A model generated the notes under the pieces. That model worked only from the letters and a program-made list of their open reading frames with translations. It did not search any database and was not told the DNA's origin. Shown here one piece after another: positions 1-64,000 of a DNA stretch of 64,000 bases. Position numbers and translations under genes: made by a program. The DNA is from Dehalococcoidia bacterium (GTDB lineage Bacteria > Chloroflexota > Dehalococcoidia > GIF9 > AB-539-J10). Each line of letters opens with the position of its first letter. Positions within the stretch are counted from its first letter, which is position 1. The DNA is taken from positions 1,074-65,073 of the forward strand of contig JBAVCL010000010.1 of assembly GCA_049586675.1 (NCBI GenBank), given 5' to 3'.

Positions 1-136
<136 letters not shown>

Positions 137-142
137 AAAGTC

Positions 143-2245
143 GTGGTAAAAGCAGTACTTGAGGTAAAGGATAAGCTCATGTCGCGGACATTCCCTTTGG
201 AAAAAATACGGAATATAGGGATCATCGCTCATATAGATGCTGGCAAGACCACGGCTACAGAGATGATACTCCACCATACAGGACGTACCTACAAGATTGG
301 CAGTGTGGATGAGGGGACTGCGGTAATGGATTGGATGGAGCAAGAGAAAGAGCGAGGCATTACTATTACTTCAGCAGCTACCACATGTCACTGGCGGGAA
401 CATTGTATAAACATCATTGATACTCCTGGGCATGTGGATTTCACTGCTGAGGTAGAGCGTAGCCTCCGTGTATTAGATGGTGGTGTCGTGATTTTCGATG
501 GTGTAGCTGGAGTGGAAGCTCAATCGGAGGCTGTGTGGCGCCAGGCAGATAAATACCATGTGGCGAGGATTTGCTTTGTTAACAAAATGGACAGGATTGG
601 CGCTGATTTTGAGCACACGTTGACCATGATTAGTGAAAGGTTGCGGTGCAAGGCGTTACCTATACAGTTCCCCTTGGGAAGTGAAAAGGACTTTCGAGGC
701 ATCATCGACCTTGTAGAAAATAAAGTCATCGCTTTCCCTGATGAGTCTAATTCAGCTTCAGTTAATGAAGGCGAGGCTTTGCTGGATAAGCATCGTCAAG
801 CATTAATTGGAAACTTAGCGGAACTCGATGAGCAGATTATGCTGGCCTACCTTGATGGGCAAGATATCTCTACCTCTCAAATTAAGACAGCCATAAGAAG
901 GCTGACCATTTCTAACTGTATGGTACCGGTCCTTTGTGGCAGTGCCTTGAGAGATAGAGGTATCCAGTTATTGCTTGATGCTATTGTAGATTACCTTCCC
1001 TCGCCGCTAGATATTCCTCCCATCTCGGCTACACATCCTGAAACTGGAGAGAAAGTCCTTCGTCTGGCGAGCGATGATGACCCTTTTTCTGCGTTGGCGT
1101 TTAAAACGGTTTTTGACCCGTTTATGGGCCGACTGGTCTACTTGCGTGTATATTCAGGCAGCGTAAAGGCCGGGGCCCAAGTCTTGAACTCTACTATAGA
1201 TAAGAAAGAGAGATTAGGGAAACTATATGTTATGCATGCCGATCACCGTGAGGAGATAGACCATGCCGAGACTGGGAGCATTGTAGCTACTGTGGGGCTT
1301 AAGATGACATCCACAGGTGACACCCTTTGCGAGTCCAGACGGCCAGTGCTTTTTGAGGCTATACGATTTGCTGAGCCGGTGCTTTCCATGGCTGTTGAAC
1401 CCAAAAGTAAAGCCGACCAAGACAAATTAGATGATTCCTTGGCTAAACTTGCTATGGAGGATCCCACCTTCAAGGTTTACCATGACAAAGAAACAGGCCA
1501 AACTTTAGTTTCGGGGATGGGTGAACTTCATCTCGAAGTGTTAATGGAACGTATATTTCGCGAATATGGTATAAGGGTCAATGCTGGTAGGCCTCAAGTC
1601 GCTTATAAGGAAACAATCGCCATTCCTGTGGAATCTGAAGGGAGATTTATTCGTCAATCTGGTGGTAGGGGGCAATACGGGCACGTTTGGCTTAGAATCG
1701 AGCCAGGTGAGCGTGGCAGCGGCTTTGAGTTTCGTGACCAGATTCGAAGTGGGGCCATACCTAAAGGATTTACTCCCTCAGTAGAAGCTGGTGTCAAGTC
1801 GGCTTTACAAAGTGGAGGATTAGCTGGTTACCCTGTAATAGATGTAAAGGTGACTTTGTATGACGGGAGTTTTCACGAGGTCGATTCTTCGGATGTGGCT
1901 TTCAGGATGGCAGCCTTCATGGCTATGAGGGATGGGATAGATAAAGCTAAACCTGTTATTCTCGAGCCAATTATGGAAGTGGAAATAACAACTCCCAATC
2001 AGTCCCTAGGAGACATCATTGGCGATCTAAACTCTCGAAGAGCTCATATCGAAGGTATTGAGAGTCGTGATGAGGTCTCTGCTATCCGTTGTCTTGTTCC
2101 TCTCGCGGAAACATTTGGTTTCGCTGGAGATTTGAGGTCGCTCAGTCAAGGGAGGGCGAGTTATACTATGTGCTTTCATCGCTATAAAGAATTGCCTCAG
2201 GATTTGGCTGAGCAAATTGCAGCTAGAGTGGGAAGGATCAGATGA
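143..2245 (+). CDS. fusA: Elongation factor G
   Basis: 700 aa ORF with GTPase P-loop [17 protein letters not shown] and EF-G domains; position after rpsG. Confidence 0.95.
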
Positions 2246-2550
2246 CTGAGCAAAAAGTTCGTATCAAAATCAAAAGCTTCGATCATAGGTTGGCTGATCA
2301 AGCTGTAAAGAAAATAGTAGAAGCAGTGGAGCGTACCGGGGCTATCGTGGTTGGCCCGGTACCTTTACCCACACATATCGAAAAGTTTTGTGTTATTCGT
2401 TCCCCTAACATTGATAAAGATTCTAGGGAGCAGTTTGAGATCAGAACTCATAAGAGGTTAATCGATGTTTTGCAGCCAAGTTCCAAGACTGTAGATGCCT
2501 TAAGCCAGCTCGACTTGGCATCTGGAGTGGAGATAGATATTAAGTTATAG
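2242..2550 (+). CDS. rpsJ: 30S ribosomal protein S10
   Basis: 102 aa, [15 protein letters not shown]... S10 signature; overlaps fusA stop (ATGA). Confidence 0.95.
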
Positions 2551-2558
2551 TTAAGGCC

Positions 2559-3185
2559 ATGTTTCCAGGCATTATTGGTAAGAAAATAGGTATGACGCAA
2601 CTGTTTCAGGAAAGCGGAGAGACGGTGGCGGTAACCGCTATTCAAGCTGGGCCTTCTGTGGTAACTCAGATAAAGAGCCGAGACAGGGATGGTTATGATG
2701 CTATCCAAGTGGGCTTTATTGAGAACAAAGTGAAGCAGTCTCAGCTTAGCTCTCCAGAGAAGGGACATCTTCGAGGCTTAGAGAATGTTCACTATCTTCG
2801 CGAATTCAGGACTGATGATATTAGCTCGGTTAATCATGGTGACAAAGTGGATGTTGGCTTCTTAAAGCATGGTGACTTGGTAAATATCACTGGCTTTTCT
2901 AAGGGCAGGGGTTTTGCTGGTGTGGTGAAGCGGCATCATTTTGCCGGTGGGCCGAAGACCCATGGCCAAACTGATCGCCATCGCGCCCCTGGTTCAATTG
3001 GGGCTACCACTTTTCCTGGTCGGGTGCTTAAAGGGAAACGCATGGCGGGACATATGGGAAATAGGAGAGTAACAGCGCGTAATCTCGAGGTAATTCAAGC
3101 TGACCCAGAGCGAAATTTGCTTTTGGTGAAGGGTGCAGTACCTGGAGCCAATGGGGGACTTTTAGTAATTGAGAAAGTAAGGTAA
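2559..3185 (+). CDS. rplC: 50S ribosomal protein L3
   Basis: 208 aa, GKKIGMTQ...FAGHMGN motif typical of L3; S10 operon order. Confidence 0.93.
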   Translation: MFPGIIGKKIGMTQLFQESGETVAVTAIQAGPSVVTQIKSRDRDGYDAIQVGFIENKVKQSQLSSPEKGHLRGLENVHYLREFRTDDISSVNHGDKVDVGFLKHGDLVNITGFSKGRGFAGVVKRHHFAGGPKTHGQTDRHRAPGSIGATTFPGRVLKGKRMAGHMGNRRVTARNLEVIQADPERNLLLVKGAVPGANGGLLVIEKVR

Positions 3186-3191
3186 CAGGAA

Positions 3192-3815
3192 GTGCAAGTG
3201 CCAGTTTATAGTTTAAACGGTGAAGTTGTTGAGCAAATAGAGCTGAACCAGGCTATTTTTGATCTTCCGTTTAATGAGGCCGTAGTGCACCAGGCGATGG
3301 TAAGACAATTAGCCAATGGACGTCAAGGTACTGCGTCTACCAAGACTAGGGGGGAAGTTAGTGGGAGCACAAGAAAGCTTTATCCCCAAAAGCATACTGG
3401 CAGGGCGCGAAGGGGGGATATAAAATCACCCCTGCTCAGGGGAGGTGGGATAGTTTTTGGCCCCAAGCCACGCACCTATCGCCAAGCGATGCCCAAAAAA
3501 ATGAGGAAGTTGGCTTTGAAATGCCTACTCTCCGCTAAAGTTAGAGAGGGAAATATAAAACTGGTACAGGAACTTAACTTTGAGAATCCCAAGACAAAAG
3601 ATATGATTAATGTTCTATCCTCGCTTGGCGTTGATTCTTCTGCTTTAATTCTTACTGCTCAATCCACACCCATTGTGGTTAAATCAGCGGCTAATTTGCC
3701 TGAGGTCAAAGTCCTACCTGCGGCGCTAATTAATGTATTGGATTTGCTTTCTTATAAAATGCTGGTAGCCACTGTGCCGGCAATACGTAACATTGAGCAA
3801 ATTTGGGGTAAATAA
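3192..3815 (+). CDS. rplD: 50S ribosomal protein L4
   Basis: 207 aa, operon position and L4-like sequence. Confidence 0.9.
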
Positions 3816-3816
3816 A

Positions 3817-4101
3817 TTGCATCTTTACGAAGTTCTGCGGCGTCCTTTAATTACAGAGAAGGCTACTTCGCTTAAGGAGAAAGATAAATATGCCTTTGAG
3901 GTAGCGAGAAAGGCTACCGAGTCTCAGATTAAGGAGGCAGTGGAACAAGCTTTCAAGGTAAAGGTAAGAAAAGTCAATGTGATGATGGTGCCCGGGAAGA
4001 CAAGAAGGTTTGGCAGGAGACAAGTAACTAACTCGCCCTGGAAAAAGGCAATAGTTACCTTGGCACCGGGACACAAAATTACTTTCTTTGAGGGTGTCTA
4101 A
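3817..4101 (+). CDS. rplW: 50S ribosomal protein L23 (start set at TTG 3817 after rplD stop; ORF track gives 3793)
   Basis: HLYEVLRRPLITEKA... L23 N-terminus; GGGGT RBS-like 8 nt upstream of TTG. Confidence 0.85.
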   Translation: MHLYEVLRRPLITEKATSLKEKDKYAFEVARKATESQIKEAVEQAFKVKVRKVNVMMVPGKTRRFGRRQVTNSPWKKAIVTLAPGHKITFFEGV

Positions 4102-4196
4102 TGGGTTCAGTTACCAAGTGGAGAAGAAAGAAGATGTCCAAGCACCAGCATAAGAAGCTTCTTAAGAAGACTCGCTGGCAAAGGACGCATAAATAA
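4101..4196 (+). CDS. 31-aa highly basic peptide, bS22-like candidate small ribosomal protein
   Basis: ATG overlaps rplW stop (TAATG); translation MGSVTKWRRKKMSKHQHKKLLKKTRWQRTHK* resembles actinobacterial bS22 ([21 protein letters not shown]...) as recalled from memory; it sits immediately before the AAGGAG RBS of rplB. Confidence 0.5.
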   Translation: MGSVTKWRRKKMSKHQHKKLLKKTRWQRTHK

Positions 4197-4206
4197 GGAG
4201 TGATTT

Positions 4207-5046
4207 GTGGGATTAAAGACCTATGAGCCAACTTCTCCAGGCAGGAGATTTATGTCTGGCGCTACTTTTGAAGAGCTAACCAGGGTAGCTCCTGAGAAAT
4301 CATTACTAGCGCCGCTGAAAAAGAAGGCAGGGCGTAATAGCCGGGGGGTTATAACTGTGCGTCACCGCGGTGGTGGCAGTAAGCGCAAACTTCGCCTTAT
4401 CGATTTTAAGAGGGATAAAATTACCGTTCCAGGAAAAGTAGCTTCCATTGAATATGACCCTAATAGGGCAGCTCGCATTGCTCTAATTCATTATGCTGAT
4501 GGAGAAAAGCGCTATATACTCGCCCCTTTGGACATCAAGTTGGGTGATACTGTACAGGCGGGCGAGGATGTTGATATAAAACCTGGGAATGCTCTGCCAT
4601 TGGAGTCCATTCCTGTGGGAACTTTAGTGCATAATGTTGAGTTTGAGCCAGGCAAAGGGGGAAAGCTTGTTCATAGCGCAGGAAGTTCTGCCCAAATTAT
4701 AAGCACGGAGGGCCAATATGTTGTACTTAAACTCCCTTCGGGTGAACTGCGTAAATTTCATCAAAAGTGCTGGGCTACTATTGGTCAGATAGGCAATGTT
4801 GACCACGGAAATATAAAATTAGGCAAAGCTGGGAGTAGGAGATGGTCAGGTTGGCGGCCTACGGTCAGAGGTTCTGCTATGACTCCTCGAGACCACCCAC
4901 ATGGGGGTGGTGAGGGCAGAGCTCCCCGAGGAATGAATCCGAAAACCCCCTGGGGGAAGCCAGCTTTGGGGGCTAAGACACGTCGCCGTAAAACGTCGGA
5001 TAAAATGATCCTTAAACGGAGGAAGCAGAATGTCACGGTCGCTTAA
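4207..5046 (+). CDS. rplB: 50S ribosomal protein L2
   Basis: 279 aa, [11 protein letters not shown]... and C-terminal GGGEGR motifs of L2; GTG start after AAGGAG. Confidence 0.95.
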
Positions 5047-5320
5047 GAAAGGACCCTTTTGCGATGCTAAATTGCTTAAGAGAATAGAAGCCCTCAATAA
5101 TTCGGGCGAAAAAACAGTGATAAAGACATGGTCTCGCTCCTCTACTGTTTTGCCTCAGATGATAGGTCACACTATTGCAGTGCATAATGGTAGGAGGCAT
5201 GTGCCCATTTTCATCACTGAAAATATGGTGGGGCATAAACTGGCAGAATTCGCGTCTACCAGGACATTCAGGGGCCACATTACCAAAGCTAAAATAACTG
5301 AACAGGCGAGGAAAGAATAA
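5030..5320 (+). CDS. rpsS: 30S ribosomal protein S19
   Basis: 96 aa, SRSLKKGPF...GHKLGEF-like S19 signature. Confidence 0.95.
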
Positions 5321-5326
5321 AACGCG

Positions 5327-5665
5327 ATGAAGGTAAAAGCTGTAGCTAAGGATGTTGGCATTTCGCCTCAGAAGATGCGTTTAGTGATAGATATGGTTAG
5401 AGGCAGGAAAGTGGACGAGGCTTTGACTATTCTTAGCTTTCTGCCCACTCCAACAGCCAAAGCCGTGGCTAAAGTAATTAAATCGGCGGCAGCCAATGCC
5501 GAGAGCAATTTTCAAATGTCGCCTGCGGAGCTTAGGATCACTGATATATTTGCTGATCAAGGGCATACCTTGAAGAGATTCCGCCCTCAGTCGAGAGGGA
5601 GGATTAGTCCTATCTTAAAACGGTCTAGCAATATTACAGTTTTCGTTACTGAGGAGGAGGAATAG
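5327..5665 (+). CDS. rplV: 50S ribosomal protein L22
   Basis: 112 aa, operon position, L22-like. Confidence 0.9.
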   Translation: MKVKAVAKDVGISPQKMRLVIDMVRGRKVDEALTILSFLPTPTAKAVAKVIKSAAANAESNFQMSPAELRITDIFADQGHTLKRFRPQSRGRISPILKRSSNITVFVTEEEE

Positions 5666-5667
5666 TT

Positions 5668-6348
5668 TTGGGACAGAAAGTTCATCCTTATGGTTTCAGG
5701 CTAGGTATCAACCAAGATTGGCGAGCTAAGTGGTATGCTGAAAAGAACTATGCGCGGTTTTTGTTAGACGATGTAAGGCTACGGAAGGTCGTGGAGCAAA
5801 AATGTTCTGGAGGAGCTGTTGCTCGGCTGGAAATTGAACGTCCGGGAGACGAGGTACATTTAACCGTTTACTCGGCTCGTCCTGGCATCTTGATTGGTCG
5901 AGGGGGACAAAATGTGGAAGCACTGAAGTCGGACTTGGAGAAGGTTAGTGGGGATAAAATTAGATTGACTATTAGAGAGATTGAACACCCTGAGCTCGAA
6001 GCTTCTTTGGTAGCTCGGGTCGTAGCTGAGCGGCTTGAAGAGAGGATCCCTTTCCGGCGAGCCATGAGGCAAGCAGCCTTCCGAACTTTGCAAGCTGGTG
6101 CTAAGGGAATAAAGATAATGTGCGGTGGAAGACTTGGTGGGAATGAAATTGCTAGAAGTGAAACCCTCCGTCAAGGTCAAATGCCGTTGCATAAGTTACG
6201 TGCCAATATTGATTACGGTCTTGTTGAAGCTCATACTGTAATGGGGCGTATTGGGGTTAAAGTGTGGATTTATAAGGGCGATATTATCCCTGAAATGAAG
6301 GAGAAAAGTGTTACAGCCGAAACGAGTGAAGTACCGCAAGGTACATAA
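5668..6348 (+). CDS. rpsC: 30S ribosomal protein S3
   Basis: 226 aa, [13 protein letters not shown]... KH-domain S3 N-terminus. Confidence 0.95.
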
Positions 6349-6733
6349 AGGAAGGCGAAAAGGCAGTGCCCAGAGCGGGAACACCATTGTTTTTGGTGAC
6401 TTTGGCATGAGGGCTGATGAATCTGCGTGGGTAACAGCGCGACAAATTGAGGCAACCCGTCGCGTATTTGTCCGCCACTTGCATCGTGGTGGTAAACTAT
6501 GGATACGGGTTTTCCCTGACAAAGCTGTGACAAAAAAACCTGCGGAGACAAGGATGGGTGGTGGTAAAGGTGCTCCGGATCACTGGGTAGCCGTAGTTAA
6601 GAGCGGCAAGATCCTGTTCGAATTGGCTGATGTAAATGAGAGTGTGGCTTCGGAGGCAGCTCGTCTTGCTTCCTACAAGCTCCCTATAGCTACTAGTTTT
6701 GTCAGGAGGGAGAGACAGAAAGTTGAAGGCTAG
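6308..6733 (+). CDS. rplP: 50S ribosomal protein L16
   Basis: 141 aa, [16 protein letters not shown]... L16 N-terminus. Confidence 0.93.
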
Positions 6734-6920
6734 CGAAATTCGCACTCTCAACAATGAAGAGCTATTAACGAAGCTCAAAGAAGCTCATGAGGAACTTTTT
6801 AACCTACGTTTTCGCTTGGCCACTAAGCAGTTGGGGAATCATCGGGAGATTCCTGAGGTGAAGAGGAAGATTGCTAGAATAGAGACTATTTTAAGGGAAA
6901 GAGAGCTTGGCATAAGATGA
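6699..6920 (+). CDS. rpmC: 50S ribosomal protein L29
   Basis: 73 aa, [26 protein letters not shown]... L29 signature. Confidence 0.9.
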
Positions 6921-7204
6921 GTTATTTCGGGAAAAGAAAGGTTAGAGAAGGCTCAGTGGTGAGTGACAAAATGGATAAAACCGTGGTGGTAGCTGTGGAA
7001 ACTAGGAAAGTCCAGCCACTCTATAAGAAAGCTATCAGGTTTACCAAAAAATATAAGGCTCATGACGAAAATAATGCCTGTAAAATTGGAGACAAAGTGA
7101 AGATTGTCGAGACTCGCCCTTTGTCCAAGGAGAAGAGATGGCGGGTAACAGAGATAGTGTCTAAGGGGGAAATGGTTAAAACCAGACCAAAGCAAGAGAA
7201 ATGA
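6917..7204 (+). CDS. rpsQ: 30S ribosomal protein S17
   Basis: 95 aa, operon position, [12 protein letters not shown]...S17-like. Confidence 0.9.
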
Positions 7205-7566
7205 TTCAGGCTTATACCAGACTCAAGATAGCCGATAATACCGGGGCTAAGCAAATTATGTGCATTAATGTGCCTATTGGGGCAAGGAAATATGCCCGAA
7301 TAGGCGACATCATTGTAGCCACGGTGAAGCGGGCGGTGCCTCACGGAATGGTGAAAAAGGGTGAGGTAGTGCGAGCTGTGGTTGTACGTGTGGCTGAGCC
7401 TTATCGCCGCCCCGATGGTTCCTATATCAGATTTGATGAGAATGCCGCAGTCATTCTTGGTGATAAAAATAATCCTAAGGGCAGTCGCATTTTTGGTCCT
7501 GTAGCCCGAGAACTTAGAGATAAAAACTTCGCCAAAATAATATCCTTGGCCCCTGAGGTCTTGTAA
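7201..7566 (+). CDS. rplN: 50S ribosomal protein L14
   Basis: 121 aa, [17 protein letters not shown]... L14 N-terminus. Confidence 0.95.
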
Positions 7567-7567
7567 A

Positions 7568-7879
7568 ATGAAAATCAGAAAAAATGATACAGTTGTCATA
7601 GTTGCTGGTAAGGACAATGGGAAAAGGGGAAAAGTGCGTCATGCTTTGCCTGATAAAGAAAGGGTAATAATAGAGGGAGCCAATATGATTAAGCGTCATT
7701 CTCGTGCTCGCGGGGCTGCCCGACAAGCTGGCATAATTGAACTTGAAGCTCCAATCCATGTATCCAATGTAATGTTGGTATGTGAGAAATGTGGCAAGCC
7801 CACGCGAGTCAGTTTCAGTTTTCTAGCCGATGGCAAAAAAGTGCGAATTTGCAATTCATGTCGAGAGGTGATTGACTAA
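7568..7879 (+). CDS. rplX: 50S ribosomal protein L24 with C-terminal Cys4 zinc-ribbon extension
   Basis: [26 protein letters not shown] motif; C-terminal CEKCGK...CNSC. Confidence 0.92.
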
Positions 7880-7884
7880 GGGGT

Positions 7885-8436
7885 TTGATCATGAAGACTC
7901 GCTTGGAAGGAAAATATTTGACTGAAGTGGTTCCCCAGCTTAAATCTAGGCTTGCCTATAATAACATAATGCAACTGCCTAAGTTGGAAAAGATTGTGCT
8001 TAGCATTGGTTTGGGCGAAGCAACACAGGAGCCCAAAGCTCTTGAGGCAGCTGAGAAAACCCTAGCTACAATTTCGGGGCAACATCCGGTGACTACACGG
8101 GCGAAAAAGTCTATCTCCGCTTTTAAGCTGAGAGCTGGTATGCCTATTGGTATGATGGTGACGTTACGAGGTAAACGGATGTACGATTTTTTTGACAAAC
8201 TGGTTAATGTTGTTCTACCGAGGTTTCGAGATTTCCGCGGAGTATCACGGGATTCGTTTGATGGCCGAGGAAATTATAGTCTGGGTATAAAAGAGCAGAT
8301 AGTTTTCCCTGAAATTGATTACGATAAGGTAGATAAAATTCGCGGTTTTGAGGTAACCATTGTTACTACAGCCAAGAACGATGATGAAGCCAGGGATTTG
8401 CTAGAATTAATGGGCATGCCTTTCAGGAGGACTTGA
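7885..8436 (+). CDS. rplE: 50S ribosomal protein L5
   Basis: 183 aa, operon position, L5-like. Confidence 0.93.
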
Positions 8437-8437
8437 T

Positions 8438-8623
8438 ATGGCGAAGTTATCTAGGATTGTCAAGTCAAAGCGGCCACCAAAGTATGGGGTACAGCAACGT
8501 AATCGTTGTCAATTATGTGGCAGGCCGCGTGCTTATATGCGCAAATTTGGCTTGTGTCGTATTTGTTTTCGAGAGCTTGCTTTAACTGGTGTAATCCCTG
8601 GGGTAAGAAAGTCAAGCTGGTAA
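8438..8623 (+). CDS. rpsN: 30S ribosomal protein S14 type Z (zinc-binding, 61 aa)
   Basis: 61 aa with [23 protein letters not shown] Cys4 motif. Confidence 0.93.
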
Positions 8624-8630
8624 GGTAAAA

Positions 8631-9026
8631 ATGGCAGTTACTGACCCCATCGCTGATATGTTGACCAGGATACGTAATGCTATCATGGCAGAGCATGACT
8701 GTGTGCTTGTGCCTTCCTCTAAAATAAAGCTTTCTATTACTAAAATACTCAAGGAAGAAGGTTTCATTGACAGCTATGAAGTGCTTAAAGGGAAACCACA
8801 GCCAGTGATAAAAATCCACCTCAGGTACACAGATGACCAGCCCGCAATCTTAGGTTTGGAAAGAGTGAGCAAGTCGGGCTTAAGAGTTTATGCGGAAAGG
8901 CGCGAAATCCCCCGCGTCTATGGGGGCTTGGGTATTGCCATTCTATCCACATCAAAGGGCATTATAACTGGCCAAGAGGCATGGCGGCAGCGTCTTGGCG
9001 GCGAGATTTTGTGCTATGTATGGTAA
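8631..9026 (+). CDS. rpsH: 30S ribosomal protein S8
   Basis: 131 aa, [17 protein letters not shown]... S8 N-terminus. Confidence 0.95.
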
Positions 9027-9048
9027 ATTAACTCAGGAGCTGTAAATT

Positions 9049-9597
9049 ATGTCTCGTGTTGGCTTGCGTCCTATCGCTATACCTCAAGGTATCGAGGTGA
9101 AGATCGATGGAAGCGAAGTTGTGGTAAGAGGAAGCAAAGGAGAACTCCGTCGTCGATTTCACCCTGACATTTCTATCGCTTTGAAGGATGGGTGCTTGAT
9201 TGTAACTCGACCGAGTGATAGTAAGATTCATCGTTCGTTGCATGGGCTCACTCGTAGCCTTCTAGCGAACATGGTTATGGGGGTAAGTCAAGGTTTTGAA
9301 AAAGTGTTAGAAATAAATGGCGTAGGCTATAGAGCGCAGAAAACTGGCGACAAGCTGTCGCTCCAGGTAGGGTATACCAATACTGTGGAGTTTTCCCTCC
9401 CTCTCGGTATTAACATCATCGTTGAGGGAACAAACCGCATTCGTGTTATCGGCATTGACAAAGAAGTAGTTGGGGAAACGGCTGCTAAGATTCGGGCAAT
9501 ACGCCCACCTGACCATTATAAAGGAAAAGGCATTAAGTATGCTGAGGAAAAGCTGCGTCTTAAACCTGGCAAATCAGGAAAAGTAGGCAAGAAATAG
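9049..9597 (+). CDS. rplF: 50S ribosomal protein L6
   Basis: 182 aa, [17 protein letters not shown]... L6 N-terminus. Confidence 0.93.
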
Positions 9598-9974
9598 TGG
9601 TTATTACGATGAATGTTCGAGATTCAAAGGCAATGCGGGAAATACGGCACAGGCGAGTGAGGCGGAAGATCGGGAGAACAACATCGCCCCCCCGATTAGC
9701 TGTTTTCCGTAGCTCGAATCATATCTACGCCCAGGTTATTGACGATTCTAAAGGCCAGACTTTAGTCTCAATGAGCACTCTTGACTCTCAGGTGAGAAGC
9801 AAGACCGATGGAATGGGAAAAAGCAAGAAAGCCGAAATAGTGGGAGCTTTGCTTGCGGAGAAAGCATTAAATAAAGGGATCAAACAGGTGGTTTTTGACT
9901 GTGGTGGCTATAAATATCATGGTAGAGTTAAGGCTTTAGCCGAGGCTGCTAGGAAAGCAGGATTGGAATTTTGA
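9597..9974 (+). CDS. rplR: 50S ribosomal protein L18
   Basis: 125 aa, operon position, L18-like. Confidence 0.9.
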
Positions 9975-9984
9975 GAGGTAGCTT

Positions 9985-10536
9985 ATGAAGGCAGTTACTA
10001 AAGTAAGAGGGAAGAGGGCCAAAATCGATGCCTCAGAACTGAGTCTCGAAGAAAAAATGTTAGGCATCGACCGAGTAACTAAAGTGGTCAAAGGTGGTAA
10101 ACACCTTCGTTTCCGAGCTTTAGTGGTAGTTGGCGATGGTCAAGGGCATGTAGGATTTGGTTTAGCCAAAGCAGCTGGAGTTCCTGACGCAGTTCGCAAA
10201 GCAAGTACTATGGCGAAGAAAGAGCTGATTCAGGTGCCTATCAAGGACGGCACCATCCCTCATGAAATTCTAGCTAAGTTTGGTGCGTCCAAGATCTTAC
10301 TAAAGCCGGCGGCGCCTGGTACGGGCTTAATTGTCGGCAGTACTGCTCGAGCAGTGCTGGAATTGGCAGGCATAAAAGACGTCCTTGGCAAATCGTTAGG
10401 TGGACGAAGCAAAATTAACGTAGCTAGGGCGACAATACTTGCCTTGGCTAACTTGAGAAAGAGTGAGGAAGCAGCGATTCAAACCATTCAAACCAATGTT
10501 GAAGCTCAGGAAGAAAAGGTAGATGAAACAGAATGA
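9985..10536 (+). CDS. rpsE: 30S ribosomal protein S5
   Basis: 183 aa, [22 protein letters not shown]... S5 signature; acidic C-terminal tail. Confidence 0.93.
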
Positions 10537-10966
10537 ATTAAGGCCTCCTGTGGGTGCTAAACACAAGAGGAAGTTCGTAGGTCGAGGGAATGGTAGTGGG
10601 CATGGTACTTATTCGGGGCGAGGTTGCAAAGGTCAAAAGGCTCGCTCTGGCGGTGGTGTACGCCTTGGCTTTGAAGGCGGGCAGTTGCCTTTGATAAAAC
10701 GGCTACCACGAAAAAGGGGATTCACTAACATTTTTAAAACTGAATATAATATTGTCAATGTGGGGAAGCTAGCCATTTTTCCTGCGGGAACTGAAGTAAC
10801 CCTTGAGGAATTGCTTCGGGCGGGGTTGATTAACACCACGGACCTCCCGACCAAAATTCTCGGCGCTGGTGATATCCAGCATCCATTGCTGGTTAGAGCT
10901 AACAAATTCTCTTCATCGGCGGAGAAAAAAATTCTGGCTGCTGGAGGGAAGATAAAGCAGGTTTAG
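10523..10966 (+). CDS. rplO: 50S ribosomal protein L15 (follows rpsE directly; no rpmD/L30 between)
   Basis: 147 aa, [29 protein letters not shown]... L15 signature. Confidence 0.93.
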
Positions 10967-10967
10967 A

Positions 10968-12278
10968 ATGCAGCGCAAAACGACCCGACCGCGTCTCGTT
11001 CAGGCAATGATGGATATATTGACATTGCCTGATTTGCGGCGAAAAATTCTTTTCACCCTCGGCATCCTGGTAGTTTTTCGGTTTTTAGCTCACGTTCCCT
11101 TGCCCGGTGTGGACATCGCGAAGTTGCAACAATTCTTCCAAGGGAACCTCCTTTTCGGAATGCTTGACCTTTTTAGCGGTGGTGCCATGGAGAGATTCAG
11201 TGTGGCTGCCATGGGCGTTTATCCTTACATCACTGCGTCCATAATTATGCAATTGCTAGTTCCGGTAATCCCCAGCCTTCAGGCTATATCCCAAGAGGGG
11301 GAACTTGGTCAGCAAAGAATCAATCGAATTACTCACTTAGCAACTATACCTTTGGCAGCCCTTCAAGGCTATGCTATGCTTGCCTTGCTACGTTCCCAGA
11401 GCGTTACTATTGAACCGCTTACATCATTGACCATAGCCAACATCGTAATAACAATGACCGCTGGCTCGATGTTCCTCGTGTGGCTAGGTGAATTGATTAC
11501 CGAACGTGGTGTCGGGAACGGGATATCGATAATAATCTTTGCTGGTATCGTGACTGACCTGCCTACGATAGTGGGTCGTGGCATTGTTGCTGCCGTTGGC
11601 GGAAATCCAGGGGGGTTGATCGCCTACATTATTCTAACCTTAGCTATGGTGGTGCTTATAGTCATATTTGTTGAAGCTCATCGCCGTATCCCTGTACAGT
11701 ATGCTCGGAGCACTTTTCGCAGTGGCCGCATGTATCGCCAATCAGGGTCAACTTACATCCCCCTGCGAGTCAATACTGCCGGAATGATACCCCTCATTTT
11801 CGCCATAGCCCTAATGCAACTTCCTGGTACGATAGCTACATTTTTTATGAACCCAAGCAGTCAAGCCCCGAATTTCTGGAACACAATCTATAATGTATTT
11901 CAGTCTAATACTGCGATTTACCAAGTGTTGTATTTTGCCTTAGTAATTGGTTTCACTTTATTCTACACTGCGGTTATATTTGAGCAAATGAACCTGCCTC
12001 AAACTCTGCAACAGCAAAGCGGCTTCATCCCCGGAGTTCGACCCGGCAAGGCAACAGCTGATTATTTGAACGGGATTGTAAAGCGCATTACCTTTGGTGG
12101 TGCCCTCTTTCTGGCTATAGTGGCAATTCTGCCCTTCATTGGTACAGAGATTACCAGCATTGCAACACTGGGAATACGGAGCACCGCTATGCTTATAGCT
12201 GTTGGTGTGGCCCTAGATACCATGAAGCAATTAGAGGCTCAGTTAACTATGCGCCGCTACGAGGGTTTCCTAAAATAA
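10968..12278 (+). CDS. secY: Preprotein translocase subunit SecY
   Basis: 436 aa polytopic membrane protein, operon position after rplO. Confidence 0.93.
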   Translation: MQRKTTRPRLVQAMMDILTLPDLRRKILFTLGILVVFRFLAHVPLPGVDIAKLQQFFQGNLLFGMLDLFSGGAMERFSVAAMGVYPYITASIIMQLLVPVIPSLQAISQEGELGQQRINRITHLATIPLAALQGYAMLALLRSQSVTIEPLTSLTIANIVITMTAGSMFLVWLGELITERGVGNGISIIIFAGIVTDLPTIVGRGIVAAVGGNPGGLIAYIILTLAMVVLIVIFVEAHRRIPVQYARSTFRSGRMYRQSGSTYIPLRVNTAGMIPLIFAIALMQLPGTIATFFMNPSSQAPNFWNTIYNVFQSNTAIYQVLYFALVIGFTLFYTAVIFEQMNLPQTLQQQSGFIPGVRPGKATADYLNGIVKRITFGGALFLAIVAILPFIGTEITSIATLGIRSTAMLIAVGVALDTMKQLEAQLTMRRYEGFLK

Positions 12279-13000
12279 TGTACATCGTCATGCTAGGTGC
12301 TCCGGGGGCGGGGAAGGGAACTCAGGCGGATATTCTCTCTCAAGAAATGGATTTACCTCATATAGCCTCTGGGGATTTGTTTCGTCAGGCGTTAGAAAAA
12401 AGGACCGAGGTTGGTCTCTTGGCTAAAAGCTATATGGATAAGGGAGAACTGGTTCCTGATGGGGTAACCATAAAAATGATTTTGGAAAGAATTAATCAGC
12501 CTGACTGTGACTCTGGCTGCCTTTTTGACGGCTTTCCCCGGACTTTGCCTCAAGCTAAAGTTCTAGACAAAGCCCTTAAGGAGCAAGGAAAAAGCATAGA
12601 TAAAGCAATATACATTGAAGTGCCCAATGAAGAGCTGGTGAAACGCCTCAGTGGGAGATGGCTTTGCCGGACTTGTCAGACACCATATCAAATAATAAGT
12701 TCACCGCCCAAAACGCCGGGAAAATGTGATAAATGCGGTGGTGAATTGTATCAGCGTTCTGATGATAGAGAGGAAACAGTAAAGGACCGCCTTAGTATTT
12801 TCTTTGCTCAAACTGTTCCCATCCTTGATTATTATAAAAAACAAAGTAAACTAGTTAAGGTCAATGGTAACTTGGGAATACAGGGGGTAGCTAGAGAAAT
12901 AGTCTCTGCACTTAAAGCACCCATGTCACCCCTGAGCAAAGCGAAGGGTCTCCGAGATTCTGCGGTCGCTATGCACCCTCAGAATGACACTAGGGGGTAA
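12278..13000 (+). CDS. adk: Adenylate kinase (with zinc-lid Cys4 and about 30 aa C-terminal extension)
   Basis: GAPGAGKGTQ P-loop; CRTC...CDKCGG lid motif. Confidence 0.9.
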   Translation: MYIVMLGAPGAGKGTQADILSQEMDLPHIASGDLFRQALEKRTEVGLLAKSYMDKGELVPDGVTIKMILERINQPDCDSGCLFDGFPRTLPQAKVLDKALKEQGKSIDKAIYIEVPNEELVKRLSGRWLCRTCQTPYQIISSPPKTPGKCDKCGGELYQRSDDREETVKDRLSIFFAQTVPILDYYKKQSKLVKVNGNLGIQGVAREIVSALKAPMSPLSKAKGLRDSAVAMHPQNDTRG

Positions 13001-13015
13001 GCAGGGATAAAATAA

Positions 13016-13753
13016 ATGGTGGTTATAAAATCTGACGAGGAAATAGCTAGCATGAGAAAGTGTGGCAAAATCCTCGCCGCTATTTTAGATGAACTAAGAG
13101 CGGAGGTAAGACCGGGGATTAAGACTGGCCAGTTGAACATAATCATGGCTGAAGAATCGGAGAAGAGGGGAGTTATACCTTCTTTTAAGAACTATCGCGG
13201 CTTCCCTGCGAATTTATGTGTTTCGGTAAATGATGAAATAGTCCACGGCATTCCTGGTGCACGAATACTACAGGAAGGAGACATCGTTTCTTTAGATGTG
13301 GGAGCAAAACTTAATGGCTTTCATACCGATGCTGCCATAACTATTGGTGTGGGGCAGATAACTAAGGAGGCTGAGGACCTTATCTTGGTCACAGAAGGTA
13401 GTTTAAAGTCAGGCATAGCTCAAGCTATAAGCGGGGCATGGATAGGGGATATCTCATCTGCTATTCAACATTATGTTGAATCAAGGGGATTTTCTGTGGT
13501 TAGAGAATATACCGGGCATGGAATAGGTCGGGAACTGCATGAAGAGCCCCAAATACCCAATTTTATGGCGGGAAAAGGCCTCCTGCTCCGGAAGGGCATG
13601 ACTTTGGCTGTTGAGCCTATGGTTAATGCTGGAGATTGGCACACTAAATTGGCAGCCAACCAGTGGACGGTACTTACTGCCGATGGAAGTTTTTCAGCAC
13701 ATTTTGAACATACCATTGCCATAACTGATAATAAAGCTGAGATACTTGTTTAG
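13016..13753 (+). CDS. map: Methionine aminopeptidase type I
   Basis: 245 aa, pita-bread fold motifs, operon position. Confidence 0.9.
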   Translation: MVVIKSDEEIASMRKCGKILAAILDELRAEVRPGIKTGQLNIIMAEESEKRGVIPSFKNYRGFPANLCVSVNDEIVHGIPGARILQEGDIVSLDVGAKLNGFHTDAAITIGVGQITKEAEDLILVTEGSLKSGIAQAISGAWIGDISSAIQHYVESRGFSVVREYTGHGIGRELHEEPQIPNFMAGKGLLLRKGMTLAVEPMVNAGDWHTKLAANQWTVLTADGSFSAHFEHTIAITDNKAEILV

Positions 13754-13767
13754 GTATTATGTAAAAA

Positions 13768-13986
13768 ATGGCTAAGAAGGAGAGGATAGAAGTTGAAGGC
13801 AAGGTGATTACAGTCTTACCTAATACTATGTTTCGCGTCGAATTGGCCAATGGACATCAAGTATTGGCTCATATCTCGGGTAAGATGAGAAAGCACTATA
13901 TCAAGATTTTACCTGGGGATAGAGTTTTGGTAGAACTTTCTCCTTACGACTTGAACCGGGGCAGGGTTACCTATCGGCTCAAATAG
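13768..13986 (+). CDS. infA: Translation initiation factor IF-1
   Basis: 72 aa, [42 protein letters not shown]. Confidence 0.95.
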
Positions 13987-14045
13987 TTTGACAGGTTAAC
14001 CAAGAAAGTTTATCATAATAAGGTTTGTGTGAACGGTGATTGGAA

Positions 14046-14159
14046 ATGAAAGTGAGAGCTTCGGTTAAGCCGATATGCAGAAAATGCAAGGTTATCAGGC
14101 GAGGAGGGGTGGTTAGGGTTATTTGTGAGAATCCCAAGCATAAACAAAGGCAGGGGTGA
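14046..14159 (+). CDS. rpmJ: 50S ribosomal protein L36
   Basis: Not in ORF track. ATG at 14046 gives [37 protein letters not shown] (37 aa, zinc ribbon C..C....C..H); conserved position between infA and rpsM. Confidence 0.9.
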
Positions 14160-14165
14160 TAAGTA

Positions 14166-14555
14166 GTGGCACGCATTGCTGGTGTAGACCTTCCTAAAGA
14201 CAAGCCAATTTGGGTAGCTTTGCAGAGCCTTTATGGCATCGGCACTACATCAAGCCAGCGCATTTTGGCTGCCACTGGTATCGATCGTGGTATTAGGGTT
14301 AAGGACCTTAGTGAGGAACAAGTTGGCCAGATTCGAGATGTTATTGACAAACAGTACAAAGTGGAAGGCGATCTTAGGAGGGAGGTTCAATCTAATATAA
14401 GGCGGCTTATTGAAATTGGTTGCTATCGGGGTATAAGGCACCGCACGGGGTTACCAGTCCATGGACAGAGGACGCGTACAAACGCCCGAACCAAGAGAGG
14501 ACCAAAGAAAACAGTAGCAGGTCGAGGGCAAAAGCGCGGCCTGGCTAAGAAGTAA
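14166..14555 (+). CDS. rpsM: 30S ribosomal protein S13
   Basis: 129 aa, [13 protein letters not shown]... S13 N-terminus. Confidence 0.95.
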
Positions 14556-14571
14556 GGAGCTTGTTTGCCAA

Positions 14572-14946
14572 ATGCCAAAGAAGAAGAGAGCCCATAAAAA
14601 GGTTAGCGAAGGCAAGGCTTATATCCAATCCAGTTTTAATAACACAATCATTACCATTACTGATATGCAAGGCAATGTTGTCGCCTGGGGCAGTTCTGGT
14701 ACTGCCGGATTCAAAGGCTCCAGGAAAGGTACCCCTTATGCTGCTCAACTAGCTGCTAGGGATGCAGCACAACGAGCAATGAATGACGGCTTGCGCCGGG
14801 TTGAGGTGTATATCAAAGGCCCGGGCAGTGGACGTGAAGCAGCTATTCGTGCCTTGCAGGCCGCGGGCATTACCGTTGCAGCTATCAGAGATGTGACTCC
14901 GATCCCCCATGATGGCTGCCGTCCGAAAGGGAGGCGAAGAGTATAA
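14572..14946 (+). CDS. rpsK: 30S ribosomal protein S11
   Basis: 124 aa, operon position, S11-like. Confidence 0.93.
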
Positions 14947-14947
14947 A

Positions 14948-15577
14948 ATGGCACGCTATACAGGCCCGACTTGTCGCCTATGTCGCCGTTTTGAGGAAAA
15001 GCTGATGCTCAAAGGCGAGAAGTGCTCTACACCTAAATGTCCTTTGGAGAAAAGGAATGTTCCTCCCGGTGAGCACGCTCAGGCTAGGGTGCGCAGGTCT
15101 TCCGAGCGCGGACTTCAATTGCGCGAAAAGCAAAAGCTTCGCTTTAGCTACGGTGTCTTGGAGCGACAATTTCGCAGGTTTTTTGACGAGGCCAAAAAAA
15201 GCCCCGGCGCTACTGGAGAAACCCTTCTCATATTGTTGGAAAGGAGACTGGATAGCGTGATTTATTGTTTGGGCTTTGCTGATTCACATGCCCAAGCCAG
15301 ACAAATTGTTCGGCATGGCCATATAAGTGTCAATGGTCGCAGAACAGATATTCCTTCGTTTCTGGTGAAATCGGGGGACGTTGTTAACTGGCGCGAAACT
15401 AGTAAAAAAACCGAATATTATAAAAGGATGGCTGAGGGAATTGAGGGGAAGATTATCCCTAGCTGGTTAAGCTTGGACAAAGAAACCACGACAGGCAAGG
15501 TGTTGAATCTGCCCGGCAAGGATGATCTTGACGCTAAGTTTAATGCGAAAGCTGTTGTTGAATATTACTCGAGGTGA
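14948..15577 (+). CDS. rpsD: 30S ribosomal protein S4 (start moved to MARYTGP; ORF track start 14909 overlaps rpsK)
   Basis: [14 protein letters not shown]... S4 N-terminus with Cys cluster. Confidence 0.9.
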
Positions 15578-15580
15578 ATT

Positions 15581-16504
15581 ATGCCCGGATTATCTATCCC
15601 CACTGTAACTTGTGTTGAAAGCACCGGCAATTATGGTCGTTTTCTTGCTGAACCTCTAGAGCCGGGTTTTGGTGTCACTTTAGGTAATGCCTTAAGGCGT
15701 GTGCTTCTCAGCTCTCTGCCTGGTGCTGCGGTAACATGGGTCAAGATCGAAGGAATTCAGCACGAATTCTCTCCTATTCCCTATGTTAAAGAAGATGTTA
15801 TGGAGTTCTTACTGAATATCAGGCAGGTGAGACTCTGCCCTCTTTCCCATCAGCCCGGGCAGTTAGTCTTGGCAGCAGAGGGGGAAGGCAAAGTCTGTGC
15901 CGGTGATATTAAACCATCGGCTGATTTTCGCGTTGCCAATCCTGAACTTTGTTTAGCTTCTTTGGACTCCACCCAAGCCAGGCTTTACGTTGAACTTAAC
16001 GTGGAGCTAGGGAAAGGTTATGTGCCGGCTAAATCGGCTGATGGTTTACCTGTAGGAGCACTGCCAGTAGATGCCATCTTCACCCCAGTGCGGAAGGTCA
16101 ATTTCTCTGTCGAACCTATCAAGCCTGGCCAAGAGGGAAGCCCAGAAAAGCTCATTCTGGAGATTTGGACTGATGCTACCATTGCCCCCTGGGAGGCGCT
16201 TAGTCAAAGTGCTATCATCTTAATCAATCAGTTCTCTTCCTTCAGGGACTTTGGAGTTCCCATGGAGAAAGCTTTGTCCATTTTGCCCGAGCAATATGAT
16301 ACCCCTCTGGAAGAGCTAAATTTATCAACTCGCTCTTGTAATAGTTTGAGGAGAGCGGGTATTCTCACTCTGGGACAATTGATAGAGAAAGGCAGGGAGG
16401 GTTTGCCACCTTTGCCTGGTTTGGGGGCAAAGTCTAGAGCCGAAGTGGAAGAGCTCGTGGCAAAAAAATTGGGCGCTCCCGTTCTTAAGAAGAAAGAGGA
16501 ATGA
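15581..16504 (+). CDS. rpoA: DNA-directed RNA polymerase subunit alpha
   Basis: 307 aa, NTD and CTD ([19 protein letters not shown]) motifs. Confidence 0.95.
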
Positions 16505-16854
16505 GACACAAGGTAGCAGGACGGAAATTAAGTAGGTTCACAGAACAGAGGTTGATGTTATACCGAAATCAGGTTACTGCGCTTCTGGCTCACGAAAAGC
16601 TCACCACCACTGAAGCTAAAGCTAAAGAAGTTCGCAGTTTAGCAGAAAAGATGATAACTTTAGCTAAAGACGGCAGTCTTGCCTCAAGGCGGGAAGCTTT
16701 AGCTTTCATTACCGATAAAAAAGTGGTTGACAAGCTATTTGCTGAAATTGCTCCAAGCTATGCTGACCGTAGCGGGGGTTATACAAGATTGCTAAAACTG
16801 GGACCCCGCCGTGGTGATAGCGCGCCTATAGTTCAAATTGAATTGGTTAAGTAA
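16501..16854 (+). CDS. rplQ: 50S ribosomal protein L17
   Basis: 117 aa, [12 protein letters not shown]... L17 N-terminus. Confidence 0.93.
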
Positions 16855-17599
16855 GTTTATTTTGCTCATCGAATATGACGGTACCCAATATTATGGCTTT
16901 CAATGGCAAGTTGGCTTGCCGACTATTCAAAGTGAGCTTGAGCAAGCTCTAAGGCGATTTTGCGGGCAAAGCAGCCGGGTTATTGCAGCTAGCAGGACTG
17001 ATACCGGTGTGCATGCCCAAGGGCAAGTGGTGAGCTTTTGGGCGAAATCCACATTGGATACCATGACGTTAGTTAGAGCCTTAAATTATTATTTACCCGG
17101 CGATATCGCAGTCAAGGCAGCTTACAGGGCTGGCGATGATTTTAATGTCCGACGCGATGCTCTGAGCCGAGAATATCGTTATTATATTTTGAATAGTAAT
17201 ACCCGATCGCCGTTTAGCCGAAGGTTTGCTTTATTTGTGCCCAAAATGCTAGACATACAGGTGATGAATGAAGCCTGCCAGCTTATCCAAGGTGAGCATG
17301 ATTTTGTCTCTTTTGCCAGTTCCCTAGATGGCAACAAGAGTACGCTGCGTAATGTTTATGAAGCGGGAGTCGAGAAAAAAGGAGATTTTACCGTTTTCCG
17401 TATCGTAGCTAATTCCTTTTTGCCTCACCAGGTACGAAGCACCGTAGGTCTTTTAATCAGGCTGGGCCTGGGTAAGATAGGCATCACAGATTTTCGTGAT
17501 ATAATGGAGGCCAGGAGTTTGGGTTTAGCCGGTCCCCTGTCCCGCGCGTGTGGCTTATGCCTTAAGAAGGTCAATTATCCTAAGCCTTTGGGAAGCTAG
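16838..17599 (+). CDS. truA: tRNA pseudouridine(38-40) synthase
   Basis: [14 protein letters not shown] and RTDTGVHA catalytic Asp motif; conserved position after rplQ; exact start uncertain. Confidence 0.85.
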
Positions 17600-17624
17600 C
17601 CCTGTCCTGAATTGATCGAAGGAA

Positions 17625-18113
17625 ATGAAAACTTATAGTACTAAAGCTAAAGATATCAAGCGGGAGTGGTGGGTGATTGATGCCGCGGATAAAACTTTGG
17701 GAAAAGTAGCGACGGAGGCAGCTAATTTACTTATGGGCAAGCATAAGCCAATTTATGCCCCTCATATTGATACCGGTGACTATGTTGTGGTAATTAATGC
17801 TGCCAAAGTAAGGGTGAGTGGGAAGAAAGCCGAACAAAAGATTTATTATAGATACACGGGATACCCCGGCGGCTTGAGGAGCCCCAGCTTTAAGGAAGTA
17901 TTTAGTAAGGACCCTGCCCGTGTGATTGAACTTGCGGTTAAAGGGATGTTGCCTCATAATCGTTTAGGCAGAGCTATGTTCAAGAAACTGAAAGTTTATC
18001 CTGGAAATGAGCATCCTCACCAGGCTCAGAATCCCCTCCCATCGCCCTGGCAAAGCGAAGGGCGCAGAATGACCAAGACCAAGGAAAGCGAAATATTATC
18101 GAAGGAAAGGTGA
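17625..18113 (+). CDS. rplM: 50S ribosomal protein L13 (with about 25 aa C-terminal extension)
   Basis: [20 protein letters not shown]... L13 signature. Confidence 0.93.
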
Positions 18114-18119
18114 TGACTT

Positions 18120-18515
18120 ATGAGCGAGGAAAGTTACGTTTGGGGAACGGGTAAACGAAAGTGTGCTATAGCCCAAGCCAGGCTTTTCCCTGGCAAGGGG
18201 GAGATAATTGTCAATGATAAGCCCTATCAAGAGGCTTTCCCTCGCATCGAGCATCGCCGTATGATTGAACATCCTTTGCAGGCTACCAATACTATGGGCA
18301 AATTTTGTGTCATGGTGAAAGTGAATGGGGGTGGCCTCAGTGGTCAGGCTGGAGCCATTCGGCATGGCATTGCTCGAGCTCTTGCTAAAGAAAACGAGCT
18401 GTTTAAGCCCATATTACGTAAAGAAGGCTTGCTTACTCGGGATAGTAGAATCAAGGAACGTAAAAAATACGGACTCAAGCGAGCTCGCAAGGCACCACAA
18501 TATACCAAGCGCTAA
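18120..18515 (+). CDS. rpsI: 30S ribosomal protein S9
   Basis: 131 aa ending ...RKAPQYTKR*. Confidence 0.95.
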   Translation: MSEESYVWGTGKRKCAIAQARLFPGKGEIIVNDKPYQEAFPRIEHRRMIEHPLQATNTMGKFCVMVKVNGGGLSGQAGAIRHGIARALAKENELFKPILRKEGLLTRDSRIKERKKYGLKRARKAPQYTKR

Positions 18516-18619
18516 CTGTGCTCTGACTTATCAATTGACAGCGTGTGGCTGTTTTTGGGGATTTTCTTTAACCTCAACTTTGGCAGTTTCGTAACTAGAC
18601 GCTCTCAGGCATTGTGTTA

Positions 18620-18648
18620 TTGCTTCAGACAGGAAGAACAGCTATAAT
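18620..18648 (+). promoter_or_regulatory. Sigma-70-like promoter for tRNA-Gln (TTGCTT, 17 nt, TATAAT)
   Basis: TTGCTT at 18620-18625, 17-nt spacer, TATAAT at 18643-18648, 11 nt upstream of the tRNA 5' end. Confidence 0.5.
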
Positions 18649-18659
18649 ATTAAACTGCT

Positions 18660-18732
18660 GGGGATTAGTCTAGCGGTAGGACAGCGGGCTCTGGACCCGT
18701 GAGGCCAGGTTCGAATCCTGGATCCCCAGCCA
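18660..18732 (+). tRNA. tRNA-Gln (anticodon CTG)
   Basis: Cloverleaf folded by hand: acceptor GGGGATT/AATCCCC (3' strand read from the sequence), D-arm, anticodon stem GCGGG/CCCGT with loop CTCTGGA, T-arm CCAGG TTCGAAT CCTGG, discriminator G, encoded CCA. Confidence 0.8.
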
Positions 18733-18755
18733 ATAAACCTTCGGAAGGCAAGCGA

Positions 18756-19166
18756 ATGAAGGAAGAGCACCAAACACAGCGAGAGGTTAAGTATTTTATA
18801 GCGAATTTCGGTCAAGCACATGCTGAGAACCCAGTAGATGGCGGGTATTACCCCGTGTATTCTTGGTTTGGTGACACTAAAATGATATCTAAAGGCGATG
18901 TAATGCTTCTATGTTGTTGGGGTGGGCACAAAGGATTGTGGAAAGGGGATGCTTGGGGGCTCGGAAAAGTAACTGGCAAGGAAGAGCGCGAAGAAAACCT
19001 TTTTATTTCCTATAGATACAGGCAATTCGTTCCACCGATAAAGGGGGACGACGTTTACGACTGTCTTACGGACGCTGAGAAGCGAAAATTCAGAGGGGCG
19101 CGCCTGACAGCTAACTGGCTATTCAACATCACGCCCGTCTCTTTTCTATGTGCAGTTAGCAAGTAG
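18756..19166 (+). CDS. Hypothetical protein (start trimmed to MKEEHQ so it no longer overlaps the tRNA)
   Basis: ORF 18699..19166 trimmed to internal Met at 18756; no family recognised; AT-rich islet context. Confidence 0.45.
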   Translation: MKEEHQTQREVKYFIANFGQAHAENPVDGGYYPVYSWFGDTKMISKGDVMLLCCWGGHKGLWKGDAWGLGKVTGKEEREENLFISYRYRQFVPPIKGDDVYDCLTDAEKRKFRGARLTANWLFNITPVSFLCAVSK

Positions 19167-19188
19167 AAGCATGCCTAGAGGGTGAATA

Positions 19189-19425
19189 ATGACAGATTAT
19201 AAACTTACAGTTGTAGTAGAAAAAGACGAGGACGGACTTTATGTAGCTTCTGTTCCGTTTCTTCAGGGCTATTATACCCAAGGCGCAACCTATGAAGAGG
19301 CTTTAGAAAATATTAAAGATGCCATCAAGCTGCATATCGAAGCCCGGCGGGCTTTGGGAGAGCGGATAGCAGATGGACAACAGTGCCAATACACAAAGGT
19401 AGAGATTTGGGGAAAGGCATCTTGA
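19189..19425 (+). CDS. hicB: HicB-family antitoxin (short UPF0150-type, 78 aa)
   Basis: MTDYKLTVVVEKDEDGLYVASVPFLQGYYTQGATYEEALENIKDAIKLHIE matches the HicB/UPF0150 N-terminal domain pattern. Confidence 0.75.
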   Translation: MTDYKLTVVVEKDEDGLYVASVPFLQGYYTQGATYEEALENIKDAIKLHIEARRALGERIADGQQCQYTKVEIWGKAS

Positions 19426-19481
19426 GAAAAATCCTTAAAGATGCCAAAATCTCTGTGGATGAATTTGAGAAACTGCGCTAA
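19317..19481 (+). pseudogene. hicA: hicA toxin remnant, 5'-truncated, in the +2 frame overlapping the hicB 3' end
   Basis: Frame open only from 19317 with no start codon; translation ...RWTTVPIHKGRDLGKGILRKILKDAKISVDEFEKLR* matches the HicA C-terminal half (..VTVPHP.KDL..GTLRSILKQAGL..EEF..L); the N-terminal HicA region (GSHHxF.HP) is absent. Confidence 0.6.
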
Positions 19482-19485
19482 CTGT

Positions 19486-19562
19486 GGCGCATTCGTCTAG
19501 AGGCCTAGGACACCTCCCTCTCAAGGAGGAGATCACCGGTTCAAATCCGGTATGCGCTACCA
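19486..19562 (+). tRNA. tRNA-Glu (anticodon CTC)
   Basis: Acceptor GGCGCAT/ATGCGCT, anticodon stem CCTCC/GGAGG with loop CTCTCAA, T-arm CCGG TTCAAAT CCGG, discriminator A, encoded CCA. Confidence 0.75.
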
Positions 19563-19577
19563 ATTGGAATTGAACGG

Positions 19578-19604
19578 AGCACAGCTTTTTAGCTGTGCTT
19601 TTTG
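19578..19604 (+). terminator. Rho-independent terminator after tRNA-Glu
   Basis: Perfect 9-bp stem AGCACAGCT/AGCTGTGCT with TTTT loop, followed by TTTTTG. Confidence 0.7.
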
Positions 19605-19639
19605 ATTGCAAGCTCTTGTGTCAGTTATTGAAGGGAACC

Positions 19640-20365
19640 TTACATGAATTTTCTTCTCTTGAATGCTGATACATCTTCTTTCGACAGGTCGAACCATTCC
19701 CCCTGTTTCCTTTTGTCTTTAAATCTACCATGCCAGTAAGCTTCTATTCCAACTGGGTCGTCGGTTCTTATTTTATGAATCATTTCTAATTCTTCAGGAA
19801 GTTTAATACCGAGTTCATAATTACGTCTTTCTACATTTTTGCTATTGCCAATCTTGTAGAACCGCCCGGATTTCATCAAATACACAAACCCAAACTCTCC
19901 GTCGAACTCCTTGAAACCCTCTTGAGACTCTTTTGAACGTGTGCCCAAAGCATTTTTACATAATTCAATGACATCCGAGTATTCGGGATGTGTTTCACAA
20001 TAGTTAATGATTTTTGAGGCCAACTCGGGCTGTTTTCCTAATCGCTCTCTAATTGTATTGTGTGCTGGGAAGCTTTTTGTATTGTAAGCTTTCAACCGGT
20101 ATTCACCAACAGTAGGGAATTTCCCTATTTCCCTGATAAAAAGAATCATTTGTTCTATTAGCCAGTTTTCATCATAGGGGGATTGCATCTTATTCGGTGA
20201 ATATCCTGCCTCCATGACGGCATCGCTCCATCTAGTCCAATACTTGCCGTACCAATCTTGTGTTCTAATTCCTGTTTCTTTGGCAAATTTTTCTCGTCCT
20301 AATGGCATGCCATTATTCTCTTTGGCAGTTCGGTCAATTTCACTAAGAATATGATTCTTATCCAT
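19640..20365 (-). CDS. GIY-YIG / T5orf172 (MUG113-like) domain protein, putative nuclease
   Basis: C-terminal GFVYLMKSGRFYKIGNSKNVERRNYELGIKLPEELEMIHKIRTDDPVGIEAYWHGRFKDKRKQGEWFDL matches the T5orf172/GIY-YIG-like pattern; roughly 40% GC region. Confidence 0.6.
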   Translation of the reverse strand: MDKNHILSEIDRTAKENNGMPLGREKFAKETGIRTQDWYGKYWTRWSDAVMEAGYSPNKMQSPYDENWLIEQMILFIREIGKFPTVGEYRLKAYNTKSFPAHNTIRERLGKQPELASKIINYCETHPEYSDVIELCKNALGTRSKESQEGFKEFDGEFGFVYLMKSGRFYKIGNSKNVERRNYELGIKLPEELEMIHKIRTDDPVGIEAYWHGRFKDKRKQGEWFDLSKEDVSAFKRRKFM

Positions 20366-20499
20366 TTAATGTTTATTATAAGTAAGGTCTGATATTCAAG
20401 CAAGCAACTCCTGCGATAATAATCCATATCACATAATGGTTACGGAGATACAGGATGACTACGCATACGTTGCCGGATAATTGACGTTCTGAGTTTCTG

Positions 20500-21015
20500 T
20501 TACCTAGTCTTGCCCAGGTTTAACAATGTGCATATCTTCTGTGGTAGCTCGCTGCGATTGTGGATAGTAGTTTCAATGATTGACGCTTTGGGTTCTAGCC
20601 GGGGTAAGAATGCTGGCAGAAGTTCTTTGCGAATAACCAAAATAGAATTTTTGACCCTCCCGGTTCCCACTACTTCTAGGACTTTGGCAAAGCCCTCTCC
20701 TTTGAGTTCGAGATACCCAATCTCATCTACACAAAGGATATCTGAGGAAACACCAGCGTCTATCGCCTTAATCCCGAAGCTGATACCTTCCGGGTTAAAG
20801 AAATACCGCCCGATGTGGGGGCCTTTATATATATCAGTGAAGCTTGCTAGGGGCTTACTCTCCCCAGTTTGGATATCTATAATAACAATGCCTTGCTTAG
20901 ACTTAGGGGTAAGAAAGCCGCCGCAGCTATGTCCCAGGCGCTTCGCCATTGCTACCGCTTTTTCGCAAACTGTAGTTTTACCAACCCCTACCTTGCCAGT
21001 AATAATAATGTGCAT
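20500..21015 (-). CDS. NTPase, THEP1/NTPase_1-like P-loop protein
   Basis: MHIIITGKVGVGKTT Walker A and DEIG Walker B; ORF track start 21027 trimmed to Met at 21015. Confidence 0.7.
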   Translation of the reverse strand: MHIIITGKVGVGKTTVCEKAVAMAKRLGHSCGGFLTPKSKQGIVIIDIQTGESKPLASFTDIYKGPHIGRYFFNPEGISFGIKAIDAGVSSDILCVDEIGYLELKGEGFAKVLEVVGTGRVKNSILVIRKELLPAFLPRLEPKASIIETTIHNRSELPQKICTLLNLGKTR

Positions 21016-21023
21016 TGCTCCAA

Positions 21024-21716
21024 TCAAAGCCCTGACGCAATAGCTATAGCGCTTACTCCCCAGCAGATAGCTATGGTAGCCGCTGTAGTAGCATAATAAA
21101 GCGACATCTTCCTTGTTAGCCAGGGAAAAGCCTTTGCCTCAAGCTTCATACCTGCCGAATAGCCCAGAGGTAGCAAGATAGCAGAAAAAGCTGCCCAGAT
21201 TAAGCCTTCGGTAACTATGAATCCCCCGGGGGTAAAGGATAACAGGTAATTACAGGGTGCTACCTGCCTGCCAATAAAGTAAAAGCCGACTGATGCGATA
21301 ATACCAGCCACGGCTCCACCCCCCATGCGGGCATGGACACTCTTACCCATCTCACTCATCAATAGGAATGCCACCAGGCTTAGAGCCATTGCTTCAATAA
21401 AGACAGCAAGGCATGAATTCGCTTTGCACATCACCGAAATGTGGAGAATCGGCACAGCTAGTAGTTTAACCAACACTGTCACCAGGCCTATCCCTACAAG
21501 CATAACTGGTTTCTTATGAACAGCTAGAGCCATACCCATGAGACCCATCCCAATACCAGTCAATAAGCCAGACTTGTAAGGAAAATGGGCTGCAGATAGC
21601 CCTCCACCCAAGACGACTTCGGACAATCCCCAGATAGAACCAAATACCAGGATCCCAATGATTAGACGGACCAAAACTGGTGGACTACTAAGCTTGCTTT
21701 GAGCAATTTCTGCCAT
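21024..21716 (-). CDS. Polytopic membrane protein (possible ECF-type substrate-specific transporter component)
   Basis: 230 aa, about 6 hydrophobic helices; likely same operon as the oxidoreductase and NTPase genes. Confidence 0.5.
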   Translation of the reverse strand: MAEIAQSKLSSPPVLVRLIIGILVFGSIWGLSEVVLGGGLSAAHFPYKSGLLTGIGMGLMGMALAVHKKPVMLVGIGLVTVLVKLLAVPILHISVMCKANSCLAVFIEAMALSLVAFLLMSEMGKSVHARMGGGAVAGIIASVGFYFIGRQVAPCNYLLSFTPGGFIVTEGLIWAAFSAILLPLGYSAGMKLEAKAFPWLTRKMSLYYATTAATIAICWGVSAIAIASGL

Positions 21717-21786
21717 TGTCTTTCCTCCTAATGTTATTCTATATTCGGTCTTTTCTTCTTAAGAAAGTGGCGCCTCACCATTTACT

Positions 21787-24006
21787 TCAAAGTGCCTCTA
21801 CGCGACAAGGAACATAGCGATGTATAGGTGTTCCGAATTGGTCTCTATGCGTATTCTTCGTTAACCGGTTGACATTGGCACCGTATTTCGCGCCATTATA
21901 GACGAGGCCGAATCCTTGTGGAATGATGACCTGACCCTTTCTGGCATCTTCGGTCACTTCCACCTCTATAGTCTCTTCCCCGGCCTCGGTGATAACCTTT
22001 ACCATTTGTCCATTGGTAAAACCAAATTTCTCGGCATCCGCCGGATTCATGGCTAGTGTGCACGCCCGTCTGCCTTCATTCCAGGCTGGGTCTCGCATCA
22101 TAGTATTGGCATTCATGTCCATATGCCGCCCGGCCATCAGAATCAGGGGGAACCTCTCGTCGACCTTGAGCTGTTCTTTTTCATCAACCGGGTTAATCTT
22201 CCTCATCCAATGGTCAACCTCGGAATTATAAAGCTTGATTTTCCCGTTTTTTGTAGCTAGTGTCTCGATATTCTTCTCTGGATCGCATATTCCTACCAGT
22301 ACTCCTTCCGGATGGTTGATTATGGCTTGATATATATTCAGGCCTTGGTCTGGTCCGGTGGCAAAGCCGGCTCTGGCGGCTTCTTCTTGGCTTGCCGGTG
22401 ACCTTTGCAGAAACATGGGGAAAATACTGGCTAAATGAGCCGAACCAATTGCCTTGCCCAGCGTTTTCGCGACGATGAACTGCAGGAATCTGCCGCTCGC
22501 CGGATTAGCCGTCAAATAATCCGTTAGTACATCACCGTATTCTCTGATGTTGCCACTTCTAGCCGCCTGATAGAGTGATTCAGGAAGCTCGGGAACCAAT
22601 CCCATAGCATCGGCCAGAAGAGTGAATATCTCACCACCTTCTTTTTGCTCTCCTTCCGCCTCCACAACCGGAGGTCGCATTCGAGCGTAAACCTCTGAGA
22701 AACCTGCGCCAGGAGTACCATCCCATGATTCATAGGCTGTTTTAGAGGGAAGAATATAGTGGGCAAGGGCAGCCGTCTCACTCATCACGATTTCAGCCAC
22801 AACCAGTAGCTCAAGCTGGCGAAAAGCATTTTCATAAGCAGTCGTATCGGCATACGAGCGTAACGGATTGGCTGCGAAGTTAATTACGGCTCTGATACGC
22901 TCTGGATGGTCACTCATAATCTCTTCCGGCAAAACATTGGGAGGGAACATACCATTGAGGGCAGGAATGTCCGTTATTAATGTTCGCCATGTCCGTGGAT
23001 CGCTCGGGTCTGACCCAGCTCCCCCACCTACCAGGTAATTCCCCCCTGGCACACCGATACGACCACAAATAGCCAACAGCATGACCAGCAGATACGATAC
23101 AAGCGCACTGTGCCGGTTCATCAGTATGCCCAGGTCATCAAGAAGACATGACTGGCGTGTGGCGAATTCCCGGCAGACCTTAAAAACCTGGTCGTATTCC
23201 AGTTCACAGATCTTTAGCGCCGCCTTTGCGTCAAAATCAGCAAACCATGGCAGTATCTCCTTGAACCCGTCTACATGCTCGTCGATGTATTTCTGGTTGT
23301 GCATACCTTCTTTGAGGATAATGGCAATCATGGACTTCAATAGGAGTGCATCAGTACCGGGACGAAGAGCCAGATGAATATTCGCTATCTTGGCGGTTTC
23401 CGAAAGCCGCGGGTCGACCACTACCAAAAGCTGCTCCGGGTTCTTGGACATCTTCGTCAATCTTCTCCGTGCCTGGGGGAAATTGTGACTCATAAAAGGG
23501 TTCTTCCCGATAAGCAACAGCATGTCTCTATGTTCAGAATCAGCTGTCAAGCTCATCCCTTGACTTCCCAGTGTTAGCCCATGCGCCCAAAATCGACCGG
23601 CAAACTCCTGGTTGGCGGCTGAATAGTTGTACCGCGAACCGAGCCTGCGTACCATCCGGACGAGATAAGGGATGCCCAGAGCATTAAATTCGCCACCACC
23701 GACCAGTGATGCTAAAGAGCGCGGCCTGTGTTGTTGAAGTATATCCTTGAGCTTCCCGGCAATCTCGCTGATTGCCTGCTCCCAGGATATACGTTCGAAC
23801 TCGTCTCCCACTTTTTTCATCGGATAAAGCACCCTGTCAGCATTGTGCTGATGAAAGGCAATGCTCGTGCCCTTCCGGCAAGCATATCCTTCGCTGATGG
23901 GGCTGTCTTTATCCGGGCGAACTTTGGTAATACGATTGTTTTCAACCTGGACTTCCAGGCCGCAGCCATTGCCACACAATACACAGGCTGTTTTCTTCCA
24001 TGACAT
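21787..24006 (-). CDS. Molybdopterin/tungstopterin oxidoreductase, MopB superfamily (formate-dehydrogenase-like)
   Basis: 739 aa; N-terminal CVLCGNGCG...C 4Fe-4S motif, molybdopterin-binding and C-terminal MGD-binding domain features. Confidence 0.85.
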   Translation of the reverse strand: MSWKKTACVLCGNGCGLEVQVENNRITKVRPDKDSPISEGYACRKGTSIAFHQHNADRVLYPMKKVGDEFERISWEQAISEIAGKLKDILQQHRPRSLASLVGGGEFNALGIPYLVRMVRRLGSRYNYSAANQEFAGRFWAHGLTLGSQGMSLTADSEHRDMLLLIGKNPFMSHNFPQARRRLTKMSKNPEQLLVVVDPRLSETAKIANIHLALRPGTDALLLKSMIAIILKEGMHNQKYIDEHVDGFKEILPWFADFDAKAALKICELEYDQVFKVCREFATRQSCLLDDLGILMNRHSALVSYLLVMLLAICGRIGVPGGNYLVGGGAGSDPSDPRTWRTLITDIPALNGMFPPNVLPEEIMSDHPERIRAVINFAANPLRSYADTTAYENAFRQLELLVVAEIVMSETAALAHYILPSKTAYESWDGTPGAGFSEVYARMRPPVVEAEGEQKEGGEIFTLLADAMGLVPELPESLYQAARSGNIREYGDVLTDYLTANPASGRFLQFIVAKTLGKAIGSAHLASIFPMFLQRSPASQEEAARAGFATGPDQGLNIYQAIINHPEGVLVGICDPEKNIETLATKNGKIKLYNSEVDHWMRKINPVDEKEQLKVDERFPLILMAGRHMDMNANTMMRDPAWNEGRRACTLAMNPADAEKFGFTNGQMVKVITEAGEETIEVEVTEDARKGQVIIPQGFGLVYNGAKYGANVNRLTKNTHRDQFGTPIHRYVPCRVEAL

Positions 24007-24056
24007 GGTCTGCTACCTCCTCTTCAGTTATTTCGTGACTAGTGCGGTGGCTTTGA

Positions 24057-24680
24057 TTAATCCTCCTGTGAACTCGGCGCTTCACAATGTGAATAGGGTG
24101 CTTTACCCTGGCAACCCAAGCAGATTTTCCCGTCATTTTCAGGATAGCCTTCTCCGCACAGCGGACAAATGGCAAAGGTATCTCGATGGTGGGATTGGAG
24201 AGAATTCATATCGACCATCACTTTTTGAACGCCAAAAATTGATGTATGAGCCAGATTAATCTCACCCAGTAGCGCCTCAGAATCTTGCTCTTTCTTGGGT
24301 TTTAACTTGAAAAGAAAGGCTTTGAGTTCGGGCCAGTCACCAAGCTTTTGGCTATCCACATAAACCCGAACACCATTACCCGTATATTTCTCAAATAATG
24401 ACATGGCAAATCGGCCCAGGTCGATAATCCTCAGCCAGCCATTACCTACCGTGCACGGAGTCAGAAGCTGAATGGCATCCGGAAGACAAGAATGGGTTTC
24501 AGATATGGCGTCAAAATATTCGCCTTGCGGAAGGTTTCGATAAGCCGAATCCACCATGAATCCGCCAAGAACCACCCCCGGCGCAACATGGCCATGGAAG
24601 GTTTTGATCATCTCAATGTATTCATTATAAGTATGACCGCAAATGGTGACTTCAGAAGAAGGAACGCTCTTCATAGGCAT
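24057..24680 (-). CDS. FmdE-family protein with C-terminal zinc ribbon
   Basis: HGHVAPGVVLGGFMVD motif typical of FmdE/FwdE; C-terminal CPLCGE...CLGC; immediately upstream of the MopB gene. Confidence 0.75.
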   Translation of the reverse strand: MPMKSVPSSEVTICGHTYNEYIEMIKTFHGHVAPGVVLGGFMVDSAYRNLPQGEYFDAISETHSCLPDAIQLLTPCTVGNGWLRIIDLGRFAMSLFEKYTGNGVRVYVDSQKLGDWPELKAFLFKLKPKKEQDSEALLGEINLAHTSIFGVQKVMVDMNSLQSHHRDTFAICPLCGEGYPENDGKICLGCQGKAPYSHCEAPSSQED

Positions 24681-24707
24681 TTAATCACCTCCGCTTTTGT
24701 TACCACT

Positions 24708-24896
24708 TTATTCTGCTATTTCATCCCGAACGCCTAATGTGTACAGGAACTCCTTGACACGTTCGGGTGCACCATCTATCTGCAGAGTTTGTGCCAGCCG
24801 ATTACGCTCGGCCCGCTTGACTACCAGAAATGTTGCCAGAATTTCCGGCGGGTTGACCCCCAGATACAAAGATATCTTCACTTTATCCATTCCCAC
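24708..24896 (-). pseudogene. Duplicated C-terminal fragment of the downstream HxlR-like regulator gene
   Basis: 62-aa ORF PPEILATFLVVKRAERNRLAQTLQIDGAPERVKEFLYTLG versus regulator C-terminus SPELWATFLAVKRAERNRLAQTLQIDGTPERVDEFLHTLG; about 115 bp at roughly 93% nucleotide identity. Confidence 0.6.
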
Positions 24897-25825
24897 TTCT
24901 CGACAAGCTCCTCAGCTTCTCTGATCATGTTGTCGATAAACTCCTTGACGGTGGGCACACTCTTTATTACACCCACAGCCAGGGATCCCACCCGGCTCTG
25001 CTCTGGTACGTTCGGATCGCCTTCCCAGTCACTCGACTTGGGTTGGATACGCTCCAGCATGGGCAGCCATTCCTGGATGGGTAGATTGCCTCGCTTCTGC
25101 ATTACCTCCGCATAAGCCTTGGGGCTGGCATGTGAAAGCACCCGCCAACGGAGCCTAGGATTGTCAGGCGATGAATTAACCAGGTCGACTTTGGAGGGTA
25201 TATTAGTTGGACATTCTGCAGTAGCCATAAACGCAGTGCCCATCATTATGCCTTCGGCACCCATCGCCAGTGCCCCCAACAATCCGTGGGCATCGCCGAT
25301 GCCGCCCGCGGCAACAAACGGCACTTCGAACTGTGGAGCGCCCCAGGTAACGTTTATAAGGGTAGGTAGCTGGATCGGATTCTTGAAGCCAACACCTTCC
25401 AGCCCCACCACGATAACAGCGTCCGCACCGAGCTCTTCAGCATGCAATGCATCCTTAACACGGGCTGCTTTGTGTATCCATGGGAGGCCAGATTTCTTGA
25501 TACGTGGCGCCAGAGAGTCCGGCTTATAGACGGCCGTCTCCACCGGCACTCTCTCCTTGATGCAAACTTCAAGCATCTCGTCAATACGGGGGCAGATACC
25601 AAAGCTCAGGTTTACTCCGAACGAGCCACGAGTCGCTTTCCGGCAGCTCTTGATGTCCTCCCGCAACTGCTCAGGTGTGTGTGACGTGGAGGCAGTAATG
25701 AGGCCGTGAACGCCAGCATTAGCGCAGGCTGCGGCGAACTCCCAGTTCCCGAACCCGCCATAGGCTCCCTCCAGGATCGGGTATTTACAACCAAACATCT
25801 CTGTGATGCGTGTCTTCCATTCCAT
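24878..25825 (-). CDS. NMO-family flavin oxidoreductase (nitronate monooxygenase / FabK-like)
   Basis: 315 aa TIM-barrel FMN enzyme with NMO-like motifs (GGIGDAHG, MGTAF). Confidence 0.8.
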   Translation of the reverse strand: MEWKTRITEMFGCKYPILEGAYGGFGNWEFAAACANAGVHGLITASTSHTPEQLREDIKSCRKATRGSFGVNLSFGICPRIDEMLEVCIKERVPVETAVYKPDSLAPRIKKSGLPWIHKAARVKDALHAEELGADAVIVVGLEGVGFKNPIQLPTLINVTWGAPQFEVPFVAAGGIGDAHGLLGALAMGAEGIMMGTAFMATAECPTNIPSKVDLVNSSPDNPRLRWRVLSHASPKAYAEVMQKRGNLPIQEWLPMLERIQPKSSDWEGDPNVPEQSRVGSLAVGVIKSVPTVKEFIDNMIREAEELVEKWEWIK

Positions 25826-25989
25826 GGCATATCCTCCTAGTAAAAAATATTTACAGCATACTGAGAGAGCTCAGAAACTGATTTGGAAAAACGTGCGAGA
25901 TGGCGGCCACGACGTTTTCGCCCACGGCGGAAAAAATCCGGCCCGTCTCGTCGTTCAGACTGATGAAGTATGATTGTTCCGGCATATAC

Positions 25990-26685
25990 TTACTCCTCAA
26001 TTTGCTCACCGGCGTGGCGAGCTGGCTGTGCTTTTTCTTCTCGTGCTCCGAGTGTGTGCAGGAACTCGTCGACACGTTCGGGTGTGCCATCTATCTGCAG
26101 AGTTTGTGCCAGCCGATTACGCTCGGCCCGCTTGACTGCCAGAAATGTTGCCCACAATTCGGGTGATGTTGTCACTATTACGTCAGGGTTCTCTTTTTCG
26201 CTCTCTCTGGCTGACCAGTGGTCACCATCAAAAGACAGGCTGTAGGAGCCGCCGGGTGTGAAGCGAAGTAGCCAGGTCGCCGGCTGTGACAATTTCTTAC
26301 CGCGCTTATTCAGCGAAACCGTTAGGGTACTCACCGCCGACTCTGGGCGAACTACCTCTCCCGGGAGCGGAGGCCGCATTGCGTATCGCAAGCCCCAGGC
26401 CCACAGTGCTTCCACCACGGGACCAAGGTCATATCCTGCCGGCGTTAGTTTGTACCAGACCTCGCGGCGGTCCTGCCGCTTTTCTCGTTCGATGACACCG
26501 GCTTCCTCCAGCTTGCGAAGCCTAAGCATTAGCCACTTCGGTGTGATGTTGCATAAGCCGCGGAGCAAGTCAGTGAAACGCTGAGGCTCGCGCAAGAGGT
26601 CTCGAATGATGAGCAAAGACCACCTGTCACCGACCACCTCAAGTGCATGTGCCACCGGGCAGTAATAGCCATATGTGCGTGCCAT
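25990..26685 (-). CDS. HxlR-type transcriptional regulator with about 130 aa C-terminal domain
   Basis: N-terminal CPVAHALEVVGDRWSLLIIRDLLREPQRFTDL = HxlR winged-HTH signature; divergent from the AOR gene. Confidence 0.8.
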   Translation of the reverse strand: MARTYGYYCPVAHALEVVGDRWSLLIIRDLLREPQRFTDLLRGLCNITPKWLMLRLRKLEEAGVIEREKRQDRREVWYKLTPAGYDLGPVVEALWAWGLRYAMRPPLPGEVVRPESAVSTLTVSLNKRGKKLSQPATWLLRFTPGGSYSLSFDGDHWSARESEKENPDVIVTTSPELWATFLAVKRAERNRLAQTLQIDGTPERVDEFLHTLGAREEKAQPARHAGEQIEE

Positions 26686-26930
26686 AAATTTATGTTTCCA
26701 AGAGAAACATTCTAAAAGATATCAAATCATATCCCCCGTCATGTCAGATGTCAAGTGTGTTCCAGCCAAGGTTCCCCTGCAGGCAAAAATGTTGATGGTG
26801 CAGTGAAGGAAAGGATATAATAGTTCGACATGCGTAGCGGTTAGGGTTATCGTCCGCCAGTAACCGAGACAATTACGCCACTGGTACCAGCATGGCAGAG
26901 ACGCATGAAGAACGCAACAAGGAGGTACAT

Positions 26931-28730
26931 ATGGCCGGCGGTTACATGGGGAAGGTCTTATTTGTAAATCTTTCGGCAGGCGAGCTTGAGGATGAGACAC
27001 TAGACGAAAAGATTTGCCGCGATTTCATCGGTGGTTATGGCTTAGGGGCAAGAATATTATACAGCCGCCAAAAGGCAGGTGTTGACCCTTTGGGTCCGGA
27101 GAACATCCTAGGATTTATCACCGGTCCCCTCACCGGTAGCCCGGCTCCGAGCGGAACACGGTATACCGTAGTAGGAAAATCGCCTTTAACCGGGACATGG
27201 GGAGATGCTAACTCGGGAGGAGAGTTTGGTCCCTACCTCAAGTTCGCCGGTTATGATGGTGTGTTCTTTACCGGAATATCCAGTAAGCCAGTCTATCTAT
27301 TCATTGACAATGGCCAGGCTGAGTTAAGAGACGCCGCTGACCTGTGGGGGAGAGACACCTACGAATCCGAAAGTTTATTACAGGCCGAACATGGCCCGGA
27401 AAGCCGTGTCTCCTGCATTGGTCCGTCTGGAGAGAAACTCTCGCTCATCTCATGTATTATAACCCAGAGAGGGTGTGCTGCCGGGCGCTCTGGTTTAGGG
27501 GCTGTTATGGGTTCCAAAAGGCTCAAGGCAGTTGTAGTCAAGGGAAATCAGGCCGTCCCCGTAGCAGATAAACAAGCTGTTGACAGGTTGAGAAAAGAGT
27601 ATATGGCAGCGTTAAACGATAAGCAATCAGGGGGGTATTCATTCCTTAAGTCATTTCGCAAGTATGGCACCGGTAGCCGTGCCCATCTTTTGGCTCATAG
27701 CGGTGATACGCCGGTCAAGAACTGGGGTGGTGTCGGGGTTACTGATTTTCCAGATGTGTCTGGAATTGAGCCTGATGCCGTGATAGCCAACCTTGATAAA
27801 CATATAGGCTGCTGGCACTGCCCTATAGCCTGCCAGGGCAGTTTAAAGGAAGGGATTGGCAAATACAGGTACCCTGCCGGTTCACGCAGGCCCGAATATG
27901 AGACCCTGGCTTCCTTTGGGGCGATGTGCCTCAACAATAACACTGAATCAATAGCTATGGCTAATTATGTCTGCAATCGCTACGGAATAGACACTATCTC
28001 CGCCGGCTCTACTATTGCCTTTGCCATTGAGTGCTACGAGAACGGTCTCATTACCCGGGAGGACACGGATGGCATTGAGCTTACCTGGGGCAACCACCGG
28101 GCTATTGTGGCCATGACGGAAAAAGTTGCCAGAAGAGAAGGTTTTGGTGAAATTCTTGCCGACGGGGTCAAATTAGCCGCTGACAGAATTGGCCGAGGGA
28201 CCGAGAAGTATGCAGTGCATATTGGAGGACAAGAACCGGGAATGCATGACCCGAAGCTTATGCCGCCTGTGGTGGGCGACATGGCATCGGCTGCAGCACG
28301 GTACCAGATGGACGCTACTCCCGGCCGTCACACACAAGGTTTTGGCCCCAGCAGTTTCATGCAACACGCTCTCAATGCCGCCGGACTTTGCTACTTCGGC
28401 CGGGTGGGGCCATACTTCATAAACTTTATGAATGCGGTGACTGGCTGGGACTATTCCCAAGATGAACTATCTAAAGCGGGTGAGAGAATAGCTACCTTGA
28501 GGCATGTTTTTAATCTTCGTGAAGGTATAAACCCCCTCAAGTGGTCGGTACACCCTAGGATAATAGGGAAGACTCCTTTCGAATCAGGTCCGCTGGCTGG
28601 TGTGACCGCCGATATTGAAGCTCAGATATACTGGAATCTTGGCGCTCTGGACTGGGACCGCTTCACAACCAAGCCGAGCAAAAAGAAGCTATTATACCTA
28701 GGCCTGAAAGATGTGATAAAAGACTTATAG
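26931..28730 (+). CDS. Aldehyde:ferredoxin oxidoreductase (tungsten-containing AOR family)
   Basis: Start set at ATG 26931 after AAGGAGG; GKVLFVNLS... N-terminal AOR domain and C-terminal AFOR domain, about 600 aa. Confidence 0.85.
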   Translation: MAGGYMGKVLFVNLSAGELEDETLDEKICRDFIGGYGLGARILYSRQKAGVDPLGPENILGFITGPLTGSPAPSGTRYTVVGKSPLTGTWGDANSGGEFGPYLKFAGYDGVFFTGISSKPVYLFIDNGQAELRDAADLWGRDTYESESLLQAEHGPESRVSCIGPSGEKLSLISCIITQRGCAAGRSGLGAVMGSKRLKAVVVKGNQAVPVADKQAVDRLRKEYMAALNDKQSGGYSFLKSFRKYGTGSRAHLLAHSGDTPVKNWGGVGVTDFPDVSGIEPDAVIANLDKHIGCWHCPIACQGSLKEGIGKYRYPAGSRRPEYETLASFGAMCLNNNTESIAMANYVCNRYGIDTISAGSTIAFAIECYENGLITREDTDGIELTWGNHRAIVAMTEKVARREGFGEILADGVKLAADRIGRGTEKYAVHIGGQEPGMHDPKLMPPVVGDMASAAARYQMDATPGRHTQGFGPSSFMQHALNAAGLCYFGRVGPYFINFMNAVTGWDYSQDELSKAGERIATLRHVFNLREGINPLKWSVHPRIIGKTPFESGPLAGVTADIEAQIYWNLGALDWDRFTTKPSKKKLLYLGLKDVIKDL

Positions 28731-28859
28731 CCATAGGTATTGATGTGCTGAATGATTTCCGGACATTCTCAATAGAGACCGCAGTCCAGCACTGCCTCTT
28801 AAAACTCTGGGGGACTAGAGCAGGATAATATCAAAATAACAAAGGAGGAGCATAAAACT

Positions 28860-29141
28860 TTGTTCAAGTGCGTTATTGGATTGTTCGGGCTACCGCACGA
28901 AATAGCCAGTGAGCATGAGGTAGAGGTTGAACTAAGGGATGAGGCGAGCCTGACCGATGTTATTGTGGCACTCCGCCATAAAATCCCCAAACTGGAGGGG
29001 TCTGTTATTTGTGACGGGGAAGATAAACTGACAGAGTATTATGCCTTCAATATCAATGGGCGTTTCTACACTGATGACAAGGAGATTCGAATCCGCAGTG
29101 GCGACAATGTAGCGTTACTTGCCCTCCCTACCGGGGGATGA
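28860..29141 (+). CDS. MoaD/ThiS-family ubiquitin-like protein (GG C-terminus)
   Basis: 93 aa ending ...LALPTGG*; TTG start 9 nt after AAGGAGG; adjacent to AOR. Confidence 0.65.
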   Translation: MFKCVIGLFGLPHEIASEHEVEVELRDEASLTDVIVALRHKIPKLEGSVICDGEDKLTEYYAFNINGRFYTDDKEIRIRSGDNVALLALPTGG

Positions 29142-29276
29142 TCGCTATTGACAACGTATTGTGCGGTACGGTTTGCCAAATCACTTTTTATAGCCTTGCT
29201 TGAGTAGATTGCTCGGGTAGGGCGTTGGGTTAATTTGGTCCATGACCTTGTTGCTTGCCCTCTTACGTGCTAAACT

Positions 29277-30284
29277 TTGCCGCAAATAAAAATGCGCAAA
29301 CGCGTTTTCTCTGGTTTTCGCCCTACAGGCAAACAGCATATTGGTAACTACCTGGGAGCGGTACAGAATTGGGTCGCCCTTCAGGATGAATATGACTGCG
29401 TCTACTGCGTGGTGGATATTCATGCTCTCACCACTCTGGAAAGCACAGAATCCCTGCGAGAAGATATTTATGAAATGGTGCTTGACTGGCTAGCGGCCGG
29501 CATTGACCCCCACAAGAGCATCATCTTCGTTCAGTCTCATGTTCCTCAAGTGGTGGAGCTCCATACTTTGTTCAGCATGGTGACTCCTTTAAGCTGGTTA
29601 TTACGCGTTCCGACATTTAAGGAGAAGGTTAAGATGCAGCCGCATAATGTTAATTATGGGCTGGTGGGTTATCCTGTTCTCATGACTGCCGATATTGCCC
29701 TTTATAAGGGAGAAGTTGTTCCTGTGGGTGAAGATCAGCTTCCTCATCTGGAATTGGCTCGGGAGATAGTGCGGCGGTTCAACTCCCTTTTCGGATTTGT
29801 ATTTCCTGAGCCACAGGCGAAGCTTACTAACTTTCCTTTGGTTTTGGGCATAGATGGGGTGCAGAAGATGAGCAAAAGCTACGATAACCATATTGAAATA
29901 TCTGCTTCCCCCCAGGAAATCTCGAAGCGAGTTATGACAGCCGTTACCGACCCGGCGCGGAGGTACCGCTCTGACCCCGGGCATCCTGACATATGTAATG
30001 TTTTCCGCCTCCACAATTTTTTCACCTCGGCCCGCGTAGAGGAAATTGCTTCGGAGTGTCGTGGCGCTCGCATTGGCTGTGTGGACTGCAAGAAGATACT
30101 GGCTCGGAGCATCAGTTCGAATCTGGAGCCTTTCCGGGAAAAGCGGGCTGCGTTAACCTCCAAGCCTGGCTACGTCAATCAAGTTCTTGCCGATGGAGCT
30201 AATCGAGCTGAAGCCATAGCTAAAGAGACTATCAGAGAAGTTAAAGAAAAGATGAAGCTCCTTCAGCGTGCCGATTTGGAGTGA
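29277..30284 (+). CDS. trpS: Tryptophan--tRNA ligase
   Basis: FSGFRPTGKQHIGNY (HIGH-type) and KMSKS motifs; start may be the ATG at 29292 rather than TTG at 29277. Confidence 0.9.
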   Translation: MPQIKMRKRVFSGFRPTGKQHIGNYLGAVQNWVALQDEYDCVYCVVDIHALTTLESTESLREDIYEMVLDWLAAGIDPHKSIIFVQSHVPQVVELHTLFSMVTPLSWLLRVPTFKEKVKMQPHNVNYGLVGYPVLMTADIALYKGEVVPVGEDQLPHLELAREIVRRFNSLFGFVFPEPQAKLTNFPLVLGIDGVQKMSKSYDNHIEISASPQEISKRVMTAVTDPARRYRSDPGHPDICNVFRLHNFFTSARVEEIASECRGARIGCVDCKKILARSISSNLEPFREKRAALTSKPGYVNQVLADGANRAEAIAKETIREVKEKMKLLQRADLE

Positions 30285-30724
30285 TTCGGGCGACACCTTA
30301 TCATTCCTTATCGACCTTCTTCAGTTTCATGTGTCTGACCTATTTGGCACCAAAGCCGCACTCTCACTGACGCCGTCAGAGAGGATGGCGCAACATCAGT
30401 AATTTCTTGCGGTAAAGTACTTAAAACCGTGTTTTGTACACCGCGGGCAGAATGTGTTTTTAAAAGACGAAGCGATAAACACTGGTTCACGATTATTTAG
30501 CCTGAAGAATGAAAAACGGGGGGTTTGGGATGGACTAAATCATGGATAGAGTAATTAATAGGGCTTCTAGGGGCTCTGAAGTGCCTTTGAGGGCATTTTA
30601 TTGCGAAGTGAGAGTCTGATGGCAGGGTGGCTTGCGACAAGCCATTAGGAGAGGACAAAGAATTGCGATGCCTCTTGCGTGTATGATAAAGTTAATATGT
30701 TTTAGTAAATAAGTGTAAGGGCAT

Positions 30725-30800
30725 GGGCAGTTGGCTCAGTGGTTAGAGCGTCGGTTTCACATACCGAAGGTCACAGGTTCAAATCCTGTACTGCCCACCA
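30725..30800 (+). tRNA. tRNA-Val (anticodon CAC)
   Basis: Acceptor GGGCAGT/ACTGCCC, anticodon stem TCGGT/ACCGA with loop TTCACAT, T-arm ACAGG TTCAAAT CCTGT, discriminator A, CCA. Confidence 0.8.
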
Positions 30801-30820
30801 TAAAATAAGGAGGAAAGGAA

Positions 30821-31294
30821 ATGGCAGATGGTGGTAATAGCAGGGGAGGGTTGCTTACCGCTGGTGGAATCTTGAGTATAGTAGTGGGGGCATTTGAGGT
30901 AATTGGTGGAGTGCTAATGGTGGTTCTAGCAATAGGCACTAGAATACTGTTCAGGCTGGGGCTTCTTCCGTTCCGCCTACGCGTTTGGTTGGGACATATT
31001 ATACCTGTCATCCCAACCTGGTTGATTATAGTGGCTCTTATTGTTCTAGGTATACTAGCTATAGTAGGTGGCGTCTCGGCCATAAGAAGGAAAAACCTAA
31101 GTCTGTCCTTAATCGGGGCTATCTCTGCCCTTTGCTCAGGTATTTTGGTAATATTGGCAGGCATATTTTTGGTGGGCGGCATGCCTCGGCTTTTGGCTAT
31201 CTACGCCGTTCCATCAAGCATTTTGGTAATCTTGGGAATACTGGCAGTTATTTTTGTCTCCCTGTCAAAGAAAGAATTTGAAACAGAGAATTAG
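30821..31294 (+). CDS. Small hydrophobic membrane protein with internal repeats
   Basis: 157 aa, 4-5 predicted TM segments, AGGAGG RBS 6 nt upstream; sits between tRNA genes. Confidence 0.55.
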   Translation: MADGGNSRGGLLTAGGILSIVVGAFEVIGGVLMVVLAIGTRILFRLGLLPFRLRVWLGHIIPVIPTWLIIVALIVLGILAIVGGVSAIRRKNLSLSLIGAISALCSGILVILAGIFLVGGMPRLLAIYAVPSSILVILGILAVIFVSLSKKEFETEN

Positions 31295-31296
31295 AT

Positions 31297-31380
31297 GCCG
31301 AAGTGGCGGAATGGCAGACGCGCTACGTTCAGGGCGTAGTGTCCGTAAGGACGTGAGGGTTCAAATCCCTCCTTCGGCAC
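31297..31380 (+). tRNA. tRNA-Leu (anticodon CAG), long variable arm
   Basis: Acceptor GCCGAAG/CTTCGGC, anticodon stem CTACG/CGTAG with loop TTCAGGG, long variable arm, T-arm GAGGG TTCAAAT CCCTC; no encoded CCA. Confidence 0.8.
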
Positions 31381-31399
31381 TGTTTGGGCGGGGGTATAT

Positions 31400-31476
31400 A
31401 CGCCTGTAGCTCAGCTGGATAGAGCACAGCCCTGCGGAGGCTGGGGTCGCGGGTTCAAATCCCGCCAGGCGTGCCA
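31400..31476 (+). tRNA. tRNA-Arg (anticodon GCG as read; A1-U72 first pair)
   Basis: Acceptor ACGCCTG/CAGGCGT, D-arm GCTC AGCTGGATA GAGC (A20), anticodon stem CAGCC/GGCTG with loop CTGCGGA, T-arm GCGGG TTCAAAT CCCGC, G73, CCA. Confidence 0.7.
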
Positions 31477-31477
31477 T

Positions 31478-31553
31478 GGGCGGTTAGCTCAGTGGTGAGA
31501 GCGCCTGTCTTACACACAGGAGGTCAGAGGTTCAAGCCCTCTACCGCCCACCA
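31478..31553 (+). tRNA. tRNA-Val (anticodon TAC)
   Basis: Acceptor GGGCGGT/ACCGCCC, anticodon stem CCTGT/ACAGG with loop CTTACAC, T-arm AGAGG TTCAAGC CCTCT, A73, CCA; starts 2 nt after the previous tRNA. Confidence 0.8.
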
Positions 31554-31602
31554 TAGGTAATATTATTACCCATCTGTAGTAAAAAATATTAGGAGGGAAG
31601 GG

Positions 31603-32046
31603 ATGTCCACAAAAGAAAACAAGGAGTTGGTCCGCCAGGTTTGCAAGGATGCGAATGAGGCTGTCGGGGATGTTTCCAAGATACGTTCTGCATTTGATAA
31701 ATATTATGCGCCGGGTTACATCCGCCATGGTCCTTCCGAAGGAGACATGAACTGGGAACAAGCATTACAATTTAACGTGGCGCTCTTTTCTGCATTTCCA
31801 GACCTTAATTTTTCCATTGATGATATATTGGCTGAAGGTAACAAAGTGGCATACAGATATACAGTTAGAGGGACTCACAAGGGGACTTTTATGGGAATCT
31901 CTGCCACCGAGAAGCGGATTGTGGGCAAAGGGGTTGAGATATACAAGATTGCAGGCGGAAAAATCGTGGAAGGCTGGGATTTTCCTGATAATCTGGGCGT
32001 GATGACCCAGCTTGGGGTCATCTCCGGCGCGGCACCTAAAACGTAG
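31603..32046 (+). CDS. SnoaL-like / NTF2-like ester cyclase family protein
   Basis: 147 aa; pattern typical of SnoaL-like polyketide cyclase domain proteins. Confidence 0.6.
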   Translation: MSTKENKELVRQVCKDANEAVGDVSKIRSAFDKYYAPGYIRHGPSEGDMNWEQALQFNVALFSAFPDLNFSIDDILAEGNKVAYRYTVRGTHKGTFMGISATEKRIVGKGVEIYKIAGGKIVEGWDFPDNLGVMTQLGVISGAAPKT

Positions 32047-32089
32047 CATGCCACATTAGGCAAACTTTTTCTTTAGTGTGGCAGTCACG

Positions 32090-32713
32090 TTACCTACTAC
32101 ACAGCCAGCACAGGACATCAGCAAAATTTGTTGCCACGATGTGTTTCTCATCGGTCAAATCTTGACCGGCTGGTGCGAAGAGAATCGTACTAAATCCCAA
32201 CGCCGCCGCTACATCAAGGTTTCTTCGTTGGTCGTCGATAAATACGGCATCACAAGGGCTTACTGTCAGTTGACCAATGAGATGGTCAAAAATAGCCTGC
32301 TCTGGTTTCCTGACACCGACGTCGCCACTTATAACGAAGCCGCGAACATACTTGTCTAATCTGAAGCGAGCCCGCAGTTTCTTCGACCACTCCGATATAT
32401 CATTTGATAAGCACCACACCTCATAACCTTGCGAATTGACGGTTTCCAGGAAATCGGTGAGACCATCAGTTAATTCGTACCGTTGAAGGTATTCATCTTC
32501 GAGTCTAGGGTCGAGTCCAACCGCTTCCCAGAACTGGGCAGACGACATGTTCCCAAGACTGGTTGCATGATAGAGCATTTCAATCTTGGACACATCCTTA
32601 GTCCCACCTTTCTCCGCTACAAACGGACAAAGTAAATCTCTATCGTCATTTCCGACGGAGTATATTACTCCCATCGCGTCAAGGACGAGAATTCTCAACA
32701 ACTGTGTCTCCAA
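32090..32713 (-). CDS. HAD-superfamily hydrolase (subfamily IA-like)
   Basis: N-terminal LVLDAMGVIY (motif I DxD-like) and downstream HAD motifs. Confidence 0.7.
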   Translation of the reverse strand: METQLLRILVLDAMGVIYSVGNDDRDLLCPFVAEKGGTKDVSKIEMLYHATSLGNMSSAQFWEAVGLDPRLEDEYLQRYELTDGLTDFLETVNSQGYEVWCLSNDISEWSKKLRARFRLDKYVRGFVISGDVGVRKPEQAIFDHLIGQLTVSPCDAVFIDDQRRNLDVAAALGFSTILFAPAGQDLTDEKHIVATNFADVLCWLCSR

Positions 32714-32885
32714 CTAGCGTATGGAGGTGAACTTAATCACAAATAACTACATCGTCAGGATTAGCTTCTGGCAACAACGAAGTGATGACCATTCTAGGTG
32801 GCTGACTCTATTTAGTCAAGGCTTGCCAGCTAACATACCTCGTTTATACATACCTCTTGACAAAACAGGGAGTTAGTGTATAATA

Positions 32886-32935
32886 ATATCTAGATATATC
32901 TAGATATTATTTATGCCACACTAGTTAATCTAGTG
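32886..32935 (+). promoter_or_regulatory. Candidate PadR operator palindromes
   Basis: Two overlapping ATATCTAGATAT perfect palindromes (32886-32907) and CACTAG-TTAAT-CTAGTG (32919-32935), directly upstream of the padR RBS (AAAGGAGG) and GTG start at 32950. Confidence 0.55.
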
Positions 32936-32949
32936 GAAAGGAGGTTTGA

Positions 32950-33462
32950 GTGTTTAGAGGCCGGATATTTCACGAAGAACGATTTTTTCGAGGTTCACGG
33001 AGATGGGCCTCATTTCAGAAAGGTGACCTCAAATACATAATATTAGGCCTGTTGAAGGATAAGCCGAGACACGGTTATGACATCATCCGCGAGCTTGAGG
33101 AGCAGTCCTATGGTTTTTATAAGCCGAGCCCTGGAGTTATCTACCCTACTCTTCAAATGCTGCAAGAAATGGGATATGCCAGTTCCACTGAGCAAGAAGG
33201 CAAAAAAGTTTACTCGATTACGGAAGAAGGTCTCAAGTTCCTGGCAAATCAGAGTGATATCGCTGATGGCGTGAGAAGGCAGATGAAACATAAGTGGAGT
33301 TTTAAGAATATTGGTAGGATGGCCATGATAATGAGAGAGTATCATGAGCTCGAAGAGCTGCTCGATAGCAGCTTTCGCAGGCTGGACGCCGACAAAGCAG
33401 AGCAGATTCGTCAAATTCTTTCCCGGGCTTATCAAGAAATCGAGTCTGTGCTACGAAAATAA
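32950..33462 (+). CDS. PadR-family transcriptional regulator
   Basis: LKYIILGLLKDKPRHGYDIIRELEE...GVIYPTLQMLQEMGY = PadR winged-helix signature. Confidence 0.85.
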   Translation: MFRGRIFHEERFFRGSRRWASFQKGDLKYIILGLLKDKPRHGYDIIRELEEQSYGFYKPSPGVIYPTLQMLQEMGYASSTEQEGKKVYSITEEGLKFLANQSDIADGVRRQMKHKWSFKNIGRMAMIMREYHELEELLDSSFRRLDADKAEQIRQILSRAYQEIESVLRK

Positions 33463-33479
33463 AACAAAGGAGGGCTAAA

Positions 33480-33689
33480 ATGGGTTACTTTAGAATATTG
33501 GGAGCGATACCCGGTTTCTTCTTGAGTTCGTTATTCCTCATGCTTCTCTTGAATGTCATTGCTACGAGGCTGGGCAGCAGTGTGAATATTAACTACGTTA
33601 CAGCCATGCTGATAAATATTACACTGTGGATAGCGATAGCTCCCCTGGCCGCAATTGGAGGTAAAAAGAGATTTTTTGATTGGCACTGA
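33480..33689 (+). CDS. Small membrane protein co-transcribed with padR
   Basis: 69 aa, two hydrophobic helices, GGAGGG RBS; PadR genes are commonly paired with small membrane proteins. Confidence 0.5.
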   Translation: MGYFRILGAIPGFFLSSLFLMLLLNVIATRLGSSVNINYVTAMLINITLWIAIAPLAAIGGKKRFFDWH

Positions 33690-33968
33690 GCCATAAGACG
33701 GCTGCTATATGATGGGATAAGACTGGGAAAATCAGTGTAGACCTCTTTGCCAAGGAGGGAAGCGCTGAGCAAAGCGGAGCAAAAAGAAGAGGCAATCTCA
33801 TAGATAGTGCCCGTAAATATGCTGCAGAATTAAGAGATTAGGACAGTTGCTCCGCCCATGGATGCGCAAGTCATCAAGGATGACCAGCGTGGAGGAACAA
33901 TCCCTGTACTGCCAAAATCAAGCCCTTTCTTCTCAAACAGGTCTTCGGGAATTGTCCAACAAGGCTCA

Positions 33969-34400
33969 CTATGTTGGGAATGCTTGGCCCTCTTTCTGTC
34001 CGGCAGCTGGTAAAGAATCATGTGACTGTACGACGAGCCATCTGTCTCCCCGCTTTTCAAGCACTGCAGTCTCCCTCAATGGCATACTTATTTCCTGACG
34101 ACCGGCCCTTAAATTGAAAACAATGTCAGCCGCTACCCATGCCACTGATCCCGCCGCTGAGACCGAATGCCAACCGATTCTAAAGGATGCGTCATCAAAT
34201 TGCGAAAAAAAACGTTCCGAAACAGCTTTAATCTCGGCCAGGCCGATGCACTTCTCATCACCACCGGTCCCGATGACAACCACGTCAGGGTCTGGTGCAA
34301 GGAACTCCATCACTCCATCTATATCCTGCTGGGCAAACGCCTCAAACCACTTTTTGACAACATTCATCACTGTGGCTTCTGTCTTTGGATCTGCTTTCAT
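33969..34400 (-). CDS. NTF2-like (SnoaL_2/DUF4440-type) protein
   Basis: 143 aa; VVKKWFEAFAQQDIDGVMEFLAPD pattern of SnoaL-like domain. Confidence 0.55.
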   Translation of the reverse strand: MKADPKTEATVMNVVKKWFEAFAQQDIDGVMEFLAPDPDVVVIGTGGDEKCIGLAEIKAVSERFFSQFDDASFRIGWHSVSAAGSVAWVAADIVFNLRAGRQEISMPLRETAVLEKRGDRWLVVQSHDSLPAAGQKEGQAFPT

Positions 34401-34580
34401 ATTCTTCTAACCCCCCTTTCATATGCGGACTTTGTAGGTCATTCATATTCTAATTTAACGTCTGCGAGTCACTATCTTTTGTGTGAAAGACAAAAGCATC
34501 TGCTGCAGCGCCAGAATTAATCCCTTATTCTCAAATAAAAGTTCGGGAACCCTTTCCCCAAGCCTACCAAGTGTAATGTT

Positions 34581-35582
34581 CTAACTCAATCTTTGAGTAA
34601 GCTCATCTACAGTCAGGAACTTCCCAGTGGTCTCTACTTGATGAACCAATTCAACTATCAAAGAATTAACCGGGGTTGGAATACCTTTCTTCTTTCCCAG
34701 ATTCACAATTTCTCCGTTCAAGTAATCAATTTCCGTGCTTTTCCCTCTCCTGATGCTCTGCAGTGTAGAACCCAGAATAGGTAGCTTACCTAAAGACTCG
34801 ATAAGATTCTTCATTATAGATGAGGCCTCTGGCAGTGGCATTTGAGCCATTGCTTCCATCGAGGAAAGCGGGGTGCCAGGGACAGGTGGAGTTTTGATTT
34901 CCGCTAGTCTAATTACCTCTAATCCTTCTTTCATAAGGTTGATGTTTAATTCTCTAATTTGAGGGTATTGGTTACCTTCCTGAACTGACAAACCTGTCAC
35001 TGCCGGAACAGCATTATTTAGATTTTGGAGAAGCTTGGTCCAATGCGCTCCCCGAATATCCTCACTCATTTCCGTAGGTAATGCTTTATCGAACAACGCT
35101 GAAAGACTTTGTAATCGGTTTCCCTTGGCAACAAAGGGTTCTCCTATCAGAAGAGCTGTTTTACTGAATAAGCTAGAGTAATATGCTTTACCTGGTTCAA
35201 GGAATTCACCATTGAATAAGACAACGCTGCTGATGATATTTTCTTTTCCTAAAACCCCAGCTACTAGGTCATCGCTCTGAACCCCATTTTGCATAGTAAC
35301 TACCAGAGTGCCAGATAGAAATGGCTGCACTCTCTTGACTGAAGATTCAACGTCCTGAGACTTTACGGTTAGCAAGGCTAAATCCGGTTTGAAATCAAGA
35401 TTTTCTGCCGCTTTAACCCGAATTACCGTCTTCCCAGATTCTCCATCAAGGATCAAGCCGTTCTGGTTTATGGCCTCAACATGAGCTTTCCGACCTATGA
35501 GAGTGACATCTTCTCCAGCCTTGGATAAAAGACCGCCGATCACACTTCCAACAGCCCCTGCACCGATAACAGCTATCTTCAT
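34581..35582 (-). CDS. 2-dehydropantoate 2-reductase (ApbA/PanE family)
   Basis: MKIAVIGAGAVGSVIGGLL Rossmann motif; ApbA N- and C-domain pattern. Confidence 0.75.
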   Translation of the reverse strand: MKIAVIGAGAVGSVIGGLLSKAGEDVTLIGRKAHVEAINQNGLILDGESGKTVIRVKAAENLDFKPDLALLTVKSQDVESSVKRVQPFLSGTLVVTMQNGVQSDDLVAGVLGKENIISSVVLFNGEFLEPGKAYYSSLFSKTALLIGEPFVAKGNRLQSLSALFDKALPTEMSEDIRGAHWTKLLQNLNNAVPAVTGLSVQEGNQYPQIRELNINLMKEGLEVIRLAEIKTPPVPGTPLSSMEAMAQMPLPEASSIMKNLIESLGKLPILGSTLQSIRRGKSTEIDYLNGEIVNLGKKKGIPTPVNSLIVELVHQVETTGKFLTVDELTQRLS

Positions 35583-35656
35583 AGTAGCGGCTCCTTTCTA
35601 AATACAATTACTCTTTTTCATCAAAGACTTATCTAGAAATCGGATATTTACTGGAG

Positions 35657-35914
35657 CTATTTGCCATACCTTAGCTTCGCATATAACATAGCACATCCTA
35701 AACCAAACGTTAGGGCATTCCACCAAATTACTGATGGTAGTCCCTTTGAAATCCCGTAGGACAGCCAAAAAGCTATACCCAGGAGGAAGAAGATGGTGAA
35801 TGGCAGGCTTATCTCATGAGCACTCCTGAGCTTAAACAGACGCCATACTTGTGGGATAAATCCCAGTGTGGTCAAAGCTCCACCGACGAATCCTAGCAGC
35901 TCTTTCCATTCCAA
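35657..35914 (-). CDS. SemiSWEET / PQ-loop family small sugar transporter
   Basis: 85 aa, 3 TM, conserved FIPQVWRLFK PQ motif. Confidence 0.7.
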   Translation of the reverse strand: MEWKELLGFVGGALTTLGFIPQVWRLFKLRSAHEISLPFTIFFLLGIAFWLSYGISKGLPSVIWWNALTFGLGCAMLYAKLRYGK

Positions 35915-36280
35915 GGTGTGCCTCCTTTTCTGTATGTTGCGACAGTTTACCTATTGTTTTCTCAAACCAATATCCTGCCGGCCAATTATACCATTCGAAG
36001 CTAAGATGGGGACGTTCTCCACATATTTATAGTAGGTATTCCCCTGAAGAGAAAGTGGTAAATGCCCTTGCTAGCTGATAGGGATATTCTATGCAGGATC
36101 TGAAGCACGCGGAAAAAGTTCAAAAAGCCATGTTATTGAGCAGTGTCAAGAAATAGACGACCTTGATAACATAACACAAACACCCCCTTCTGAGATAGCA
36201 CGGAAGAATAGGCTTCCCTTCCTCAGCCGGGAACTTCAAGTCACTATTATCAAGGTCTCAATTCGTAAGATACTGGTATC

Positions 36281-36622
36281 TTAGTATCTGCGCCCTCTAC
36301 CTCCTCCACCAAACCCACCACCTCTACCATACCCACCACCCCCACCACCTCTACCGTACCCACCACCCCTGCCGCCTTCGGTGCGAGGGCGTGCCTCACT
36401 AACACTGAGAGTTCGCTCTTTCAATGATGTTCCATTAAGGCCGGTGATGGCAGCCTGGGCCTCAGTTTTTGTTGGCATTTCAATAAACCCAAAACCTCGA
36501 GATTCGCCGCTGTACCTGTCCTTAATGATGTTTACCAATGTGACTTGCCCAAAAGCCTCAAACGCCTTGCGCAATTCGTCTTCGGTAACCTCGCGAGATA
36601 AATTGCCTATATATATATTCAC
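36281..36622 (-). CDS. RRM-domain glycine-rich RNA-binding protein
   Basis: MNIYIGNLSREVTEDELRKAFEAFGQV...RGFGFIEM (RNP2/RNP1) plus C-terminal GGRGGGYGRGGGGGG tail. Confidence 0.85.
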   Translation of the reverse strand: MNIYIGNLSREVTEDELRKAFEAFGQVTLVNIIKDRYSGESRGFGFIEMPTKTEAQAAITGLNGTSLKERTLSVSEARPRTEGGRGGGYGRGGGGGGYGRGGGFGGGGRGRRY

Positions 36623-36699
36623 AATATTAACCCCCTTTCAATTTTTATTGCCTTACCCTTAGTCCAGCCAGATTTTTTTAAACACACTAAATGCCTCTG

Positions 36700-36740
36700 T
36701 TTCTAAACCTTCGGGGGCTGGGTTTGGTTCCAGCCCCCTT
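36700..36740. terminator. Strong GC hairpin between the zinc-ribbon and RRM genes
   Basis: GGGGGCTGG-N9-CCAGCCCCC followed by TTTGAA; intergenic. Confidence 0.5.
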
Positions 36741-36759
36741 TGAATCCAGCTACATTAGA

Positions 36760-37065
36760 TTATTTCTGAGTACTTGATTTAATCTTGTTGTAGCACTCAC
36801 TACAATATACTGGCTTGCCCTCTCGAGGCTCAAAGGGCACTTCACATTCTTTTCCACACTCAGCACATACTGCGGTATGCATTTGGCGGCTAGACCTGTA
36901 ACCGCTGGAGCTATTGTACCGGCTTCTCTTTGCCTCACGGCAAGCAGGACAACGCTTGGGCTCATTAGTGTATCCCCTACCAGCATAGAACTCCTGTTCC
37001 TGAACGGTAAAGGTGAATGTGGCGCCACAGTCAGCACATTGCAGCGTTTTGTCTGCAAATCCCAT
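36760..37065 (-). CDS. Double zinc-ribbon protein (two CxxC...CxxC pairs)
   Basis: 101 aa; CADCG...CPACREAKR and CAECG...CSECYNK. Confidence 0.6.
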   Translation of the reverse strand: MGFADKTLQCADCGATFTFTVQEQEFYAGRGYTNEPKRCPACREAKRSRYNSSSGYRSSRQMHTAVCAECGKECEVPFEPREGKPVYCSECYNKIKSSTQK

Positions 37066-37348
37066 TGGATGACCTCCTTTCTTTTAATACTTGGCTCGAG
37101 TTTCGGTCATCCAACGTTCGCGAATGGGCCCTGAAGAGCTCTCACAGAGACGCGGTAACCTACACTGATAACCACTGGTTTAAGTATAATAAGGCGCTGG
37201 AAAAATTGCAACTATCGGGGGGTAAAGAGAGCAAATAATCTACTTAAATTAAGAAATTTACGCTATAATAAAGGACGGGGAGGAATTCTAGAAAGACAAA
37301 ATTTAGCCAGGTGAATTTCTTCCCTAATTAAATAACCCAACCATTATG

Positions 37349-37377
37349 TTGACCCGCAGCAATGCTATATCTATAAT
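37349..37377 (+). promoter_or_regulatory. Sigma-70-like promoter (TTGACC, 17 nt, TATAAT) for the NMO-family gene
   Basis: TTGACC at 37349-37354, 17-nt spacer, TATAAT at 37372-37377, 30 nt upstream of the ATG at 37408 with AAAGAGGTG RBS. Confidence 0.6.
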
Positions 37378-37407
37378 GTCGTAATTAAAAAATAAAGAGG
37401 TGAATCT

Positions 37408-38517
37408 ATGATTAAATCAAGATTGTGTGACCGGCTCGGAATCAAATATCCCATTATACAGGCAGGGATGGGTCCCTTCAGCAACAATAACCTTTGCGTT
37501 GCTACAGCCAGCGCCGGCGTCCTTGGGTTACTTTCCACAAGTGGCCTTTGGGAAAAACAAAGACAACCCCCTATCTATAAAGCCTTTGTGGAAACCGCAG
37601 AGGCTAATTTTGAGGATGATATGGCTACAGTTCTGGGAAAAGTACTGAAGCGCACAAACAGGCTAGTCAAAGACAAAGCCGGCGTTTTCGGCATCAATGT
37701 GATGGTCTCAGCCGAAGTTATCCAATATTCGCGTGTATTGATTGATACGGCTATCAAGGTCCGTCAGGAGAACCCCGATATGAAAGACCACTTCAAAGTG
37801 ATCTTTACGTCCGCTGGCGACCCTGTAGGCTGGGCAGAAAAAATAAAAGGCGCTGGATTCACCTGGATTCACGTCGTACCATCGGTGAGGGCTGCCTTGC
37901 GCTGCAAAAAAGCCGGCGTTGACGTGATAGTAGCTTCTGGTCATGAAGGAGGTTTCCACATCGCCTGGGAACCCGTTCACTCATTGGTTCTACTCCCGGC
38001 TGTTGTAGATGCAGTCTCAGATGATAATACTTTAGTCGCCGGTGCCGGTGGTTTTTGCGATGGCCGGACACTGGCAGCAGCACTAATTTTAGGGGCAGAT
38101 GGAGCCCAGATAGGGACACGCTTTCTAGCAACGCAGGAAAGCGATTTCCCTCAGCTATGGAAGGAAGGTGTTGTAGCTGCTGAAGATAGAGGTACACTCG
38201 TAGCCCGCGGCTTTGTCGGACCGGCCCGGTGGCTGAAATCGCCGCGCAGCATGGAACATGCCAGAAACACTCTCCAGAAAGCACCCGGTGTTTTTCTGGG
38301 AGCTCCAGATGATTCCTCCACAGCTGATACGTTGATTAATTTTGAGGTTGAATCCATCAGAGCTGTCTATGAAGGAGATAAAGAAAAGGCGATGATGGCT
38401 GCCGGTGAGGTGGCTCAGCGAATTAAAGATATGCCCAAGGTCAACGATTTAGTGCAGGAGATCGTTAAGGAAGCCGAAACTGTCCTCAGGCAAGTCCCGA
38501 AAAAGGTTCTGGTGTAA
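37408..38517 (+). CDS. NMO-family FMN-dependent oxidoreductase (second paralog in window)
   Basis: 369 aa; IKYPIIQAGMGPFS N-terminal NMO signature. Confidence 0.8.
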   Translation: MIKSRLCDRLGIKYPIIQAGMGPFSNNNLCVATASAGVLGLLSTSGLWEKQRQPPIYKAFVETAEANFEDDMATVLGKVLKRTNRLVKDKAGVFGINVMVSAEVIQYSRVLIDTAIKVRQENPDMKDHFKVIFTSAGDPVGWAEKIKGAGFTWIHVVPSVRAALRCKKAGVDVIVASGHEGGFHIAWEPVHSLVLLPAVVDAVSDDNTLVAGAGGFCDGRTLAAALILGADGAQIGTRFLATQESDFPQLWKEGVVAAEDRGTLVARGFVGPARWLKSPRSMEHARNTLQKAPGVFLGAPDDSSTADTLINFEVESIRAVYEGDKEKAMMAAGEVAQRIKDMPKVNDLVQEIVKEAETVLRQVPKKVLV

Positions 38518-38596
38518 GGTTTAAGCCAGATTATATAAAAGACAGCAGTTTTCTTCTCAGTCCGCCCAGGGGTTATTGTCACCTTGTGGGATTTGT

Positions 38597-39577
38597 CTAA
38601 ATATGAAACTCGACTATGTCGCCATCTTGAAGGACATGTCCCTTGCTAACCCTCTGCCCATCATATTTTCCTGAACCCCAAACGACAGCATACTTCAAAT
38701 TTTGATAGAAGTCCTTATGGAGGTCCTCAGCAGCTTCTTCCAGTGTGCTGCCCTTCTTTAATACCATGGGGTCACTCAGGTCGGCCTTGCTGCCGGGGGT
38801 CTTGGTATAAACCCGGATGATATTCAGGGCCTGGTAAATTGCTCTTTTGAACTCCTCCAGGCCGCTGCCTTCCCTGGCGGAAATGGCAACCAGGGGAAAC
38901 AGCTTGGCATATTGTGAACGCAAGCGCTCCCAATTCGCGTTGGAACCTGCCAGTTCATTCTTATTCCCCACGATCAACATCCTCCGGGGATAACTTCCCG
39001 GAGTTGCTTGTGTCCCATCATCTGTTAAGGGTTCTATTCTGGCTTCTCTTAGCCCTTGAAGAGCTGCCTCTACCTGGCTTATTGGCTCCCGGGATAAATC
39101 TATTACAATGGCAATGAGGTCAGCGCTTCTCAGGGCATTTGATAGTAGTACTTTCACTTCTTTATACCCGATGGGCGGAGTATCCACCAGTTGTATCTGG
39201 ATATCTTCAAACTTCATCATCCCCGGCATCGGGGTTTTAGTGGTGAAGGGATATTCGGCTATCTCAGGGACGGCCTCGGTTACCGCCCCTAGTAGCTGTG
39301 ATTTCCCGGTATTGGCTGGCCCTACTAACATTATCTGTCCAGCGCCCTCCCGCCTAATGTAGAAGCCTGCTCTTCTGGCTGTGGCGTACTTTTTTTCTGC
39401 CTCTTGGGAAAACTTGGCAATCTTCTGTCTTAGCGCGGCATGGAGCTTATCGGTGCCTTTATGGTGGGGCATAATGGCGAGCATTTCTTCCAGAGCCGCA
39501 ATTTTTTCCTCTGGGTCCTTGGCTGACCGGTATCTCCTCTCAGCCTCGAAATACTGTGGCGGTAAATTCGCTGGCAT
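38597..39577 (-). CDS. DRG/Obg-like GTPase with C-terminal TGS domain
   Basis: N-terminal HHKGTDKLHAALRQKIAKF (DRG-type helix), G1 GPANTGKS, and TGS-like C-terminus ...RVSKGHVLQDGDIVEFHI. Confidence 0.7.
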   Translation of the reverse strand: MPANLPPQYFEAERRYRSAKDPEEKIAALEEMLAIMPHHKGTDKLHAALRQKIAKFSQEAEKKYATARRAGFYIRREGAGQIMLVGPANTGKSQLLGAVTEAVPEIAEYPFTTKTPMPGMMKFEDIQIQLVDTPPIGYKEVKVLLSNALRSADLIAIVIDLSREPISQVEAALQGLREARIEPLTDDGTQATPGSYPRRMLIVGNKNELAGSNANWERLRSQYAKLFPLVAISAREGSGLEEFKRAIYQALNIIRVYTKTPGSKADLSDPMVLKKGSTLEEAAEDLHKDFYQNLKYAVVWGSGKYDGQRVSKGHVLQDGDIVEFHI

Positions 39578-39726
39578 ATAACTAATTTTACCATTATGCC
39601 CTTTCTTGCAAAAAATCTAGGGCTCTTTGCTTCACAAAAAGAGGCTGGTTAAATTTGATTTATACCGCTAAGTAACTATTTGTTTTTTATGGTGGTGAAA
39701 AGTTCGTTAGCAAATTCTGATGAATT

Positions 39727-39900
39727 AGGTGGTAAGCCGTGCGGGACTCGAACCCACGACACCCTAATGAAAAGTTTGGAGTATCAAAATAGAGACATTA
39801 CTATCAAGCATCAAAGATGTTCGCCGCTGGACCGCTAGAATTTACATAGAGCCTAGCATGGTAGAGTTGGTTAGGTAACAAAATGTCCTTTTGTTACTTC
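39727..39900 (-). other. Element A: about 170 nt conserved sequence ending in a tRNA-like T-arm, acceptor 3' strand and CCA (paralog of element B)
   Basis: Reverse complement ends ...GTGGG TTCGAGT CCCGC ACGGCTT A CCA; no matching 5' acceptor strand, D arm or anticodon arm found; about 85% identical to 50640-50800 over about 120 nt upstream of the tRNA-like part. Confidence 0.5.
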
Positions 39901-39995
39901 GAGCACACCTTTTGGACAAATGTTACCCATTAAATCGCCCACACTAGGGCCGAGATGGGCGTATCAGTTCGTACTGAAGTGCTTCAGTCATGCTG

Positions 39996-41078
39996 CTACA
40001 GGTCAAACTCTGCCCAGACCGCTCCGTGATCCGACGCTGATGCTGTGATGCCGTTGTCCTGCACTTCTGGCCAAGCAATTACCTCCCCGTTGGAGTACTT
40101 TGCAACATCGAAAATACCTCTGCGTTCGACTCCGGCCTGTTTACATGCCTTCTGAAGCGGCTCTGAGACAAGAATGAAATCAAGCTGCTGATTCGTATCA
40201 TAATGGTATGTCCATCTGTCCTCAGGTTTGGCGATTTTCAGCGCAAGAACGTCTCTTAATTCTTTCAGGTTCATTAACGGCGATAGTGACTTGCTCTCAG
40301 GCGGGGCGTTAAAATCTCCGAGTACCACAACTTTGTCTTTCGTCAGGTCATAGTTCCGTTCTTTGATAATGTCTAGCACCCGTTTTGCTTGCCGCAGTCT
40401 TTTGGCATCGTTTTGCTCCTGTGAGCCGTATCCCTGACTCTTGAAATGATTGACGAAAAAGTATAGAAAATCGTCGCCTGGAAGCTTGATTGTTACTTCG
40501 AGACAATCCCGAGAGAAAATCGGTGAGCGTCCAACTTTCTCAAACATGTGCGTCCTGATATCGCACATCTCCAAGCGAGAAAGAAGCGAGACGTCGATTC
40601 CACGAGGATCGAATGCATCAATCAACATACTGTATGGATACTTCTTTTTGATTAATTGAGAATTGAATATATCGAGGGTGGGTTTGTTCTCTACCTCGAT
40701 GAGGCTGATGATGTCCGCGCTGACAGAGTTGATGACTTTCGCAGTGTTCATTCTTGTGATTTCGGGGAAGTTGTCGGCTTTGAATGCGACGAAGCCACCC
40801 CAGTCATTCCTGCCTTTCGCTTTTACGCCAACAACGTTGAACTTCAGACGCTTGAATAGTTTCTCACGCACTTCGTTTATATCGATGAAATCTTTCAGCT
40901 CGTTATAAAGGTTAAGAATCTTCTTGCCATCGTAGACATTCTTCTTCAGCTCCTTTTGTAGTTGGTCAACTTTAGCGAGTATTTCATCCCCGTCTCTCCA
41001 CTCTTCAAGATTAAAGACTTTTGCGCGGCGAAATAAGTTCTCCACATTGAACGTCGAAATTTTTAGAGTGTCACCCAT
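39996..41078 (-). CDS. Endonuclease/exonuclease/phosphatase (EEP) family protein
   Basis: 360 aa; C-terminal SDHGAVWAEFDL typical of EEP catalytic His motif. Confidence 0.7.
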   Translation of the reverse strand: MGDTLKISTFNVENLFRRAKVFNLEEWRDGDEILAKVDQLQKELKKNVYDGKKILNLYNELKDFIDINEVREKLFKRLKFNVVGVKAKGRNDWGGFVAFKADNFPEITRMNTAKVINSVSADIISLIEVENKPTLDIFNSQLIKKKYPYSMLIDAFDPRGIDVSLLSRLEMCDIRTHMFEKVGRSPIFSRDCLEVTIKLPGDDFLYFFVNHFKSQGYGSQEQNDAKRLRQAKRVLDIIKERNYDLTKDKVVVLGDFNAPPESKSLSPLMNLKELRDVLALKIAKPEDRWTYHYDTNQQLDFILVSEPLQKACKQAGVERRGIFDVAKYSNGEVIAWPEVQDNGITASASDHGAVWAEFDL

Positions 41079-41477
41079 CTATATCCTCCATGGTGCCACA
41101 GTTCTTACCCATTTTCCCTCCTTATTATCTTTTCATGGTGAGTCCAATCACCCACCTCCAATCCATATACTTGACCACTGACCTCAGATTGGATTCAAAG
41201 TACTATTTCCCGTAGACATTATTCCTATAATTGCTATAATATCGCTAGCTGAGGAAATTGTCAATAGCTTTTGTGCGGTGTCCAAAACATATTATAGAGT
41301 CAAGGAGTCACGAAACGATACTTGTGCAATACTAAAATGGGGTGATATTTTGGGTACATAATACCTAATTTGTAGTGGGCCTCATTGGTATGGTGTCCCT
41401 AAAATTCGCGGCGTCATGGAGCCTGAAAAATAGGTGTATAATCAAGCAGATTTTGCTACCTCGTGGGGATATGAGGA

Positions 41478-42149
41478 ATGGCTGTTCAGTTAGAGTTTTT
41501 AAAGAGCATTCTATACTTTTCTGATCTTAGCTTTGCTGAGCTTGAGTCAATCAGAAAGCTTGTCTTTGAGAAAACTGCTGACAGAGGAGAAATGGTCTTG
41601 CTTGAGGGTGAATCGGCTGAGAATCTGTATTTTGTCGCTGCGGGAGCGGTGAAAGTGTTCAAGACCTCGGCTGAAGGAAAGGAGCAAATCTTGAGCATTG
41701 TGCGCCCCGGAGAGTCCTTCAATGATGTCCCTATCTTCGATGGTGGTCCAAATCCCGCCAGTGCTCGAGCTATGGGACCCGTTATTCTTTATGGGATAAA
41801 GAAGAAGGACATGGAAGCTATCCTACGGGACCATCCACAGATAGCATTGAATGTAATTAAGGTGCTGGCAAGGCGAGTGCGTCACCTCGTATCGCTGGTT
41901 GAAGACCTGTCTTTCAGGCATGTCATCAGCAGGGTAGCCAAGATACTCTTTGAGCACATCGGAGGTGAAGTGGGCAGTGGGCCACGGCTTACACAGCAAG
42001 AAATGGCAGCTATGGCGGGCACTGCTCGGGAGGTAGTGGGTAGGTCGCTAAAGGCATTAGAGGAGGAGGGGGCGATCAAGGTGGATCGGCATCGCATAAT
42101 AATTACGGATAAAGAAGCTCTCCAAAAAATAATGGAGGTTCCTTCTTGA
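41478..42149 (+). CDS. Crp/Fnr-family transcriptional regulator
   Basis: cNMP-binding beta-roll plus C-terminal HTH (TQQEMAAMAGTAREVVGRSLKALEEEG). Confidence 0.85.
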   Translation: MAVQLEFLKSILYFSDLSFAELESIRKLVFEKTADRGEMVLLEGESAENLYFVAAGAVKVFKTSAEGKEQILSIVRPGESFNDVPIFDGGPNPASARAMGPVILYGIKKKDMEAILRDHPQIALNVIKVLARRVRHLVSLVEDLSFRHVISRVAKILFEHIGGEVGSGPRLTQQEMAAMAGTAREVVGRSLKALEEEGAIKVDRHRIIITDKEALQKIMEVPS

Positions 42150-42212
42150 GACAAAAATCACAGACAAGTGGCATCTTTACTTTTAAAATAATCAACATGG
42201 AGACTGAAAAAC

Positions 42213-42419
42213 GTGGCTGAACTGCCGATTATAGACGCTAAAAAGTGCAATGGGTGTGGGTTATGCGTTACCGTGTGCGGCTGCAATGGCCTGGTGCTAG
42301 TTAACAATATTATCACCATTATTGAAACAGTGGAGTGCGACTGGTGTACAGATTGTGAAGCCGTTTGTCCCACCGGGGCCATAAGTTGTCCTTTTGAGAT
42401 AATTATCCAAGAGCCCTAG
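42213..42419 (+). CDS. 4Fe-4S ferredoxin
   Basis: 68 aa with CNGCGLCVTVC and CDWCTDCEAVCP cluster motifs. Confidence 0.8.
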   Translation: MAELPIIDAKKCNGCGLCVTVCGCNGLVLVNNIITIIETVECDWCTDCEAVCPTGAISCPFEIIIQEP

Positions 42420-42605
42420 AGACCAACTAAGACCTTTTATACAATCATTTTCAACCGCTTTCCTGGCTAATCTTTTGGTGTCCCGTGTTTCCCTGTCTCG
42501 TTACCGTGTCGGTATGAGACAAAAGTCGCATACAAGGATTACCTCCTTACCTACAATGAATCTGTGCGAAAGAAGCAGTTGCCCGAACGGAGAATATAAA
42601 GGAGG

Positions 42606-44030
42606 TTGAAGATGATAACGGTTTTAGGAAACGTTAAAGATAGAGAACAAGTCTCTTCCGGGGATGAGGAATTAGATTTGGCTGGTGAGGAGAGTGGTCA
42701 GGAAGAGGAATTGTCCGAGCTTGAGGTTATTCCTCAAAAGCGGGAGTCTGAACTTGGTGAAGATTCGTTGAATTTATACTTAGCTGAAGTGGGGCAAACT
42801 CCCCTTCTCAATAAAGAGGAGGAAAAAATGCTGGCCAGCCAGATAGAGGATGGGAAGCATCTTGCCCGACTTGAGAAGGACTGGATTGCCGAGCACGGCG
42901 CTCAGCCTTCGCCAATCGACTTATTGTTGGTATTGGTGGAGCGCTTCAGCCGGGCGCGCTTGATTTTTGAAACCCTTTATCAGTATCTTAAACTTCCCTC
43001 TCGCAGGAGTCTGGCGGTGAAGGTATCGCACCCGGATTTACGTCGTGCCATCGATGGCAATATCGAGCAACATTTATCCAGCGCTATAGCTAAAATCACC
43101 GGAGCAAGCCAAACTAGAATTGAGGAGAGCGTGATTGAATTGTCACTGGACAGCCGGCTGATACCCTGGCATATCATGGAAGAAGCAGGACAGAAGAATT
43201 CCCTGGCTGCATTTGGGAAGATGCTGCAATCGCCGGAATTCCATGACAAACTGGAAGCGCATCGCTCAGAAATTGTCAAGCACTTTGAGCAAATAAGAGA
43301 AAGGGCACGGCAGGCAACCCACCGCATGATCCAAGCCAATTTGCGCCTGGTAGTAAGCGTGGCCAAGGGATATATTAATTGGAGCGTGCCTCTACCTGAT
43401 CTTATCCAGGAAGGCAATATCGGGTTAATGCAAGCAGTGCAGAAATTTGACCATCGCAGAGGCTGTAGGTTCAGTACCTACGCTACTCCCTGGATCTGGC
43501 AGGCAATCGACAGGGCAGTTAATGACCAGTCACGCATGGTGCGCCTGCCGGGACACGTGGTTGACGCTCTGACGAAGCTAGTACGGGCGAGGAATAGCTT
43601 AGCTGGGAAGCTTGGCCGCCAGCCGACTGAGAAAGAACTAGCTTCTGAGACGGGACTGCCGTCCAAAAACATAGCATCGCTGCTTAAGCTGAGTTCTGGT
43701 GGGCCTGTTTCTTTGGACACACCTGTAGGAGAAGACGGGAGCCAACTTGGTGATTTCATTGCAGATGAGGCAATTCTGCAGCCTGAGGAGGAGGCTACGG
43801 CAAGCCTGCTTAGGGAAGAACTGAGCAGAACATTTGAGTCGCTAACACCCCGAGAACGACGCGTCATTGAGCTGAGGTTTGGGCTAGACAATAAGTACAG
43901 TCGAACCCTAGAGGAGGTTGGCACAGAGTTAGGACTCACCAAGGAGCGAATACGCCAGATTGAAAAAGAAGCGCTGGCTAAGCTGCGCCATCCAAGTCAC
44001 AGCCGCGAGTTGATAGGGTATCTCGGATGA
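42606..44030 (+). CDS. RNA polymerase sigma-70 factor, RpoD/SigA-like (group 1 or 2)
   Basis: Regions 1.2, 2 (DLIQEGNIGLMQAVQKFD), 3 and 4 (TLEEVGTELGLTKERIRQIE) all present; nonconserved insertion. Confidence 0.85.
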   Translation: MKMITVLGNVKDREQVSSGDEELDLAGEESGQEEELSELEVIPQKRESELGEDSLNLYLAEVGQTPLLNKEEEKMLASQIEDGKHLARLEKDWIAEHGAQPSPIDLLLVLVERFSRARLIFETLYQYLKLPSRRSLAVKVSHPDLRRAIDGNIEQHLSSAIAKITGASQTRIEESVIELSLDSRLIPWHIMEEAGQKNSLAAFGKMLQSPEFHDKLEAHRSEIVKHFEQIRERARQATHRMIQANLRLVVSVAKGYINWSVPLPDLIQEGNIGLMQAVQKFDHRRGCRFSTYATPWIWQAIDRAVNDQSRMVRLPGHVVDALTKLVRARNSLAGKLGRQPTEKELASETGLPSKNIASLLKLSSGGPVSLDTPVGEDGSQLGDFIADEAILQPEEEATASLLREELSRTFESLTPRERRVIELRFGLDNKYSRTLEEVGTELGLTKERIRQIEKEALAKLRHPSHSRELIGYLG

Positions 44031-44098
44031 CGAAGCTTAGGAGGTCTGCTCAGGGGCTTTTCTAGGAGTCTTATAACAAGCCGCGCTCGTCTTGTGGT

Positions 44099-44788
44099 CT
44101 ATTTCGATCCCGTATAGAGAACAGCCAATATCTTCGTTACGTTGGTGCCGACACACTTAACGAGGTGAGGTTGATTAGAGTCGTAGTAGATAGCATCTCC
44201 AGGCTTGAGAAAGTCGACGCGATCCCCAACTTGCACTTTCATTTCGCCCTCCAGGACATAAAGAAATTCCTGTCCGGCGTGGGTGGAGAGCTCTTCTGTG
44301 TCTGTTGGTACCAGTGTCACAATAAAAGGCTCCATCAATCGGTCAGCCTTTTCCGGGGCCAAGGACTCGTAAAAGTAGCCGTACCGCATACTCTTCGTCT
44401 CTCCGTAGCGAGATATTGGCCGCCGTTCATGCTTGCGCACCACAGTCATGAACCTCTCAATTCCCGGAGATATAAAGTAGCCCATCTTCATATCGAGTGC
44501 TTTGCCTAGCCTAGCCAACTGTCCTAATGCCGGGATCATTTCGCCTGACTCCGTACGTTCCAAGGTATCTATATCAATCCCCGTTCGGCTACTGAGGTCC
44601 TTAGTGGTAAGCCCCCGCATTTCTCGAACCCTGCGAATCCGATCGCCCAGAGATTCTTTTCCCCTCTCCGTCTCTTCCATATGGGCGAGGTTAGCCAGGT
44701 CAGTGAGAAGATCATCATGCTTCGCTGCCTTACCCTTAGCCGGACTCAATCTAGCAGAAGTCTTACGTTTTGCCTTCTCCGTTTTCAT
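44099..44788 (-). CDS. XRE-family HTH regulator with C-terminal cupin domain
   Basis: HTH (IRRVREMRGLTTKDLSSRTGI) plus cupin; start trimmed to MKTEKAKR to avoid overlapping the ACAD gene. Confidence 0.7.
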   Translation of the reverse strand: MKTEKAKRKTSARLSPAKGKAAKHDDLLTDLANLAHMEETERGKESLGDRIRRVREMRGLTTKDLSSRTGIDIDTLERTESGEMIPALGQLARLGKALDMKMGYFISPGIERFMTVVRKHERRPISRYGETKSMRYGYFYESLAPEKADRLMEPFIVTLVPTDTEELSTHAGQEFLYVLEGEMKVQVGDRVDFLKPGDAIYYDSNQPHLVKCVGTNVTKILAVLYTGSK

Positions 44789-44801
44789 AGTGCCCTTCTT
44801 T

Positions 44802-45974
44802 CTAGATTGCCCTTCCCGACACGCCAATGTTACGAGCAATCACGATGCGTAGTATTTCGGACGTTCCCTCGCCGATCTCCAGAATTCTCTGATCCCGATA
44901 TAATCTCTCGACTTCATAATCCTTCATCAGTCCATATCCTCCGTAGAGTTGGACGGCATGATGGACACAGCGGCGCATAACCTCGGAACAGAACAATTTT
45001 GCCATGGCAGCCTCTTTAGTAATGGGACGTCCGTTTTCTCGCAGCCAGCAGACCTTGTAGAGAAAATTCCTGGCTAGTTCGATCTCTAACGCCATGTCGG
45101 CTAGCTTGAAAGCGTTAGCCTGAAAGGAAGCGATGGGCCGTCCAAATTGGATACGTGAATTGGCGTATTGTAAGGCCAACTCGAAGGCTGCCTGAGACCC
45201 ACCCAATCCCATGGCAGCGATGCTGAGGCGTCCGCCGTCCAGCGTGGCAAGCATTTGATGGAAACCATCCCCTCTTTTTCCCAGAAGGTTTTCCCTGGGC
45301 ACGACACAATCATCGAAAAAAAGTTCACCTGTGCTGGATGCCCGCCACATCATCTTGTCCTTCATCTCCTTAGCTGTCAAGCCAGGTGTGCCGCTGGGAA
45401 CAATAAGGCAACTAATCTCTGGTTTGCCATCCTCATGCTTACCAGTGACAGCCTGGACAACAATAACGCCGGTTAATGAGCAAGCCGAGTTGGTGATAAA
45501 AATCTTATGTCCATTAATAGTCCAGTAATCCCCTTTAAGTGTTGCGGTGGTTCGAGAGCTTCCAGCGTCGGAGCCAGCATCAGGCTCCGTCAGACCAAAC
45601 GCAGCTAGACACTCCCCCGAACAGAGCCTGGGAAGCCATTCTTGCTTTTGCTTTTCGTTACCGAAATAATAGATGGGACCGATTCCGAGAGAGTTTCCGG
45701 CAGCAATAGTAGCGGCCTGGGAAGCATCCACCCTCGCCAGCTCTTCAACCGCAATTGCATACGAGATGTAGCCCATATTTGAGCCGCCATATTTCTCCGG
45801 AACAAAGCAGCCCAGCAGACCTAAGTCCGCCATTTTGCGCGTTAGCTCGACAGAAAACTCCTCCTTTTCGTCCAGCTCTCGGGCGATCGGGGCAATCTGC
45901 CTCTCAGCGAAAGCCCGAATCGCCTGGCGCGTTAGATTCTGTTCCTCGCTCAAATCAAAATCCATGGCTCCCAA
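44802..45974 (-). CDS. Acyl-CoA dehydrogenase
   Basis: 390 aa with ACAD N/M/C domain pattern and catalytic Glu region (YRDQRILEIGEGTSEI). Confidence 0.9.
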   Translation of the reverse strand: MGAMDFDLSEEQNLTRQAIRAFAERQIAPIARELDEKEEFSVELTRKMADLGLLGCFVPEKYGGSNMGYISYAIAVEELARVDASQAATIAAGNSLGIGPIYYFGNEKQKQEWLPRLCSGECLAAFGLTEPDAGSDAGSSRTTATLKGDYWTINGHKIFITNSACSLTGVIVVQAVTGKHEDGKPEISCLIVPSGTPGLTAKEMKDKMMWRASSTGELFFDDCVVPRENLLGKRGDGFHQMLATLDGGRLSIAAMGLGGSQAAFELALQYANSRIQFGRPIASFQANAFKLADMALEIELARNFLYKVCWLRENGRPITKEAAMAKLFCSEVMRRCVHHAVQLYGGYGLMKDYEVERLYRDQRILEIGEGTSEILRIVIARNIGVSGRAI

Positions 45975-46010
45975 ACCGATGCTTAAACTATTTTTTCATA
46001 ACTACTCCTA

Positions 46011-46802
46011 CTACTTTCCTAACACAACGCCTGCAGGGTCTATTTCTTCGCGTAATATTTGCAGATGCTGAACAGCGGGCTCAGGGCTTGTTTCGGTATT
46101 ATCAGGTATGATTATATCAAACTCGCTATTCTCCCTGACCTCGGCTGCCCTTACACCTGGATGTAATGAAAGCAACCTTAGTCTCTTTGTCTCTTCTTCA
46201 AAATCAAATATACCCAACTGTGTGATAACTCTGTATGGGCCCGACCCGCTGGCTAGTCCGACCCTCTCCCTTGCTCCAGGACCATCTAGATAGCCAGGCG
46301 TCGTCAGGAAATCAACTCTATTGACGAAAGTTCTCTGGGACTGGTTCGCGATGATGATTATGAGTTTATGTGCGAAGGAGCCCCCATCATTGGCACCCCC
46401 ACTACCAGGTAAGCGAACCTTAGGTAAATCATGCCGACCAATAACCGTAGTATTAATATTTCCGTACATGTCAATCTGGGCAGCACCCAAAAAAGCGTAA
46501 TCGACATATCCTGCCTGGCACAGTGACATAACATCGTGCATGCTGGAAGCAGCTACCCCTTTATAATAAGTCCTCGACTCGCCCACCGACACGGGTAGTT
46601 CAGGCAGTAAGGGTCCTATTCCACCAGCCTCAAATATTATGAGCAGATTGGGTGCATGGGTTTTTTGAGCTAACATGGTAGCGATTATGGGAAGCCCCGT
46701 CCCTACCAAAACCGACCTCTTATCTTCCAGTACACTCGCTCCAATGAATGCCAGATACTCTCGTAAACTGTATTTACCTTCAGCAACACCTGTTATGGGC
46801 AT
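46011..46802 (-). CDS. CoA-transferase subunit B (glutaconate/3-oxoacid CoA-transferase family)
   Basis: 263 aa, family I CoA-transferase beta subunit pattern. Confidence 0.75.
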   Translation of the reverse strand: MPITGVAEGKYSLREYLAFIGASVLEDKRSVLVGTGLPIIATMLAQKTHAPNLLIIFEAGGIGPLLPELPVSVGESRTYYKGVAASSMHDVMSLCQAGYVDYAFLGAAQIDMYGNINTTVIGRHDLPKVRLPGSGGANDGGSFAHKLIIIIANQSQRTFVNRVDFLTTPGYLDGPGARERVGLASGSGPYRVITQLGIFDFEEETKRLRLLSLHPGVRAAEVRENSEFDIIIPDNTETSPEPAVQHLQILREEIDPAGVVLGK

Positions 46803-46806
46803 ATAT

Positions 46807-47847
46807 TCAAGCCTCTTTCCTCCACGGGGCTATCATTGGTTCTCTGAGGAATTCTCTCCTCTTCAAATAATTCATCTTCTTTACGCCACCGCAAAGTTTC
46901 AAATATTCCTTAAAGGTATCAACGCTGAAAATATATTTTTGGAGATACGAGTCCACACCTTCCGGGGCCCTAGAAAGCTTTAGCCACTCGGCGATATGTT
47001 CTTCGTCATAGTAATACATGCCCGGCATCTCACAGGGATGAGAACCATAGGGAGCTTCAACTACAGCATCAACGACGAAGAATGGTATCTTGGTCTTCCA
47101 AGGTTCCCTTCGGATTAGTTCATTGTCCACAATCTTTTCCGTGGTTACTATGAGCCTCCGCGCACACCGTGATAATTCGATATCCTCCACCACTATACTG
47201 TCTATTTGAGCATTACCATATATATCGCAACGGTGAACATGAATAAAAGCTACATCAGGGTAAGCCGCTGGAATGAGATTTATTGGTTTGCCGCTAAAGG
47301 GATCCTTTACAACTTTACATGAACTGTAGTTGCCGGTATCAGTGCCCAGCAAATTACGACTGGGTATGAAGGGAAGTCCCATCATACCAGCCAAAAATCG
47401 CCATTGATACGCTGCATTGCTTGTTTCTGCGATCACCTGGCATTGACCGGTTTCTACCATTCTCCGTGAAGCCGGAGATAATCCCCTGAGTTCGTGACCG
47501 AAGGCATAAGCCACTTCAACTTTGTTAACGCAGCCCGAACCCACCAATATATCAAGGTCATGGACTGCTGTCTTACCAGCCATAGCCAGATTGCGTTTTT
47601 TCTGCCTGACTATTTCATAAATGATAGCCATCGCCACTCTTACATGTCCGAATCCTCCACTAGCTATAAAATCTCCGTCATGAATAAATCTGGAGACAGC
47701 CTCCTTGACTGACATAGTCTTATCTTTTAGTTCGCGCGACTTGTTCTCACGCACCCATTGTCTGGCCTCATCCGGATCATGCCAGCCTAAAAGCTCCCCT
47801 TTACCTTCGCTTAATATTTCCGTCTTTGCCTCCTGAGGACTTAACAA
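46807..47847 (-). CDS. CoA-transferase subunit A (glutaconate CoA-transferase GctA-like)
   Basis: 346 aa, family I CoA-transferase alpha subunit pattern. Confidence 0.75.
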   Translation of the reverse strand: MLSPQEAKTEILSEGKGELLGWHDPDEARQWVRENKSRELKDKTMSVKEAVSRFIHDGDFIASGGFGHVRVAMAIIYEIVRQKKRNLAMAGKTAVHDLDILVGSGCVNKVEVAYAFGHELRGLSPASRRMVETGQCQVIAETSNAAYQWRFLAGMMGLPFIPSRNLLGTDTGNYSSCKVVKDPFSGKPINLIPAAYPDVAFIHVHRCDIYGNAQIDSIVVEDIELSRCARRLIVTTEKIVDNELIRREPWKTKIPFFVVDAVVEAPYGSHPCEMPGMYYYDEEHIAEWLKLSRAPEGVDSYLQKYIFSVDTFKEYLKLCGGVKKMNYLKRREFLREPMIAPWRKEA

Positions 47848-48351
47848 TTATCCCTTGTAAGGAACCCAGTATATATCAAGAATTGTGTTGGTGGGATCTT
47901 CGGTGCGGAAGCCAGCTTGCACTTTCATGCCTATCTCGGGTGTTCCGGATTGCAGATAGCCCTTGAATATAGTGCATACGCCAGGCAACTCAACATCAAT
48001 CTGGAAATAGGGGGTAGTGAGTTCGATGCCAGCGCCAGCGTATTCCACACGCGCATAGGTGTGCACTGTACCAATGACTGGCTGGGGCAGTTCTTCCCAG
48101 GTCATGGGCTGGTTACAGTCAGGACAGTCAGCCCGCGGCGGAAGCCACAGCCTGTGCTCTGCACATTCAGGATTGGTGCATCTGGTAGCCAGCAGTTTGC
48201 CCTCTGTCAGACCTTTGAAGAACGGGGAAAGTTTCCCATAAGTATGCCTGTGGACCAAACTCCTCGGCCACTTTATCACTATGGCTGGTTCAAATTGAAG
48301 CACCTTTGCGGGTTTGCCAATATATTTGGTTATCTTGCTCTTTGATGCCAC
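47848..48351 (-). CDS. DUF35-type OB-fold/zinc-ribbon protein (thiolase partner)
   Basis: CTNPEC...CPDC zinc ribbon followed by OB-fold; adjacent to SCP-x-type thiolase. Confidence 0.7.
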   Translation of the reverse strand: MASKSKITKYIGKPAKVLQFEPAIVIKWPRSLVHRHTYGKLSPFFKGLTEGKLLATRCTNPECAEHRLWLPPRADCPDCNQPMTWEELPQPVIGTVHTYARVEYAGAGIELTTPYFQIDVELPGVCTIFKGYLQSGTPEIGMKVQAGFRTEDPTNTILDIYWVPYKG

Positions 48352-48362
48352 AGTTTCCTCCT

Positions 48363-49733
48363 TTAAAAAGCCTTCTTGAGGATGCCTACTGTTACATGCG
48401 ACCCAACACCAGCGTGAGATACCCAGAGTGCCTGCTTAGCATTAGGGACTTGGAGACTCTTCCAATCTGCGGGTTTTTTCTTGCCAAAAGATTTCCAAAT
48501 CTGAGAGTCGCCATGGAACTTATCATACTTGCCCTGTATTTGCCAGAGGCACTCGACTCCTTGAAAGATGCCAGTTGCTCCTACAGCATGCATGGTGCCT
48601 ATCAGCCCTCCCGACAGATTGGACGGACATTTACCACCGAAATAGGCATCTCCAGATTCAATGTAATCAGGCTCCTGTCCATAGGGGCGGAGTCCGATGT
48701 CGCCATAAGTTTGAATGTCACTTATGGTGAATGCGTCATGCAACTCCACCAGGTCAAGCTCTTCAAGTGGGTTAGTGATGCCAGCCATTCGATAGGCAAA
48801 ATAAGCAGCGAATCGTGCCGCAGCGAAGCTTTCAAATCCCGGCCACCGCTGTCCCTCTTTTTTGCGCAGGCCCTTATACATATCGGGGGTCTCGTGTGGC
48901 AGTAATGGGATCTCCATGTCTCTACGGTCTGCTACCCTCAAGGTATGACTCCCCCCGGCTATGAAAAGCTCGCAGGGTTTATCGGTTAACTTATAGGCAG
49001 TTTTTTCATCGCAAAGTAGCATGCAGGCAGCACCATCTGTCATGGCACAGCATTCCAAGAAACGTAACGGGTAGGTTGACATTGGGCTGTTAAGGACATC
49101 TTGAATTGTATATTTGCCTGGTTGCTGGGAATACGGCGAGTAATAGGCGTAGAGGTGATTCTTGACTGCCACCTTGGCTCTAGTCCCCTCGGAAAGGTTG
49201 TAAGCCCAGGCAAAACGGACTGCCATAGGAGCATAGTAGGCAGCATAAATGCGGGAAAGCCTGGTCTCAAAGTCTTTACAAGCTGCGTTAGCAATGTAGT
49301 AGTTACCTGTTCGTGTATCCACTTCAGACATGCGCTCCCAGCCTACGGCTAACGCCACATCAGCATATCCACTGGCTATCGCCATAGCGGCTGTTAGCAC
49401 TGTGGAGCCACCGGTAGCCCCGCCGGTCTTGATACCTATGTCATACATGGGATCAAGACCGAGGTAGTCAGTGACCTTGGCTTCGCAAAGGAGCTGGTCT
49501 TGAAAGTGGTCGGCAAAACTACCACAGGCCAGAAAGTTGACTAACCCCTTGATTTCTACTGGAGAGAGCTTTAAATCATTATTCTCTAGCATCTGCCGGA
49601 ATGCCACCATCGCTTGCTCTTCGATCTTCATTTCCGGGCAGAACTTCTTATAATTTGTGAGACCCCCAGCAACGGCAAATACCTTCCTGTTCCATTTGGG
49701 AATGCGCCAATTGCCTTTCTTCAAAACAATCAT
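48363..49733 (-). CDS. Thiolase-like protein (SCP-x / lipid-transfer type)
   Basis: 456 aa thiolase fold with catalytic Cys region (LACGSFADHF), paired with DUF35. Confidence 0.75.
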   Translation of the reverse strand: MIVLKKGNWRIPKWNRKVFAVAGGLTNYKKFCPEMKIEEQAMVAFRQMLENNDLKLSPVEIKGLVNFLACGSFADHFQDQLLCEAKVTDYLGLDPMYDIGIKTGGATGGSTVLTAAMAIASGYADVALAVGWERMSEVDTRTGNYYIANAACKDFETRLSRIYAAYYAPMAVRFAWAYNLSEGTRAKVAVKNHLYAYYSPYSQQPGKYTIQDVLNSPMSTYPLRFLECCAMTDGAACMLLCDEKTAYKLTDKPCELFIAGGSHTLRVADRRDMEIPLLPHETPDMYKGLRKKEGQRWPGFESFAAARFAAYFAYRMAGITNPLEELDLVELHDAFTISDIQTYGDIGLRPYGQEPDYIESGDAYFGGKCPSNLSGGLIGTMHAVGATGIFQGVECLWQIQGKYDKFHGDSQIWKSFGKKKPADWKSLQVPNAKQALWVSHAGVGSHVTVGILKKAF

Positions 49734-50449
49734 TTGGATGACTCCTTTCTCTGTCTATTAACAATACCAGTGTTCTTGTCTAACGTAACCGTCCTCAAAA
49801 TAGCATCGGTCTGTTCCTTTACATATGTTTTGAAAGTCCAGTGTTTTCTTAGATGCCAGCGCCTGAGGGCCCAGGCATGCCCAAGAACGACTATGTCATG
49901 AGCAATCAACTTGGGATCATCAATATTAAACTCGCCCTCTTCCATCCCTCTTATCAGCAACTTCTCAAATACAGTCAATATCCGGGCCTCCGAATCAAAA
50001 ATGCTTTGCTGGGCATTACCTGGCAGGTTTTTTGTTTCCTGATACGCAAATAGAGTAATATCTTGATTGTCGTCATGCCATTTATAAAACTTTCTCATAA
50101 GCTCTACAAGAGCTATTGTCGAGCCTCTTGTTGTCAATTCATTGGCACAATCTTCCATGGAACCCGCCTGCTGTGACGTAGCGCTATTGATAATCGAGTA
50201 GAGAATCTCCTCTTTCGAACCAAAATAGTGATATAGCGCACCGGCACTCATCTCACAAGCTTTAGCCAATTCACGCATATTGGTTCGGTCGTATCCCTTC
50301 TTAGTAAATACTTTTGTAGAGTATCGAACTATATGATCTCTGCGCTCTTTGACTAAAGCCTCGTCATTGCTAAAGGTGCGTATTGTGAACTCTTTAGGCA
50401 TTTTCGCCCGGCTGATTGAACGAACATTCAATCTACAATCGTTGCTCAA
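49730..50449 (-). CDS. TetR/AcrR-family transcriptional regulator
   Basis: N-terminal HTH (GYDRTNMRELAKACEMSAGALYHYFGSKEEIL). Confidence 0.85.
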   Translation of the reverse strand: MSNDCRLNVRSISRAKMPKEFTIRTFSNDEALVKERRDHIVRYSTKVFTKKGYDRTNMRELAKACEMSAGALYHYFGSKEEILYSIINSATSQQAGSMEDCANELTTRGSTIALVELMRKFYKWHDDNQDITLFAYQETKNLPGNAQQSIFDSEARILTVFEKLLIRGMEEGEFNIDDPKLIAHDIVVLGHAWALRRWHLRKHWTFKTYVKEQTDAILRTVTLDKNTGIVNRQRKESSK

Positions 50450-50639
50450 CTATATCACCGGATAGACCTTTTGTCAACAATCTGTCCTGACTGGTCACAT
50501 GGGTAACACTGGATATATACAGCCACGTTTTACCAGGGCTACAAGAGGCGGCAGTGGAAAAATTTGACAGGATTTTTGAGGTGGATGATAACAAAAACTC
50601 AGATGCTAATGTTAGCAAATTCTGACGATTTAGGTAGTG

Positions 50640-50800
50640 AGCCCTACAGAATTCGAACCTGCGCCACCCCGATTAAAAGTTATGGAGTGTCAAGATAGAG
50701 ACGTTATTATCAAGCATCAAAGATGTTCGCCTTTGGGCCACTTGAATCTATGTAGGCCCTAGCATATTAGAGTTGGTTCGGTAACAAAACAAGCAGGTCC
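50640..50800 (-). other. Element B: degenerate paralog of element A with a tRNA-like 3' region
   Basis: Reverse complement ...GGTGGCGCAGG TTCGAAT TCTGTAGGGCTCACTA; shares a conserved core including ATCAAGCATCAAAGATGTTCGCC with element A. Confidence 0.45.
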
Positions 50801-50959
50801 TACCTACCAGTCATCTGTGTCTGCGACTATTGACATCATATGAGTAGTTAGTTTATCGTTAATGCAAAGATGAAGGCAAAAGATGCCAAAAGGCTTCGCG
50901 GCAAAAATCGCCCTTTGAGTAGGTCAGTCATTTATTACGGCGACTATTAGGAGGGGCCG

Positions 50960-51466
50960 ATGAACGAAGAAGGCAAGACACTCAAAGTTCCAAACGCCAT
51001 CAAAAAGATGTTGCTGGGGGATGAACAAGTTATGGCAGTCATAAAGCAATCGAGGTTGAAGGCAGCCATTACACCCGACTCCATAATAATCACTAACCAG
51101 AGGATAATCAGATACTCTCCGTCAACCCTGGGATTACGTAAGGAGATTGAAGATTACAGGTATGAAGACATAGCTAATCTGAAAATCGATAAGGGAATTA
51201 TGTTTGCTACCGTCACCATAAAGCGGCGATTCATGAGCGAGGACCTAATCCTGGACAACCTCCAGAAAGGTCAGGTGGATTACGTTTCCAGGCTCATTCA
51301 GGAGAATCTCAGGCGAGTGAGTAGCGCGCCCGGATCCCCAGTTACAACGAATAAGCAGACTCCTCTAACTTCGCCAGAGGACCCTCTTCAAGTCCTGAAG
51401 CTTCGCTTTGCGAGGGGAGAGATTACCAAGGAACAATTTGAGGAAATGAAGAGGGCGTTGGAGTAG
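50960..51466 (+). CDS. Bacterial PH-domain protein with C-terminal SHOCT domain
   Basis: bPH-like N-terminal region; C-terminal LKLRFARGEITKEQFEEMKRAL = SHOCT motif. Confidence 0.55.
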   Translation: MNEEGKTLKVPNAIKKMLLGDEQVMAVIKQSRLKAAITPDSIIITNQRIIRYSPSTLGLRKEIEDYRYEDIANLKIDKGIMFATVTIKRRFMSEDLILDNLQKGQVDYVSRLIQENLRRVSSAPGSPVTTNKQTPLTSPEDPLQVLKLRFARGEITKEQFEEMKRALE

Positions 51467-51670
51467 ACTTGGCTGCTGCCCTGATTGCCCTCTGCCCTGT
51501 TCTCGTAGCTGCGATGATATAGGGACGGACTTTGCATACACTTCTTCAATGCCAACAAGATGGACCATTGTGTAATCAAGGCCCGTTAGGTGGTAAAATC
51601 ATCCACGGATACTGTGCAAACTGTGTGGCATTAATTGTAGTGTCTCTGTCGCCAGTCGACTAGTCTGCCC

Positions 51671-52414
51671 ATGATTGTCAGAGAAATCTATGTCAGAAGC
51701 ATTTTGTCCAAATCAAAAGTCTTTGATTATGTCATTAATCCCTATATTGGTTGCCAGCACGGATGTACATATTGCTATGCTCAGTTCATGAAGAGGTTTA
51801 CAGGGCATAAGGAACCGTGGGGTGAATTTGTTGACGTTAAGATTAATGCCCCAGATTTGCTGGAGCAGGAGATAAGAAAGAAACCGCGCGGTAGAGTCTG
51901 GATAAGCGGAGTATGTGACCCCTATCAACCACTGGAGAAAAGGTATGAATTGGCAAGAAGGTGTCTTGAAATACTAGTTCAACGTGATTGGCCAGTCACA
52001 ATCCAGACCAAATCTCCGCTTGTTTTACGGGATGTGAACCTACTTAGAGAAGCCAACGAGATTGAGGTTGGGCTGACAGTTACCACTGGAGACGAAAGAA
52101 CAAGACGATTGTTTGAACCAAATGCGCCACCAATTAAGGAAAGAATCAAGGCGCTGGAAGCGCTACATCTTGCAGGCATCAAAACCTATGCAATGATTGC
52201 ACCAATCCTTCCCGGGGCGGAGGAACTTGCTGACGCGCTTAAGGGAAAAGTGGACTACGTATTGATCGACAAAATGAACTACCATTATGGCGATTGGGTG
52301 TATAGAAAACATAATTTGGAGAGCGCCATGGGCAATGATTTTTTCTCCTTAAGAGGTAGGGAACTTGCATTTACCTTTGGAAACCAGGGCGTTGAGTGTC
52401 GAGTGCTATTTTGA
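51671..52414 (+). CDS. Radical SAM protein, spore-photoproduct-lyase-like (SplB/COG1533)
   Basis: CQHGCTYC CxxxCxxC motif near the N-terminus; length and pattern of DNA-repair photolyase-like radical SAM enzymes. Confidence 0.6.
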   Translation: MIVREIYVRSILSKSKVFDYVINPYIGCQHGCTYCYAQFMKRFTGHKEPWGEFVDVKINAPDLLEQEIRKKPRGRVWISGVCDPYQPLEKRYELARRCLEILVQRDWPVTIQTKSPLVLRDVNLLREANEIEVGLTVTTGDERTRRLFEPNAPPIKERIKALEALHLAGIKTYAMIAPILPGAEELADALKGKVDYVLIDKMNYHYGDWVYRKHNLESAMGNDFFSLRGRELAFTFGNQGVECRVLF

Positions 52415-52841
52415 CGACACTTGGTTGACGGCTTTATTTCTTGATCACGTTGGTAAGTGAGACATCGGTGATGTCTGGATGGGTAAACGGTCCGCTCAAT
52501 TGTTGCGTCAGAGGTAACAACATAGGTAATTGTTACTCAATTGCCTCTTTTATGACATTTGTTCACCTAGCTTGAGTATGGGCTCCCATGTAAAGAAAGG
52601 ATTGACCGAGGGGGTCAAAACACGCGTGATTGAGTACTGGCGAAAGGTTGATGATGACCTCGGTGCCTGTGTAGCCAAGGGCTTGGGTTAGGAGATACCT
52701 GCCCACGGAAGTAAATAGCCCTTCTTGGATTGCCCGGAGAGCACTTTCTTACCGGCAACTGATATACTGAATGTCTATGGCAGCCGAGTATTGCTTGGTA
52801 TTCAACAAGTTGGACGAAGTGGAATGGACCCTTTTGCTCTT

Positions 52842-53480
52842 TTAAGCAAAGGTGTCAATTTTGTTCTTGGGCGAACCACATATGGGGCATTTCTCAGGCT
52901 GATCTCCTTCATGGGTCCACCCGCAAACACTGCATACCCGCACAGGACCAAGATCCATATCTTTGGCTCCGGAATCGACAGACTCCTTAACCTTCTGGAA
53001 TAATGCACGGTGAGTCTTCTCTCCCTCAAGGGCATAGTGGAAGCTCAGCTCCGCACCCTTTTCTTTCTGAAACTTGGCCGTCTCAAGATAGGTAGGGTAC
53101 ATTTCAGTAATCTCAAAGGTTTCCCCATTGATACCTCCCTGTAGATTCTGAGACGTGCTGCCTGAGCCAAAGACAGCCATCGAAGCGCAAAGTGATCCCC
53201 CGAATTGGTCTTTCAGCTCGCGGAAATGGTTGCTGGCATGAACCGTTTCCGCAGAGGCAATAGCTCTGAACAAGCGAGCAACATTTGGGAATCCCTCTTT
53301 CTTTGCCAAATTACCCCAAGTTAGGTAACGCATGTGGGCCATTGATTCACCGCCGTGAGCATTCCGAAGATTAGCCGCTGTTATTGCATGCATTTTAACA
53401 ACCTCCTTTGCAGAACTTTTCCTCTTATTTTGCTCAGACATAATCACCAGTGTCAAGAGACGGCCATTCTGGAGGGCCAA
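52842..53480 (-). CDS. Rubrerythrin (ferritin-like domain plus C-terminal rubredoxin-like CxxC pair)
   Basis: Diiron ferritin-like motifs plus C-terminal CSVCG...CPICG. Confidence 0.8.
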   Translation of the reverse strand: MALQNGRLLTLVIMSEQNKRKSSAKEVVKMHAITAANLRNAHGGESMAHMRYLTWGNLAKKEGFPNVARLFRAIASAETVHASNHFRELKDQFGGSLCASMAVFGSGSTSQNLQGGINGETFEITEMYPTYLETAKFQKEKGAELSFHYALEGEKTHRALFQKVKESVDSGAKDMDLGPVRVCSVCGWTHEGDQPEKCPICGSPKNKIDTFA

Positions 53481-53565
53481 CAGATGTCAGATTGTTGGGT
53501 CACTTTTCGATGGTTTGTGTAGTGAATAACAAAACAGGCCTTCGTGAAATACAGGCAGCGCTTAC

Positions 53566-54843
53566 TTATGCGCCAGGATTCAGGACGCGCCCGACAAAGA
53601 GAATGGCACCCGTCTCAATGTCGCGAATCAAGAAGATGAAGGGGCGGTCTATGGTGACTTCCACAGGAGGTTGAGGTGCGGCTGACCCTGCGGCAATCAC
53701 TGCGGTGGCGGCAGCAGCCTCGGTGCCAGCTTCATCCACAGAAACGAACGCCTTGTGCACAACGTCTGATATGAACAGCTCACGATTACCAGTCATTCCG
53801 GAGAAATCGGCGTCACCAGGAGAAAAGGCAATTGGCATGCCCATCCCAGCGAGGGTATCCTTCAGCCTGAACTCCGAATCAAATTCAAACTTAGGCATGG
53901 TCAGGGTGACCTGAGTAAATTGCAGACCCTTTATGGTGTCACTGACCTGCTGAGACTGAAGTCCTTGTTCAAAAGCCTGGAAGTTGCCGGACGCAGGAAG
54001 CAGAATAACCATGGAGAGTTCATCGCCATCATATAGCAGCTCAACTGCCTGGTATCCTTCCCCCTTGGCGTAGCCGAATGACTCCGTCTGCCTCATCATC
54101 GGCACTATTGCCTGCCCGCCATCAAGCAGGTAGAATGGGCCGTCTGCTGTCACTTTATCATCGAAAGGGTACTTCCAGGCGGCATTGAAGTAGATAGCAT
54201 TGGTCAGCACTAGGCGAGTCAGGGCATCAATCGCGCCTGGCGGGATAAGGTCTTTGATGCGACCTTCCGTCTGGTCACTGACCCAATCATTGATGGCGAT
54301 GCGGGACTTTTCCGTCTCTGTTGTGAAGTCTAGTATTCTCAGCCCGGCCCCGTAGTTCTCAGCCAAAACGTCCAGGAAGTTGGACAGAAACTTATAATTC
54401 TTTTGCCCCCAGATGGCGTTAACGACGTTCAGTCTGAATTTGCCTCCATCCTTACCAGCAGCACCTTCACCCCTGCTGGCAAGTTCGGCATCGAGCCAGT
54501 TAAATGCCGGGTGCAGCCTATCTTGTTCAAGCAAGAAATGAAGAGTATCAGCCATCTGCTGAGCGGTTTCGTTACGCGCTCCGGCGTATGTCATCGCCAG
54601 CGCCAGTGAGATGCTATAAGGGGAGTAGAAAAGATTACCCTCCTTCCCTTTAAGGGCCTGATAAAGCTTAAAGGCGAAGGCACTGTTTCCTTCAACCAGC
54701 AATGCTTGCTCACTCGAACTGACATCCGGTGAAGTTATGCGCTCTTTATTGGATTTGAGCAGATCGCCTGGTGCCGGCTGAGTACAGGCTATCAGCGGCA
54801 GCAGCAACACTATGACTAATACGCCTATCAGTATCTTCTTCAT
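53566..54843 (-). CDS. Serpin-family protease inhibitor, probable lipoprotein
   Basis: 425 aa; signal peptide with LIAC lipobox; serpin pattern including C-terminal FIFLIRD...GAILFVGRVLNP. Confidence 0.8.
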   Translation of the reverse strand: MKKILIGVLVIVLLLPLIACTQPAPGDLLKSNKERITSPDVSSSEQALLVEGNSAFAFKLYQALKGKEGNLFYSPYSISLALAMTYAGARNETAQQMADTLHFLLEQDRLHPAFNWLDAELASRGEGAAGKDGGKFRLNVVNAIWGQKNYKFLSNFLDVLAENYGAGLRILDFTTETEKSRIAINDWVSDQTEGRIKDLIPPGAIDALTRLVLTNAIYFNAAWKYPFDDKVTADGPFYLLDGGQAIVPMMRQTESFGYAKGEGYQAVELLYDGDELSMVILLPASGNFQAFEQGLQSQQVSDTIKGLQFTQVTLTMPKFEFDSEFRLKDTLAGMGMPIAFSPGDADFSGMTGNRELFISDVVHKAFVSVDEAGTEAAAATAVIAAGSAAPQPPVEVTIDRPFIFLIRDIETGAILFVGRVLNPGA

Positions 54844-55320
54844 CTCTATGAAACAAGTCCGCGCTACCTCAACGTTCGTGTGGCAGCCTGCTTTGATAGC
54901 ACATTGTATGGCCTCGCCCTACGTTAGTCAACCCGGCTCGGTGTCCTGGCTGACCACGTGGGTAACACCGGGCAGCATATTTTAGCAAGTTCCTTTTCAA
55001 CATATTGTAGTAGAGGCTGGCCAGCTTTCTCATTCCGATAACTCCCATGGTAGGTTATCATCACTAAACATACCATGAGTGTTACTCATGTATCTCAGCC
55101 TCCGAAGGCCTATACGTACCAAGACGTTAGTAGCCAGCCTTCGGATTGTAAGTCAGTCGTCCCAAAGGATCATTTTGCGTATAAAATAGAACTGTTGTAT
55201 CAGCCGCCAAAAACCCGCTTTGTTCGTAAAATGCCAACTGGTAACAACACGTCCTAAATAATTTAACGCCAAAATTCTAGCTTCTGTTTATACGTGGGAC
55301 AATGGCAACAAGTGACTAAC

Positions 55321-55370
55321 AATTTATACCATACCAGTAAAAACAACGAACGGGATAACAATCCAAGCTA
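55321..55370 (+). repeat. Possible degenerate copy (R0) of the array repeat
   Basis: AATTTATACCATACCAG... shares the AATTT and ATACCATACCA blocks with the repeat consensus, otherwise diverged. Confidence 0.25.
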
Positions 55371-55794
55371 TTGTTGCCCAAGCTGCACCGTGCACCGAGA
55401 TGCTAGCTTCGTGGCCTACTGATAAGAAGCAGGAATATGCCATCTCTTACAGAACATCCCACCAGAAAAACCATATAATTGTGATAATAATGATAACCAA
55501 GCCTACAAAACACCCTATGAACATCCCATGCCCCATTTTGCTAAGTATATTCTACGGTGCCTATGCCTCCTACTAGTAGTATTCTCCATTATTTTCTTTG
55601 TTCTGCTTAATGGTTCTACTCTTGTTATAGTCGTTCCTTTGGGAACCTCAGATTCTTTCCATATCCCCCTAATTTCTTGATAACCTCCTCCACACCTCTG
55701 CCATTTTCTAGAATTGCCACCTTTGCCTCTCTCCGTTACTCACTGTATGTTATCTCGGTCACGGTAATAGTATCATATGCAAGCGATAGGTGGC

Positions 55795-55860
55795 GAATTT
55801 CAGGGACACCATACCAATCAGGCCTGCTACAAATCAGGTACTCTATCCACCGAATACCAC
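55795..55860 (+). repeat. Array repeat R1 (about 65 bp imperfect palindrome)
   Basis: GAATTTCAGGGACACCATACCAATCAGGCCTGCTACAAATCAGGTACTCTATCCACCGAATACCAC. Confidence 0.85.
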
Positions 55861-56184
55861 AAGCTGGTTAGATTTACTCGTAGTCGGGCTTAACAAAACG
55901 ATGTTTTATATAGTCGCTTGTCTCGGTCAATACAAAATAAGGAACTAAACAGAATGAATAAATGTTACACTGCACTTCGCTGGGTTAATTCAGTGCGTAT
56001 TGACAAATGCCCAGGACGGACTACAATAAAATTGTCTAACATCTGAACCGACTGCAAATTCAATAGGAGCAGGGATGAACAAGATGAAGCAGATAACAAA
56101 GATGCTGGAATCGCTAAATAGATGCGGTGGTCGGCACCTTTTTTAAGACATATTAATCTCTGCTGCTAATTAAGGAGGACTGTA

Positions 56185-56601
56185 ATGAATAAAACTGAGA
56201 TTATGGCTTTCCTAAAGGCAATCCCAATCTGTTTTCTAGCCACTACTGAAGGTAATAAGCCTCATGTCCGTGCCTTAGGGGTGTATAGAGTGGATGAGAA
56301 TGGTATTATTCTGCAGTCAGGAAAAGGGAAAGACTTACATAAGCAATTAGTCTAGAATCCTGAGGTTGAGATTTGCTTCTGCGATGCACAAAACTTTATG
56401 CAGGTAAGAGTTAGCGGCCGTATAGAGATAGTTGAAGACTTGGCACTGAAGAAGGAAATCGTTGACAAACGTCCTCATATAAAGCCAATTGTTGAACGAG
56501 TGGGGTACGACCTCATATCTGTTTATAGATTGAAAAATGGAAAGGCGACCTTTTGGTCTATTAAGGAGCCGTTGGCACCTAAGACTTATGTTGACTTATA
56601 G
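56185..56601 (+). pseudogene. Pyridoxamine 5'-phosphate oxidase-family (PNPOx-like) gene with in-frame TAG at 56353-56355
   Basis: ATG after AAGGAGG; MNKTEIMAFLKAIPICFLATTEGNKPHVRALGV...KQLV*NPEVEICFCDAQNFMQVRVSGRIEIVED...; the two halves are continuous in one frame. Confidence 0.65.
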
Positions 56602-56610
56602 CAAATGGTG

Positions 56611-56680
56611 GAATTCCAGGGACACCATACGTCAAAATTAGGCCTACCACAAAATCAGGTATTATTTTCCCCGAATACCG
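56611..56680 (+). repeat. Array repeat R2
   Basis: GAATTCCAGGGACACCATACGTCAAAATTAGGCCTACCACAAAATCAGGTATTATTTTCCCCGAATACCGC. Confidence 0.85.
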
Positions 56681-56757
56681 CAGGCGCAATGTTATATTGG
56701 TACATAAAAAGTGATCTGGGCTTCAATCTCTCCTAACACGTGTCTCTTTGATGGAAT

Positions 56758-57324
56758 CTAATCTGATTGGCGGCGTGATTCTTTTACCAGAAACAACACA
56801 AGAATAAAGCCTATCGACGCAAGTACTGCTCCCAAAAGGAATATTGTGCGGAAACCGATAATTTCTGAGAGGAAACCACCGAAGGCGGGACCTATCATCC
56901 AGCCAACGGATATCGTTTGCTGATAGACACCCATAGCCCAGCCCCTCTTATCTGCAGTGATAATGTCGGCTATGTAGGCTGTGACCGAAGCACCAATGGC
57001 GACCCAAGCAGCGCCTTCGAGGACTTGTATACCATATACCACCACATAACCTTGTGCCAGGAAATAAAGGACAAAAATTAGTGCAAAACTAGCCATCGAA
57101 CCGAGGATAATCGGTTTCCTACCAAAACGGTCTGCTGCCTTCCCCAGAAGTGGACCAAAGAGTAACCCTACCAGAGAACCAACCATATATATCAAGCCAA
57201 TCTGAGTCCTCGGTGCTCCAAGCACTTCACCCATATAGAGCGAGAACATAGAATAAACCAGACCGGAGCAAATCATCAGGGGTAGTGCACAAGCACAGAG
57301 AACATAGAGTTTTTTCTTTTCCAT
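56758..57324 (-). CDS. MFS transporter, N-terminal half only (6 TM, 188 aa; truncated)
   Basis: MFS motif A GKAADRFGRKP between TM2 and TM3; full MFS proteins are about 400 aa with 12 TM. Confidence 0.65.
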   Translation of the reverse strand: MEKKKLYVLCACALPLMICSGLVYSMFSLYMGEVLGAPRTQIGLIYMVGSLVGLLFGPLLGKAADRFGRKPIILGSMASFALIFVLYFLAQGYVVVYGIQVLEGAAWVAIGASVTAYIADIITADKRGWAMGVYQQTISVGWMIGPAFGGFLSEIIGFRTIFLLGAVLASIGFILVLFLVKESRRQSD

Positions 57325-57481
57325 AGGTCACACTCCTGAAAGTATATTTTCGGCAAAGACTGCCCGATGGGGATACCTCGTCCCCTCATACCTTTGTCCG
57401 CCATTCTATCTCTGTTCTGGCATCATTCACAAGAGTGCCGTTTGGCAATAATTCTGTAGTAGCAATTAGATAACAATCGGC

Positions 57482-57547
57482 GAATTTCAGGGATACCATA
57501 CCAATCGCGCCTGCTACAGATTAGGTATTATGTCCCCCGAATACCAC
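57482..57547 (+). repeat. Array repeat R3
   Basis: GAATTTCAGGGATACCATACCAATCGCGCCTGCTACAGATTAGGTATTATGTCCCCCGAATACCAC. Confidence 0.85.
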
Positions 57548-57627
57548 TTGCAACAAATTATAGGGCATGCTTAAATTGGAAAGTGAACAGATTATAGGAC
57601 AAAACATAAAAGGAGGTATCAATAACA

Positions 57628-58272
57628 ATGGCAACAGAAGCGTCACCAACCCCACCCGCATATCCCGCTACTCTGACAATCGACTACCCGGATAGACCGC
57701 TTAATCGGTTAACCACGTTCTTCAGGATCTTCGTAGTAATTCCAATCGCTATTATTCTGGCCTTGGTAGGTGGTGCGAACTCTAATTGGAGTGGAATGCA
57801 TGGTTGGTACTGGCTATATGGTGCAGGAGGTATCTTGTTCCTAGCAACCCTACTCATGATTCTTTTCCGGCAAAAGTACCCCAGGTGGTGGTTTGATTGG
57901 AATGTAGCATTGATTAAGTTCAGCACTCGTGTTTCCACTTATGTTGGTCTCCTTACAGATGTATACCCCTCAACTGACGAAGAGCAGGCGGTTCACATTG
58001 AGATCCCCTATCCCGACGTTCCGAAAGACCTTAACCGTTGGTTACCACTAGTGAAGTGGTTTCTAGCTATCCCACACTACATCATCCTAGCTTTCCTGGG
58101 GATTGCAGCCTTCGTTTGTGTGGTGATAGCCTGGTTTGCCATCTTGTTTACTACTCGCTATCCTAGAGGTCTATTTGACTTCGTAGTTGGTGTATACAGA
58201 TGGTCGCTGAGAGTAGCTGCATACGCTTTTTTGTTGACAACGGATCGGTATCCACTCTTCAGTCTGTCCTAG
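57628..58272 (+). CDS. DUF4389-like membrane protein
   Basis: YPATLTIDYPDRPLNRLTTFFRIFVVIPIAIIL and a second half-repeat ...LVKWFLAIPHYIILAFL; tandem DUF4389-like modules. Confidence 0.55.
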   Translation: MATEASPTPPAYPATLTIDYPDRPLNRLTTFFRIFVVIPIAIILALVGGANSNWSGMHGWYWLYGAGGILFLATLLMILFRQKYPRWWFDWNVALIKFSTRVSTYVGLLTDVYPSTDEEQAVHIEIPYPDVPKDLNRWLPLVKWFLAIPHYIILAFLGIAAFVCVVIAWFAILFTTRYPRGLFDFVVGVYRWSLRVAAYAFLLTTDRYPLFSLS

Positions 58273-58316
58273 ATTTACCCTAGCCATATTAGGGAACACG
58301 TACCTTGGGTGAATGC

Positions 58317-58383
58317 GAATTCCCGAGACACCATACCAATCAGGCCTGCTACAAATCAGGTATTATATCCCCCAAATACCGCG
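58317..58383 (+). repeat. Array repeat R4
   Basis: GAATTCCCGAGACACCATACCAATCAGGCCTGCTACAAATCAGGTATTATATCCCCCAAATACCGC. Confidence 0.85.
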
Positions 58384-58467
58384 GCATCTCACCCGCGTCT
58401 TAAACATCTGATCTCGGGCATCCCCACCCCTGTTCATCCCTTCCAAGACATTGACTAAGGTGCTACA

Positions 58468-58815
58468 ATGTTCTTAATGAATGGCTATACATTGAGAGAG
58501 GCTGCCCAGGCTTTAGGGGTCTCAATAATTACCATCCGTCGGTATATCAAGTCCGGCAAGCTCAAGGCCAGGCTAGTCCCTTCCAAGTTCGGGCCGTCAT
58601 ATATTATTGACGACTTACCCATGCTCACCAAGTCCTCATCAGATAACACCCTATCAACCCAACCGATCATCAATAGAATAGAGCAGTTATCCCAAGAGGT
58701 CGGCTACTGGAAAGCCAAAGCAGAATTACTTGAGGAACGATTATTACTTCTGGAAGCCCCTAAGCAGACCCATAAACAAAAATGGTGGCAAAGGCTATTC
58801 AGGCCTTGGCACTAA
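58468..58815 (+). CDS. Excisionase-family helix-turn-helix (HTH_17-like) DNA-binding protein with C-terminal coiled coil
   Basis: YTLREAAQALGVSIITIRRYIKSGKLKARLV matches the excisionase/MerR-type HTH pattern. Confidence 0.55.
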   Translation: MFLMNGYTLREAAQALGVSIITIRRYIKSGKLKARLVPSKFGPSYIIDDLPMLTKSSSDNTLSTQPIINRIEQLSQEVGYWKAKAELLEERLLLLEAPKQTHKQKWWQRLFRPWH

Positions 58816-59056
58816 ATAGATAAGGCTGCTCTAACCACTAACACAAAGTGAGAAAGGCTAATCCATAGCAATTACACTATGAGCTCGAATTAGAAACCAG
58901 ACCCACACTGAACGGGAGAGAGAATAGGATTTCCGACGACTTCACTGTCAGGATGGCTCACGGGAGAAGGAAATAAGATAGGATCACCCAATTGTGTGTG
59001 GGTGCGGCAAGGAGGTTTAATGCCCTTTCTCGGGCCTCTCAGGTGCCTTCTAGCGG

Positions 59057-59123
59057 GAATTCTGGTGACACCATGCTAATTTAGGCCTACTATAAATCAG
59101 GCATTATGTCCCCAGAATACCAC
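59057..59123 (+). repeat. Array repeat R5
   Basis: GAATTCTGGTGACACCATGCTAATTTAGGCCTACTATAAATCAGGCATTATGTCCCCAGAATACCAC. Confidence 0.85.
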
Positions 59124-59197
59124 AACAATTCCAGGTCATCGGTGAGCGGAAAGTTGACAGCACCATGTCAGCCGTCTAAAGTGTAAGTCAGTGAGTT

Positions 59198-60253
59198 GTG
59201 CCATGCTCACTCACTGTGCTCTTAGCGTCTATGGAACCAGGATACGTTGCGCTATACCACTCTGGCGAATTGGAACGTCGTGCTCAAGTACTCGAGGCTC
59301 GATTAGCCTCCTGCGCTATCTGCCCCAGGGAATGTCGGGCCAATAGATTACAAAACGAACTGGGCTATTGCCATTCCGGGCGCCTACCCATAGTCTCGGC
59401 AGCCTGCGCTCATCACGGTGAGGAGCCGGCTATTTCAGGAACCAGAGGGTCAGGGACAGTTTTCTTTGGCAATTGTAATATGAGATGCGTTTATTGTCAG
59501 AACTACCAGATAAGTCAGAACTGGAAAAAGCAAAAATCAAAGGAAATGGACTGCCACACCTTGGCGGAAAGGATGCTCTACCTTCAGGATGAACTGGGCT
59601 GCCACAATATCAATTTCGTTTCGCCATCTCATTTTGTTCCTCAGCTCCTGCGGGCAGTTGTGGAAGCGGTGCCCATGGGGCTTCGAGTGCCGCTGGTTTA
59701 CAACACTAGTGGTTATGATTCTGTCGCTTCTTTGAAAGAGCTTGACGGTGTCATAAGTATCTACTTGCCTGATTTGAGATATGCCTCGGACAAGTGGGCT
59801 AAGAAGTTCTCGCATGCCCCGGATTATGTAGCACGGGCTCGTCAGGCTATTAAAGAGATGTATCGACAGGTTGGAGACCTGGTGGTGGATGAATCTGGCG
59901 TGGCACAAAAAGGATTGATAGTGCGTCATCTTATTCTGCCCAACGGTCTGGCAGGCAGTGAAGAATCGCTAACCTGGCTTGTTCGGGAGCTTTCTCCCAC
60001 GGTGACGGTTAGCGTAATGTCTCAATACATGCCGATTCACCGGGCGCCGCGAATACCACTGCTTTCTCGGAAGATCACCGTTGACGAGCAGGAAACAGTC
60101 CTCAAGCTGCTAACTGACCTGGGAATAGAAAACGGCTGGGTGCAGGAAATGGGGGCAGCAGAAGAGTATCTCCCTGATTTTGAACGAGCAGGTCACCCTT
60201 TCTCCCCAGCGAATTCCCGGGATACCATACCAATCAGGCCTACTACAAATTAG
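59198..60253 (+). CDS. Radical SAM protein, PflX-like (putative glycyl-radical activating enzyme family)
   Basis: CNMRCVYC CxxxCxxC motif; PflX/COG1313-like N-terminus; last 11 codons and stop lie inside repeat R6. Confidence 0.65.
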   Translation: MPCSLTVLLASMEPGYVALYHSGELERRAQVLEARLASCAICPRECRANRLQNELGYCHSGRLPIVSAACAHHGEEPAISGTRGSGTVFFGNCNMRCVYCQNYQISQNWKKQKSKEMDCHTLAERMLYLQDELGCHNINFVSPSHFVPQLLRAVVEAVPMGLRVPLVYNTSGYDSVASLKELDGVISIYLPDLRYASDKWAKKFSHAPDYVARARQAIKEMYRQVGDLVVDESGVAQKGLIVRHLILPNGLAGSEESLTWLVRELSPTVTVSVMSQYMPIHRAPRIPLLSRKITVDEQETVLKLLTDLGIENGWVQEMGAAEEYLPDFERAGHPFSPANSRDTIPIRPTTN

Positions 60254-60275
60254 GTATTATGCCCCCAGTATACCC
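60211..60275 (+). repeat. Array repeat R6
   Basis: GAATTCCCGGGATACCATACCAATCAGGCCTACTACAAATTAGGTATTATGCCCCCAGTATACCC. Confidence 0.85.
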
Positions 60276-60345
60276 AACGATATGTTAAGATGGGTGAAAT
60301 GGACCTTCCATTGTGGCGTGATTTCAGCGATATTCTGCTCGAGGA

Positions 60346-61032
60346 ATGATCATGTCTGTAACAAGATTCATCAAGGATATACTGAGGAAATCTGAATCAA
60401 TCCCCACCCCGGGTGCCATAATCTACAATGCGACAGTGGCAATAGTTCTGCGCAAGCCTGAAACAAAGATTGCTGAGGACATAGTGGAAAAGATGGGAAG
60501 CGGGACTATTCTTGATTTAGGTTCGGGACCAGGCTATTTGTCAATAGAGATTGCCAAGAGGTCACCCAGCCTACAGATCTATGGCATAGATCTCAGCAGG
60601 CAAATGGTCAAGATTGCCAGACGCCATGCCCAAGGCGTTGATAATGCTCGATTTGTGTTTGGCAATGCGGCCAAACTCCCTTTTAAGGATAATTCCATAG
60701 ACCTTGTGATTAGTACGGGTGCTTCGCACCATTGGAAGACACCACGACTGGTGTTTGATGAATGCTATCGTGTTCTAAAAACCGGCAAGGAAGCCTGGAT
60801 ATACGACGGGTGTCCTGAGGTTTTCAACAACCCGGCTGATAGAAGAAAGGTAAACAAGGAATATGGTTTCTTCGTTGGCCGATTTGGACCTAGAGTCTCT
60901 ACACTACATGGTTTCACCAAGGAAGAATACCAGACCGAAATTAAGGATTATGTAGAGCAAACGGCATTCAAAGGCAACTACCAGATGGCGCTAACAGATA
61001 TTTGGATGAAGATTACGCTTAAGAAACGCTAG
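60346..61032 (+). CDS. Class I SAM-dependent methyltransferase
   Basis: ILDLGSGPGYLSIEIA motif I and downstream motifs (DLVISTGASHHW). Confidence 0.75.
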   Translation: MIMSVTRFIKDILRKSESIPTPGAIIYNATVAIVLRKPETKIAEDIVEKMGSGTILDLGSGPGYLSIEIAKRSPSLQIYGIDLSRQMVKIARRHAQGVDNARFVFGNAAKLPFKDNSIDLVISTGASHHWKTPRLVFDECYRVLKTGKEAWIYDGCPEVFNNPADRRKVNKEYGFFVGRFGPRVSTLHGFTKEEYQTEIKDYVEQTAFKGNYQMALTDIWMKITLKKR

Positions 61033-61035
61033 TGA

Positions 61036-61102
61036 GCAGTTCCAGGGATACCATACCAATGAAGCCTACTACGAATTAGGTATCATGTCCTCAGAATACC
61101 AT
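61036..61102 (+). repeat. Array repeat R7
   Basis: CAGTTCCAGGGATACCATACCAATGAAGCCTACTACGAATTAGGTATCATGTCCTCAGAATACCAT. Confidence 0.85.
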
Positions 61103-61149
61103 GTTGGACACTGCAAGGACACCCTGGTCGGCCGTTTTAGTACTCCCTG

Positions 61150-62652
61150 TCAGCCTTCCTTTGTCACGCTGAGTCGTCTCCGGTCTATCTGGCCCGACCC
61201 GGTTCTAGGCAGGTTGTCAACAAACTTGATTTGTTTGGGCACTTTATAATCAGATAAGCTCTGGCGACAAAAATCGCGTATTTCGTCCGCCGTAGCACTT
61301 TGTCCTTGCTTAAGCACTATGAAAGCTGTGGGAATTTGCCCTTTGTAATCATCAAGGACACCGACACAGGCTATTTCGGCTACCGCGGGATGTCTCAGCA
61401 GAACTTCTTCAACTGCCTCGGGGAGAATCTTAACTCCCCCCGAGGGCACTATGATAGATGATGTCTTTTCTATGAATTCCAGGTAGCCGTCCTCATCCAG
61501 CTTGACCAGGTCGCCAGTATAAAACCAACCATCTTTGATGACCCGGGCCGTGAGTTCAGGCGACTTGTAGTATTCTTTCATCATCCAGGGGGCTCTAGCA
61601 ACAGCTTCCCCTACGCTGCCCCGGGGTACTTCCTTGCCATTTTTATCCAGCACTCTAAGCTCAGCCAGGGGCTTCCCTGCCGTACCCAATTTGCGGTCGC
61701 GAATAGCACCTATAGTGACGATTATCAACTCCGTGAGCCCATATATTTCGCACACAGTTAAGCCAAACTTCTTCTCAAGCATCTCCATGAAAAGGGCTGA
61801 GGATTTTGCTCCGGCAGAAAGCACCGCTCTTAACGAACTGAGGTCATAGCTCTTCATCATCTCTTCGTCTATCATGGCCATGGCATTAAAGCTAGCCGGG
61901 ACGCCTATAAGCATGGTTGCTTTTTCCTGCTCTACAGTCTCCAAGATATTCTTGGAACTGAAATGAGGGAGGATTGCTATAGTGGCTCCCCTCATAACAG
62001 GCATGAGAACAACCAGCCCAAATCCCAGAAGGTAGTTAAAAGGGAGCAGACCTAACACAACATCGTCTCTCTCCAGTTCAAATTTTGCCACTGCTATGGG
62101 CAAAATTGACATGAACGACGCGTGAGTATGCACTATGCCCTTGCTCTTCCCCAGCACACCCAGGGTGTAAAAAACGATAGCTTCATCCTCGCCCTCTATA
62201 TTGACAGAGGGTGATAGAGGGGAGCTACTGGCCACAATCCCCTTATAATGGTCTGTATCAACTTCAAGGACCTGTTTCAGCAGGGGGACATTGGGCAAGA
62301 CTGAAGACAGCATGGGGGAGAATCTTTCTTCGGTAATCAGGATTTTGGAATCAGATCCACGGAGCTGAGGCTCAAGTTCGGGCACCTTAGCTCCGCTATC
62401 GAGGAGCACGCCCACAGCTCCAGCTTTAAGCACTCCAAAACAATTGATGACCCACTCAGGAGTACGAGACATTAGAATGGCTACGTGGTCGCTCTTCTTT
62501 ATCCCTAGACTCAGAAGGGCGTTGGCTATCTTGTTAGAAGTTTCATCAAATTCGCGGTAGCTAACTTTGCGAGAGCCAAGGACGATGGCCGTTTGCTGTG
62601 GCACCTCGCGGGCAGTTCTTTCTAGCATCTGCTTGAGATTCTTGAGATCCAT
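61150..62652 (-). CDS. AMP-dependent synthetase/ligase (acyl-CoA synthetase family)
   Basis: 500 aa; AMP-binding motifs (YTLGVLGKSKGIVHTH; YGLTE; GWFYTGDL). Confidence 0.85.
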   Translation of the reverse strand: MDLKNLKQMLERTAREVPQQTAIVLGSRKVSYREFDETSNKIANALLSLGIKKSDHVAILMSRTPEWVINCFGVLKAGAVGVLLDSGAKVPELEPQLRGSDSKILITEERFSPMLSSVLPNVPLLKQVLEVDTDHYKGIVASSSPLSPSVNIEGEDEAIVFYTLGVLGKSKGIVHTHASFMSILPIAVAKFELERDDVVLGLLPFNYLLGFGLVVLMPVMRGATIAILPHFSSKNILETVEQEKATMLIGVPASFNAMAMIDEEMMKSYDLSSLRAVLSAGAKSSALFMEMLEKKFGLTVCEIYGLTELIIVTIGAIRDRKLGTAGKPLAELRVLDKNGKEVPRGSVGEAVARAPWMMKEYYKSPELTARVIKDGWFYTGDLVKLDEDGYLEFIEKTSSIIVPSGGVKILPEAVEEVLLRHPAVAEIACVGVLDDYKGQIPTAFIVLKQGQSATADEIRDFCRQSLSDYKVPKQIKFVDNLPRTGSGQIDRRRLSVTKEG

Positions 62653-62718
62653 TGTCTCCCCCCAGACTTGATGAGTTTTAAGTAGGATTATGAGCTAATT
62701 TCCTATTTCCTGTCAATA

Positions 62719-62783
62719 GAATTTCAGGGATACCATATCAATCGGGCTTACTACAAATCAGGCATTATTTCCCCAAAATACTA
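62719..62783 (+). repeat. Array repeat R8
   Basis: GAATTTCAGGGATACCATATCAATCGGGCTTACTACAAATCAGGCATTATTTCCCCAAAATACTA. Confidence 0.85.
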
Positions 62784-62901
62784 AGGAATAATGCAACCTT
62801 TTTCGGCCTTCCGCGTTGTAGTAGTAATAGAAGAGACAGTGGGGAAAGTTCAGCAGATTGGACTAATAAATTTCATTGTAAAAGTGTAAAAGGAGGATAA
62901 A

Positions 62902-63675
62902 ATGAGTAACAAAAAGCTGGCAGGAATCCTAGGAAGTTGTATTGCACTTATCATCGCGATAGTAGCCATAGCTGCTCTCACACCAGCATCCGGGGAGGCG
63001 AATGAGAATACTGCATTTCACATTAATGTGATACCTGAAACGCCCGAGCTGATAAACGGAGAGTTGACTTTCAAATACTCTATTGCCGGACAGCACTTCG
63101 TATTCCTCGTGACAATTACCGATGAAGGTCAAGAAGGTCAACTTCTTGTACATATATCAGCGAAGGCTCCTGGCGTAGAAGTAGTCATTTATCAGCAGGA
63201 TATAGTTGAGGGACAAGTTGCCGAGGTGGTTGTCATACCAACACAAAAAAGCATTGGAAAAACTATTAAGGTAACTATCACTGGAAGTCAAGGTAGTCTG
63301 ACTGACAAAAAAGTTGTTAGCTTCAAAGTGGTAGAAGGTGAAGATGACAGGCAAGAATATGCCGGAGAGTTGCTAGATACATTTGTTTCCTGGCTAGCAA
63401 CGAATCATCCGGAACTCGGAATCACAGAGGATACAGCATGGAATGGCACTATGGTTAGCCCGGTATGGTTAGTTGTATCTCACTATTTTTTCTTCTCGGA
63501 GGAATGGGAGGTTCATATATCATGGCATATAATGATACCTCCATACGACTGGGCAAAGATCGACCTCCGTCATCGGTTCGACCAACTAGCGCCATCTTAC
63601 GCTTTTGAGATTTCATCAGTGAATGCTACCAGTGAGCCTATACCGACAGAAGTGCCAGAGACAGTTTGGCGTTAA
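62902..63675 (+). CDS. Hypothetical signal-anchored extracytoplasmic protein
   Basis: N-terminal hydrophobic segment LAGILGSCIALIIAIVAIAAL, then soluble domain with no recognised family; GGAGG RBS. Confidence 0.5.
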   Translation: MSNKKLAGILGSCIALIIAIVAIAALTPASGEANENTAFHINVIPETPELINGELTFKYSIAGQHFVFLVTITDEGQEGQLLVHISAKAPGVEVVIYQQDIVEGQVAEVVVIPTQKSIGKTIKVTITGSQGSLTDKKVVSFKVVEGEDDRQEYAGELLDTFVSWLATNHPELGITEDTAWNGTMVSPVWLVVSHYFFFSEEWEVHISWHIMIPPYDWAKIDLRHRFDQLAPSYAFEISSVNATSEPIPTEVPETVWR

Positions 63676-63679
63676 ACTG

Positions 63680-63746
63680 GAAATCCCAGGGACACCACAC
63701 CAATTAGGTCTACTATAAATTAGGTATCATGTCCCCAGAATACCCT
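63680..63746 (+). repeat. Array repeat R9
   Basis: GAAATCCCAGGGACACCACACCAATTAGGTCTACTATAAATTAGGTATCATGTCCCCAGAATACCCT. Confidence 0.85.
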
Positions 63747-64000
63747 GAACCCTGTTCAAAACGACGCAGGTAATCTCGTCCGCCCCTGGCTGGAGAAGCC
63801 GATTTTTTGAAAACTCAGGTGATTGCTTTATACTATTCTATGATCGATATAGCGATGACAGTATAGACGACTCGGGAATGTTACCTTGGGCGACAGGGAT
63901 TTAGAACTGCTGGAATTTCACAAGATACGGTAGCAACTGACTGCCGCGATTTTGTTAATCCGCTCACTCTGAGGCGGGCTAGCCATTTACAGAATGTTGG

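Follow-up and report, generated by a model that had tools for sequence, protein, structure and literature searches.

A putative bS22 gene between rplW and rplB in the S10 operon of Dehalococcoidia

The small-subunit ribosomal protein bS22 first came to light in 2017-2018, in structures of mycobacterial ribosomes. It occupies the h44/h45 pocket of the small subunit together with h2 and h27, and its contacts with the 23S rRNA have been assigned to H67, H68 or H70 (PMC10618245, PMC7797042, PMC12123416, PMC10085706). In 2023 the protein was still termed "Actinobacterium-specific" (PMC10085706), and later cryo-EM work found it in Bacteroidota and in Borrelia. In these lineages it was discovered from cryo-EM density, not from sequence, the genes having been missed or labelled hypothetical in annotation, and that of Borrelia, bb0822, has a GUG start. 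The F. johnsoniae and C. acnes proteins are 37% identical (PMC10085706). Lys-16 of M. smegmatis bS22 reportedly touches the backbone of h44 and modulates (lowers) sensitivity to kanamycin. The searchable literature describes bS22 for Actinobacteria, Bacteroidota and Borrelia only. Here we put forward, on sequence grounds, that a short open reading frame in the S10 operon of a Dehalococcoidia bacterium, situated between rplW and rplB in the 64,000-nucleotide stretch of DNA that was analysed (the window), very probably encodes bS22.

The small reading frame and its family

The window carries a fusA / S10 / spc cluster of ribosomal genes on the + strand (Table 1), in which rplB is followed by rpsS, rplV, rpsC, rplP, rpmC, rpsQ, rplN, rplX, rplE, rpsN, rpsH and further genes. 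As originally predicted, an ORF of 31 codons begins on the rplW stop codon, the TAA (4099-4101) and the ATG of the ORF (4101-4103) having one A in common to give TAATG. Its frame differs from the frames of both rplW and rplB, and its stop codon lies 10 nt ahead of the rplB start, a spacer length that recurs in 37 of 63 sequences (window counted). Gene calls on loci L001-L006 give a 94-aa PF00276 product whose end is the start of the small ORF. The encoded peptide, at 31 aa, falls within the approximately 30-33 residues of bS22 and is very basic; its content of Lys and Arg is 13 (9 K and 4 R), one fewer than first counted, with 3 His in addition and no acidic residue. A scan for promoters and terminators, which overall was not enriched relative to shuffled sequences, gave no such site between rplW and rplB, and Rfam at gathering thresholds returned only tRNAs across the whole window and nothing near the small ORF.

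Table 1. Coordinates of genes and signals in the window
Feature	Position	Strand	Remarks
fusA	143-2245	+	window gene cluster
rpsJ	2242-2550	+	window gene cluster
rplC	2559-3185	+	window gene cluster
rplD	3192-3815	+	window gene cluster
rplW (uL23)	3817-4101	+	TTG start, 94 aa; last codons GAG GGT GTC TAA
SD-like GAGGG	4090-4094	+	6 nt 5' of the ATG of the putative bS22 gene, within the rplW 3' end
Small ORF (putative bS22 gene)	4101-4196	+	31 codons plus TAA; translation MGSVTKWRRKKMSKHQHKKLLKKTRWQRTHK
AAGGAG, Shine-Dalgarno of rplB	4195-4200	+	overlaps the stop codon of the small ORF (4194-4196)
rplB (uL2)	4207-5046	+	GTG start, 279 aa
rpsN	8438-8623	+	61 aa
rpmJ (bL36)	14040-14159	+	small basic ORF
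26-codon ORF	25883-25963	+	MEKRARWRPRRFRPRRKKSGPSRRSD; 50% K+R

The resemblance to bS22 was noted in the original prediction, which named a search with family profiles as the check, and it holds up under that search. The peptide matches the NCBIfam equivalog NF047430 (ribo_bS22) over its full length (residues 1-31 on model 1-31 of 31) with 56.9 bits and E 1.6e-15, the curated cut-off being 34 bits, and it passes Pfam PF08213 COX24_C (formerly DUF1713) with 33.5 bits (residues 1-28 on model 1-28 of 33) at a gathering threshold of 23 bits; PF08213 is also precomputed for orthologous gene calls. Among all PDB chain sequences the best matches are bS22 of Cutibacterium acnes and Mycobacterium ribosomes, which align without gaps from residues 1-29 to 1-29 (chain 8crx_X, E 6.1e-6; 9e16_x and the 5o5j/5o61 group, E 1.1e-5), and 19 of 29 residues, by our count, are identical to M. 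smegmatis bS22. When all six frames of the window were scanned with a Dehalococcoidia bS22 profile, this ORF was the sole match (70 bits, the next ORF reaching 8 bits), and the window therefore holds a single bS22 copy; the profile contained the peptide itself, so that the scan speaks to uniqueness in the window and is not independent evidence of identity. An AlphaFold2 single-sequence model has an extended N-terminus and a helix at residues 14-30 with moderate confidence (mean pLDDT 79), and a Foldseek comparison of the model with the PDB gave 0 matches, a result that is uninformative for one short helix of 31 residues.

A search of 1.8 billion sequences with the peptide gave 32 matches at E <= 1e-3, a count that is no guide to family size because a 31-aa query has low statistical power against so large a set. 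With a 62-aa concatenate of two natural variants as the query, all gene calls retrieved (39-109 aa) were over-extended at the N-terminus, but they gave access to further genomic contexts. At locus L088 (1897-2226, P0028) a 109-aa gene call has a perfect bS22 core, MGSVVKKRRKKISKHKHRKMLKKTRWQRRH, at its start and then approximately 79 more residues, which reflects either a lost stop codon or a metagenome assembly error. The 90%-identity clusters of the 31-aa peptides hold implausible members, a 496-aa Rhizobium ApeA-domain protein and a 905-aa protein, along with 'Micrarchaeia archaeon' and 'Krumholzibacteria' labels; these indicate artefacts of clustering or contigs that were mis-binned, and not the true distribution of bS22. 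Within the ribosomal cluster of the window the only other small basic ORF is rpmJ, which is expected there and ordinary, and rpsN is of the equally ordinary short zinc-ribbon type (CxxC...CxxC). The highly basic 26-codon ORF farther downstream (Table 1) lies in a 164-nt gap between two minus-strand ORFs, does not match the bS22 profile and is probably due to chance.

The ORF had been described as unannotated, which proved an overstatement, as the identical protein of related MAGs has a name at NCBI already. GenBank records of these call it 'AURKAIP1/COX24 domain-containing protein', newer ones have '30S ribosomal protein bS22 [Dehalococcoidia bacterium]', and some older NCBI records use 'aurora kinase A-interacting protein'; the AURKAIP1/COX24 and aurora kinase names both derive from eukaryotes, although the protein is a bacterial ribosomal one. 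Given these names, we are dealing with neither a new family nor a generally missed gene, and the locus reveals no new mechanism. In one JGI/IMG record (P0032) the identical 31-aa peptide is labelled 'large subunit ribosomal protein L2', a label that has probably spilled over from the adjoining rplB. For annotation, the locus illustrates how readily a gene of 31 codons that starts with TTG or GTG is missed or mislabelled in a ribosomal operon. No description of bS22 in Chloroflexota or in an S10 operon was found in the searchable literature, whose coverage leaves out most subscription journals, and within it neither the occurrence of bS22 in Chloroflexota nor its clade-specific insertion, with translational coupling, in the S10 operon appears to have been described.

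Conservation in Dehalococcoidia and the species without the gene at this junction

Frameshifts and stop codons in related genomes had been named as the observation that would speak against the gene, and the relatives keep the frame. We scanned one genome per species with the uL23 of the window and obtained 80 loci whose uL23 proteins are 68-96% identical to it, all of them labelled as Dehalococcoidia or Chloroflexota MAGs with the exception of L072. Of these 80 species-level loci, 62 have an intact orthologue of 31-32 codons between the two genes and one more (L047) has a copy cut by the contig end; wherever the rplW-rplB spacer measures 105 nt or more, the frame is intact, save in L072. On 14 public contigs, gene calls place the identical peptide between PF00276 (uL23) and PF00181/PF03947 (uL2). 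With the window counted, the start codon is ATG in 46 cases, TTG in 15 and GTG in 2. GAGGG precedes the start in all but one of the 45 loci of the overlap type (L024 has GAAGG), and the separated type mostly has an equivalent purine-rich motif (GGAG, AGGGG or GAGG); L052, L059 and L060 have only a weak upstream SD-like motif or none.

The 62 full-length sequences (window counted) comprise 56 distinct DNA sequences that encode only 29 peptides. Positional entropy at codon positions 1, 2 and 3 is 0.27, 0.28 and 0.90, the third being approximately three times the others, and the pooled Nei-Gojobori pN/pS is 0.15 in the frame of the ORF versus 1.75 and 1.46 in the other two frames. These values indicate strong purifying selection on the ORF. 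No variation occurs in the clade at fifteen residues, including G2, V4, K6, R8, K11, K14, H15, K19, L21, R25, W26, R28 and H30. Codon 16 (4146-4148 in the window), the equivalent of M. smegmatis Lys-16, encodes Gln in the window, and among the 62 sequences Gln occurs at this position 31 times, Arg 20 times and Lys 11 times.

An ORF this short and this biased in composition might have arisen by chance in a spacer rich in lysine codons, or might be a mis-called N-terminal extension of uL2, as the L2 label in the JGI record would have it. Against this stand an E-value of 1.6e-15 to a curated equivalog, the absence of any second six-frame match in the window and a frame kept in 62 species, and we regard the chance that either explanation is correct as close to negligible. 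The uL2 extension was rejected outright, as the frame is not that of rplB and a stop codon intervenes 10 nt before the rplB start.

The remaining 17 of the 80 species do not have the ORF at this junction. In 14 of them rplB starts 3-39 nt after rplW, and the other three (L068, L085 and L072) have rplW-rplB spacers of 65-145 nt without an ORF. Degraded remnants of bS22 were sought in these three spacers and none was found, only short GC-rich inverted repeats. Those in the 65-73 nt spacers of L068 (approximately 1737-1801; for example GAAGGGGCGAAACCCCTTC) and L085 (approximately 2786-2858) could form hairpins within the operon. The 145-nt spacer of L072 (JAIWFK010000006.1, approximately 2786-2930) is on a contig labelled Calditrichales, which is probably mis-binned because its uL23 and uL2 fall within the ORF-less Dehalococcoidia clan. 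All 17 ORF-less species form one clan on a neighbour-joining tree of uL23 and uL2 built without an outgroup, and a single event therefore accounts for presence versus absence. The MAGs that carry the label Dehalococcoidaceae belong to this clan, as do most with the label Dehalococcoidales. On the same tree, which is approximate and effectively unrooted, the ATG start with its TAATG overlap is derived within a large subclade to which the window belongs, while the deeper branches have a TTG start 2-148 nt past the rplW stop. Four further loci of the S10 type occur in an arbitrary sample of 80 metagenome loci, all of low GC and with the tail TRWQR..H[PK]; one of them, L150, has a uL23 identity of only 64%, and the arrangement thus extends beyond the 80 genomes.

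These comparisons also bear on whether it is the peptide or merely the act of translating it that matters. A start that overlaps the rplW stop and a stop that overlaps the rplB Shine-Dalgarno sequence are what one would expect to see in a coupling or leader ORF, one that would hand ribosomes over from rplW to rplB or regulate rplB. However, the amino-acid sequence is itself constrained (pN/pS 0.15), homologous bS22 genes are found in unrelated contexts with no rplB downstream, and sister genomes join rplW directly to rplB over 3-22 nt, so that we give the coupling function on its own very little credence and favour a gene that is kept for its bS22 product. In the ORF-less clan the same rplW 3' end (GAAGGTG..TAA/TAG) is just 3-22 nt away from rplB. 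It probably supplies the Shine-Dalgarno sequence of rplB only at the tightest of these junctions, L057 with its 3-nt gap, because the other ORF-less spacers have a purine run of their own.

Genomic homes of bS22 and its proposed role

The original prediction remarked that a position inside the S10 operon would be unusual for bS22, and this is borne out: in no sampled lineage outside this Dehalococcoidia clade did we find the gene there. In high-GC (62-66%) Chloroflexota, which carry the NCBI labels Dehalococcoidia or Chloroflexota, bS22 lies between proB and proA (L091-L100, L115 and L134), in some cases with a thiolase/OB-fold pair in between; the flanking genes were confirmed with TIGR01027 (408-432 bits) and NF001221 (approximately 571 bits). 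In Candidatus Dormibacteraeota it stands alone, flanked by one gene for an acyl-CoA dehydrogenase and one of the PLD family (L087, L089, L124, L129, L180 and L187), and in Nitrospirota it is a stand-alone gene after that of a CoA-enzyme activase. The Actinomycetota order is proC / (phosphatase) / excisionase-type HTH / (CLP1_P) / bS22 / epimerase (for example, L104). Of the 27 Actinomycetota-type loci whose upstream sequence extends to 2 kb or more, 14 have proC no farther than 3 kb away. Two phyla, the high-GC Chloroflexota and the Actinomycetota, thus place bS22 amid proline-biosynthesis genes, a linkage that may be old.

The metagenome sample mentioned above was an arbitrary 80 loci (L108-L187) retrieved with a degenerate DNA pattern of the conserved N-terminal core. 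The 79 that were classed comprise 43 loci of the Actinomycetota type, 4 of the Dormibacteria type, 2 of the proB/proA type, 1 of the Nitrospirota type, the 4 of the S10 type and 25 unclassified. Two of the Actinomycetota-type loci (L138 and L165) encode peptides identical to mycobacterial bS22. At eight divergent unclassified loci the neighbours were examined and no ribosomal gene was found among them; they were panB, an M50 peptidase, DciA, a nitroreductase, a TPR protein, a sigma-54-type activator, LpxK, a Band_7 protein and an AmiA-like amidase.

We propose that translation of the bS22 gene in the window is coupled to that of rplW by the TAATG overlap together with the SD-like GAGGG, a motif that the C-terminal codons of uL23 (E-G-V) form. 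With this coupling at the start and the overlap of the stop codon with the rplB Shine-Dalgarno sequence, the gene would be expected to be co-transcribed within the S10 unit and its product to be made in step with the core ribosomal proteins. The inserted gene would have taken over the rplW-proximal coupling position and brought with it a new AAGGAG for rplB. The ORF would be translated and its product incorporated into the 30S subunit, where, by homology with the described bS22 proteins, it would sit next to the decoding centre, filling the pocket that h2, h27, h44 and h45 of the 16S rRNA make up, and would touch the 23S rRNA, forming an extra intersubunit bridge. The position in the operon and the apparent coupling to uL23 and uL2 argue that bS22 would here be a constitutive and not an accessory component of the ribosome. 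In M. smegmatis, bS22 is dispensable, and an essential role is therefore not to be assumed here.

A peptide of the bS22 family could also act chiefly outside the ribosome. Free C. acnes bS22 is antimicrobial and inhibits translation in vitro (PMC10085706), and eukaryotic mS38/Cox24 is reported to act selectively on the translation of certain mRNAs (PMC6582356). The location between two core ribosomal-protein genes and the coupling to them argue instead for stoichiometric use in the ribosome, and neither a signal peptide nor an export partner is present nearby in the window. We consider a chiefly extraribosomal role highly improbable and retain the ribosomal one.

More tentatively, and as a combination of events that is rather unlikely to be right in every part, we envisage a single move of bS22 into the S10 operon, a sister clan that does not have the ORF and an ancestral locus among proline genes. 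On such a history, bS22 would have become an obligatory core ribosomal protein, stoichiometrically co-expressed, in a large uncultured clade of Dehalococcoidia. The sister clan is without bS22 at the S10 site and may be without it entirely, and if the latter is true, then ribosomes of a single class differ in composition. The ancestral bS22 gene would have lain among proline-biosynthesis genes, in settings like proB-bS22-proA of other Chloroflexota and proC-HTH-bS22 of Actinomycetota, as part of an old linkage across the Terrabacteria. A search of the window for proB and proA, made with this relocation in mind, found neither. For ribosome evolution, the locus provides a clade-specific change to the S10 operon, and it makes three alternative homes of one tiny gene available for comparison.

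Comparison with known bS22 proteins and related systems

The closest characterized relatives of the window peptide are the bS22 proteins of Actinomycetota (M. smegmatis MSMEG_0945, M. tuberculosis and Cutibacterium acnes; PDB 5o5j, 5o61 and 8crx), which belong to the same curated family. They are of similar length (33 aa versus 31 in the window), are likewise highly basic and have in common with the window peptide the core MGSV-K-RRK-MSK--H-KLL--TR-QR. The window protein differs from them in having Trp 7 and Trp 26, in having Gln for Lys-16 and in being without the C-terminal KLGK tail, and its gene lies in the S10 operon in place of the proC / HTH / bS22 / epimerase setting. The other Chloroflexota and the Dormibacteraeota have bS22 proteins of 31-32 aa with the same TRWQRR-type C-terminal half and the same NCBI names as in the window, but their genes are outside ribosomal operons.

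The bS22 proteins of Bacteroidota (Fjoh_1533; P. gingivalis AAQ66340.1) and Borrelia (bb0822) are also small, basic, helical peptides that occupy the h44/h45 pocket, which the window peptide would share by homology, although they are much more divergent in sequence. Their genes presumably lie outside the S10 operon, to judge from the locus tags and the positions of the S10 operons. Mitochondrial mS38 (AURKAIP1/Cox24) has a C-terminal domain that also belongs to PF08213, with weak direct matches (E 0.009-0.2), and both mS38 and eukaryotic eL41 have an analogous binding site on the small subunit. In eukaryotes the two proteins are encoded in the nucleus, mS38 being 128-200 aa in length with long N-terminal parts and eL41 a single unbent helix.

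With respect to the operon, the gene order in the window is otherwise identical to that of the canonical bacterial S10 operon (rpsJ-rplC-rplD-rplW-rplB-rpsS-rplV-rpsC-rplP-rpmC-rpsQ), except that rplB, which canonically comes straight after rplW, is here separated from it by a 96-nt gene. A close sequence homologue of bS22 is a conserved gene in many Dehalococcoidia, and the S10 operon, which is among the most conserved of bacterial gene clusters, here unusually has it built in.

Follow-up and report, generated by a model that had tools for sequence, protein, structure and literature searches.

Probable decayed tRNA-Lys attachment junctions upstream of a GTPase gene in a Dehalococcoidia genome

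Cis-mobilizable elements (CIMEs) and the tandem accretion of integrative elements give rise to att-flanked DNA that lacks an integrase of its own, and to several tandem att copies that separate blocks of DNA. Displaced tRNA-gene fragments (attR) of tyrosine-integrase islands are reportedly also a subject of the work of Williams in 2002. Such fragments mark tyrosine-integrase genomic islands and are used for this purpose by Islander (Hudson, Lau & Williams 2015, PMC4383910), for which the crossover sublocations are the anticodon loop and the T-loop / T-acceptor junction (PMC4383910). In Dehalococcoides mccartyi, regions of high plasticity contain repeated 3' pieces from tRNA-Ala, tRNA-Lys, tRNA-Val and ssrA (McMurdie et al. 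2009, PMC2764846; 2011, PMC3146451). Here we compare with these systems a pair of repeats in a 64,000-nt stretch of DNA from a Dehalococcoidia bacterium (GCA_049586675.1 JBAVCL010000010.1:1074-65073), called the window below.

A repeated arm joined to tRNA-Lys 3' halves

The initial annotation described two homologous minus-strand elements, A and B, each of 170 nt with a core of about 120 nt at about 85% identity. That the two copies are homologous is borne out by a 24-mer, GGCGAACATCTTTGATGCTTGATA, that occurs exactly twice in the window against none expected from shuffles, and by a repeat search of the window that recovers the pair as families D4 and D6. The unit is really a direct repeat of ~180 nt, however, with both copies on the minus strand (A from 39885 to 39706, B from 50791 to 50611), and in pairwise alignment it resolves into a 110-nt arm that is 82% identical, a 46-nt tRNA-like part that is 72% identical, and 24 nt beyond the CCA (CCTAAnTCnTCAGAATTTGCTAAC) that are 92% identical between the copies. 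An nhmmer profile built from A and B scores 216 bits for A and 221 bits for B, values that are circular for both copies, these being the profile's own sources.

39706..39885, minus strand: element A, the whole unit (arm, tRNA-Lys 3' half and 24 nt post-CCA), from the alignment and its per-segment identities
39776..39885, minus strand: arm of A (the "core"), read as an element-derived P-arm; 82% identical to B
39730..39775, minus strand: putatively displaced tRNA-Lys(UUU) 3' half of A, ACTTTTCA-TTAGG-GTGTC-GTGGG-TTCGAGT-CCCGC-ACGGCTT-A-CCA; 37/46 identical to the tRNA-Lys of L035 and L034
39706..39729, minus strand: post-CCA segment of A, CCTAATTCATCAGAATTTGCTAAC, common to B; its end, TTTGCTAAC, forms the left edge of the GTPase gene's conserved upstream region; 22/24 identical to B
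39875..39897, minus strand: perfect 9-bp inverted repeat GTAACAAAA-GGACA-TTTTGTTAC across the left edge of A, read from the sequence; the first hairpin in the A fold
50611..50791, minus strand: element B, the whole repeat unit, from the alignment and its per-segment identities
50681..50791, minus strand: arm of B, from the per-segment identity to A
50635..50680, minus strand: degenerate tRNA-Lys(UUU) 3' half of B, ACTTTTAA-TCGGG-GTGGC-GCAGG-TTCGAAT-TCTGT-AGGGCTC-A-CTA; 37/46 identical to the L035 tRNA-Lys
50611..50634, minus strand: post-CCA segment of B, from the alignment; homology to A ends after GCTAAC

The tRNA-like part of both elements is recognisable, by its sequence, as the 3' half of a tRNA-Lys(UUU). 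It begins in the anticodon loop, proceeds through the variable loop, T-arm and acceptor strand to the CCA, and aligns base by base with genuine tRNA-Lys(UUU) genes over the anticodon loop CTTTTAA, the variable loop, the T-arm, the acceptor strand and ACCA. The 5' acceptor strand, D arm and anticodon arm had all been reported as missing; the first two are indeed absent, but of the anticodon arm the loop with its UUU anticodon and the stem's 3' strand can both be found, as can the variable loop GTGTC. In A, the annotated readings of the T-arm, the acceptor strand and the CCA hold (GTGGG-TTCGAGT-CCCGC, ACGGCTT, A, CCA), and B is degenerate, as had been claimed (GCAGG-TTCGAAT-TCTGT, AGGGCTC, A, CTA), with CTA in place of CCA; in A, position 37 is C in place of A37, which is abnormal for a tRNA. 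The A+B profile matches the genuine tRNA-Lys genes of L035 and L034 (E 7e-8 and 4e-6), and against the nine remaining tRNAs of L035 it gives one weak match, to tRNA-Glu (E 0.016). Each tRNA part agrees with real tRNA-Lys genes at 37/46 positions, and the two agree with each other at 33/46; B likewise reaches 37/46 with the fragment L010_T2, and its T-stem resembles the ACAGG/CCTGT allele found in L010 and L019. The tRNA parts of A and B look like different tRNA-Lys alleles of separate origins, their T-stems matching different natural alleles.

The arm of A holds the 24-nt block that is exact in B, together with three TTGAT(G/A) direct repeats. The related lineage L040 has the left ~60 nt of this arm at 8397-8458 and 10515-10565, and in L040 the left part of the arm is joined to a tRNA-Lys 3' end: arm and tRNA half travel together. 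The arm was detected in only two lineages; the A arm had no match among phages, plasmids and viral contigs, and scans of genomes and metagenomes with a single exact 20-mer of the arm returned chance matches only. The L040 arm copies are preceded by weaker, AACAA..TTGTT versions of the inverted repeat at the edge of A.

A variable locus upstream of the GTPase gene

A GTPase gene has its start codon just ~150 nt from the CCA of A, and the DNA upstream of this gene differs in every lineage fetched.

39578..39714, minus strand: X-Y, the GTPase gene's native upstream region, kept in relatives without A; 83-86% identical to L009, L011 and L019-L028
39844..41382, minus strand: EEP-nuclease block common to L040, its homology stopping inside the A arm; 87% over 1547 nt to L040 9027-10564
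41343..41411, minus strand: tenth copy of a 66-nt repeat, within the A-B interval between Crp and EEP; nhmmer E 2.9e-18
39628..44052, no strand: block missing in L012, comprising sigma-70, a small Fd-like ORF, Crp, the 66-nt repeat, the EEP nuclease, A and X; from blastn of L012 against the window and gene tables
44083..50347, minus strand: TetR-thiolase-OB-CoA transferase-ACAD-HTH/cupin block; 88-92% DNA identity to L012 and L040

Homology to relatives begins at TTGCTAAC. Upstream of this GTPase gene, different tRNA-Lys 3' fragments are present in other relatives, represented by Dehalococcoidia contigs, with small variable gene blocks between the fragments. These fragments start in the anticodon loop (L010 6574, L019 6977), in the variable loop or T-stem (L019 4836) or in the T-loop (L040 8459), and a further one, at L010 7514-7542, stops inside the T-loop. 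The blocks encode a 140-aa ORF, msrBA, an R-M system, a methyltransferase, DUF8370, HTH_17 and EEP, and they are separated by tRNA-Lys fragments and by copies of X, the first part of X-Y, which is repeated within the hot spot of L010 and L019. The EEP, HTH_17 and Crp 5'-end blocks stand in differing neighbourhoods in the window, L040 and L010. On these comparisons the locus appears to be a recombination hot spot of the Dehalococcoidia genome.

The elements had been thought to bracket a 10.7-kb metabolic and regulatory cluster. Pfam assignments uphold most of the listed contents, namely an EEP nuclease, Crp, sigma-70, TetR, thiolase, two CoA-transferase subunits and ACAD, and add an HTH-cupin regulator; the ferredoxin ORF, however, has no Pfam match in the window, and its L007 counterpart has only weak to faint Fer4 matches. 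The idea of bracketing is misleading, in that the TetR-to-HTH-cupin block adjoins the GTPase gene in relatives without A; it holds the same position relative to that gene in L012 and partly in L040, and is not island-specific. Both A and 39628-44052 are missing from L012, a close relative whose DNA is ~90% identical, and which has at that position a 1.5-kb segment with a CCG-domain gene. Because L012 is without A and the adjacent 4.4 kb yet keeps the TetR–ACAD block, the 10.7-kb interval is neither one island nor a single mobile unit delimited by A and B; this presence/absence comparison spans the A side, the relatives' loci ending at the TetR gene, short of B. The G+C content across the interval is not atypical.

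No 5' half of tRNA-Lys was found anywhere in the 64-kb window, and no intact tRNA-Lys either in the window (~9 kb of the source contig lie beyond it) or at this site in related loci. By Pfam there was no integrase among the larger reading frames between 36 and 64 kb (the stretch 54.85-56.75 kb has short ORFs only) and selected ORFs elsewhere; a tblastn search with XerD and a box-II motif scan of the window, together a weak test, were also negative.

A second, 66-nt repeat family bounds gene blocks nearby. Integron attC sites are imperfect palindromes with R''/R' cores (RYYYAAC...GTTRRRY) that form single-stranded hairpins, with intI nearby. The 66-nt consensus lacks the GTT/AAC cores (GTTRRRY/RYYYAAC), its copies fold weakly as single-stranded DNA (z from -1.3 to +0.8) and no integrase was found in the scanned ORFs, and an attC array was rejected on these grounds.

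Decayed junctions and the alternatives

Overall, we believe with moderate confidence that A and B are decayed attR-type junctions, in which an element arm meets, at the anticodon loop, a displaced tRNA-Lys(UUU) 3' half followed by ~24 nt of downstream flank. The history of integration that we infer, and the part that the arm plays in it, are as follows. Tyrosine-integrase elements targeting tRNA-Lys would have inserted repeatedly just upstream of the GTPase gene, each insertion displacing a tRNA 3' fragment and leaving the P-arm of the element beside it; later deletions, more insertions and homologous recombination between the repeated arms would then have rearranged the cargo and eliminated both the intact tRNA and the integrase genes. 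In their present state A and B most likely amount to inert scars in the DNA, serving at most as recombination substrates. Among the four origins that the initial annotation proposed, remnants of related tRNA-targeting integrative elements are favoured by the tRNA-Lys similarity that starts at the anticodon loop, a canonical crossover position, and by the variable hot spot. Its objection to an att-site duplication, that the arm is conserved and the tRNA parts differ, describes a real pattern (82% against 72%), but is weakened because in an attR the displaced tRNA half is joined to an arm of the element, and arms are common to related elements. At the same time, the 24 nt beyond the CCA (92%) are better kept than the tRNA part (72%), and simple neutral decay of two att sites predicts otherwise.

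This better conservation, also seen in the arm 24-mer, would suit live recombination sites, where tRNA-Lys att sites, possibly with the 66-nt repeats, bound integrase-less blocks that are moved in trans by an integrase with its gene elsewhere, in a CIME-like or somewhat integron-like manner. In several lineages, repeats separate blocks of one or a few genes that have no integrase locally, the same blocks (EEP, HTH_17, Crp 5' end) stand in differing neighbourhoods, and the source-sample Logan assembly is interrupted at 39685-39714 (the left edge of X) with 30 nt of overlap, which hints at junction polymorphism in the population. Nonetheless, we regard live sites as unlikely, if the foremost of the alternatives: no recombinase was found in the scanned ORFs, junction positions are heterogeneous with no single precise site, the repeat types show no significant mutual similarity, the 66-nt repeats have neither attC core motifs nor a strong single-strand fold, and old insertions with homologous recombination explain the mosaic equally well, an IS element being present in L040. 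Next in our estimation, and likewise unlikely, is that B arose from a single old scar, A, by ordinary, non-site-specific segmental duplication or by gene conversion, and has no separate history. The arm, tRNA part and 24-nt flank are homologous as one colinear ~180-nt block, and integrase and tRNA are absent nearby, as such a copy would have it; but the tRNA part (72%) is markedly more diverged than its flanks (82%, 92%), that of B fits a different tRNA-Lys T-stem allele, and the L040 lineage has a variant of arm plus tRNA end. We give slightly less credence again to the thought that the lineage maintains a gene-capture locus upstream of the GTPase gene, exchanging integrase-less blocks of one to three genes via tRNA-Lys att sites, and perhaps the 66-nt repeats, with a recombinase encoded elsewhere; if true, this would be a somewhat integron-like function built from tRNA-att sites, with A and B as two live recombination sites.

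Unlike these DNA-level readings, those that make A and B genes for RNA fare poorly: they are not RNA genes, nor a new RNA family. As had been annotated, neither is an ordinary tRNA gene; ARAGORN, including its tmRNA mode, and Rfam made no call at A or B, at the gathering threshold or at E<=10. A functional tRNA gene, intron-containing or otherwise, was rejected for want of an RF00005 or ARAGORN match, a complementary 5' strand nearby and a D-arm, and an intron-like insertion in a decayed tRNA for the absence of the 5' half throughout the window. Expected of a tmRNA are pseudoknots, a reading frame for the tag and a tRNA-Ala-like acceptor carrying G3:U70; position 70 in the acceptor strand ACGGCTT is C, no more than ~150 nt lie between the CCA and the GTPase start codon, and neither a one-piece nor a permuted two-piece form was matched by ARAGORN in tmRNA mode or by the Rfam tmRNA models. 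A structured non-coding RNA with a tRNA-like module (e.g. YrlA / Y-RNA-like) was likewise set aside, with no stable conserved fold and no Rfam match, a comparison of low power with two full copies. It is very unlikely that A and B are small RNA genes with a tRNA-like 3' handle, or leaders of the GTPase and TetR operons, even though each lies upstream of a minus-strand gene in its own orientation, pairing is kept despite the T-stem differences, and a weak promoter-like TTGATA-16-GATACT occurs in the conserved block of A. The folds are no better than those of shuffles (energy z-scores -0.13 and -0.94), and the RNAalifold consensus of A and B is weak at -22.6 kcal/mol, with only the inherited T-arm clear and low power from two full copies. 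The 3' acceptor strand has no 5' partner, no terminator follows either tRNA-like end (the sole terminator-like match, at 50808-50792, is upstream of B), Rfam is empty even at E<=10, relatives share the GTPase promoter region without the element, and A37 has become C in A and CCA has become CTA in B.

Least probable of all is a tRNA-derived SINE- or MITE-like mobile repeat. The unit is a short, non-coding, tRNA-related repeat with imperfect 9-mers, TTTGTTACC and TTTGCTAAC, at its two edges, but a SINE originates from a complete tRNA that has an internal promoter, and A and B hold only the 3' half; membership was rejected, since neither terminal inverted repeats nor a clean target-site duplication occurs at the ends, there are two copies only in 64 kb in place of dispersed ones, and the public collections scanned gave no match.

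Comparison with described systems

Integron cassette arrays resemble the 66-nt repeats in having about one repeat per gene and varied cargo, and differ from them in that the 66-nt repeats have no cores, weak hairpins, genes in both orientations and no IntI; A and B bear no resemblance to attC sites. With CIMEs, the locus has in common integrase-less, att-flanked DNA and tandem att copies separating blocks, but there is no sign of current recombination and no partner integrative element was found.

Like an attR in Islander, A and B are direct-orientation 3' tDNA fragments, here 46-nt tRNA-Lys(UUU) 3' halves, with element DNA 5' and host flank 3' at a polymorphic site. tRNA identity starts at a canonical crossover sublocation, in the anticodon loop for A, B, L010_T2 and L019_T2 and in the T-loop for L040, and the presence of A varies among close relatives, L012 lacking it and L040 having other content. 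Unlike Islander islands, the fragments are mutated and the interval is largely conserved host DNA, and A and B fail the Islander filters because neither an intact cognate tRNA gene at the other end (64-kb window, related loci at this site) nor a tyrosine integrase gene inside the interval (Pfam-scanned ORFs, weak XerD/box-II scan) was found.

The D. mccartyi regions differ in that their ssrA repeats adjoin recombinase clusters, with none at this locus, which belongs to an uncultured Dehalococcoidia, lies upstream of a DRG-like GTPase gene and has cargo other than reductive dehalogenases. Even so, scars of elements targeting tRNA-Lys are of a kind already described for Dehalococcoides, and the two loci come from the same bacterial class: in both, tDNA 3' fragments recur in arrays, and the ~150 bp surrounding each repeat retain some similarity, which marks serial island integration.

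Elements A and B and their tRNA-like part

The initial annotation described A and B as homologous minus-strand elements with tRNA-like 3' ends, and this is confirmed: the window contains the 24-mer GGCGAACATCTTTGATGCTTGATA at two places only (39802-39825 and 50708-50731) and shuffled sequence does not contain it at all, a repeat search of the window lists the two copies under families D4 and D6, and alignment of the two intergenic regions with per-segment scoring gives one colinear unit, on the minus strand in both cases. The proposed extent, about 170 nt ending in the tRNA-like terminus, has to be revised; the unit measures about 180 nt, running 39885→39706 in A and 50791→50611 in B, and since similarity ends on both sides of it, the repeat reaches beyond the CCA. 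The post-CCA segment and a 24-nt block within the arm are better conserved between A and B than the tRNA part.

Segments of the repeat unit, in element A coordinates, with identity between A and B
39885→39776, minus strand: arm, 110 nt, 82%
39775→39730, minus strand: tRNA-like part, 46 nt, 72%
39729→39706, minus strand: segment after the CCA, 24 nt, 92%

Exactly at the left edge of A lies a perfect 9-bp inverted repeat, GTAACAAAA-GGACA-TTTTGTTAC (39875-39897), which may serve as a terminator for the gene upstream or as a recombinase site. In the related contig L040 the arm copies are preceded by weaker AACAA..TTGTT versions, and B has no inverted repeat of this kind.

In both elements similarity to tRNA begins in the anticodon loop, not at the T-arm, with A reading A-CTTTTCA-TTAGG-GTGTC-GTGGG-TTCGAGT-CCCGC-ACGGCTT-A-CCA and B reading A-CTTTTAA-TCGGG-GTGGC-GCAGG-TTCGAAT-TCTGT-AGGGCTC-A-CTA. 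For comparison we used two tRNA-Lys(UUU) genes on viral contigs (L035 4206-4281 and L034 4603-4677), found with a degenerate tRNA-Lys pattern. Their 3' halves match A and B base for base in alignment, and an nhmmer profile built from A and B matches both genes at profile positions 120-168 (E 7e-8 and 4e-6); among nine other tRNAs of L035, tRNA-Glu alone was matched, and weakly (E 0.016). Together, the alignment and the profile matches identify the tRNA-like part as the 46-nt 3' end of tRNA-Lys(UUU). Within it, A and B agree at 33 of 46 positions, and each agrees with the real tRNA-Lys genes at 37 of 46. The T-stem of A (GTGGG/CCCGC) is close to that of L034 (GCGGG/CCCGC), and the T-stem of B (GCAGG/TCTGT) to the ACAGG/CCTGT of the related contigs L010 and L019. 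Because these are different natural alleles, the seemingly compensatory changes point to different source tRNAs rather than to selection on an RNA.

RNA-gene and transposon readings

A and B had been judged not to be ordinary tRNA genes, on the grounds that the 5' acceptor strand, D arm and anticodon arm were missing. The first part of that argument stands, as searches for a 5' acceptor strand, a D-arm and a 5' anticodon-stem strand were negative both near the elements and in the rest of the window, but the anticodon loop is present. With these 5' parts missing, a C at position 37 in A, and CTA in place of CCA in B, neither element can be a tRNA. ARAGORN and Rfam report six ordinary tRNAs in other parts of the window, and neither element receives a match or a family assignment, including at E<=10.

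Other suggestions fare no better. An intron-split tRNA, or an intron-like insertion in a decayed tRNA gene, is rejected, given the absence of a 5' exon and D-arm from the whole window, and so is a tmRNA, including the permuted two-piece form, given the lack of an ARAGORN or Rfam match, the wrong acceptor identity and a coding piece that would not fit. The proposal of a structured RNA family with a tRNA-like 3' handle meets folding energies no better than those of shuffles, a weak consensus fold in which the T-arm alone is clear, and no Rfam match; no terminator follows the tRNA-like end of A or B, promoter-like matches are weak only, and relatives have this GTPase upstream region but not the element. 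A tRNA-derived mobile or SINE-like repeat, or a MITE, is disfavoured by the absence of terminal inverted repeats and target-site duplications and by there being only two copies in 64 kb. In an alignment judged by eye, the A/B mismatches are not adenine-specific, which removes the template and variable repeats of a DGR from consideration.

Further copies were sought beyond the window. An exact search of genome and metagenome contig collections with a 20-mer from the arm core returned chance matches only (for example within an MreB-like coding region), blastn of phages and plasmids gave no match, and three of four pattern scans of viral contigs were empty, the fourth being the degenerate tRNA-Lys pattern that yielded the two genuine tRNA-Lys genes.

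The A-B interval and the region upstream of the GTPase gene

A and B had been thought to bracket a single 10.7-kb cluster, a claim that does not survive comparison with the related contig L012, which is ~90% identical to the window in DNA and colinear with it from TetR as far as the tRNA cluster on the far side of the GTPase gene. In L012 the TetR-thiolase-CoA transferase-ACAD-HTH/cupin block occupies the corresponding position, and the contig lacks window 39628-44052 (sigma-70, a small Fd-like ORF, Crp, EEP, element A and X, the first part of the native GTPase upstream region); in its stead lies a 1.5-kb segment with a CCG-domain gene, and L040 has there an 11-kb set of other genes including an IS element. 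These differences confine the variable part to the stretch from the HTH/cupin gene to the GTPase gene. Presence and absence in relatives, proposed as a check on the whole 10.7 kb, is thus seen for 39628-44052, and not for the TetR-HTH/cupin block kept in L012. A stands at the GTPase edge of the variable part and B upstream of the conserved operon; on these contig comparisons, the 10.7 kb between them is not a unit. More distant thiolase homologues have unrelated gene contexts, and G+C content across the interval is unremarkable. L012, L013 and L014 have a 2.2-kb gene for an AMP-binding acyl-CoA synthetase between their CoA-transferase and ACAD genes (L012 4369-6559); it is missing from the window, at 45970-45980.

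Homologues of the GTPase downstream of A assign the window to uncultured Dehalococcoidia, and a protein identical to the EEP nuclease is on record from a 73-kb Dehalococcoidia MAG contig. We compared about 30 related contigs, reached by way of GTPase, thiolase and EEP homologues. The ~137 nt directly upstream of the GTPase start codon (X-Y, window 39714→39578) are 83-86% identical in relatives, and beyond them the upstream content varies from lineage to lineage. L019-L025 carry a two-component pair and then, downstream, a 140-aa ORF, msrB-msrA and an R-M system, with the blocks parted by tRNA-Lys 3' fragments (4836-4878 and 6977-7045, "CTTTTAATCAGGGTGTCACAGGTTCGAATCTTGTACGGCCTACCA") and a copy of X. 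L010 has three blocks parted by X copies and tRNA-Lys fragments, one beginning at the anticodon loop (6574-6617) and another ending within the T-loop (7514-7542). In L040-L042 a tRNA-Lys 3' end beginning at the T-loop is fused directly to ~60 nt from the left of the A/B arm (L040 8397-8483), and the EEP gene is followed by a further partial arm (10515-10565). These contigs all lack an intact tRNA-Lys at this locus. In L009, L010 and L019 a response-regulator/kinase pair borders the hot spot; the window does not contain it.

X itself (the first ~60 nt of the GTPase upstream region, TTGCTAACGAACTTTTCACCACC...) is repeated inside the hot spot of relatives, sometimes followed by a ~75-nt segment running into the tRNA-Lys anticodon loop. 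Homology between lineages starts at TTGCTAAC, which is duplicated in L010 and L011 (TTGCTAACATTTTTGCTAAC). The A/B arm was considered as a diverged copy of the X-Z arm of L010, and a ~66-nt repeat family (consensus GCGAATTCCAGGGACACCATACCAATCAGGCCTACTACAAATCAGGTATTATGTCCCCAGAATACC) as a relative of the Z/anticodon-loop site; both were rejected, the local alignment scores being no better than those of shuffles.

Repeats in the hot spot and of the 66-nt family (window copies from repeat and profile searches)
L010 5745-5900 and 6440-6640: X repeats, with or without the ~75-nt segment
L009 9150-9270: X repeat, with or without the ~75-nt segment
L019 5400-5450: X repeat, with or without the ~75-nt segment
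Window 55792-63746, plus strand: 66-nt repeat, nine copies
Window 41343-41411, minus strand: 66-nt repeat
L040 1291-1361 and 8995-9069: 66-nt repeat

The 66-nt repeats alternate with single genes (truncated MFS transporter, DUF4389, HTH_17, radical SAM, methyltransferase, AMP-binding enzyme, unknown) and look like cassette boundaries; as attC sites they were rejected, having no core motifs and weak hairpins. The HTH_17 block is common to the window and L040, in differing neighbourhoods. Between two of the repeats, a frame at 56185-56601, which by eye looks PNPOx-like, is broken into ORFs 56185-56355 and 56398-56601, suggesting a decaying gene. A fragment comprising the Crp gene 5' end and its upstream region (L010 7340-7481, window 41410-41551, 88% identical) adjoins a truncated tRNA-Lys fragment in L010 and a 66-nt repeat in the window, so that the two repeat types occupy equivalent positions.

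The independent Logan assembly of the source sample, SRR28023188 (contigs L007/L008), is interrupted at the left edge of X, with a 30-nt overlap at window 39685-39714. No exact match between A and B is long enough to disrupt a k=31 graph. The break may reflect strain-level junction polymorphism in the population, and is only a hint. Elsewhere in the window, a minus-strand ORF (19640-20365) that combines T5orf172/MUG113 domains with a homing-endonuclease-associated repeat directly adjoins a tRNA-Glu gene (19486-19562), and a 135-nt direct repeat, 86% identical (24714-24848 and 26029-26163), adjoins NMO-like (24878-25825) and HxlR-like (25990-26685) genes.

Origin of the two elements

Overall, we consider it reasonably likely that A and B, lying in a recombination hot spot, are the decayed att junctions of integrative elements that targeted tRNA-Lys. 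Their anatomy would be that of an attR junction, in which an element arm leads into a tRNA 3' half from the anticodon loop and on into host flank; the anticodon loop is among the crossover sublocations in tRNA genes given by Islander, along with the T-loop / T-acceptor junction (PMC4383910). This anatomy, the T-stem alleles and the variable locus favour remnants of related tRNA-targeting elements among the origins first listed. It had been objected that a conserved upstream part joined to differing tRNA parts is the opposite of an att duplication; two related integrative elements would share arms, which removes the objection, and their source tRNAs differ.

A minority reading holds that the sites are still used, by recombination in trans. 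It is kept alive by observations that sit badly with decayed att junctions: no integrase was found in the window, either by Pfam on the large ORFs (54.85-56.75 kb holds only short ones) or by an XerD/motif scan, which is a weak test, and the window contains no intact tRNA-Lys. The unremarkable G+C content of the interval and the stronger conservation of the post-CCA segment and 24-nt arm block than of the tRNA part are further such observations, and junction polymorphism at the Logan break would fit the minority reading, as a hint only. If the sites turn out to be active with no integrase encoded nearby, this locus would offer a useful model of in-trans cassette mobilisation in streamlined genomes.

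As decayed att junctions, the puzzling "tRNA-like RNA family" becomes an ordinary genomic scar, and these sites should therefore not be annotated as new ncRNA genes. The region upstream of the conserved GTPase gene would be a hot spot at which uncultured Dehalococcoidia exchange genes. In Dehalococcoides, high-plasticity regions have the same pattern, with repeated tRNA and ssrA 3' fragments, residual similarity in ~150 bp around each repeat and, in strain 195, an island at tRNA-Lys (PMC2764846); the hot spot described here extends the repeated tRNA-fragment pattern seen in that genus.

Follow-up and report, generated by a model that had tools for sequence, protein, structure and literature searches.

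The window analysed here, a 64,000-nucleotide stretch of Dehalococcoidia contig JBAVCL010000010.1, carries on its plus strand, between positions 55795 and 63744, nine copies of a 64-nt repeat that has sharp boundaries and a constant orientation, with a single gene in each interval (Table 1). All nine copies described in the original prediction were recovered as the boundaries of one gene each, and the observation is real. According to their coordinates, three copies deviate in length (R2, 69 nt; R5, 65 nt; R9, 65 nt). A degenerate 36-nt repeat pattern gave eight matches within the window, compared with none in 100 shuffles. Pairwise identity among the nine copies ranges from 0.73 to 0.89 (median 0.81) rather than from 80 to 90%, and the statement that all copies lie on the plus strand holds for the array but not for the window, which contains a solitary tenth copy on the minus strand between an EEP-family nuclease gene (39996-41078, minus strand) and a crp-like gene (41478-42149, plus strand). 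The functions assigned to the eight genes were upheld throughout. The cargo had been described as partly decayed, which applies to the PNPOx gene with its in-frame stop at 56353; the half-size MFS gene, by contrast, may not be a decay product, because a half-size gene adjoining DUF4389 is also kept in a second array locus (L224). Recognisable promoters had been reported as absent, yet several cassettes have good sigma-70-type promoters (56000, 59154 and, on the minus strand, 62716). Since what comes after R9 is the conserved sequence upstream of mutS2 and the first 15 codons of that gene (...LGDRDLELLEFHKIR), the array ends at R9 and does not continue beyond it as had been suggested. Homology to other MAGs ends at about 63931; in relatives, a second array lies beyond mutS2 and a vms1-like gene.

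Table 1. Repeat copies, cassettes and array boundary in the window.
Feature	Position	Strand	Remarks
Solitary tenth repeat copy	41344..41407	-	Complete core TACAAAT-TAGGTA-TTATGTA
Repeat R1	55795..55858	+	First array copy; core TACAAAT-CAGGTA, spacer 55835-55840, degenerate right arm CTCTATC
Cassette 1, PNPOx-family pseudogene	56185..56601	+	In-frame TAG 56353-56355; promoter TTGACA-16-TACAAT 56000-56027
Repeat R2	56611..56679	+	69 nt; small central insertions
Cassette 2, 188-aa protein	56758..57324	-	Matches N-terminal half of MFS_1
Repeat R3	57482..57545	+	Spacer TAGGTA, 57522-57527
Cassette 3, DUF4389 membrane protein	57628..58272	+	
Repeat R4	58317..58380	+	Spacer CAGGTA, 58357-58362
Cassette 4, 115-aa HTH_17/MerR-type DNA-binding protein	58468..58815	+	
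Repeat R5	59057..59121	+	Spacer CAGGCA; sole copy with significantly stable hairpin, z = -3.6
Cassette 5, radical SAM protein	59198..60253	+	Promoter TTGACA-17-TAAAGT 59154-59182; ORF end within R6
Repeat R6	60211..60274	+	Spacer TAGGTA
Cassette 6, SAM-dependent methyltransferase	60346..61032	+	
Repeat R7	61037..61100	+	Spacer TAGGTA
Cassette 7, AMP-binding (acyl-CoA synthetase-like) enzyme	61150..62652	-	Minus-strand promoter TTGACA-18-CATAAT 62716-62687
Repeat R8	62719..62782	+	Spacer CAGGCA
Cassette 8, 257-aa hypothetical protein	62902..63675	+	N-terminal hydrophobic segment; no Pfam match
Repeat R9	63680..63744	+	Last array copy; spacer TAGGTA; conserved mutS2 upstream region next
Right array boundary	63760..63930	+	Conserved mutS2 leader, promoter-like site 63807-63834, first 15 mutS2 codons

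About 600 copies of the repeat were found in 223 fetched loci, nearly all of them from MAGs of Dehalococcoidia or from metagenomes. Each genome has tens of copies, which are clustered at a few chromosomal loci (a 737-kb contig and a 345-kb contig had one positive 8-kb block apiece) and are co-oriented at all loci except three (the window itself, L167 and L210). Several arrays are present per genome, situated at conserved housekeeping loci (mutS2, the arg operon, rpoD and dtd/fur) where they bracket housekeeping genes (e.g. rpoD, mutS2). With its small size, intergenic position, partly palindromic sequence and tens of copies per genome, the repeat resembles REP/BIME/REPIN elements and MITEs. 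However, the scatter in random orientation that the original prediction had named as typical of such elements was not seen in the 223 loci, and the repeat differs from them in its strict co-orientation in clusters, its restriction to a few loci, the lack of compensatory hairpin evolution and of target-site duplications, and the behaviour of the intervening genes as mobile units; neither a RAYT nor an IS200-like transposase was found with the Dehalococcoidia repeats. No published description of such arrays was found in the literature.

A cassette comprises one or two genes in about 0.35-2.5 kb, usually with a promoter of its own, and can lie in either orientation (87 families co-oriented with the repeats, 72 opposed), with the AMP-binding cassette lying opposite to the repeats in the window and in all homologous loci. 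In total, 340 cassettes fall into 211 families, whose diverse cargo is rich in toxin-antitoxin modules and also includes restriction-modification and Fic genes. Among pairs of homologous cassettes that have a neighbour on each side, the upstream neighbour differs in 54/55 cases and the downstream neighbour likewise in 54/55. The order of cassettes differs in all ten loci that share cassettes with the window, where 0/22 homologues are inverted; the full data set contains 342 homologous pairs of the same orientation relative to the repeats and no inverted pair. The DUF4389 cassette, with more than 120 homologue clusters at an identity of at least 82%, occurs in different array contexts (L096, L098, L153, L019, L084, L224, L227 and L228), and the HTH_17 homologue in L021 lies downstream of mutS2. 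The same cassette at 85-99% identity recurs beside many different neighbours, and some cassettes are duplicated inside one array. The architecture of a cassette array was thus confirmed, with cassettes reshuffled, gained and lost among related genomes at fixed polarity. Given the clustering and the reshuffling, with neither random scatter nor the invariant order and content in relatives that would have spoken against it, the system is one of mobile gene cassettes.

The repeat is composed of GAATTCCAGGGACACCAT, a 16-nt centre or 17-nt hairpin, and ACAAATCAGGTATTATGTCCCCAGAATACC. Its core, TACAAAT-YAGGTA-TTATGTC (7-6-7), is flanked by inverted outer arms (GAATTCCAGGGACA / TGTCCCCAGAATAC) that are probably accessory or second binding sites. 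Arms and core are constant even where an unrelated hairpin replaces the repeat centre. Repeat variants tend to be genome-specific, with the hairpin variant making up most copies in L224, which suggests homogenisation. The spacer variants CAGGTA, TAGGTA and CAGGCA occur side by side in a single array, a coexistence that would impede strand exchange should the overlap region span the entire hexamer. Across species-level MAGs, the full 64 nt are conserved at ~90% per position, whereas rpoD there shows only ~67% nucleotide identity. The previously noted imperfect palindrome is present in the sequence but, in most copies, folds no more stably than shuffled sequence (z about 0), and 18 compensatory changes were observed in 293 copies versus 15.5 +/- 3.7 expected, which is no excess. 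A function at the level of RNA or transcription, as a terminator, insulator, processing site or small RNA, would fit the intergenic position, often 0-10 nt from stop codons, and the imperfect hairpin. It is nevertheless hardly credible for a weakly folding repeat with no match in Rfam, no U-tract and no covariation, and within an array the repeats keep one orientation whichever way the neighbouring genes point, which rules out a gene-linked RNA element.

The exchange point appears to be located inside the repeat. Family-specific sequence begins directly 3' of GAATACC, the last bases of the repeat (4.4-fold) and its 3' flank (3.9-fold) co-travel with the downstream cassette, and the first 8 nt co-travel with the upstream cassette (4.0-fold); the mismatch profile drops stepwise from repeat column 49 on. 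No clear linkage to either neighbour was detected for the central ~50 nt, a pattern also expected from distributed homologous crossovers or gene conversion. The repeat could accordingly be a selfish or neutral intergenic sequence whose cassettes are reshuffled as a by-product of RecA-dependent homologous recombination or gene conversion between 64-bp repeats, including homology-facilitated replacement after DNA uptake, without a dedicated site-specific recombinase. This reading would account for the unlinked centre with both ends linked to the adjoining cassettes, for the genome-specific repeat variants and for the left junctions (from the 3' end of the gene to the repeat), which are variable within cassette families; homologous recombination at direct repeats likewise keeps polarity, and no recombinase linked to the arrays was found in ~1.33 Mb of array DNA or in the window. 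It is considered unlikely, since a passive repeat would decay, whereas this repeat is better conserved than rpoD, has sharp edges and arms that are invariant even with the centre replaced, contains a core that two element integrases recognise, and, with 64 bp at ~81% identity, would be a poor RecA substrate.

The sole recombinases found touching the repeats belong to two integrated elements that are unrelated to each other, namely a prophage of siphophage-like type and an Int+ParB element, each of which encodes an Xer-like integrase (NCBIfam best match XerA/XerC/XerD; closest solved structures 4A8E and 1A0P). Each element is joined to the repeat exactly at the edges of the 6-bp spacer (TACAAAT-CAGGTA-TTATGTC). 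In the prophage (L230), an arm conserved in related phages ends with GTCATAA and is followed by CAGGTA-TTATGCC and then by bacterial cassettes. In the Int+ParB element (L241, L242), the repeat is undisturbed as far as TACAAAT-CAGGTA and then switches to ATTTGAC|CACCCTTCCACG, which is the P' arm of intact attP sites in L239, L243 and L253. The junctions at the spacer edges thus mark an Xer/dif-like tyrosine-recombinase core within the repeat, and the elements use this dsDNA-type 7-6-7 core as attB; the two independent cases demonstrate that element integrases can use the core in this way, but do not extend to cassette movement. Integration of two element families into the repeat, arrays at conserved hotspots (mutS2, arg operon, rpoD, dtd/fur) and toxin-antitoxin, restriction-modification and Fic cargo typical of mobile elements could also reflect fossil tandem accretion (CIME-like), in which elements inserted repeatedly at an attB-like site and decayed, leaving cargo between att scars, with the cassettes not being mobile units. 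Such a history is improbable: integration duplicates only the shared core and leaves attL and attR bearing element arms, whereas the cassettes, tightly packed single genes without element remnants, have complete 64-bp repeats on both sides, and they recur at 85-99% identity in many neighbour contexts, sometimes duplicated within an array.

The original prediction had proposed an integron-like or CALIN-like cluster, of which the cassette array with its reshuffling stands, but not the identity as integron or CALIN. Integrons are present in Chloroflexota (PMC4889954, PMC8618304), and the arrays share with sedentary chromosomal integrons with homogeneous attC sites (e.g. Vibrio VCRs) and with CALINs the tandem one- or two-gene cassettes, the same-orientation sites of ~60-70 nt, the variation in order and content among relatives at fixed polarity, the diverse, toxin-antitoxin-rich cargo of mostly unknown function and an exchange point within the repeat such that its last bases go with the next cassette; CALINs likewise comprise arrays without an adjacent integrase. 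A true integron array or CALIN, in which an IntI from another locus would act on divergent attC sites in their folded single-stranded form, would further agree with the single-gene modules, with repeats that in some cases directly follow a stop codon, and with ~18 paired positions, two internal loops and a variable terminal part that loosely resemble an attC stem. This identity was rejected and is very unlikely. The repeat lacks R''/R' boxes (RYYYAAC/GTTRRRY), its sequence rather than a structure is conserved across many species, hairpin energies (in most copies) and compensatory changes give no sign of selection for folding, and its core is of a dsDNA type resembling dif or attP cores. Genes are oriented at near 50:50 with promoters of their own, and several arrays per genome occupy housekeeping loci without an attI/Pc platform having been found. 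As the original prediction had stated, the window has neither canonical attC cores nor an intI gene; the ~1.33 Mb of array DNA yielded no IntI either, and both Xer-like integrases using the site score well below the cut-offs of integron-integrase models.

Parallels also exist in the dif modules of Acinetobacter, whose pdif sites are thought to depend on XerC/XerD. There too, small modules (single genes, toxin-antitoxin pairs, Fic) lie between Xer-type sites with a 6-bp central region and are shuffled among contexts without a module-encoded recombinase, the enzyme being presumed to act in trans (PMC6449649, PMC13141974). However, pdif sites are 28 bp long, inversely oriented and located on plasmids, whereas the Dehalococcoidia repeat is a 64-bp composite, directly repeated, chromosomal and from an unrelated phylum, with arms that match the dif consensus only at TTATGT. 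Like IMEX and phages at dif-like sites, the prophage and the Int+ParB element integrate at an Xer-type core with crossover in the central region, but they carry their own Xer-like integrases, without reliance on host XerCD, and target a multi-copy array repeat instead of a single chromosomal dif.

We infer that cassette movement uses the same core as the elements, with a tyrosine recombinase as the catalyst and dsDNA as the substrate. A crossover at two sites in direct repeat would release the intervening cassette as a one-site circle. This circle would then recombine with any further copy and so enter an array again at the same polarity, so that order and content would differ between arrays while polarity is kept. 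Neither cassette circles nor empty-site junctions were seen. The enzyme would act from elsewhere, either as a host Xer-like recombinase or as the Xer-like integrases that resident phages and integrative elements carry and that use the core as attB. With a probability of roughly 0.55, the region may thus represent one of several chromosomal mobile-cassette arrays in a Dehalococcoidia clade, exchanged by site-specific recombination at the repeat core through a recombinase encoded elsewhere.

The nine-copy, plus-strand repeat family at 55.8-63.75 kb of the window (R1-R9) was recovered by a repeat search and with an HMM built from the copies, which also identified a tenth copy, overlooked in the original prediction, on the minus strand (41344-41407). 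A literal search with the previously proposed consensus (up to 3 mismatches allowed) gave no match because the copies are too divergent, with pairwise identities of 73-89 % (median 81 %) between the 64-nt cores in the window. The HMM and a degenerate pattern were used in its place, the 36-nt pattern matching 8 copies in the window and none in shuffled sequences. Each interval contains one gene, and the gene identities assigned earlier were upheld by Pfam. The distances from stop codon to repeat, determined from ORF and core coordinates (~4, 4, 9, 44 and 241 nt, plus one overlap), agree with those reported before; the remark that promoters are not recognisable was not borne out, as several cassettes carry good promoters of their own. 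A continuation of the array past R9, considered earlier, is also refuted, since the sequence directly downstream is the conserved mutS2 leader with the first 15 codons of that gene, so that the array ends at this copy.

The window is chromosomal, as it contains an EF-G and ribosomal-protein operon (plus strand, strongly positive GC skew) and six tRNA genes (landmarks taken from positions 1-19000 and 30725-31553), as well as rpoD. In GC content, the array (0.463) is no different from the rest of the window (0.46-0.48). The sole match of an exact-protein look-up for extending the window contig was a Logan contig of 3.7 kb whose sequence is identical to that of the window. The mutS2 frame (63886-64000) agrees with its homologues over the first 15 codons (...LGDRDLELLEFHKIR); at ~63931 a stop is reached, after which nucleotide homology to four related loci is entirely lost, and a terminator-like hairpin (CGGTAGCAACTGACTGCCG) is located at this break. 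Just short of the window end, an insertion or rearrangement thus seems to disrupt the gene in this genome. To the left of the array, positions 50780-51565 (ORF 50960-51466, bPH_3 and SHOCT) show 84-88 % identity to sequence in three fetched loci (L210, L201, L166), in one of which (L210) the homologue sits between two array repeats. The window gene lies ~4-5 kb left of R1, with no repeat detectable beside it; it may represent either array sequence that has decayed or the locus from which the cassette came. A 30-nt intergenic sequence (TGTCCTGACTGGTCACATGGGTAACACTGG) occurs twice with 83 % identity (50483-50512 and 54942-54971), bracketing the bPH/SHOCT, radical SAM, rubrerythrin and serpin block that adjoins the array on its left. 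The two copies may be regulatory sites or belong to a further family of repeats.

Alignment of 293 copies yielded a sharply bounded 64-nt element (GAATTCCAGGGACACCATACCAATCAGGCCTACTACAAATCAGGTATTATGTCCCCAGAATACC), conserved at ~1.5-1.8 bits at almost every position, with five hypervariable columns. Its consensus begins with GAATTCC and ends with CAGAATACC, and its outer parts form inverted repeats (GAATTCCAGGGACA / TGTCCCCAGAATAC). A structural (hairpin) role was dismissed after three negative results: on DNA folding, hairpin stability relative to shuffles was not distinctive (z ~0 in 8 of 10 window copies), an all-pairs covariation scan of the repeat columns gave no hairpin-compatible covarying pairs, and an explicit pair test detected no excess of compensatory double changes (18 vs 15.5 ± 3.7 in shuffles). 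The repeat had no match in Rfam. Some genomes have an unrelated perfect 7-bp hairpin (CCTTCAC-CTT/AAG-GTGAAGG) in place of the central 16 nt, while 18 nt on the left and 30 nt on the right are unchanged; as the centre is replaceable and the flanks are constant, the constrained parts are the two arms and the segment ACAAATCAGGTATTATGTCCCC. This hairpin is either inserted or present in place of the centre, and its loop is found as CTT or the complement AAG, which suggests that the palindrome either inverts in place or can be inserted either way round. The hairpin variant accounts for the majority of copies in one locus (L224), suggesting that repeat variants are homogenised within a genome. Other small hairpin insertions occur in L206 (CCCCGATTTAATCGGGG), L114 and L177. 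The motif CACGCCGGTAGGGCGC, found 5' of some repeats, was not accepted as extending the repeat, being part of a distinct palindromic element. Some cassettes contain, shortly 5' of repeats, an inserted palindromic element of a separate type (...GTCATTGCGAGG..CCCGACAAGTCGGGGC..GCAATGAC..), which explains part of the variability of the left junction.

Scanning of the genome collection returned 102 blocks in 35 assemblies, 30 of them labelled Chloroflexota, mostly Dehalococcoidia or Dehalococcoidales; the remaining few are mostly short, possibly mis-binned contigs. At least 120 further loci were obtained from metagenomes, the HMM counting 292 copies in the genome set and 297 in the metagenome set. 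The repeats are co-oriented in 220 of 223 loci, mixed orientations being limited to the window, L167 and L210, and contigs of 737, 345, 254 and 235 kb contain one positive 8-kb block each. REP, REPIN and MITE sequences are scattered over intergenic regions throughout a genome, face either way and frequently come with a cognate RAYT or transposase. In contrast, the copies described here are clustered in a few 8-kb blocks per genome with near-universal co-orientation, ruling out the REP/MITE-like scatter that the original prediction had set against a cassette system. A MITE with target-site duplication was likewise discarded, since every copy shows the same difference between its left end (GAATTC) and its right end (GAATAC), and so was a phage element, as viral contigs hold the repeat only twice. 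An IS200/IS605 TnpA probe gave no match on array DNA.

Placement of the arrays is conserved (array - mutS2 - vms1-like (acVLRF1) - array - argG/D/B/J - dnaE), with further sites around rpoD and near dtd/fur. The median spacing of repeats is ~0.9-1.0 kb, mostly with one or two ORFs per interval. Housekeeping genes bracketed by co-oriented repeats comprise an rpoD-like sigma-70 gene (490 aa, five loci) and the mutS2 and vms1-like pair; the window rpoD (42606-44030) is without flanking repeats, the lone nearby copy being on the opposite strand.

Cassettes are shuffled, gained and lost as independent units with fixed polarity. Among homologous cassette pairs with neighbours on both sides, the upstream neighbour differs in 54 of 55 cases and the downstream neighbour also in 54 of 55. 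Homologues of window cassettes are never inverted relative to the repeats (0/22), and across the whole data set 342 homologous pairs are co-oriented vs 0 inverted. Cassettes with 95-99 % identity turn up in more than one array, and duplicates of some lie side by side in a single array. The rearranged cassettes exclude an identical order and content in all genomes, the second outcome said to argue against cassette recombination; that the arrays are accretion fossils is improbable.

The cargo comprises 340 cassettes in 211 families, including HicAB, MazF with HTH, MNT/HEPN, Fic, a restriction-modification system, flavodoxin and hydrolases. The dominant cassette ORFs show no more than a mild preference for the direction of the repeats (158 co-oriented vs 105 opposed; 87 vs 72 by family), and cassette-internal promoters of the form TTGACA-N16-18-TAnnnT are present. 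The commonest family (14 copies at 12 loci, ~335-344 bp) is devoid of ORFs of at least 50 aa. On the strand opposite the repeats, it contains a promoter (TTGACA-17-TAGTAT) followed 3' by a predicted rod-like hairpin RNA of ~140 nt, with a 13-bp closing helix and then a U6 run (alifold energy -66.7, z = -2.7; changes mostly G-U-compatible). Rfam gave no match for this cassette, which is a candidate for carrying a novel small RNA.

Loci, coordinates, cassette orders and attachment sites of array-associated features
Feature	Locus and coordinates	Order or sequence
Housekeeping genes bracketed by repeats	L020 5819-7877; L045 30-2128; L094 4196-6263; L048; L195; L021 797-4253	
Hairpin-variant repeats	L224 3103-14282; L045 2041-2128; L095 ~5116; L230 7408-7491, 9135-9223	CCTTCAC-NNN-GTGAAGG
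Separate palindromic element	L230 6160-6215; L020 (sRNA-cassette extension); flanks in L029, L079, L003, L148	
Commonest (non-coding) cassette	L084 2648-2986, 6420-6763; L042 (two copies); L019; L020; L029	
Cassette order	window	DUF4389 - HTH - rSAM - MTase - AMP(-) - hyp257 - mutS2
Shared-cassette order	L153	DUF4389 - AMP - mutS2 ... MTase
Shared-cassette order	L096	AMP - MTase - rSAM - DUF4389
Shared-cassette order	L098	DUF4389 - MTase - AMP - mutS2
Shared-cassette order	L084	rSAM - x - DUF4389
Shared-cassette order	L063	hyp257 - x - rSAM
Integrative element family, phage	L233-L235, L232, L230	
Integrative element family, Int+ParB (~13-15 kb)	L239-L254	
Intact attP, related Int+ParB element		GACAAAT-CCTGTG-ATTTGTC followed by TACCCTTTCACG
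Intact attP, related Int+ParB element		GACAAAT-CGCTGG-ATTTGTC followed by TAGCCTTTCACG
Intact attP, related Int+ParB element		GTCAATT-CTTGTG-AATTGTC followed by CACCCTTGACAT

Integrons are regarded as a general bacterial platform for the capture and shuffling of single-gene cassettes, and surveys search for attC and IntI. The ends of attC sites carry the conserved R'' (RYYYAAC) and R' (GTTRRRY) boxes, and attC acts as a folded single-strand hairpin whose structure is kept while its sequence varies. A complete integron has an adjacent IntI (a tyrosine recombinase with an IntI-specific additional domain), whereas a CALIN needs none; integron cassettes are mostly promoterless, co-oriented and expressed from Pc. 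The arrays resemble integron arrays and CALINs in functional behaviour, with cassettes shuffled and polarity fixed. As noted in the original prediction, canonical attC boxes are absent, no AAC...GTT pair being present on either strand of the repeat consensus. A reading of the array as an integron or CALIN is not supported: the R''/R' boxes are lacking, sequence rather than structure is conserved, cassettes have their own promoters and are not consistently co-oriented, there are several arrays per genome, and IntI is missing from the array DNA searched. In ~1.33 Mb of such DNA, tblastn queries (IntI1, XerD and the Xer-like integrases described below) detected no IntI; with gamma-delta resolvase and IS608 TnpA as further probes, no serine recombinase and no HUH transposase was found. 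The only match to the recombinase probes, a phage-type integrase in L062, was dismissed as the cognate enzyme, being ordinary and located 4.4 kb from a lone repeat. Integrases that touch the repeat scored 83 bits against TIGR02249 (cut-off 265), and the 64-kb window contains no xer gene. Taken together, the integron and RNA readings are very improbable. Integrons are known in Chloroflexota (PMC4889954, PMC8618304).

Variation within and around the repeat was used to map the point of exchange. Within cassette families, family-specific sequence starts right after GAATACC, MazF/HTH cassettes always reading ...GAATACC followed by CTACTTGAGT, and a C-to-T variant in the final ACC goes with the downstream cassette family. 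Rare-variant sharing links the last bases of the repeat and its 3' flank to the downstream cassette (4.4-fold and 3.9-fold, respectively) and the first 8 nt to the upstream cassette (4.0-fold); the middle is assignable to neither neighbour. Together with a fall in the upstream-repeat mismatch profile from column 49 onward, these linkages place the exchange point within the repeat, at a position that polymorphism cannot fix, since the divergence of cassettes (~10 %) is close to the background divergence between repeats. A search for truncated repeats gave too few cases for a breakpoint statistic.

Natural junctions with integrated elements delimit a core more closely. L230 is a prophage end with an SPP1-type portal, a terminase and a 388-aa Xer-like integrase; the sequence beside int is ...GAGGTGTGTCATAA-CAGGTA-TTATGCCC. 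Next comes a member of a cassette family that in other loci lies 3' of complete repeats, and then more array cassettes. Related phages share the int-proximal arm, with a dif-like palindromic core (GTCATAA-TGATGG-TTATGAC), so that phage homology in L230 stops at the left edge of CAGGTA. A ...ATTATGCCC / GCGGGTTATG hybrid initially taken as the phage junction proved to be the start of a common cassette family, the true junction of L230 lying on the opposite side of CAGGTA. In L241 (from Dehalococcoidia bacterium DG_18) and L242, the repeat is intact from GAATTCC through TACAAAT-CAGGTA and then switches to ATTTGAC followed by CACCCTTCCACG, 165 nt upstream of the gene for the 277-aa integrase of an Int+ParB element. 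The matching layouts of intact attP sites in related elements place the host/element boundary at the right edge of CAGGTA. TACAAAT-YAGGTA-TTATGTC in the repeat thus serves two unrelated elements as attB, with a putative crossover in the 6-bp spacer. By these two independent junctions, the core has the two arms and 6-bp centre of Xer/dif-type sites. On the left, its arm is similar to those of the Int+ParB family and, on the right, to those of the phage family, making the core two-armed and dif-like.

The element integrases are Xer-like, with XerA, XerC and XerD as best NCBIfam matches (all below cut-offs) and XerA 4A8E and XerD 1A0P as the closest solved structures; their match to IntI4 covers a short C-terminal stretch only. 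The ~277-aa and ~380-aa families were considered as housekeeping Xer genes and rejected, both being encoded by mobile elements. These two Dehalococcoidia-associated integrative element families have palindromic 7-6-7 attP cores ~60-170 nt upstream of int. Their spacers differ among relatives (TGATGG, CCTGTG, CGCTGG, CTTGTG, CAGGTA), which implies retargeting via spacer change.

A model in which cassettes move by site-specific recombination is considered somewhat better than an even bet. Cassettes would be excised and re-inserted via tyrosine-recombinase exchange at the core, between directly repeated sites, with the recombinase supplied in trans. Such a model explains the fixed polarity, the single-cassette differences between arrays and the precise right junction, as well as the strong conservation of core and arms. 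It also explains why recombinase genes are not linked to the arrays, a feature shared with CALINs and dif modules. Against it stand the coexistence of spacer variants in one array and the apparent homogenisation of repeat variants within genomes, and no circular cassette intermediates were seen. The shuffling could be due in part, or even entirely, to homologous recombination between repeats; as the only process at work, such recombination is judged unlikely.

The arrays are functionally similar to the dif modules of Acinetobacter, plasmid-borne units flanked by 28-bp pdif sites in inverse orientation (PMC6449649, PMC13141974). In contrast to these, the sites described here are 64-bp direct repeats within an array, and the window is chromosomal. 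The searchable literature contains no mention of this repeat or of such arrays in Dehalococcoidia. We rate them as putative site-specific-recombination gene-cassette arrays, which would come near a new class if a dedicated enzyme were found. The probability that Dehalococcoidia possess an unrecognised, integron-independent cassette system, with multi-locus chromosomal arrays, promoter-bearing cassettes, a 64-bp composite Xer-core site and a recombinase provided in trans by the host or by docking phages and integrative elements, is put at about 0.5.

The arrays show an integron-like population behaviour (diverse, rich in toxin-antitoxin systems and reshuffled with fixed polarity) with a different site and no integron integrase, in a lineage that is abundant and uncultured in sediment and soil. 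A compact site of this kind, with a core delimited by natural junctions, lends itself to direct testing in heterologous recombination assays. If the proposed system is real, its mobile-gene pool escapes current integron-finding tools; a single cassette protein alone forms >120 clusters at ≥82 % identity. Confirmation would tie cassette exchange to Xer-like recombinases and phage attachment sites, bring to light many mobile genes of Dehalococcoidia that have so far stayed hidden and mean that cassette arrays evolved more than once.

Follow-up and report, generated by a model that had tools for sequence, protein, structure and literature searches.

The locus examined here raises the question of what a 64-nt imperfect palindrome can be that stands nine times on the same strand, between single genes, within the last part of the window (the whole stretch of DNA analysed, 64 kb in length). 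To our knowledge integrons are alone among the well-understood platforms in capturing and shuffling genes one at a time, and their recognition relies on their integrase, IntI, and on the grammar of their attC sites. The repeat was followed through the window and through related genomes, with regard to its sequence, the genes that it separates, its folding and the enzymes encoded in its neighbourhood.

The repeat and its copies in the window

The copy under study, R3, reads GAATTTC-A-GGGATACC-ATACC...GGTAT-TA-TGTCCC-CC-GAATACC, and the consensus of the 64-nt repeat, GAATTCCAGGGACACCATACCAATYAGGCCTRCTACAAATYAGGTATTATGTCCCCAGAATACC, is a sharply bounded imperfect palindrome. The arms are complementary in a single ungapped register, in which position i pairs with position 64-i, and form an outer helix (GAATTY/GAATAC), a helix of 6 bp (GGGAYA/TRTCCC) and a helix of 5 bp (ATACC/GGTAT) around a loop of 21 nt. 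Pairing of the 5' and 3' arms, with outer arms that extend the imperfect palindrome, had been proposed in the initial annotation; this complementarity was seen in one register, and the family lies far above chance, each half of the repeat having 9-10 matches in the window against 1-2 expected, a number reached in 0 of 100 shuffles. A loop containing AATCAGG twice had also been described. The length of about 21 nt was confirmed and AATYAGG does occur twice in the consensus (positions 22-28 and 38-44, the second overlapping the inner helix), whereas in R3 itself both motifs are degenerate (AATCGCG and GATTAGG). Reading of the sequence also showed inverted GGTATT/AATACC half-sites about 10 bp apart in each arm.

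Nine co-oriented copies occupy positions 55795-63744 with a spacing of 741-1687 bp, and one solo inverted copy is found at 41344-41407, that is, 9 copies within 8 kb and 1 in the remaining 56 kb. The copies are the following:

R1, 55795..55858, + strand: first copy of the array; 5' arm and loop as in the consensus, 3' arm degenerate (GGTACTCTATCCACC)
R2, 56611..56679, + strand: loop region with 5 additional bases
R3, 57482..57545, + strand: copy under study, third of the nine same-strand copies of the array
R4, 58317..58380, + strand: repeat copy
R5, 59057..59121, + strand: repeat copy with a 1-base insertion
R6, 60211..60274, + strand: overlaps the final 43 nt of the radical-SAM ORF 59198-60253
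R7, 61037..61100, + strand: begins 5 nt past the stop codon of ORF 60346-61032
R8, 62719..62782, + strand: repeat copy
R9, 63681..63744, + strand: final copy before the window end
Solo copy, 41344..41407, - strand: core-genome context; flanked by an Exo_endo_phos gene on one side and a Crp-type regulator on the other, rpoD being the next gene downstream

The 3' arm of R7, previously given as TGTCCC, is in fact TGTCCT. The end of the radical-SAM ORF inside R6 (60211-60253) has its last codons and its stop supplied by the repeat. The array extends past the end of the window and probably continues beyond R9; a search past position 64000 by means of the protein of the last cassette retrieved only a contig of 3.7 kb.

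Occurrence and conservation in other genomes

The family was sampled by scanning a single genome of each species for exact patterns, which gave more than 111 stretches, and by a scan of metagenomes, which gave 120 more. The context DNA consisted of MAG and metagenome contigs, in tiles of at most 8 kb for the genomes and in stretches of up to about 15 kb for the metagenomes. A profile search found 605 copies in about 231-232 genome and metagenome stretches, mostly of Dehalococcoidia. Almost all the stretches from the genome scan belonged to Dehalococcoidia MAGs, and the few from bins of other phyla were mostly short contigs. Copies were seen in bins of WOR-3, Stahlbacteria, Brocadiaceae, Planctomycetota and Fermentibacteria (L011, L035, L057, L062, L071 and others), and these could be due to mis-binning or to transfer between phyla. 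No copy was present in viral contigs, phage records or plasmid records.

Adjacent copies were co-oriented in 367 of 369 cases (191/192 and 176/177) and inverted in the other 2, and the median distance between them was 1065 bp. The information content was 1.3-1.8 bits within the 64 nt, loop included, and about 0 just outside, the 40 nt on either side holding no more than 0.12 bit per position. The loop measured 21 nt in nearly all copies and was conserved to the same extent as the stems (1.4-1.8 bits), with the exception of positions 25, 32 and 41.

The family is star-like, the identity of copies being 0.866 within an array against 0.861 for random pairs and 0.872 for adjacent pairs, and no identical adjacent pair was found within arrays. 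A target-duplication model, in which a repeat would be copied at each insertion in the manner of CRISPR arrays, was rejected since adjacent repeats are never identical and differ nearly as much as random ones; the same values led to the rejection of homogenisation within genomes. Orthologous repeats with flanks of about 98% identity differed at about 10% of their positions, chiefly by transitions, and thus diverged about five times faster than the mostly coding flanks. Pairs with flanks of 99-100% identity had identical repeats, and therefore neither a special process nor an assembly error is necessary to account for the differences. Hypermutation of the repeat was likewise rejected, the rate being close to that of near-neutral non-coding DNA beside constrained coding flanks. 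We interpret these data as showing that each copy drifts almost neutrally about a consensus which is itself under selection.

The cassettes and their cargo

The array of the window carries one gene per spacer, as listed below:

Cassette 1, 55859..56610, + strand: ORF reading 56185-56601 with an in-frame TAG near 56352, PNPOx-like by eye; promoter-like site at 56000
Cassette 2, 56680..57481, - strand: MFS transporter, N-terminal half only, 188 aa (56758-57324)
Cassette 3, 57546..58316, + strand: DUF4389 membrane protein (57628-58272); homologous cassette in L031, L069 and L063
Cassette 4, 58381..59056, + strand: predicted HTH_17/excisionase-like DNA-binding protein of 115 aa (58468-58815); homologous cassette in L034 and L056
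Cassette 5, 59122..60210, + strand: radical-SAM protein (59198-60253); homologous cassette in L091 and L093, 93-94% identity
Cassette 6, 60275..61036, + strand: SAM methyltransferase (60346-61032); homologous cassette in L031, L098, L053 and L071
Cassette 7, 61101..62718, - strand: AMP-binding enzyme (61150-62652) with its own promoter-like site; homologous cassette in L052, L053 and L015
Cassette 8, 62783..63680, + strand: protein of 257 aa, no Pfam match (62902-63675); homologous cassette in L093, L048 and L111

Cassettes 1 and 2 carry damaged genes, which shows that the content of a cassette is not always an intact gene. The product of cassette 4 had been put forward as a candidate partner of the repeats on account of its excisionase-like character; it has only a weak HTH_17 match and is encoded in an ordinary cassette found elsewhere too, with no tie to the repeats, and this role is not retained. 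Across genomes the cargo includes Fic and HicB proteins, nucleotidyltransferases, restriction-modification methylases, methyltransferases, hydrolases, a sigma-70 paralogue and proteins of unknown type, a range such as integron cassettes typically carry.

A dominant ORF was present in 157 cassettes and was oriented + in 90 and - in 67 of them, with the repeats co-oriented throughout, and several cassettes have promoter-like sites of their own. The strict polarity is therefore a property of the DNA sites and not of transcription units.

A sigma-70 family protein of 490 aa is a recurrent cargo (L021 2338-3813, L032 6260-7729, L049 416-1885, L073 487-1962), and its gene shares only about 67-70% DNA identity with rpoD of the window. 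A sigma-70 context as explanation for the solo copy was rejected, the sigma genes that stand between repeats elsewhere being a separate, cassette-borne paralogue.

Mobility and behaviour of the junctions

The cassettes of the window recur in other MAGs at 85-94% identity and in different order, and the matches end at the repeats. Pairs of repeats with homologous flanks numbered 650 for the upstream side and 604 for the downstream side, and only 21 for both sides. In the aligned junctions homology was lost exactly at core position 64. Moreover, 17 cases were found in which one genome has the arrangement A-R-C and another A-R-(B-R)n-C, and the inserted or deleted unit was a cassette together with a repeat, never a repeat alone. 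The repeats are thus the points at which independent modules meet, and in its behaviour the array resembles that of integron cassettes, devoid of an adjacent integrase.

Two kinds of incomplete site were also encountered. In L001 (5585-5636) and L019 (99-148 and 3120-3173) a repeat truncated near position 54 is joined directly to the 16-nt start of another; the junction of this recurrent composite reads …TATTTCTC/GAATTCCAGGGACACC/CCAAAC…, the downstream sequence being common and the upstream flanks different, and its appearance is that of an exchange in which GAATAC and GAATTC, two outer boxes of similar sequence, took part. In L056 (1467-1508), L044 (1191-1229) and L102 (1807-1845) repeats truncated at about positions 37-41 have one downstream sequence in common (G[A/C]TTGAAGATTNGTTA…) and unrelated DNA before them, and this hybrid site seems to have switched upstream partners.

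Position of the crossover

The cleanest insertion/deletion is that of L049 and L032, the flanks of which are 98.7% identical. The single repeat keeps the rare variants of the repeat on the upstream side through position 43, which places this crossover at positions 44-64, in the 3' third. This one case matches the polarity of attC, where the crossover lies inside R' at the 3' end and a cassette consists of a gene and its downstream site. The other insertion/deletion cases gave mosaic or conflicting intervals, which are also expected from homologous exchange.

In the identity profiles only positions 57-64 clearly track the downstream flank, and positions 1-16 track the upstream flank. Rare variants at positions 4-62 are almost never common to copies that share either flank; as copies drift, rare variants of the core become unlinked to the flanks, and with them the statistical power to locate the crossover is lost. 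The identity profiles hinted at a switch near positions 40-45, which was judged unreliable on the same ground. Truncated copies mostly retain the 5' part of the repeat and end at many different positions.

Folding, strand and covariation

The initial annotation had regarded the + strand as the structured one, with G.U-compatible variation as its mark, and had made this strand-specific hairpin depend on covariation exceeding the conservation of the primary sequence. The covariation set consisted of 80 copies that had not been used as search bait, compared with shuffles. On the + strand 74.7% of the cells were paired (74.6% in shuffles), the covariation score was 0.112 in both, and pairs with double changes numbered 9 against 9.2 expected; RNAalifold predicted no + strand structure. 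The helix of the - strand had 86.8% of its cells paired, equal to shuffles. The long stem of 18 pairs exhibited no covariation on either strand beyond column composition; it is conserved as sequence, which by the standard set in the initial annotation counts against the strand-specific hairpin.

The stem pairs comprised 2801 Watson-Crick cells, 679 A.C and 148 G.T, so that G.T is not enriched on the + strand and cannot serve as its mark. Most of the A.C cells come from the conserved oppositions 7/57, 8/56 and 15/49, and elsewhere A.C (176) is about as frequent as G.T (145). On the - strand these three C.A oppositions are G.T wobbles, their variants being mostly Watson-Crick, which makes the - strand the better folder; the asymmetry that exists in the paired fractions quoted above favours the - strand too, contrary to the earlier assignment. 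At the pair 13/51 the 214 copies examined contained CG 155 times, CT 25, CA 14 and TG 10 times, and T is present at position 13 in 4 of the 9 copies of the window array.

With DNA parameters the consensus folds at -7.8 (+) and -9.5 (-) kcal/mol (z -2.8 and -3.7), and with RNA parameters at -16.7 (+) and -25.5 (-) kcal/mol (z -3.6 and -3.9). The real copies as single-stranded DNA are weak hairpins of -3 to -7.5 kcal/mol, and the individual copies of the window fold in this form no better than shuffles (z -1.1 to +0.7). When the stability of the two strands was compared over 447 copies, the - strand had the advantage in 349 with DNA parameters and in 427 with RNA parameters. After correction for composition, on 120 copies, the difference between + and - strand was small, the mean z being -1.52 and -1.76 (DNA) or -2.45 and -2.77 (RNA). 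GC skew is dominated here by gene orientation, and its use for recognising the replication strand was discarded as uninformative.

Within the loop one pair does covary, in agreement with folding of the - strand: positions 32 and 41, which close a small hairpin of the form CCTR-8 nt-YAGG. On the - strand this pair is GC in 31 copies, GU in 24, AU in 20 and AC in 2, values reached in 0 of 500 shuffles, and the association is also found on 230 copies (Fisher p = 6e-7). Polymorphic sites without any pairing relation are associated as well, and the structure of subfamilies may contribute to the covariation at 32/41.

Search for a recombinase

No recombinase is encoded in the 64-kb window. No integrase was found at the head of an array either: the ORF upstream of the array in the window (53566-54843) is a serpin, and in other genomes about 45 upstream ends of arrays, as well as the downstream ends, adjoin housekeeping or cargo genes, for instance argG, argD, dtd and fur on the downstream side. 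Scans for tyrosine-recombinase motifs and with phmmer over about 1.4 Mb of context revealed only two such enzymes, in L092 and L137, both generic, one of phage type and one Xer-like beside a putative tRNA gene; they scored 81 and 46 bits against a cut-off of 265 bits for integron integrases. IntI was found neither in the window nor in the approximately 1.4 Mb, which is made up of short-stretch loci in which a distal integrase could have been missed.

In L137 (4241-6513) a truncated repeat lies about 1.1 kb from the Xer-like tyrosine recombinase, which scores below all curated cut-offs; the flank beside the recombinase gene, when translated, resembles a read-through tRNA gene.

Proposed explanation

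The observations from which we start are the architecture of the array, the independence of the flanks at every repeat, the recurrence of cassettes in different order and the sharp edges of the site. With a confidence slightly better than even, we take the 64-nt repeat, which in the chromosomes of Dehalococcoidia forms co-oriented arrays and bounds gene cassettes that move one by one, for a recombination site acted upon by a recombinase in trans. Copies in direct repeat would recombine by means of an enzyme encoded elsewhere in the genome, and cassettes of one gene each would in this way be excised, inserted and brought into new order, much as happens in an integron array that has no neighbouring integrase. 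The exchange would be site-specific rather than homologous, and the dyad symmetry could serve either a recombinase dimer or a folded single strand. If a single strand does fold, it should be the - strand, the complement of the one considered in the initial annotation.

Comparison with integron arrays

The nearest known arrangement is that of integron attC sites in clusters without integrase, or CALIN (PMC4889954), which share with the present arrays co-oriented imperfect palindromes of about 60 nt, a spacing of about 1 kb, one gene per unit, cassettes that recur elsewhere in different order, a cargo of accessory, toxin-antitoxin and restriction-modification genes, and the lack of an adjacent integrase. 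In both, co-oriented sites bound single-gene cassettes that move independently, and the better-folding strand is the complement of the commoner ORF strand, which in the present case is a weak majority (90:67). The attC-like recombination site suggested at the outset is therefore upheld at the level of the array, where units are co-oriented, about 1 kb long, contain one gene each and have flanks that recombine independently; it is upheld neither as membership of attC nor in its reasoning from covariation and strand.

The grammar of the site is different. The R''/R' boxes of attC contain a conserved AAC...GTT triplet (PMC4889954), whereas the consensus of the repeat (300-605 copies) is without AAC or GTT on either strand and has GAATTC(C) and GAATAC(C) as outer boxes. 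Canonical R boxes hidden outside the core were considered and rejected, the flanks being uninformative and GTT/AAC not enriched in the 40 nt on each side. In attC the L box contains extrahelical bases, while the repeat has only symmetric 2x2 or 1x1 mismatches and no bulged consensus base. The attC palindrome extends over 57-141 nt, a range that includes the 64 nt of the repeat, and has two helices and an unpaired spacer, the consensus of the repeat folding into outer, middle and inner helices. The loop of attC varies from 20 to 100 nt in length and also in sequence; the repeat has a conserved loop of 21 nt, and, unlike attC, is conserved across species over its whole length. A common orientation of the cassette ORFs, a feature of attC arrays (PMC9668308), is absent here, as the ratio given above indicates.

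Alternative explanations

That the repeats are nevertheless genuine attC sites, the folded bottom strands of which are recombined by IntI, an integrase with an extra domain, from a gene at another place in these genomes, would agree with the architecture and the cargo, with the length of 64 nt, which is within the attC range, with the better folding of the - strand and with the one insertion/deletion that puts the crossover in the 3' third. There are reports of integrons from Chloroflexi/Chloroflexota, and attC clusters that lack an integrase are frequent; in half of these the genome itself is without IntI (PMC4889954, PMC9668308). The explanation is considered quite improbable in view of the missing AAC/GTT triplet, with nothing conserved outside the core, the symmetric 2x2 internal loops free of extrahelical bases, the loop fixed at 21 nt and conserved at stem level, the mixed orientation of the ORFs, several of which have their own promoter-like sites, and the failure to find IntI in the 1.4 Mb examined. 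A selfish or neutral dispersed palindrome of the REP or MITE kind, with a mosaic arising from homologous recombination or transformation-mediated exchange between 64-bp repeats and no dedicated recombinase, deserves more weight, and we regard it as unlikely rather than remote. The absence of a recombinase nearby, the solo copies in core-genome contexts, the star-like family with within-array identity hardly above that of random pairs, the rare core variants linked to neither flank, the mosaic crossover intervals and the scattered truncation points are all in its favour. Random insertion would, however, give both orientations, and not the almost complete co-orientation that is found; all 64 positions, including the loop, are conserved across many species with very sharp edges; the copies stand between single genes at about 1 kb in arrays and not genome-wide; and repeats of 64 bp that have diverged by about 14% are poor substrates for RecA-type exchange. 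REP/BIME elements, which depend on RAYT transposases, resemble the repeat in being extragenic palindromes, often just past stop codons, with possible strand-specific hairpins and an enzyme encoded at a distance. REPs, however, are 20-40 nt long, scattered genome-wide and commonly in inverted pairs, and do not form the boundaries of shuffled cassettes, whereas the repeat is 64 nt, arrayed and inverted in only 2 of 369 adjacent pairs. The arms of the repeat could be viewed as the terminal inverted repeats of a MITE; such an element would also have a target-site duplication, none of which was seen by eye at the copies of the window, and would be present or absent by itself at orthologous sites, where the insertions/deletions found here comprise a cassette as well.

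Two further explanations address the palindrome rather than the mobility. A double-stranded site for a dimeric regulator or nucleoid protein, the dyad of which only incidentally allows a hairpin, would suit the conservation of every position at sequence level, loop included, the inverted GGTATT/AATACC half-sites in each arm and the stems without covariation; it leaves unexplained the mobility of the cassettes, the independence of the flanks and the strict co-orientation of a nearly symmetric site. As a complete account it is very improbable, though it becomes compatible with the recombination site proposed above if the binder is the recombinase itself. The least probable explanation is a structured RNA element, involved in processing, stability or antisense action and transcribed from one strand. 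The consensus does fold well with RNA parameters, especially as the - strand, on which G.U-type oppositions are conserved, and one pair (32/41) covaries; on the other hand the 18-pair stem does not, neither a U tract nor a promoter is found in fixed register, and the recombination of flanks at the repeat would have no explanation. The small RNA that had been offered as an alternative in the initial annotation is disfavoured by the independence of repeat and gene orientation and by the lack of any matching Rfam family: with Rfam 15 the matches in the window at gathering score were tRNAs only, and at a repeat the best match of any family reached 20 bits against a gathering score of 48 bits (E = 0.42).

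Xer-dependent modules offer a further comparison, as they too are gene modules bounded by short recombination sites and served by a housekeeping tyrosine recombinase in trans. The pdif sites of Acinetobacter plasmids are 28 bp long (11-6-11), and their orientation changes from one site to the next. Single-stranded DNA in folded form is also a possible substrate of Xer enzymes, as in the case of CTX phage, which is among the elements that integrate at dif. On reading the 64-nt site no dif-like 11-6-11 core was evident. Altogether the agreement with integrase-less integron arrays is closer than that with REP elements, MITEs, Xer modules or Rfam families.

Significance

The array represents mobile single-gene cassettes common to several species, with defence, toxin-antitoxin and metabolic cargo. 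It is tempting to speculate, although we hold it rather less than probable, that Chloroflexota possess a second, independently evolved system of gene-cassette capture, with the architecture and population behaviour of integrons, a different site grammar and a non-IntI enzyme in trans. Its grammar would be the EcoRI-like GAATTC/GAATAC outer box and a conserved loop with tandem AATYAGG, devoid of AAC/GTT, and candidates for its enzyme would be, among others, a tyrosine recombinase of the Xer type or a single-strand nuclease of the HUH type, for which the folded - strand would be the substrate. Such a system would be invisible to the existing integron finders. If a different enzyme does serve the array, gene-cassette systems are more diverse than current tools show, and a testable mechanism would be provided for the flow of accessory genes in Dehalococcoidia, an abundant group of the subsurface and of sediments. 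Even if the repeats were a divergent attC cluster, their hundreds of natural variants would show what a cassette recombination site must conserve.

Other features of the window

Two paralogous non-coding elements of about 180 nt, at 39706-39883 and 50611-50789 (both - strand), are 80% identical and have long invariant blocks. They contain a segment GGTTCGA(G/A)T similar to a tRNA T-arm, the flanking bases of which differ in a manner that looked compensatory by eye. Neither was called as tRNA or tmRNA, and Rfam gave no match at E<=1 for the first and none at whole-window gathering score for the second; they may represent an undescribed small RNA. A protein with a T5orf172/MUG113 (GIY-YIG-like nuclease) domain is encoded at 19640-20365 (- strand), about 80 nt downstream of tRNA-Glu (19486-19562), and a glycine-rich ORF at 36281-36622 (- strand) contains a CCACC-rich repeat with a period of 9 nt (36294-36373).
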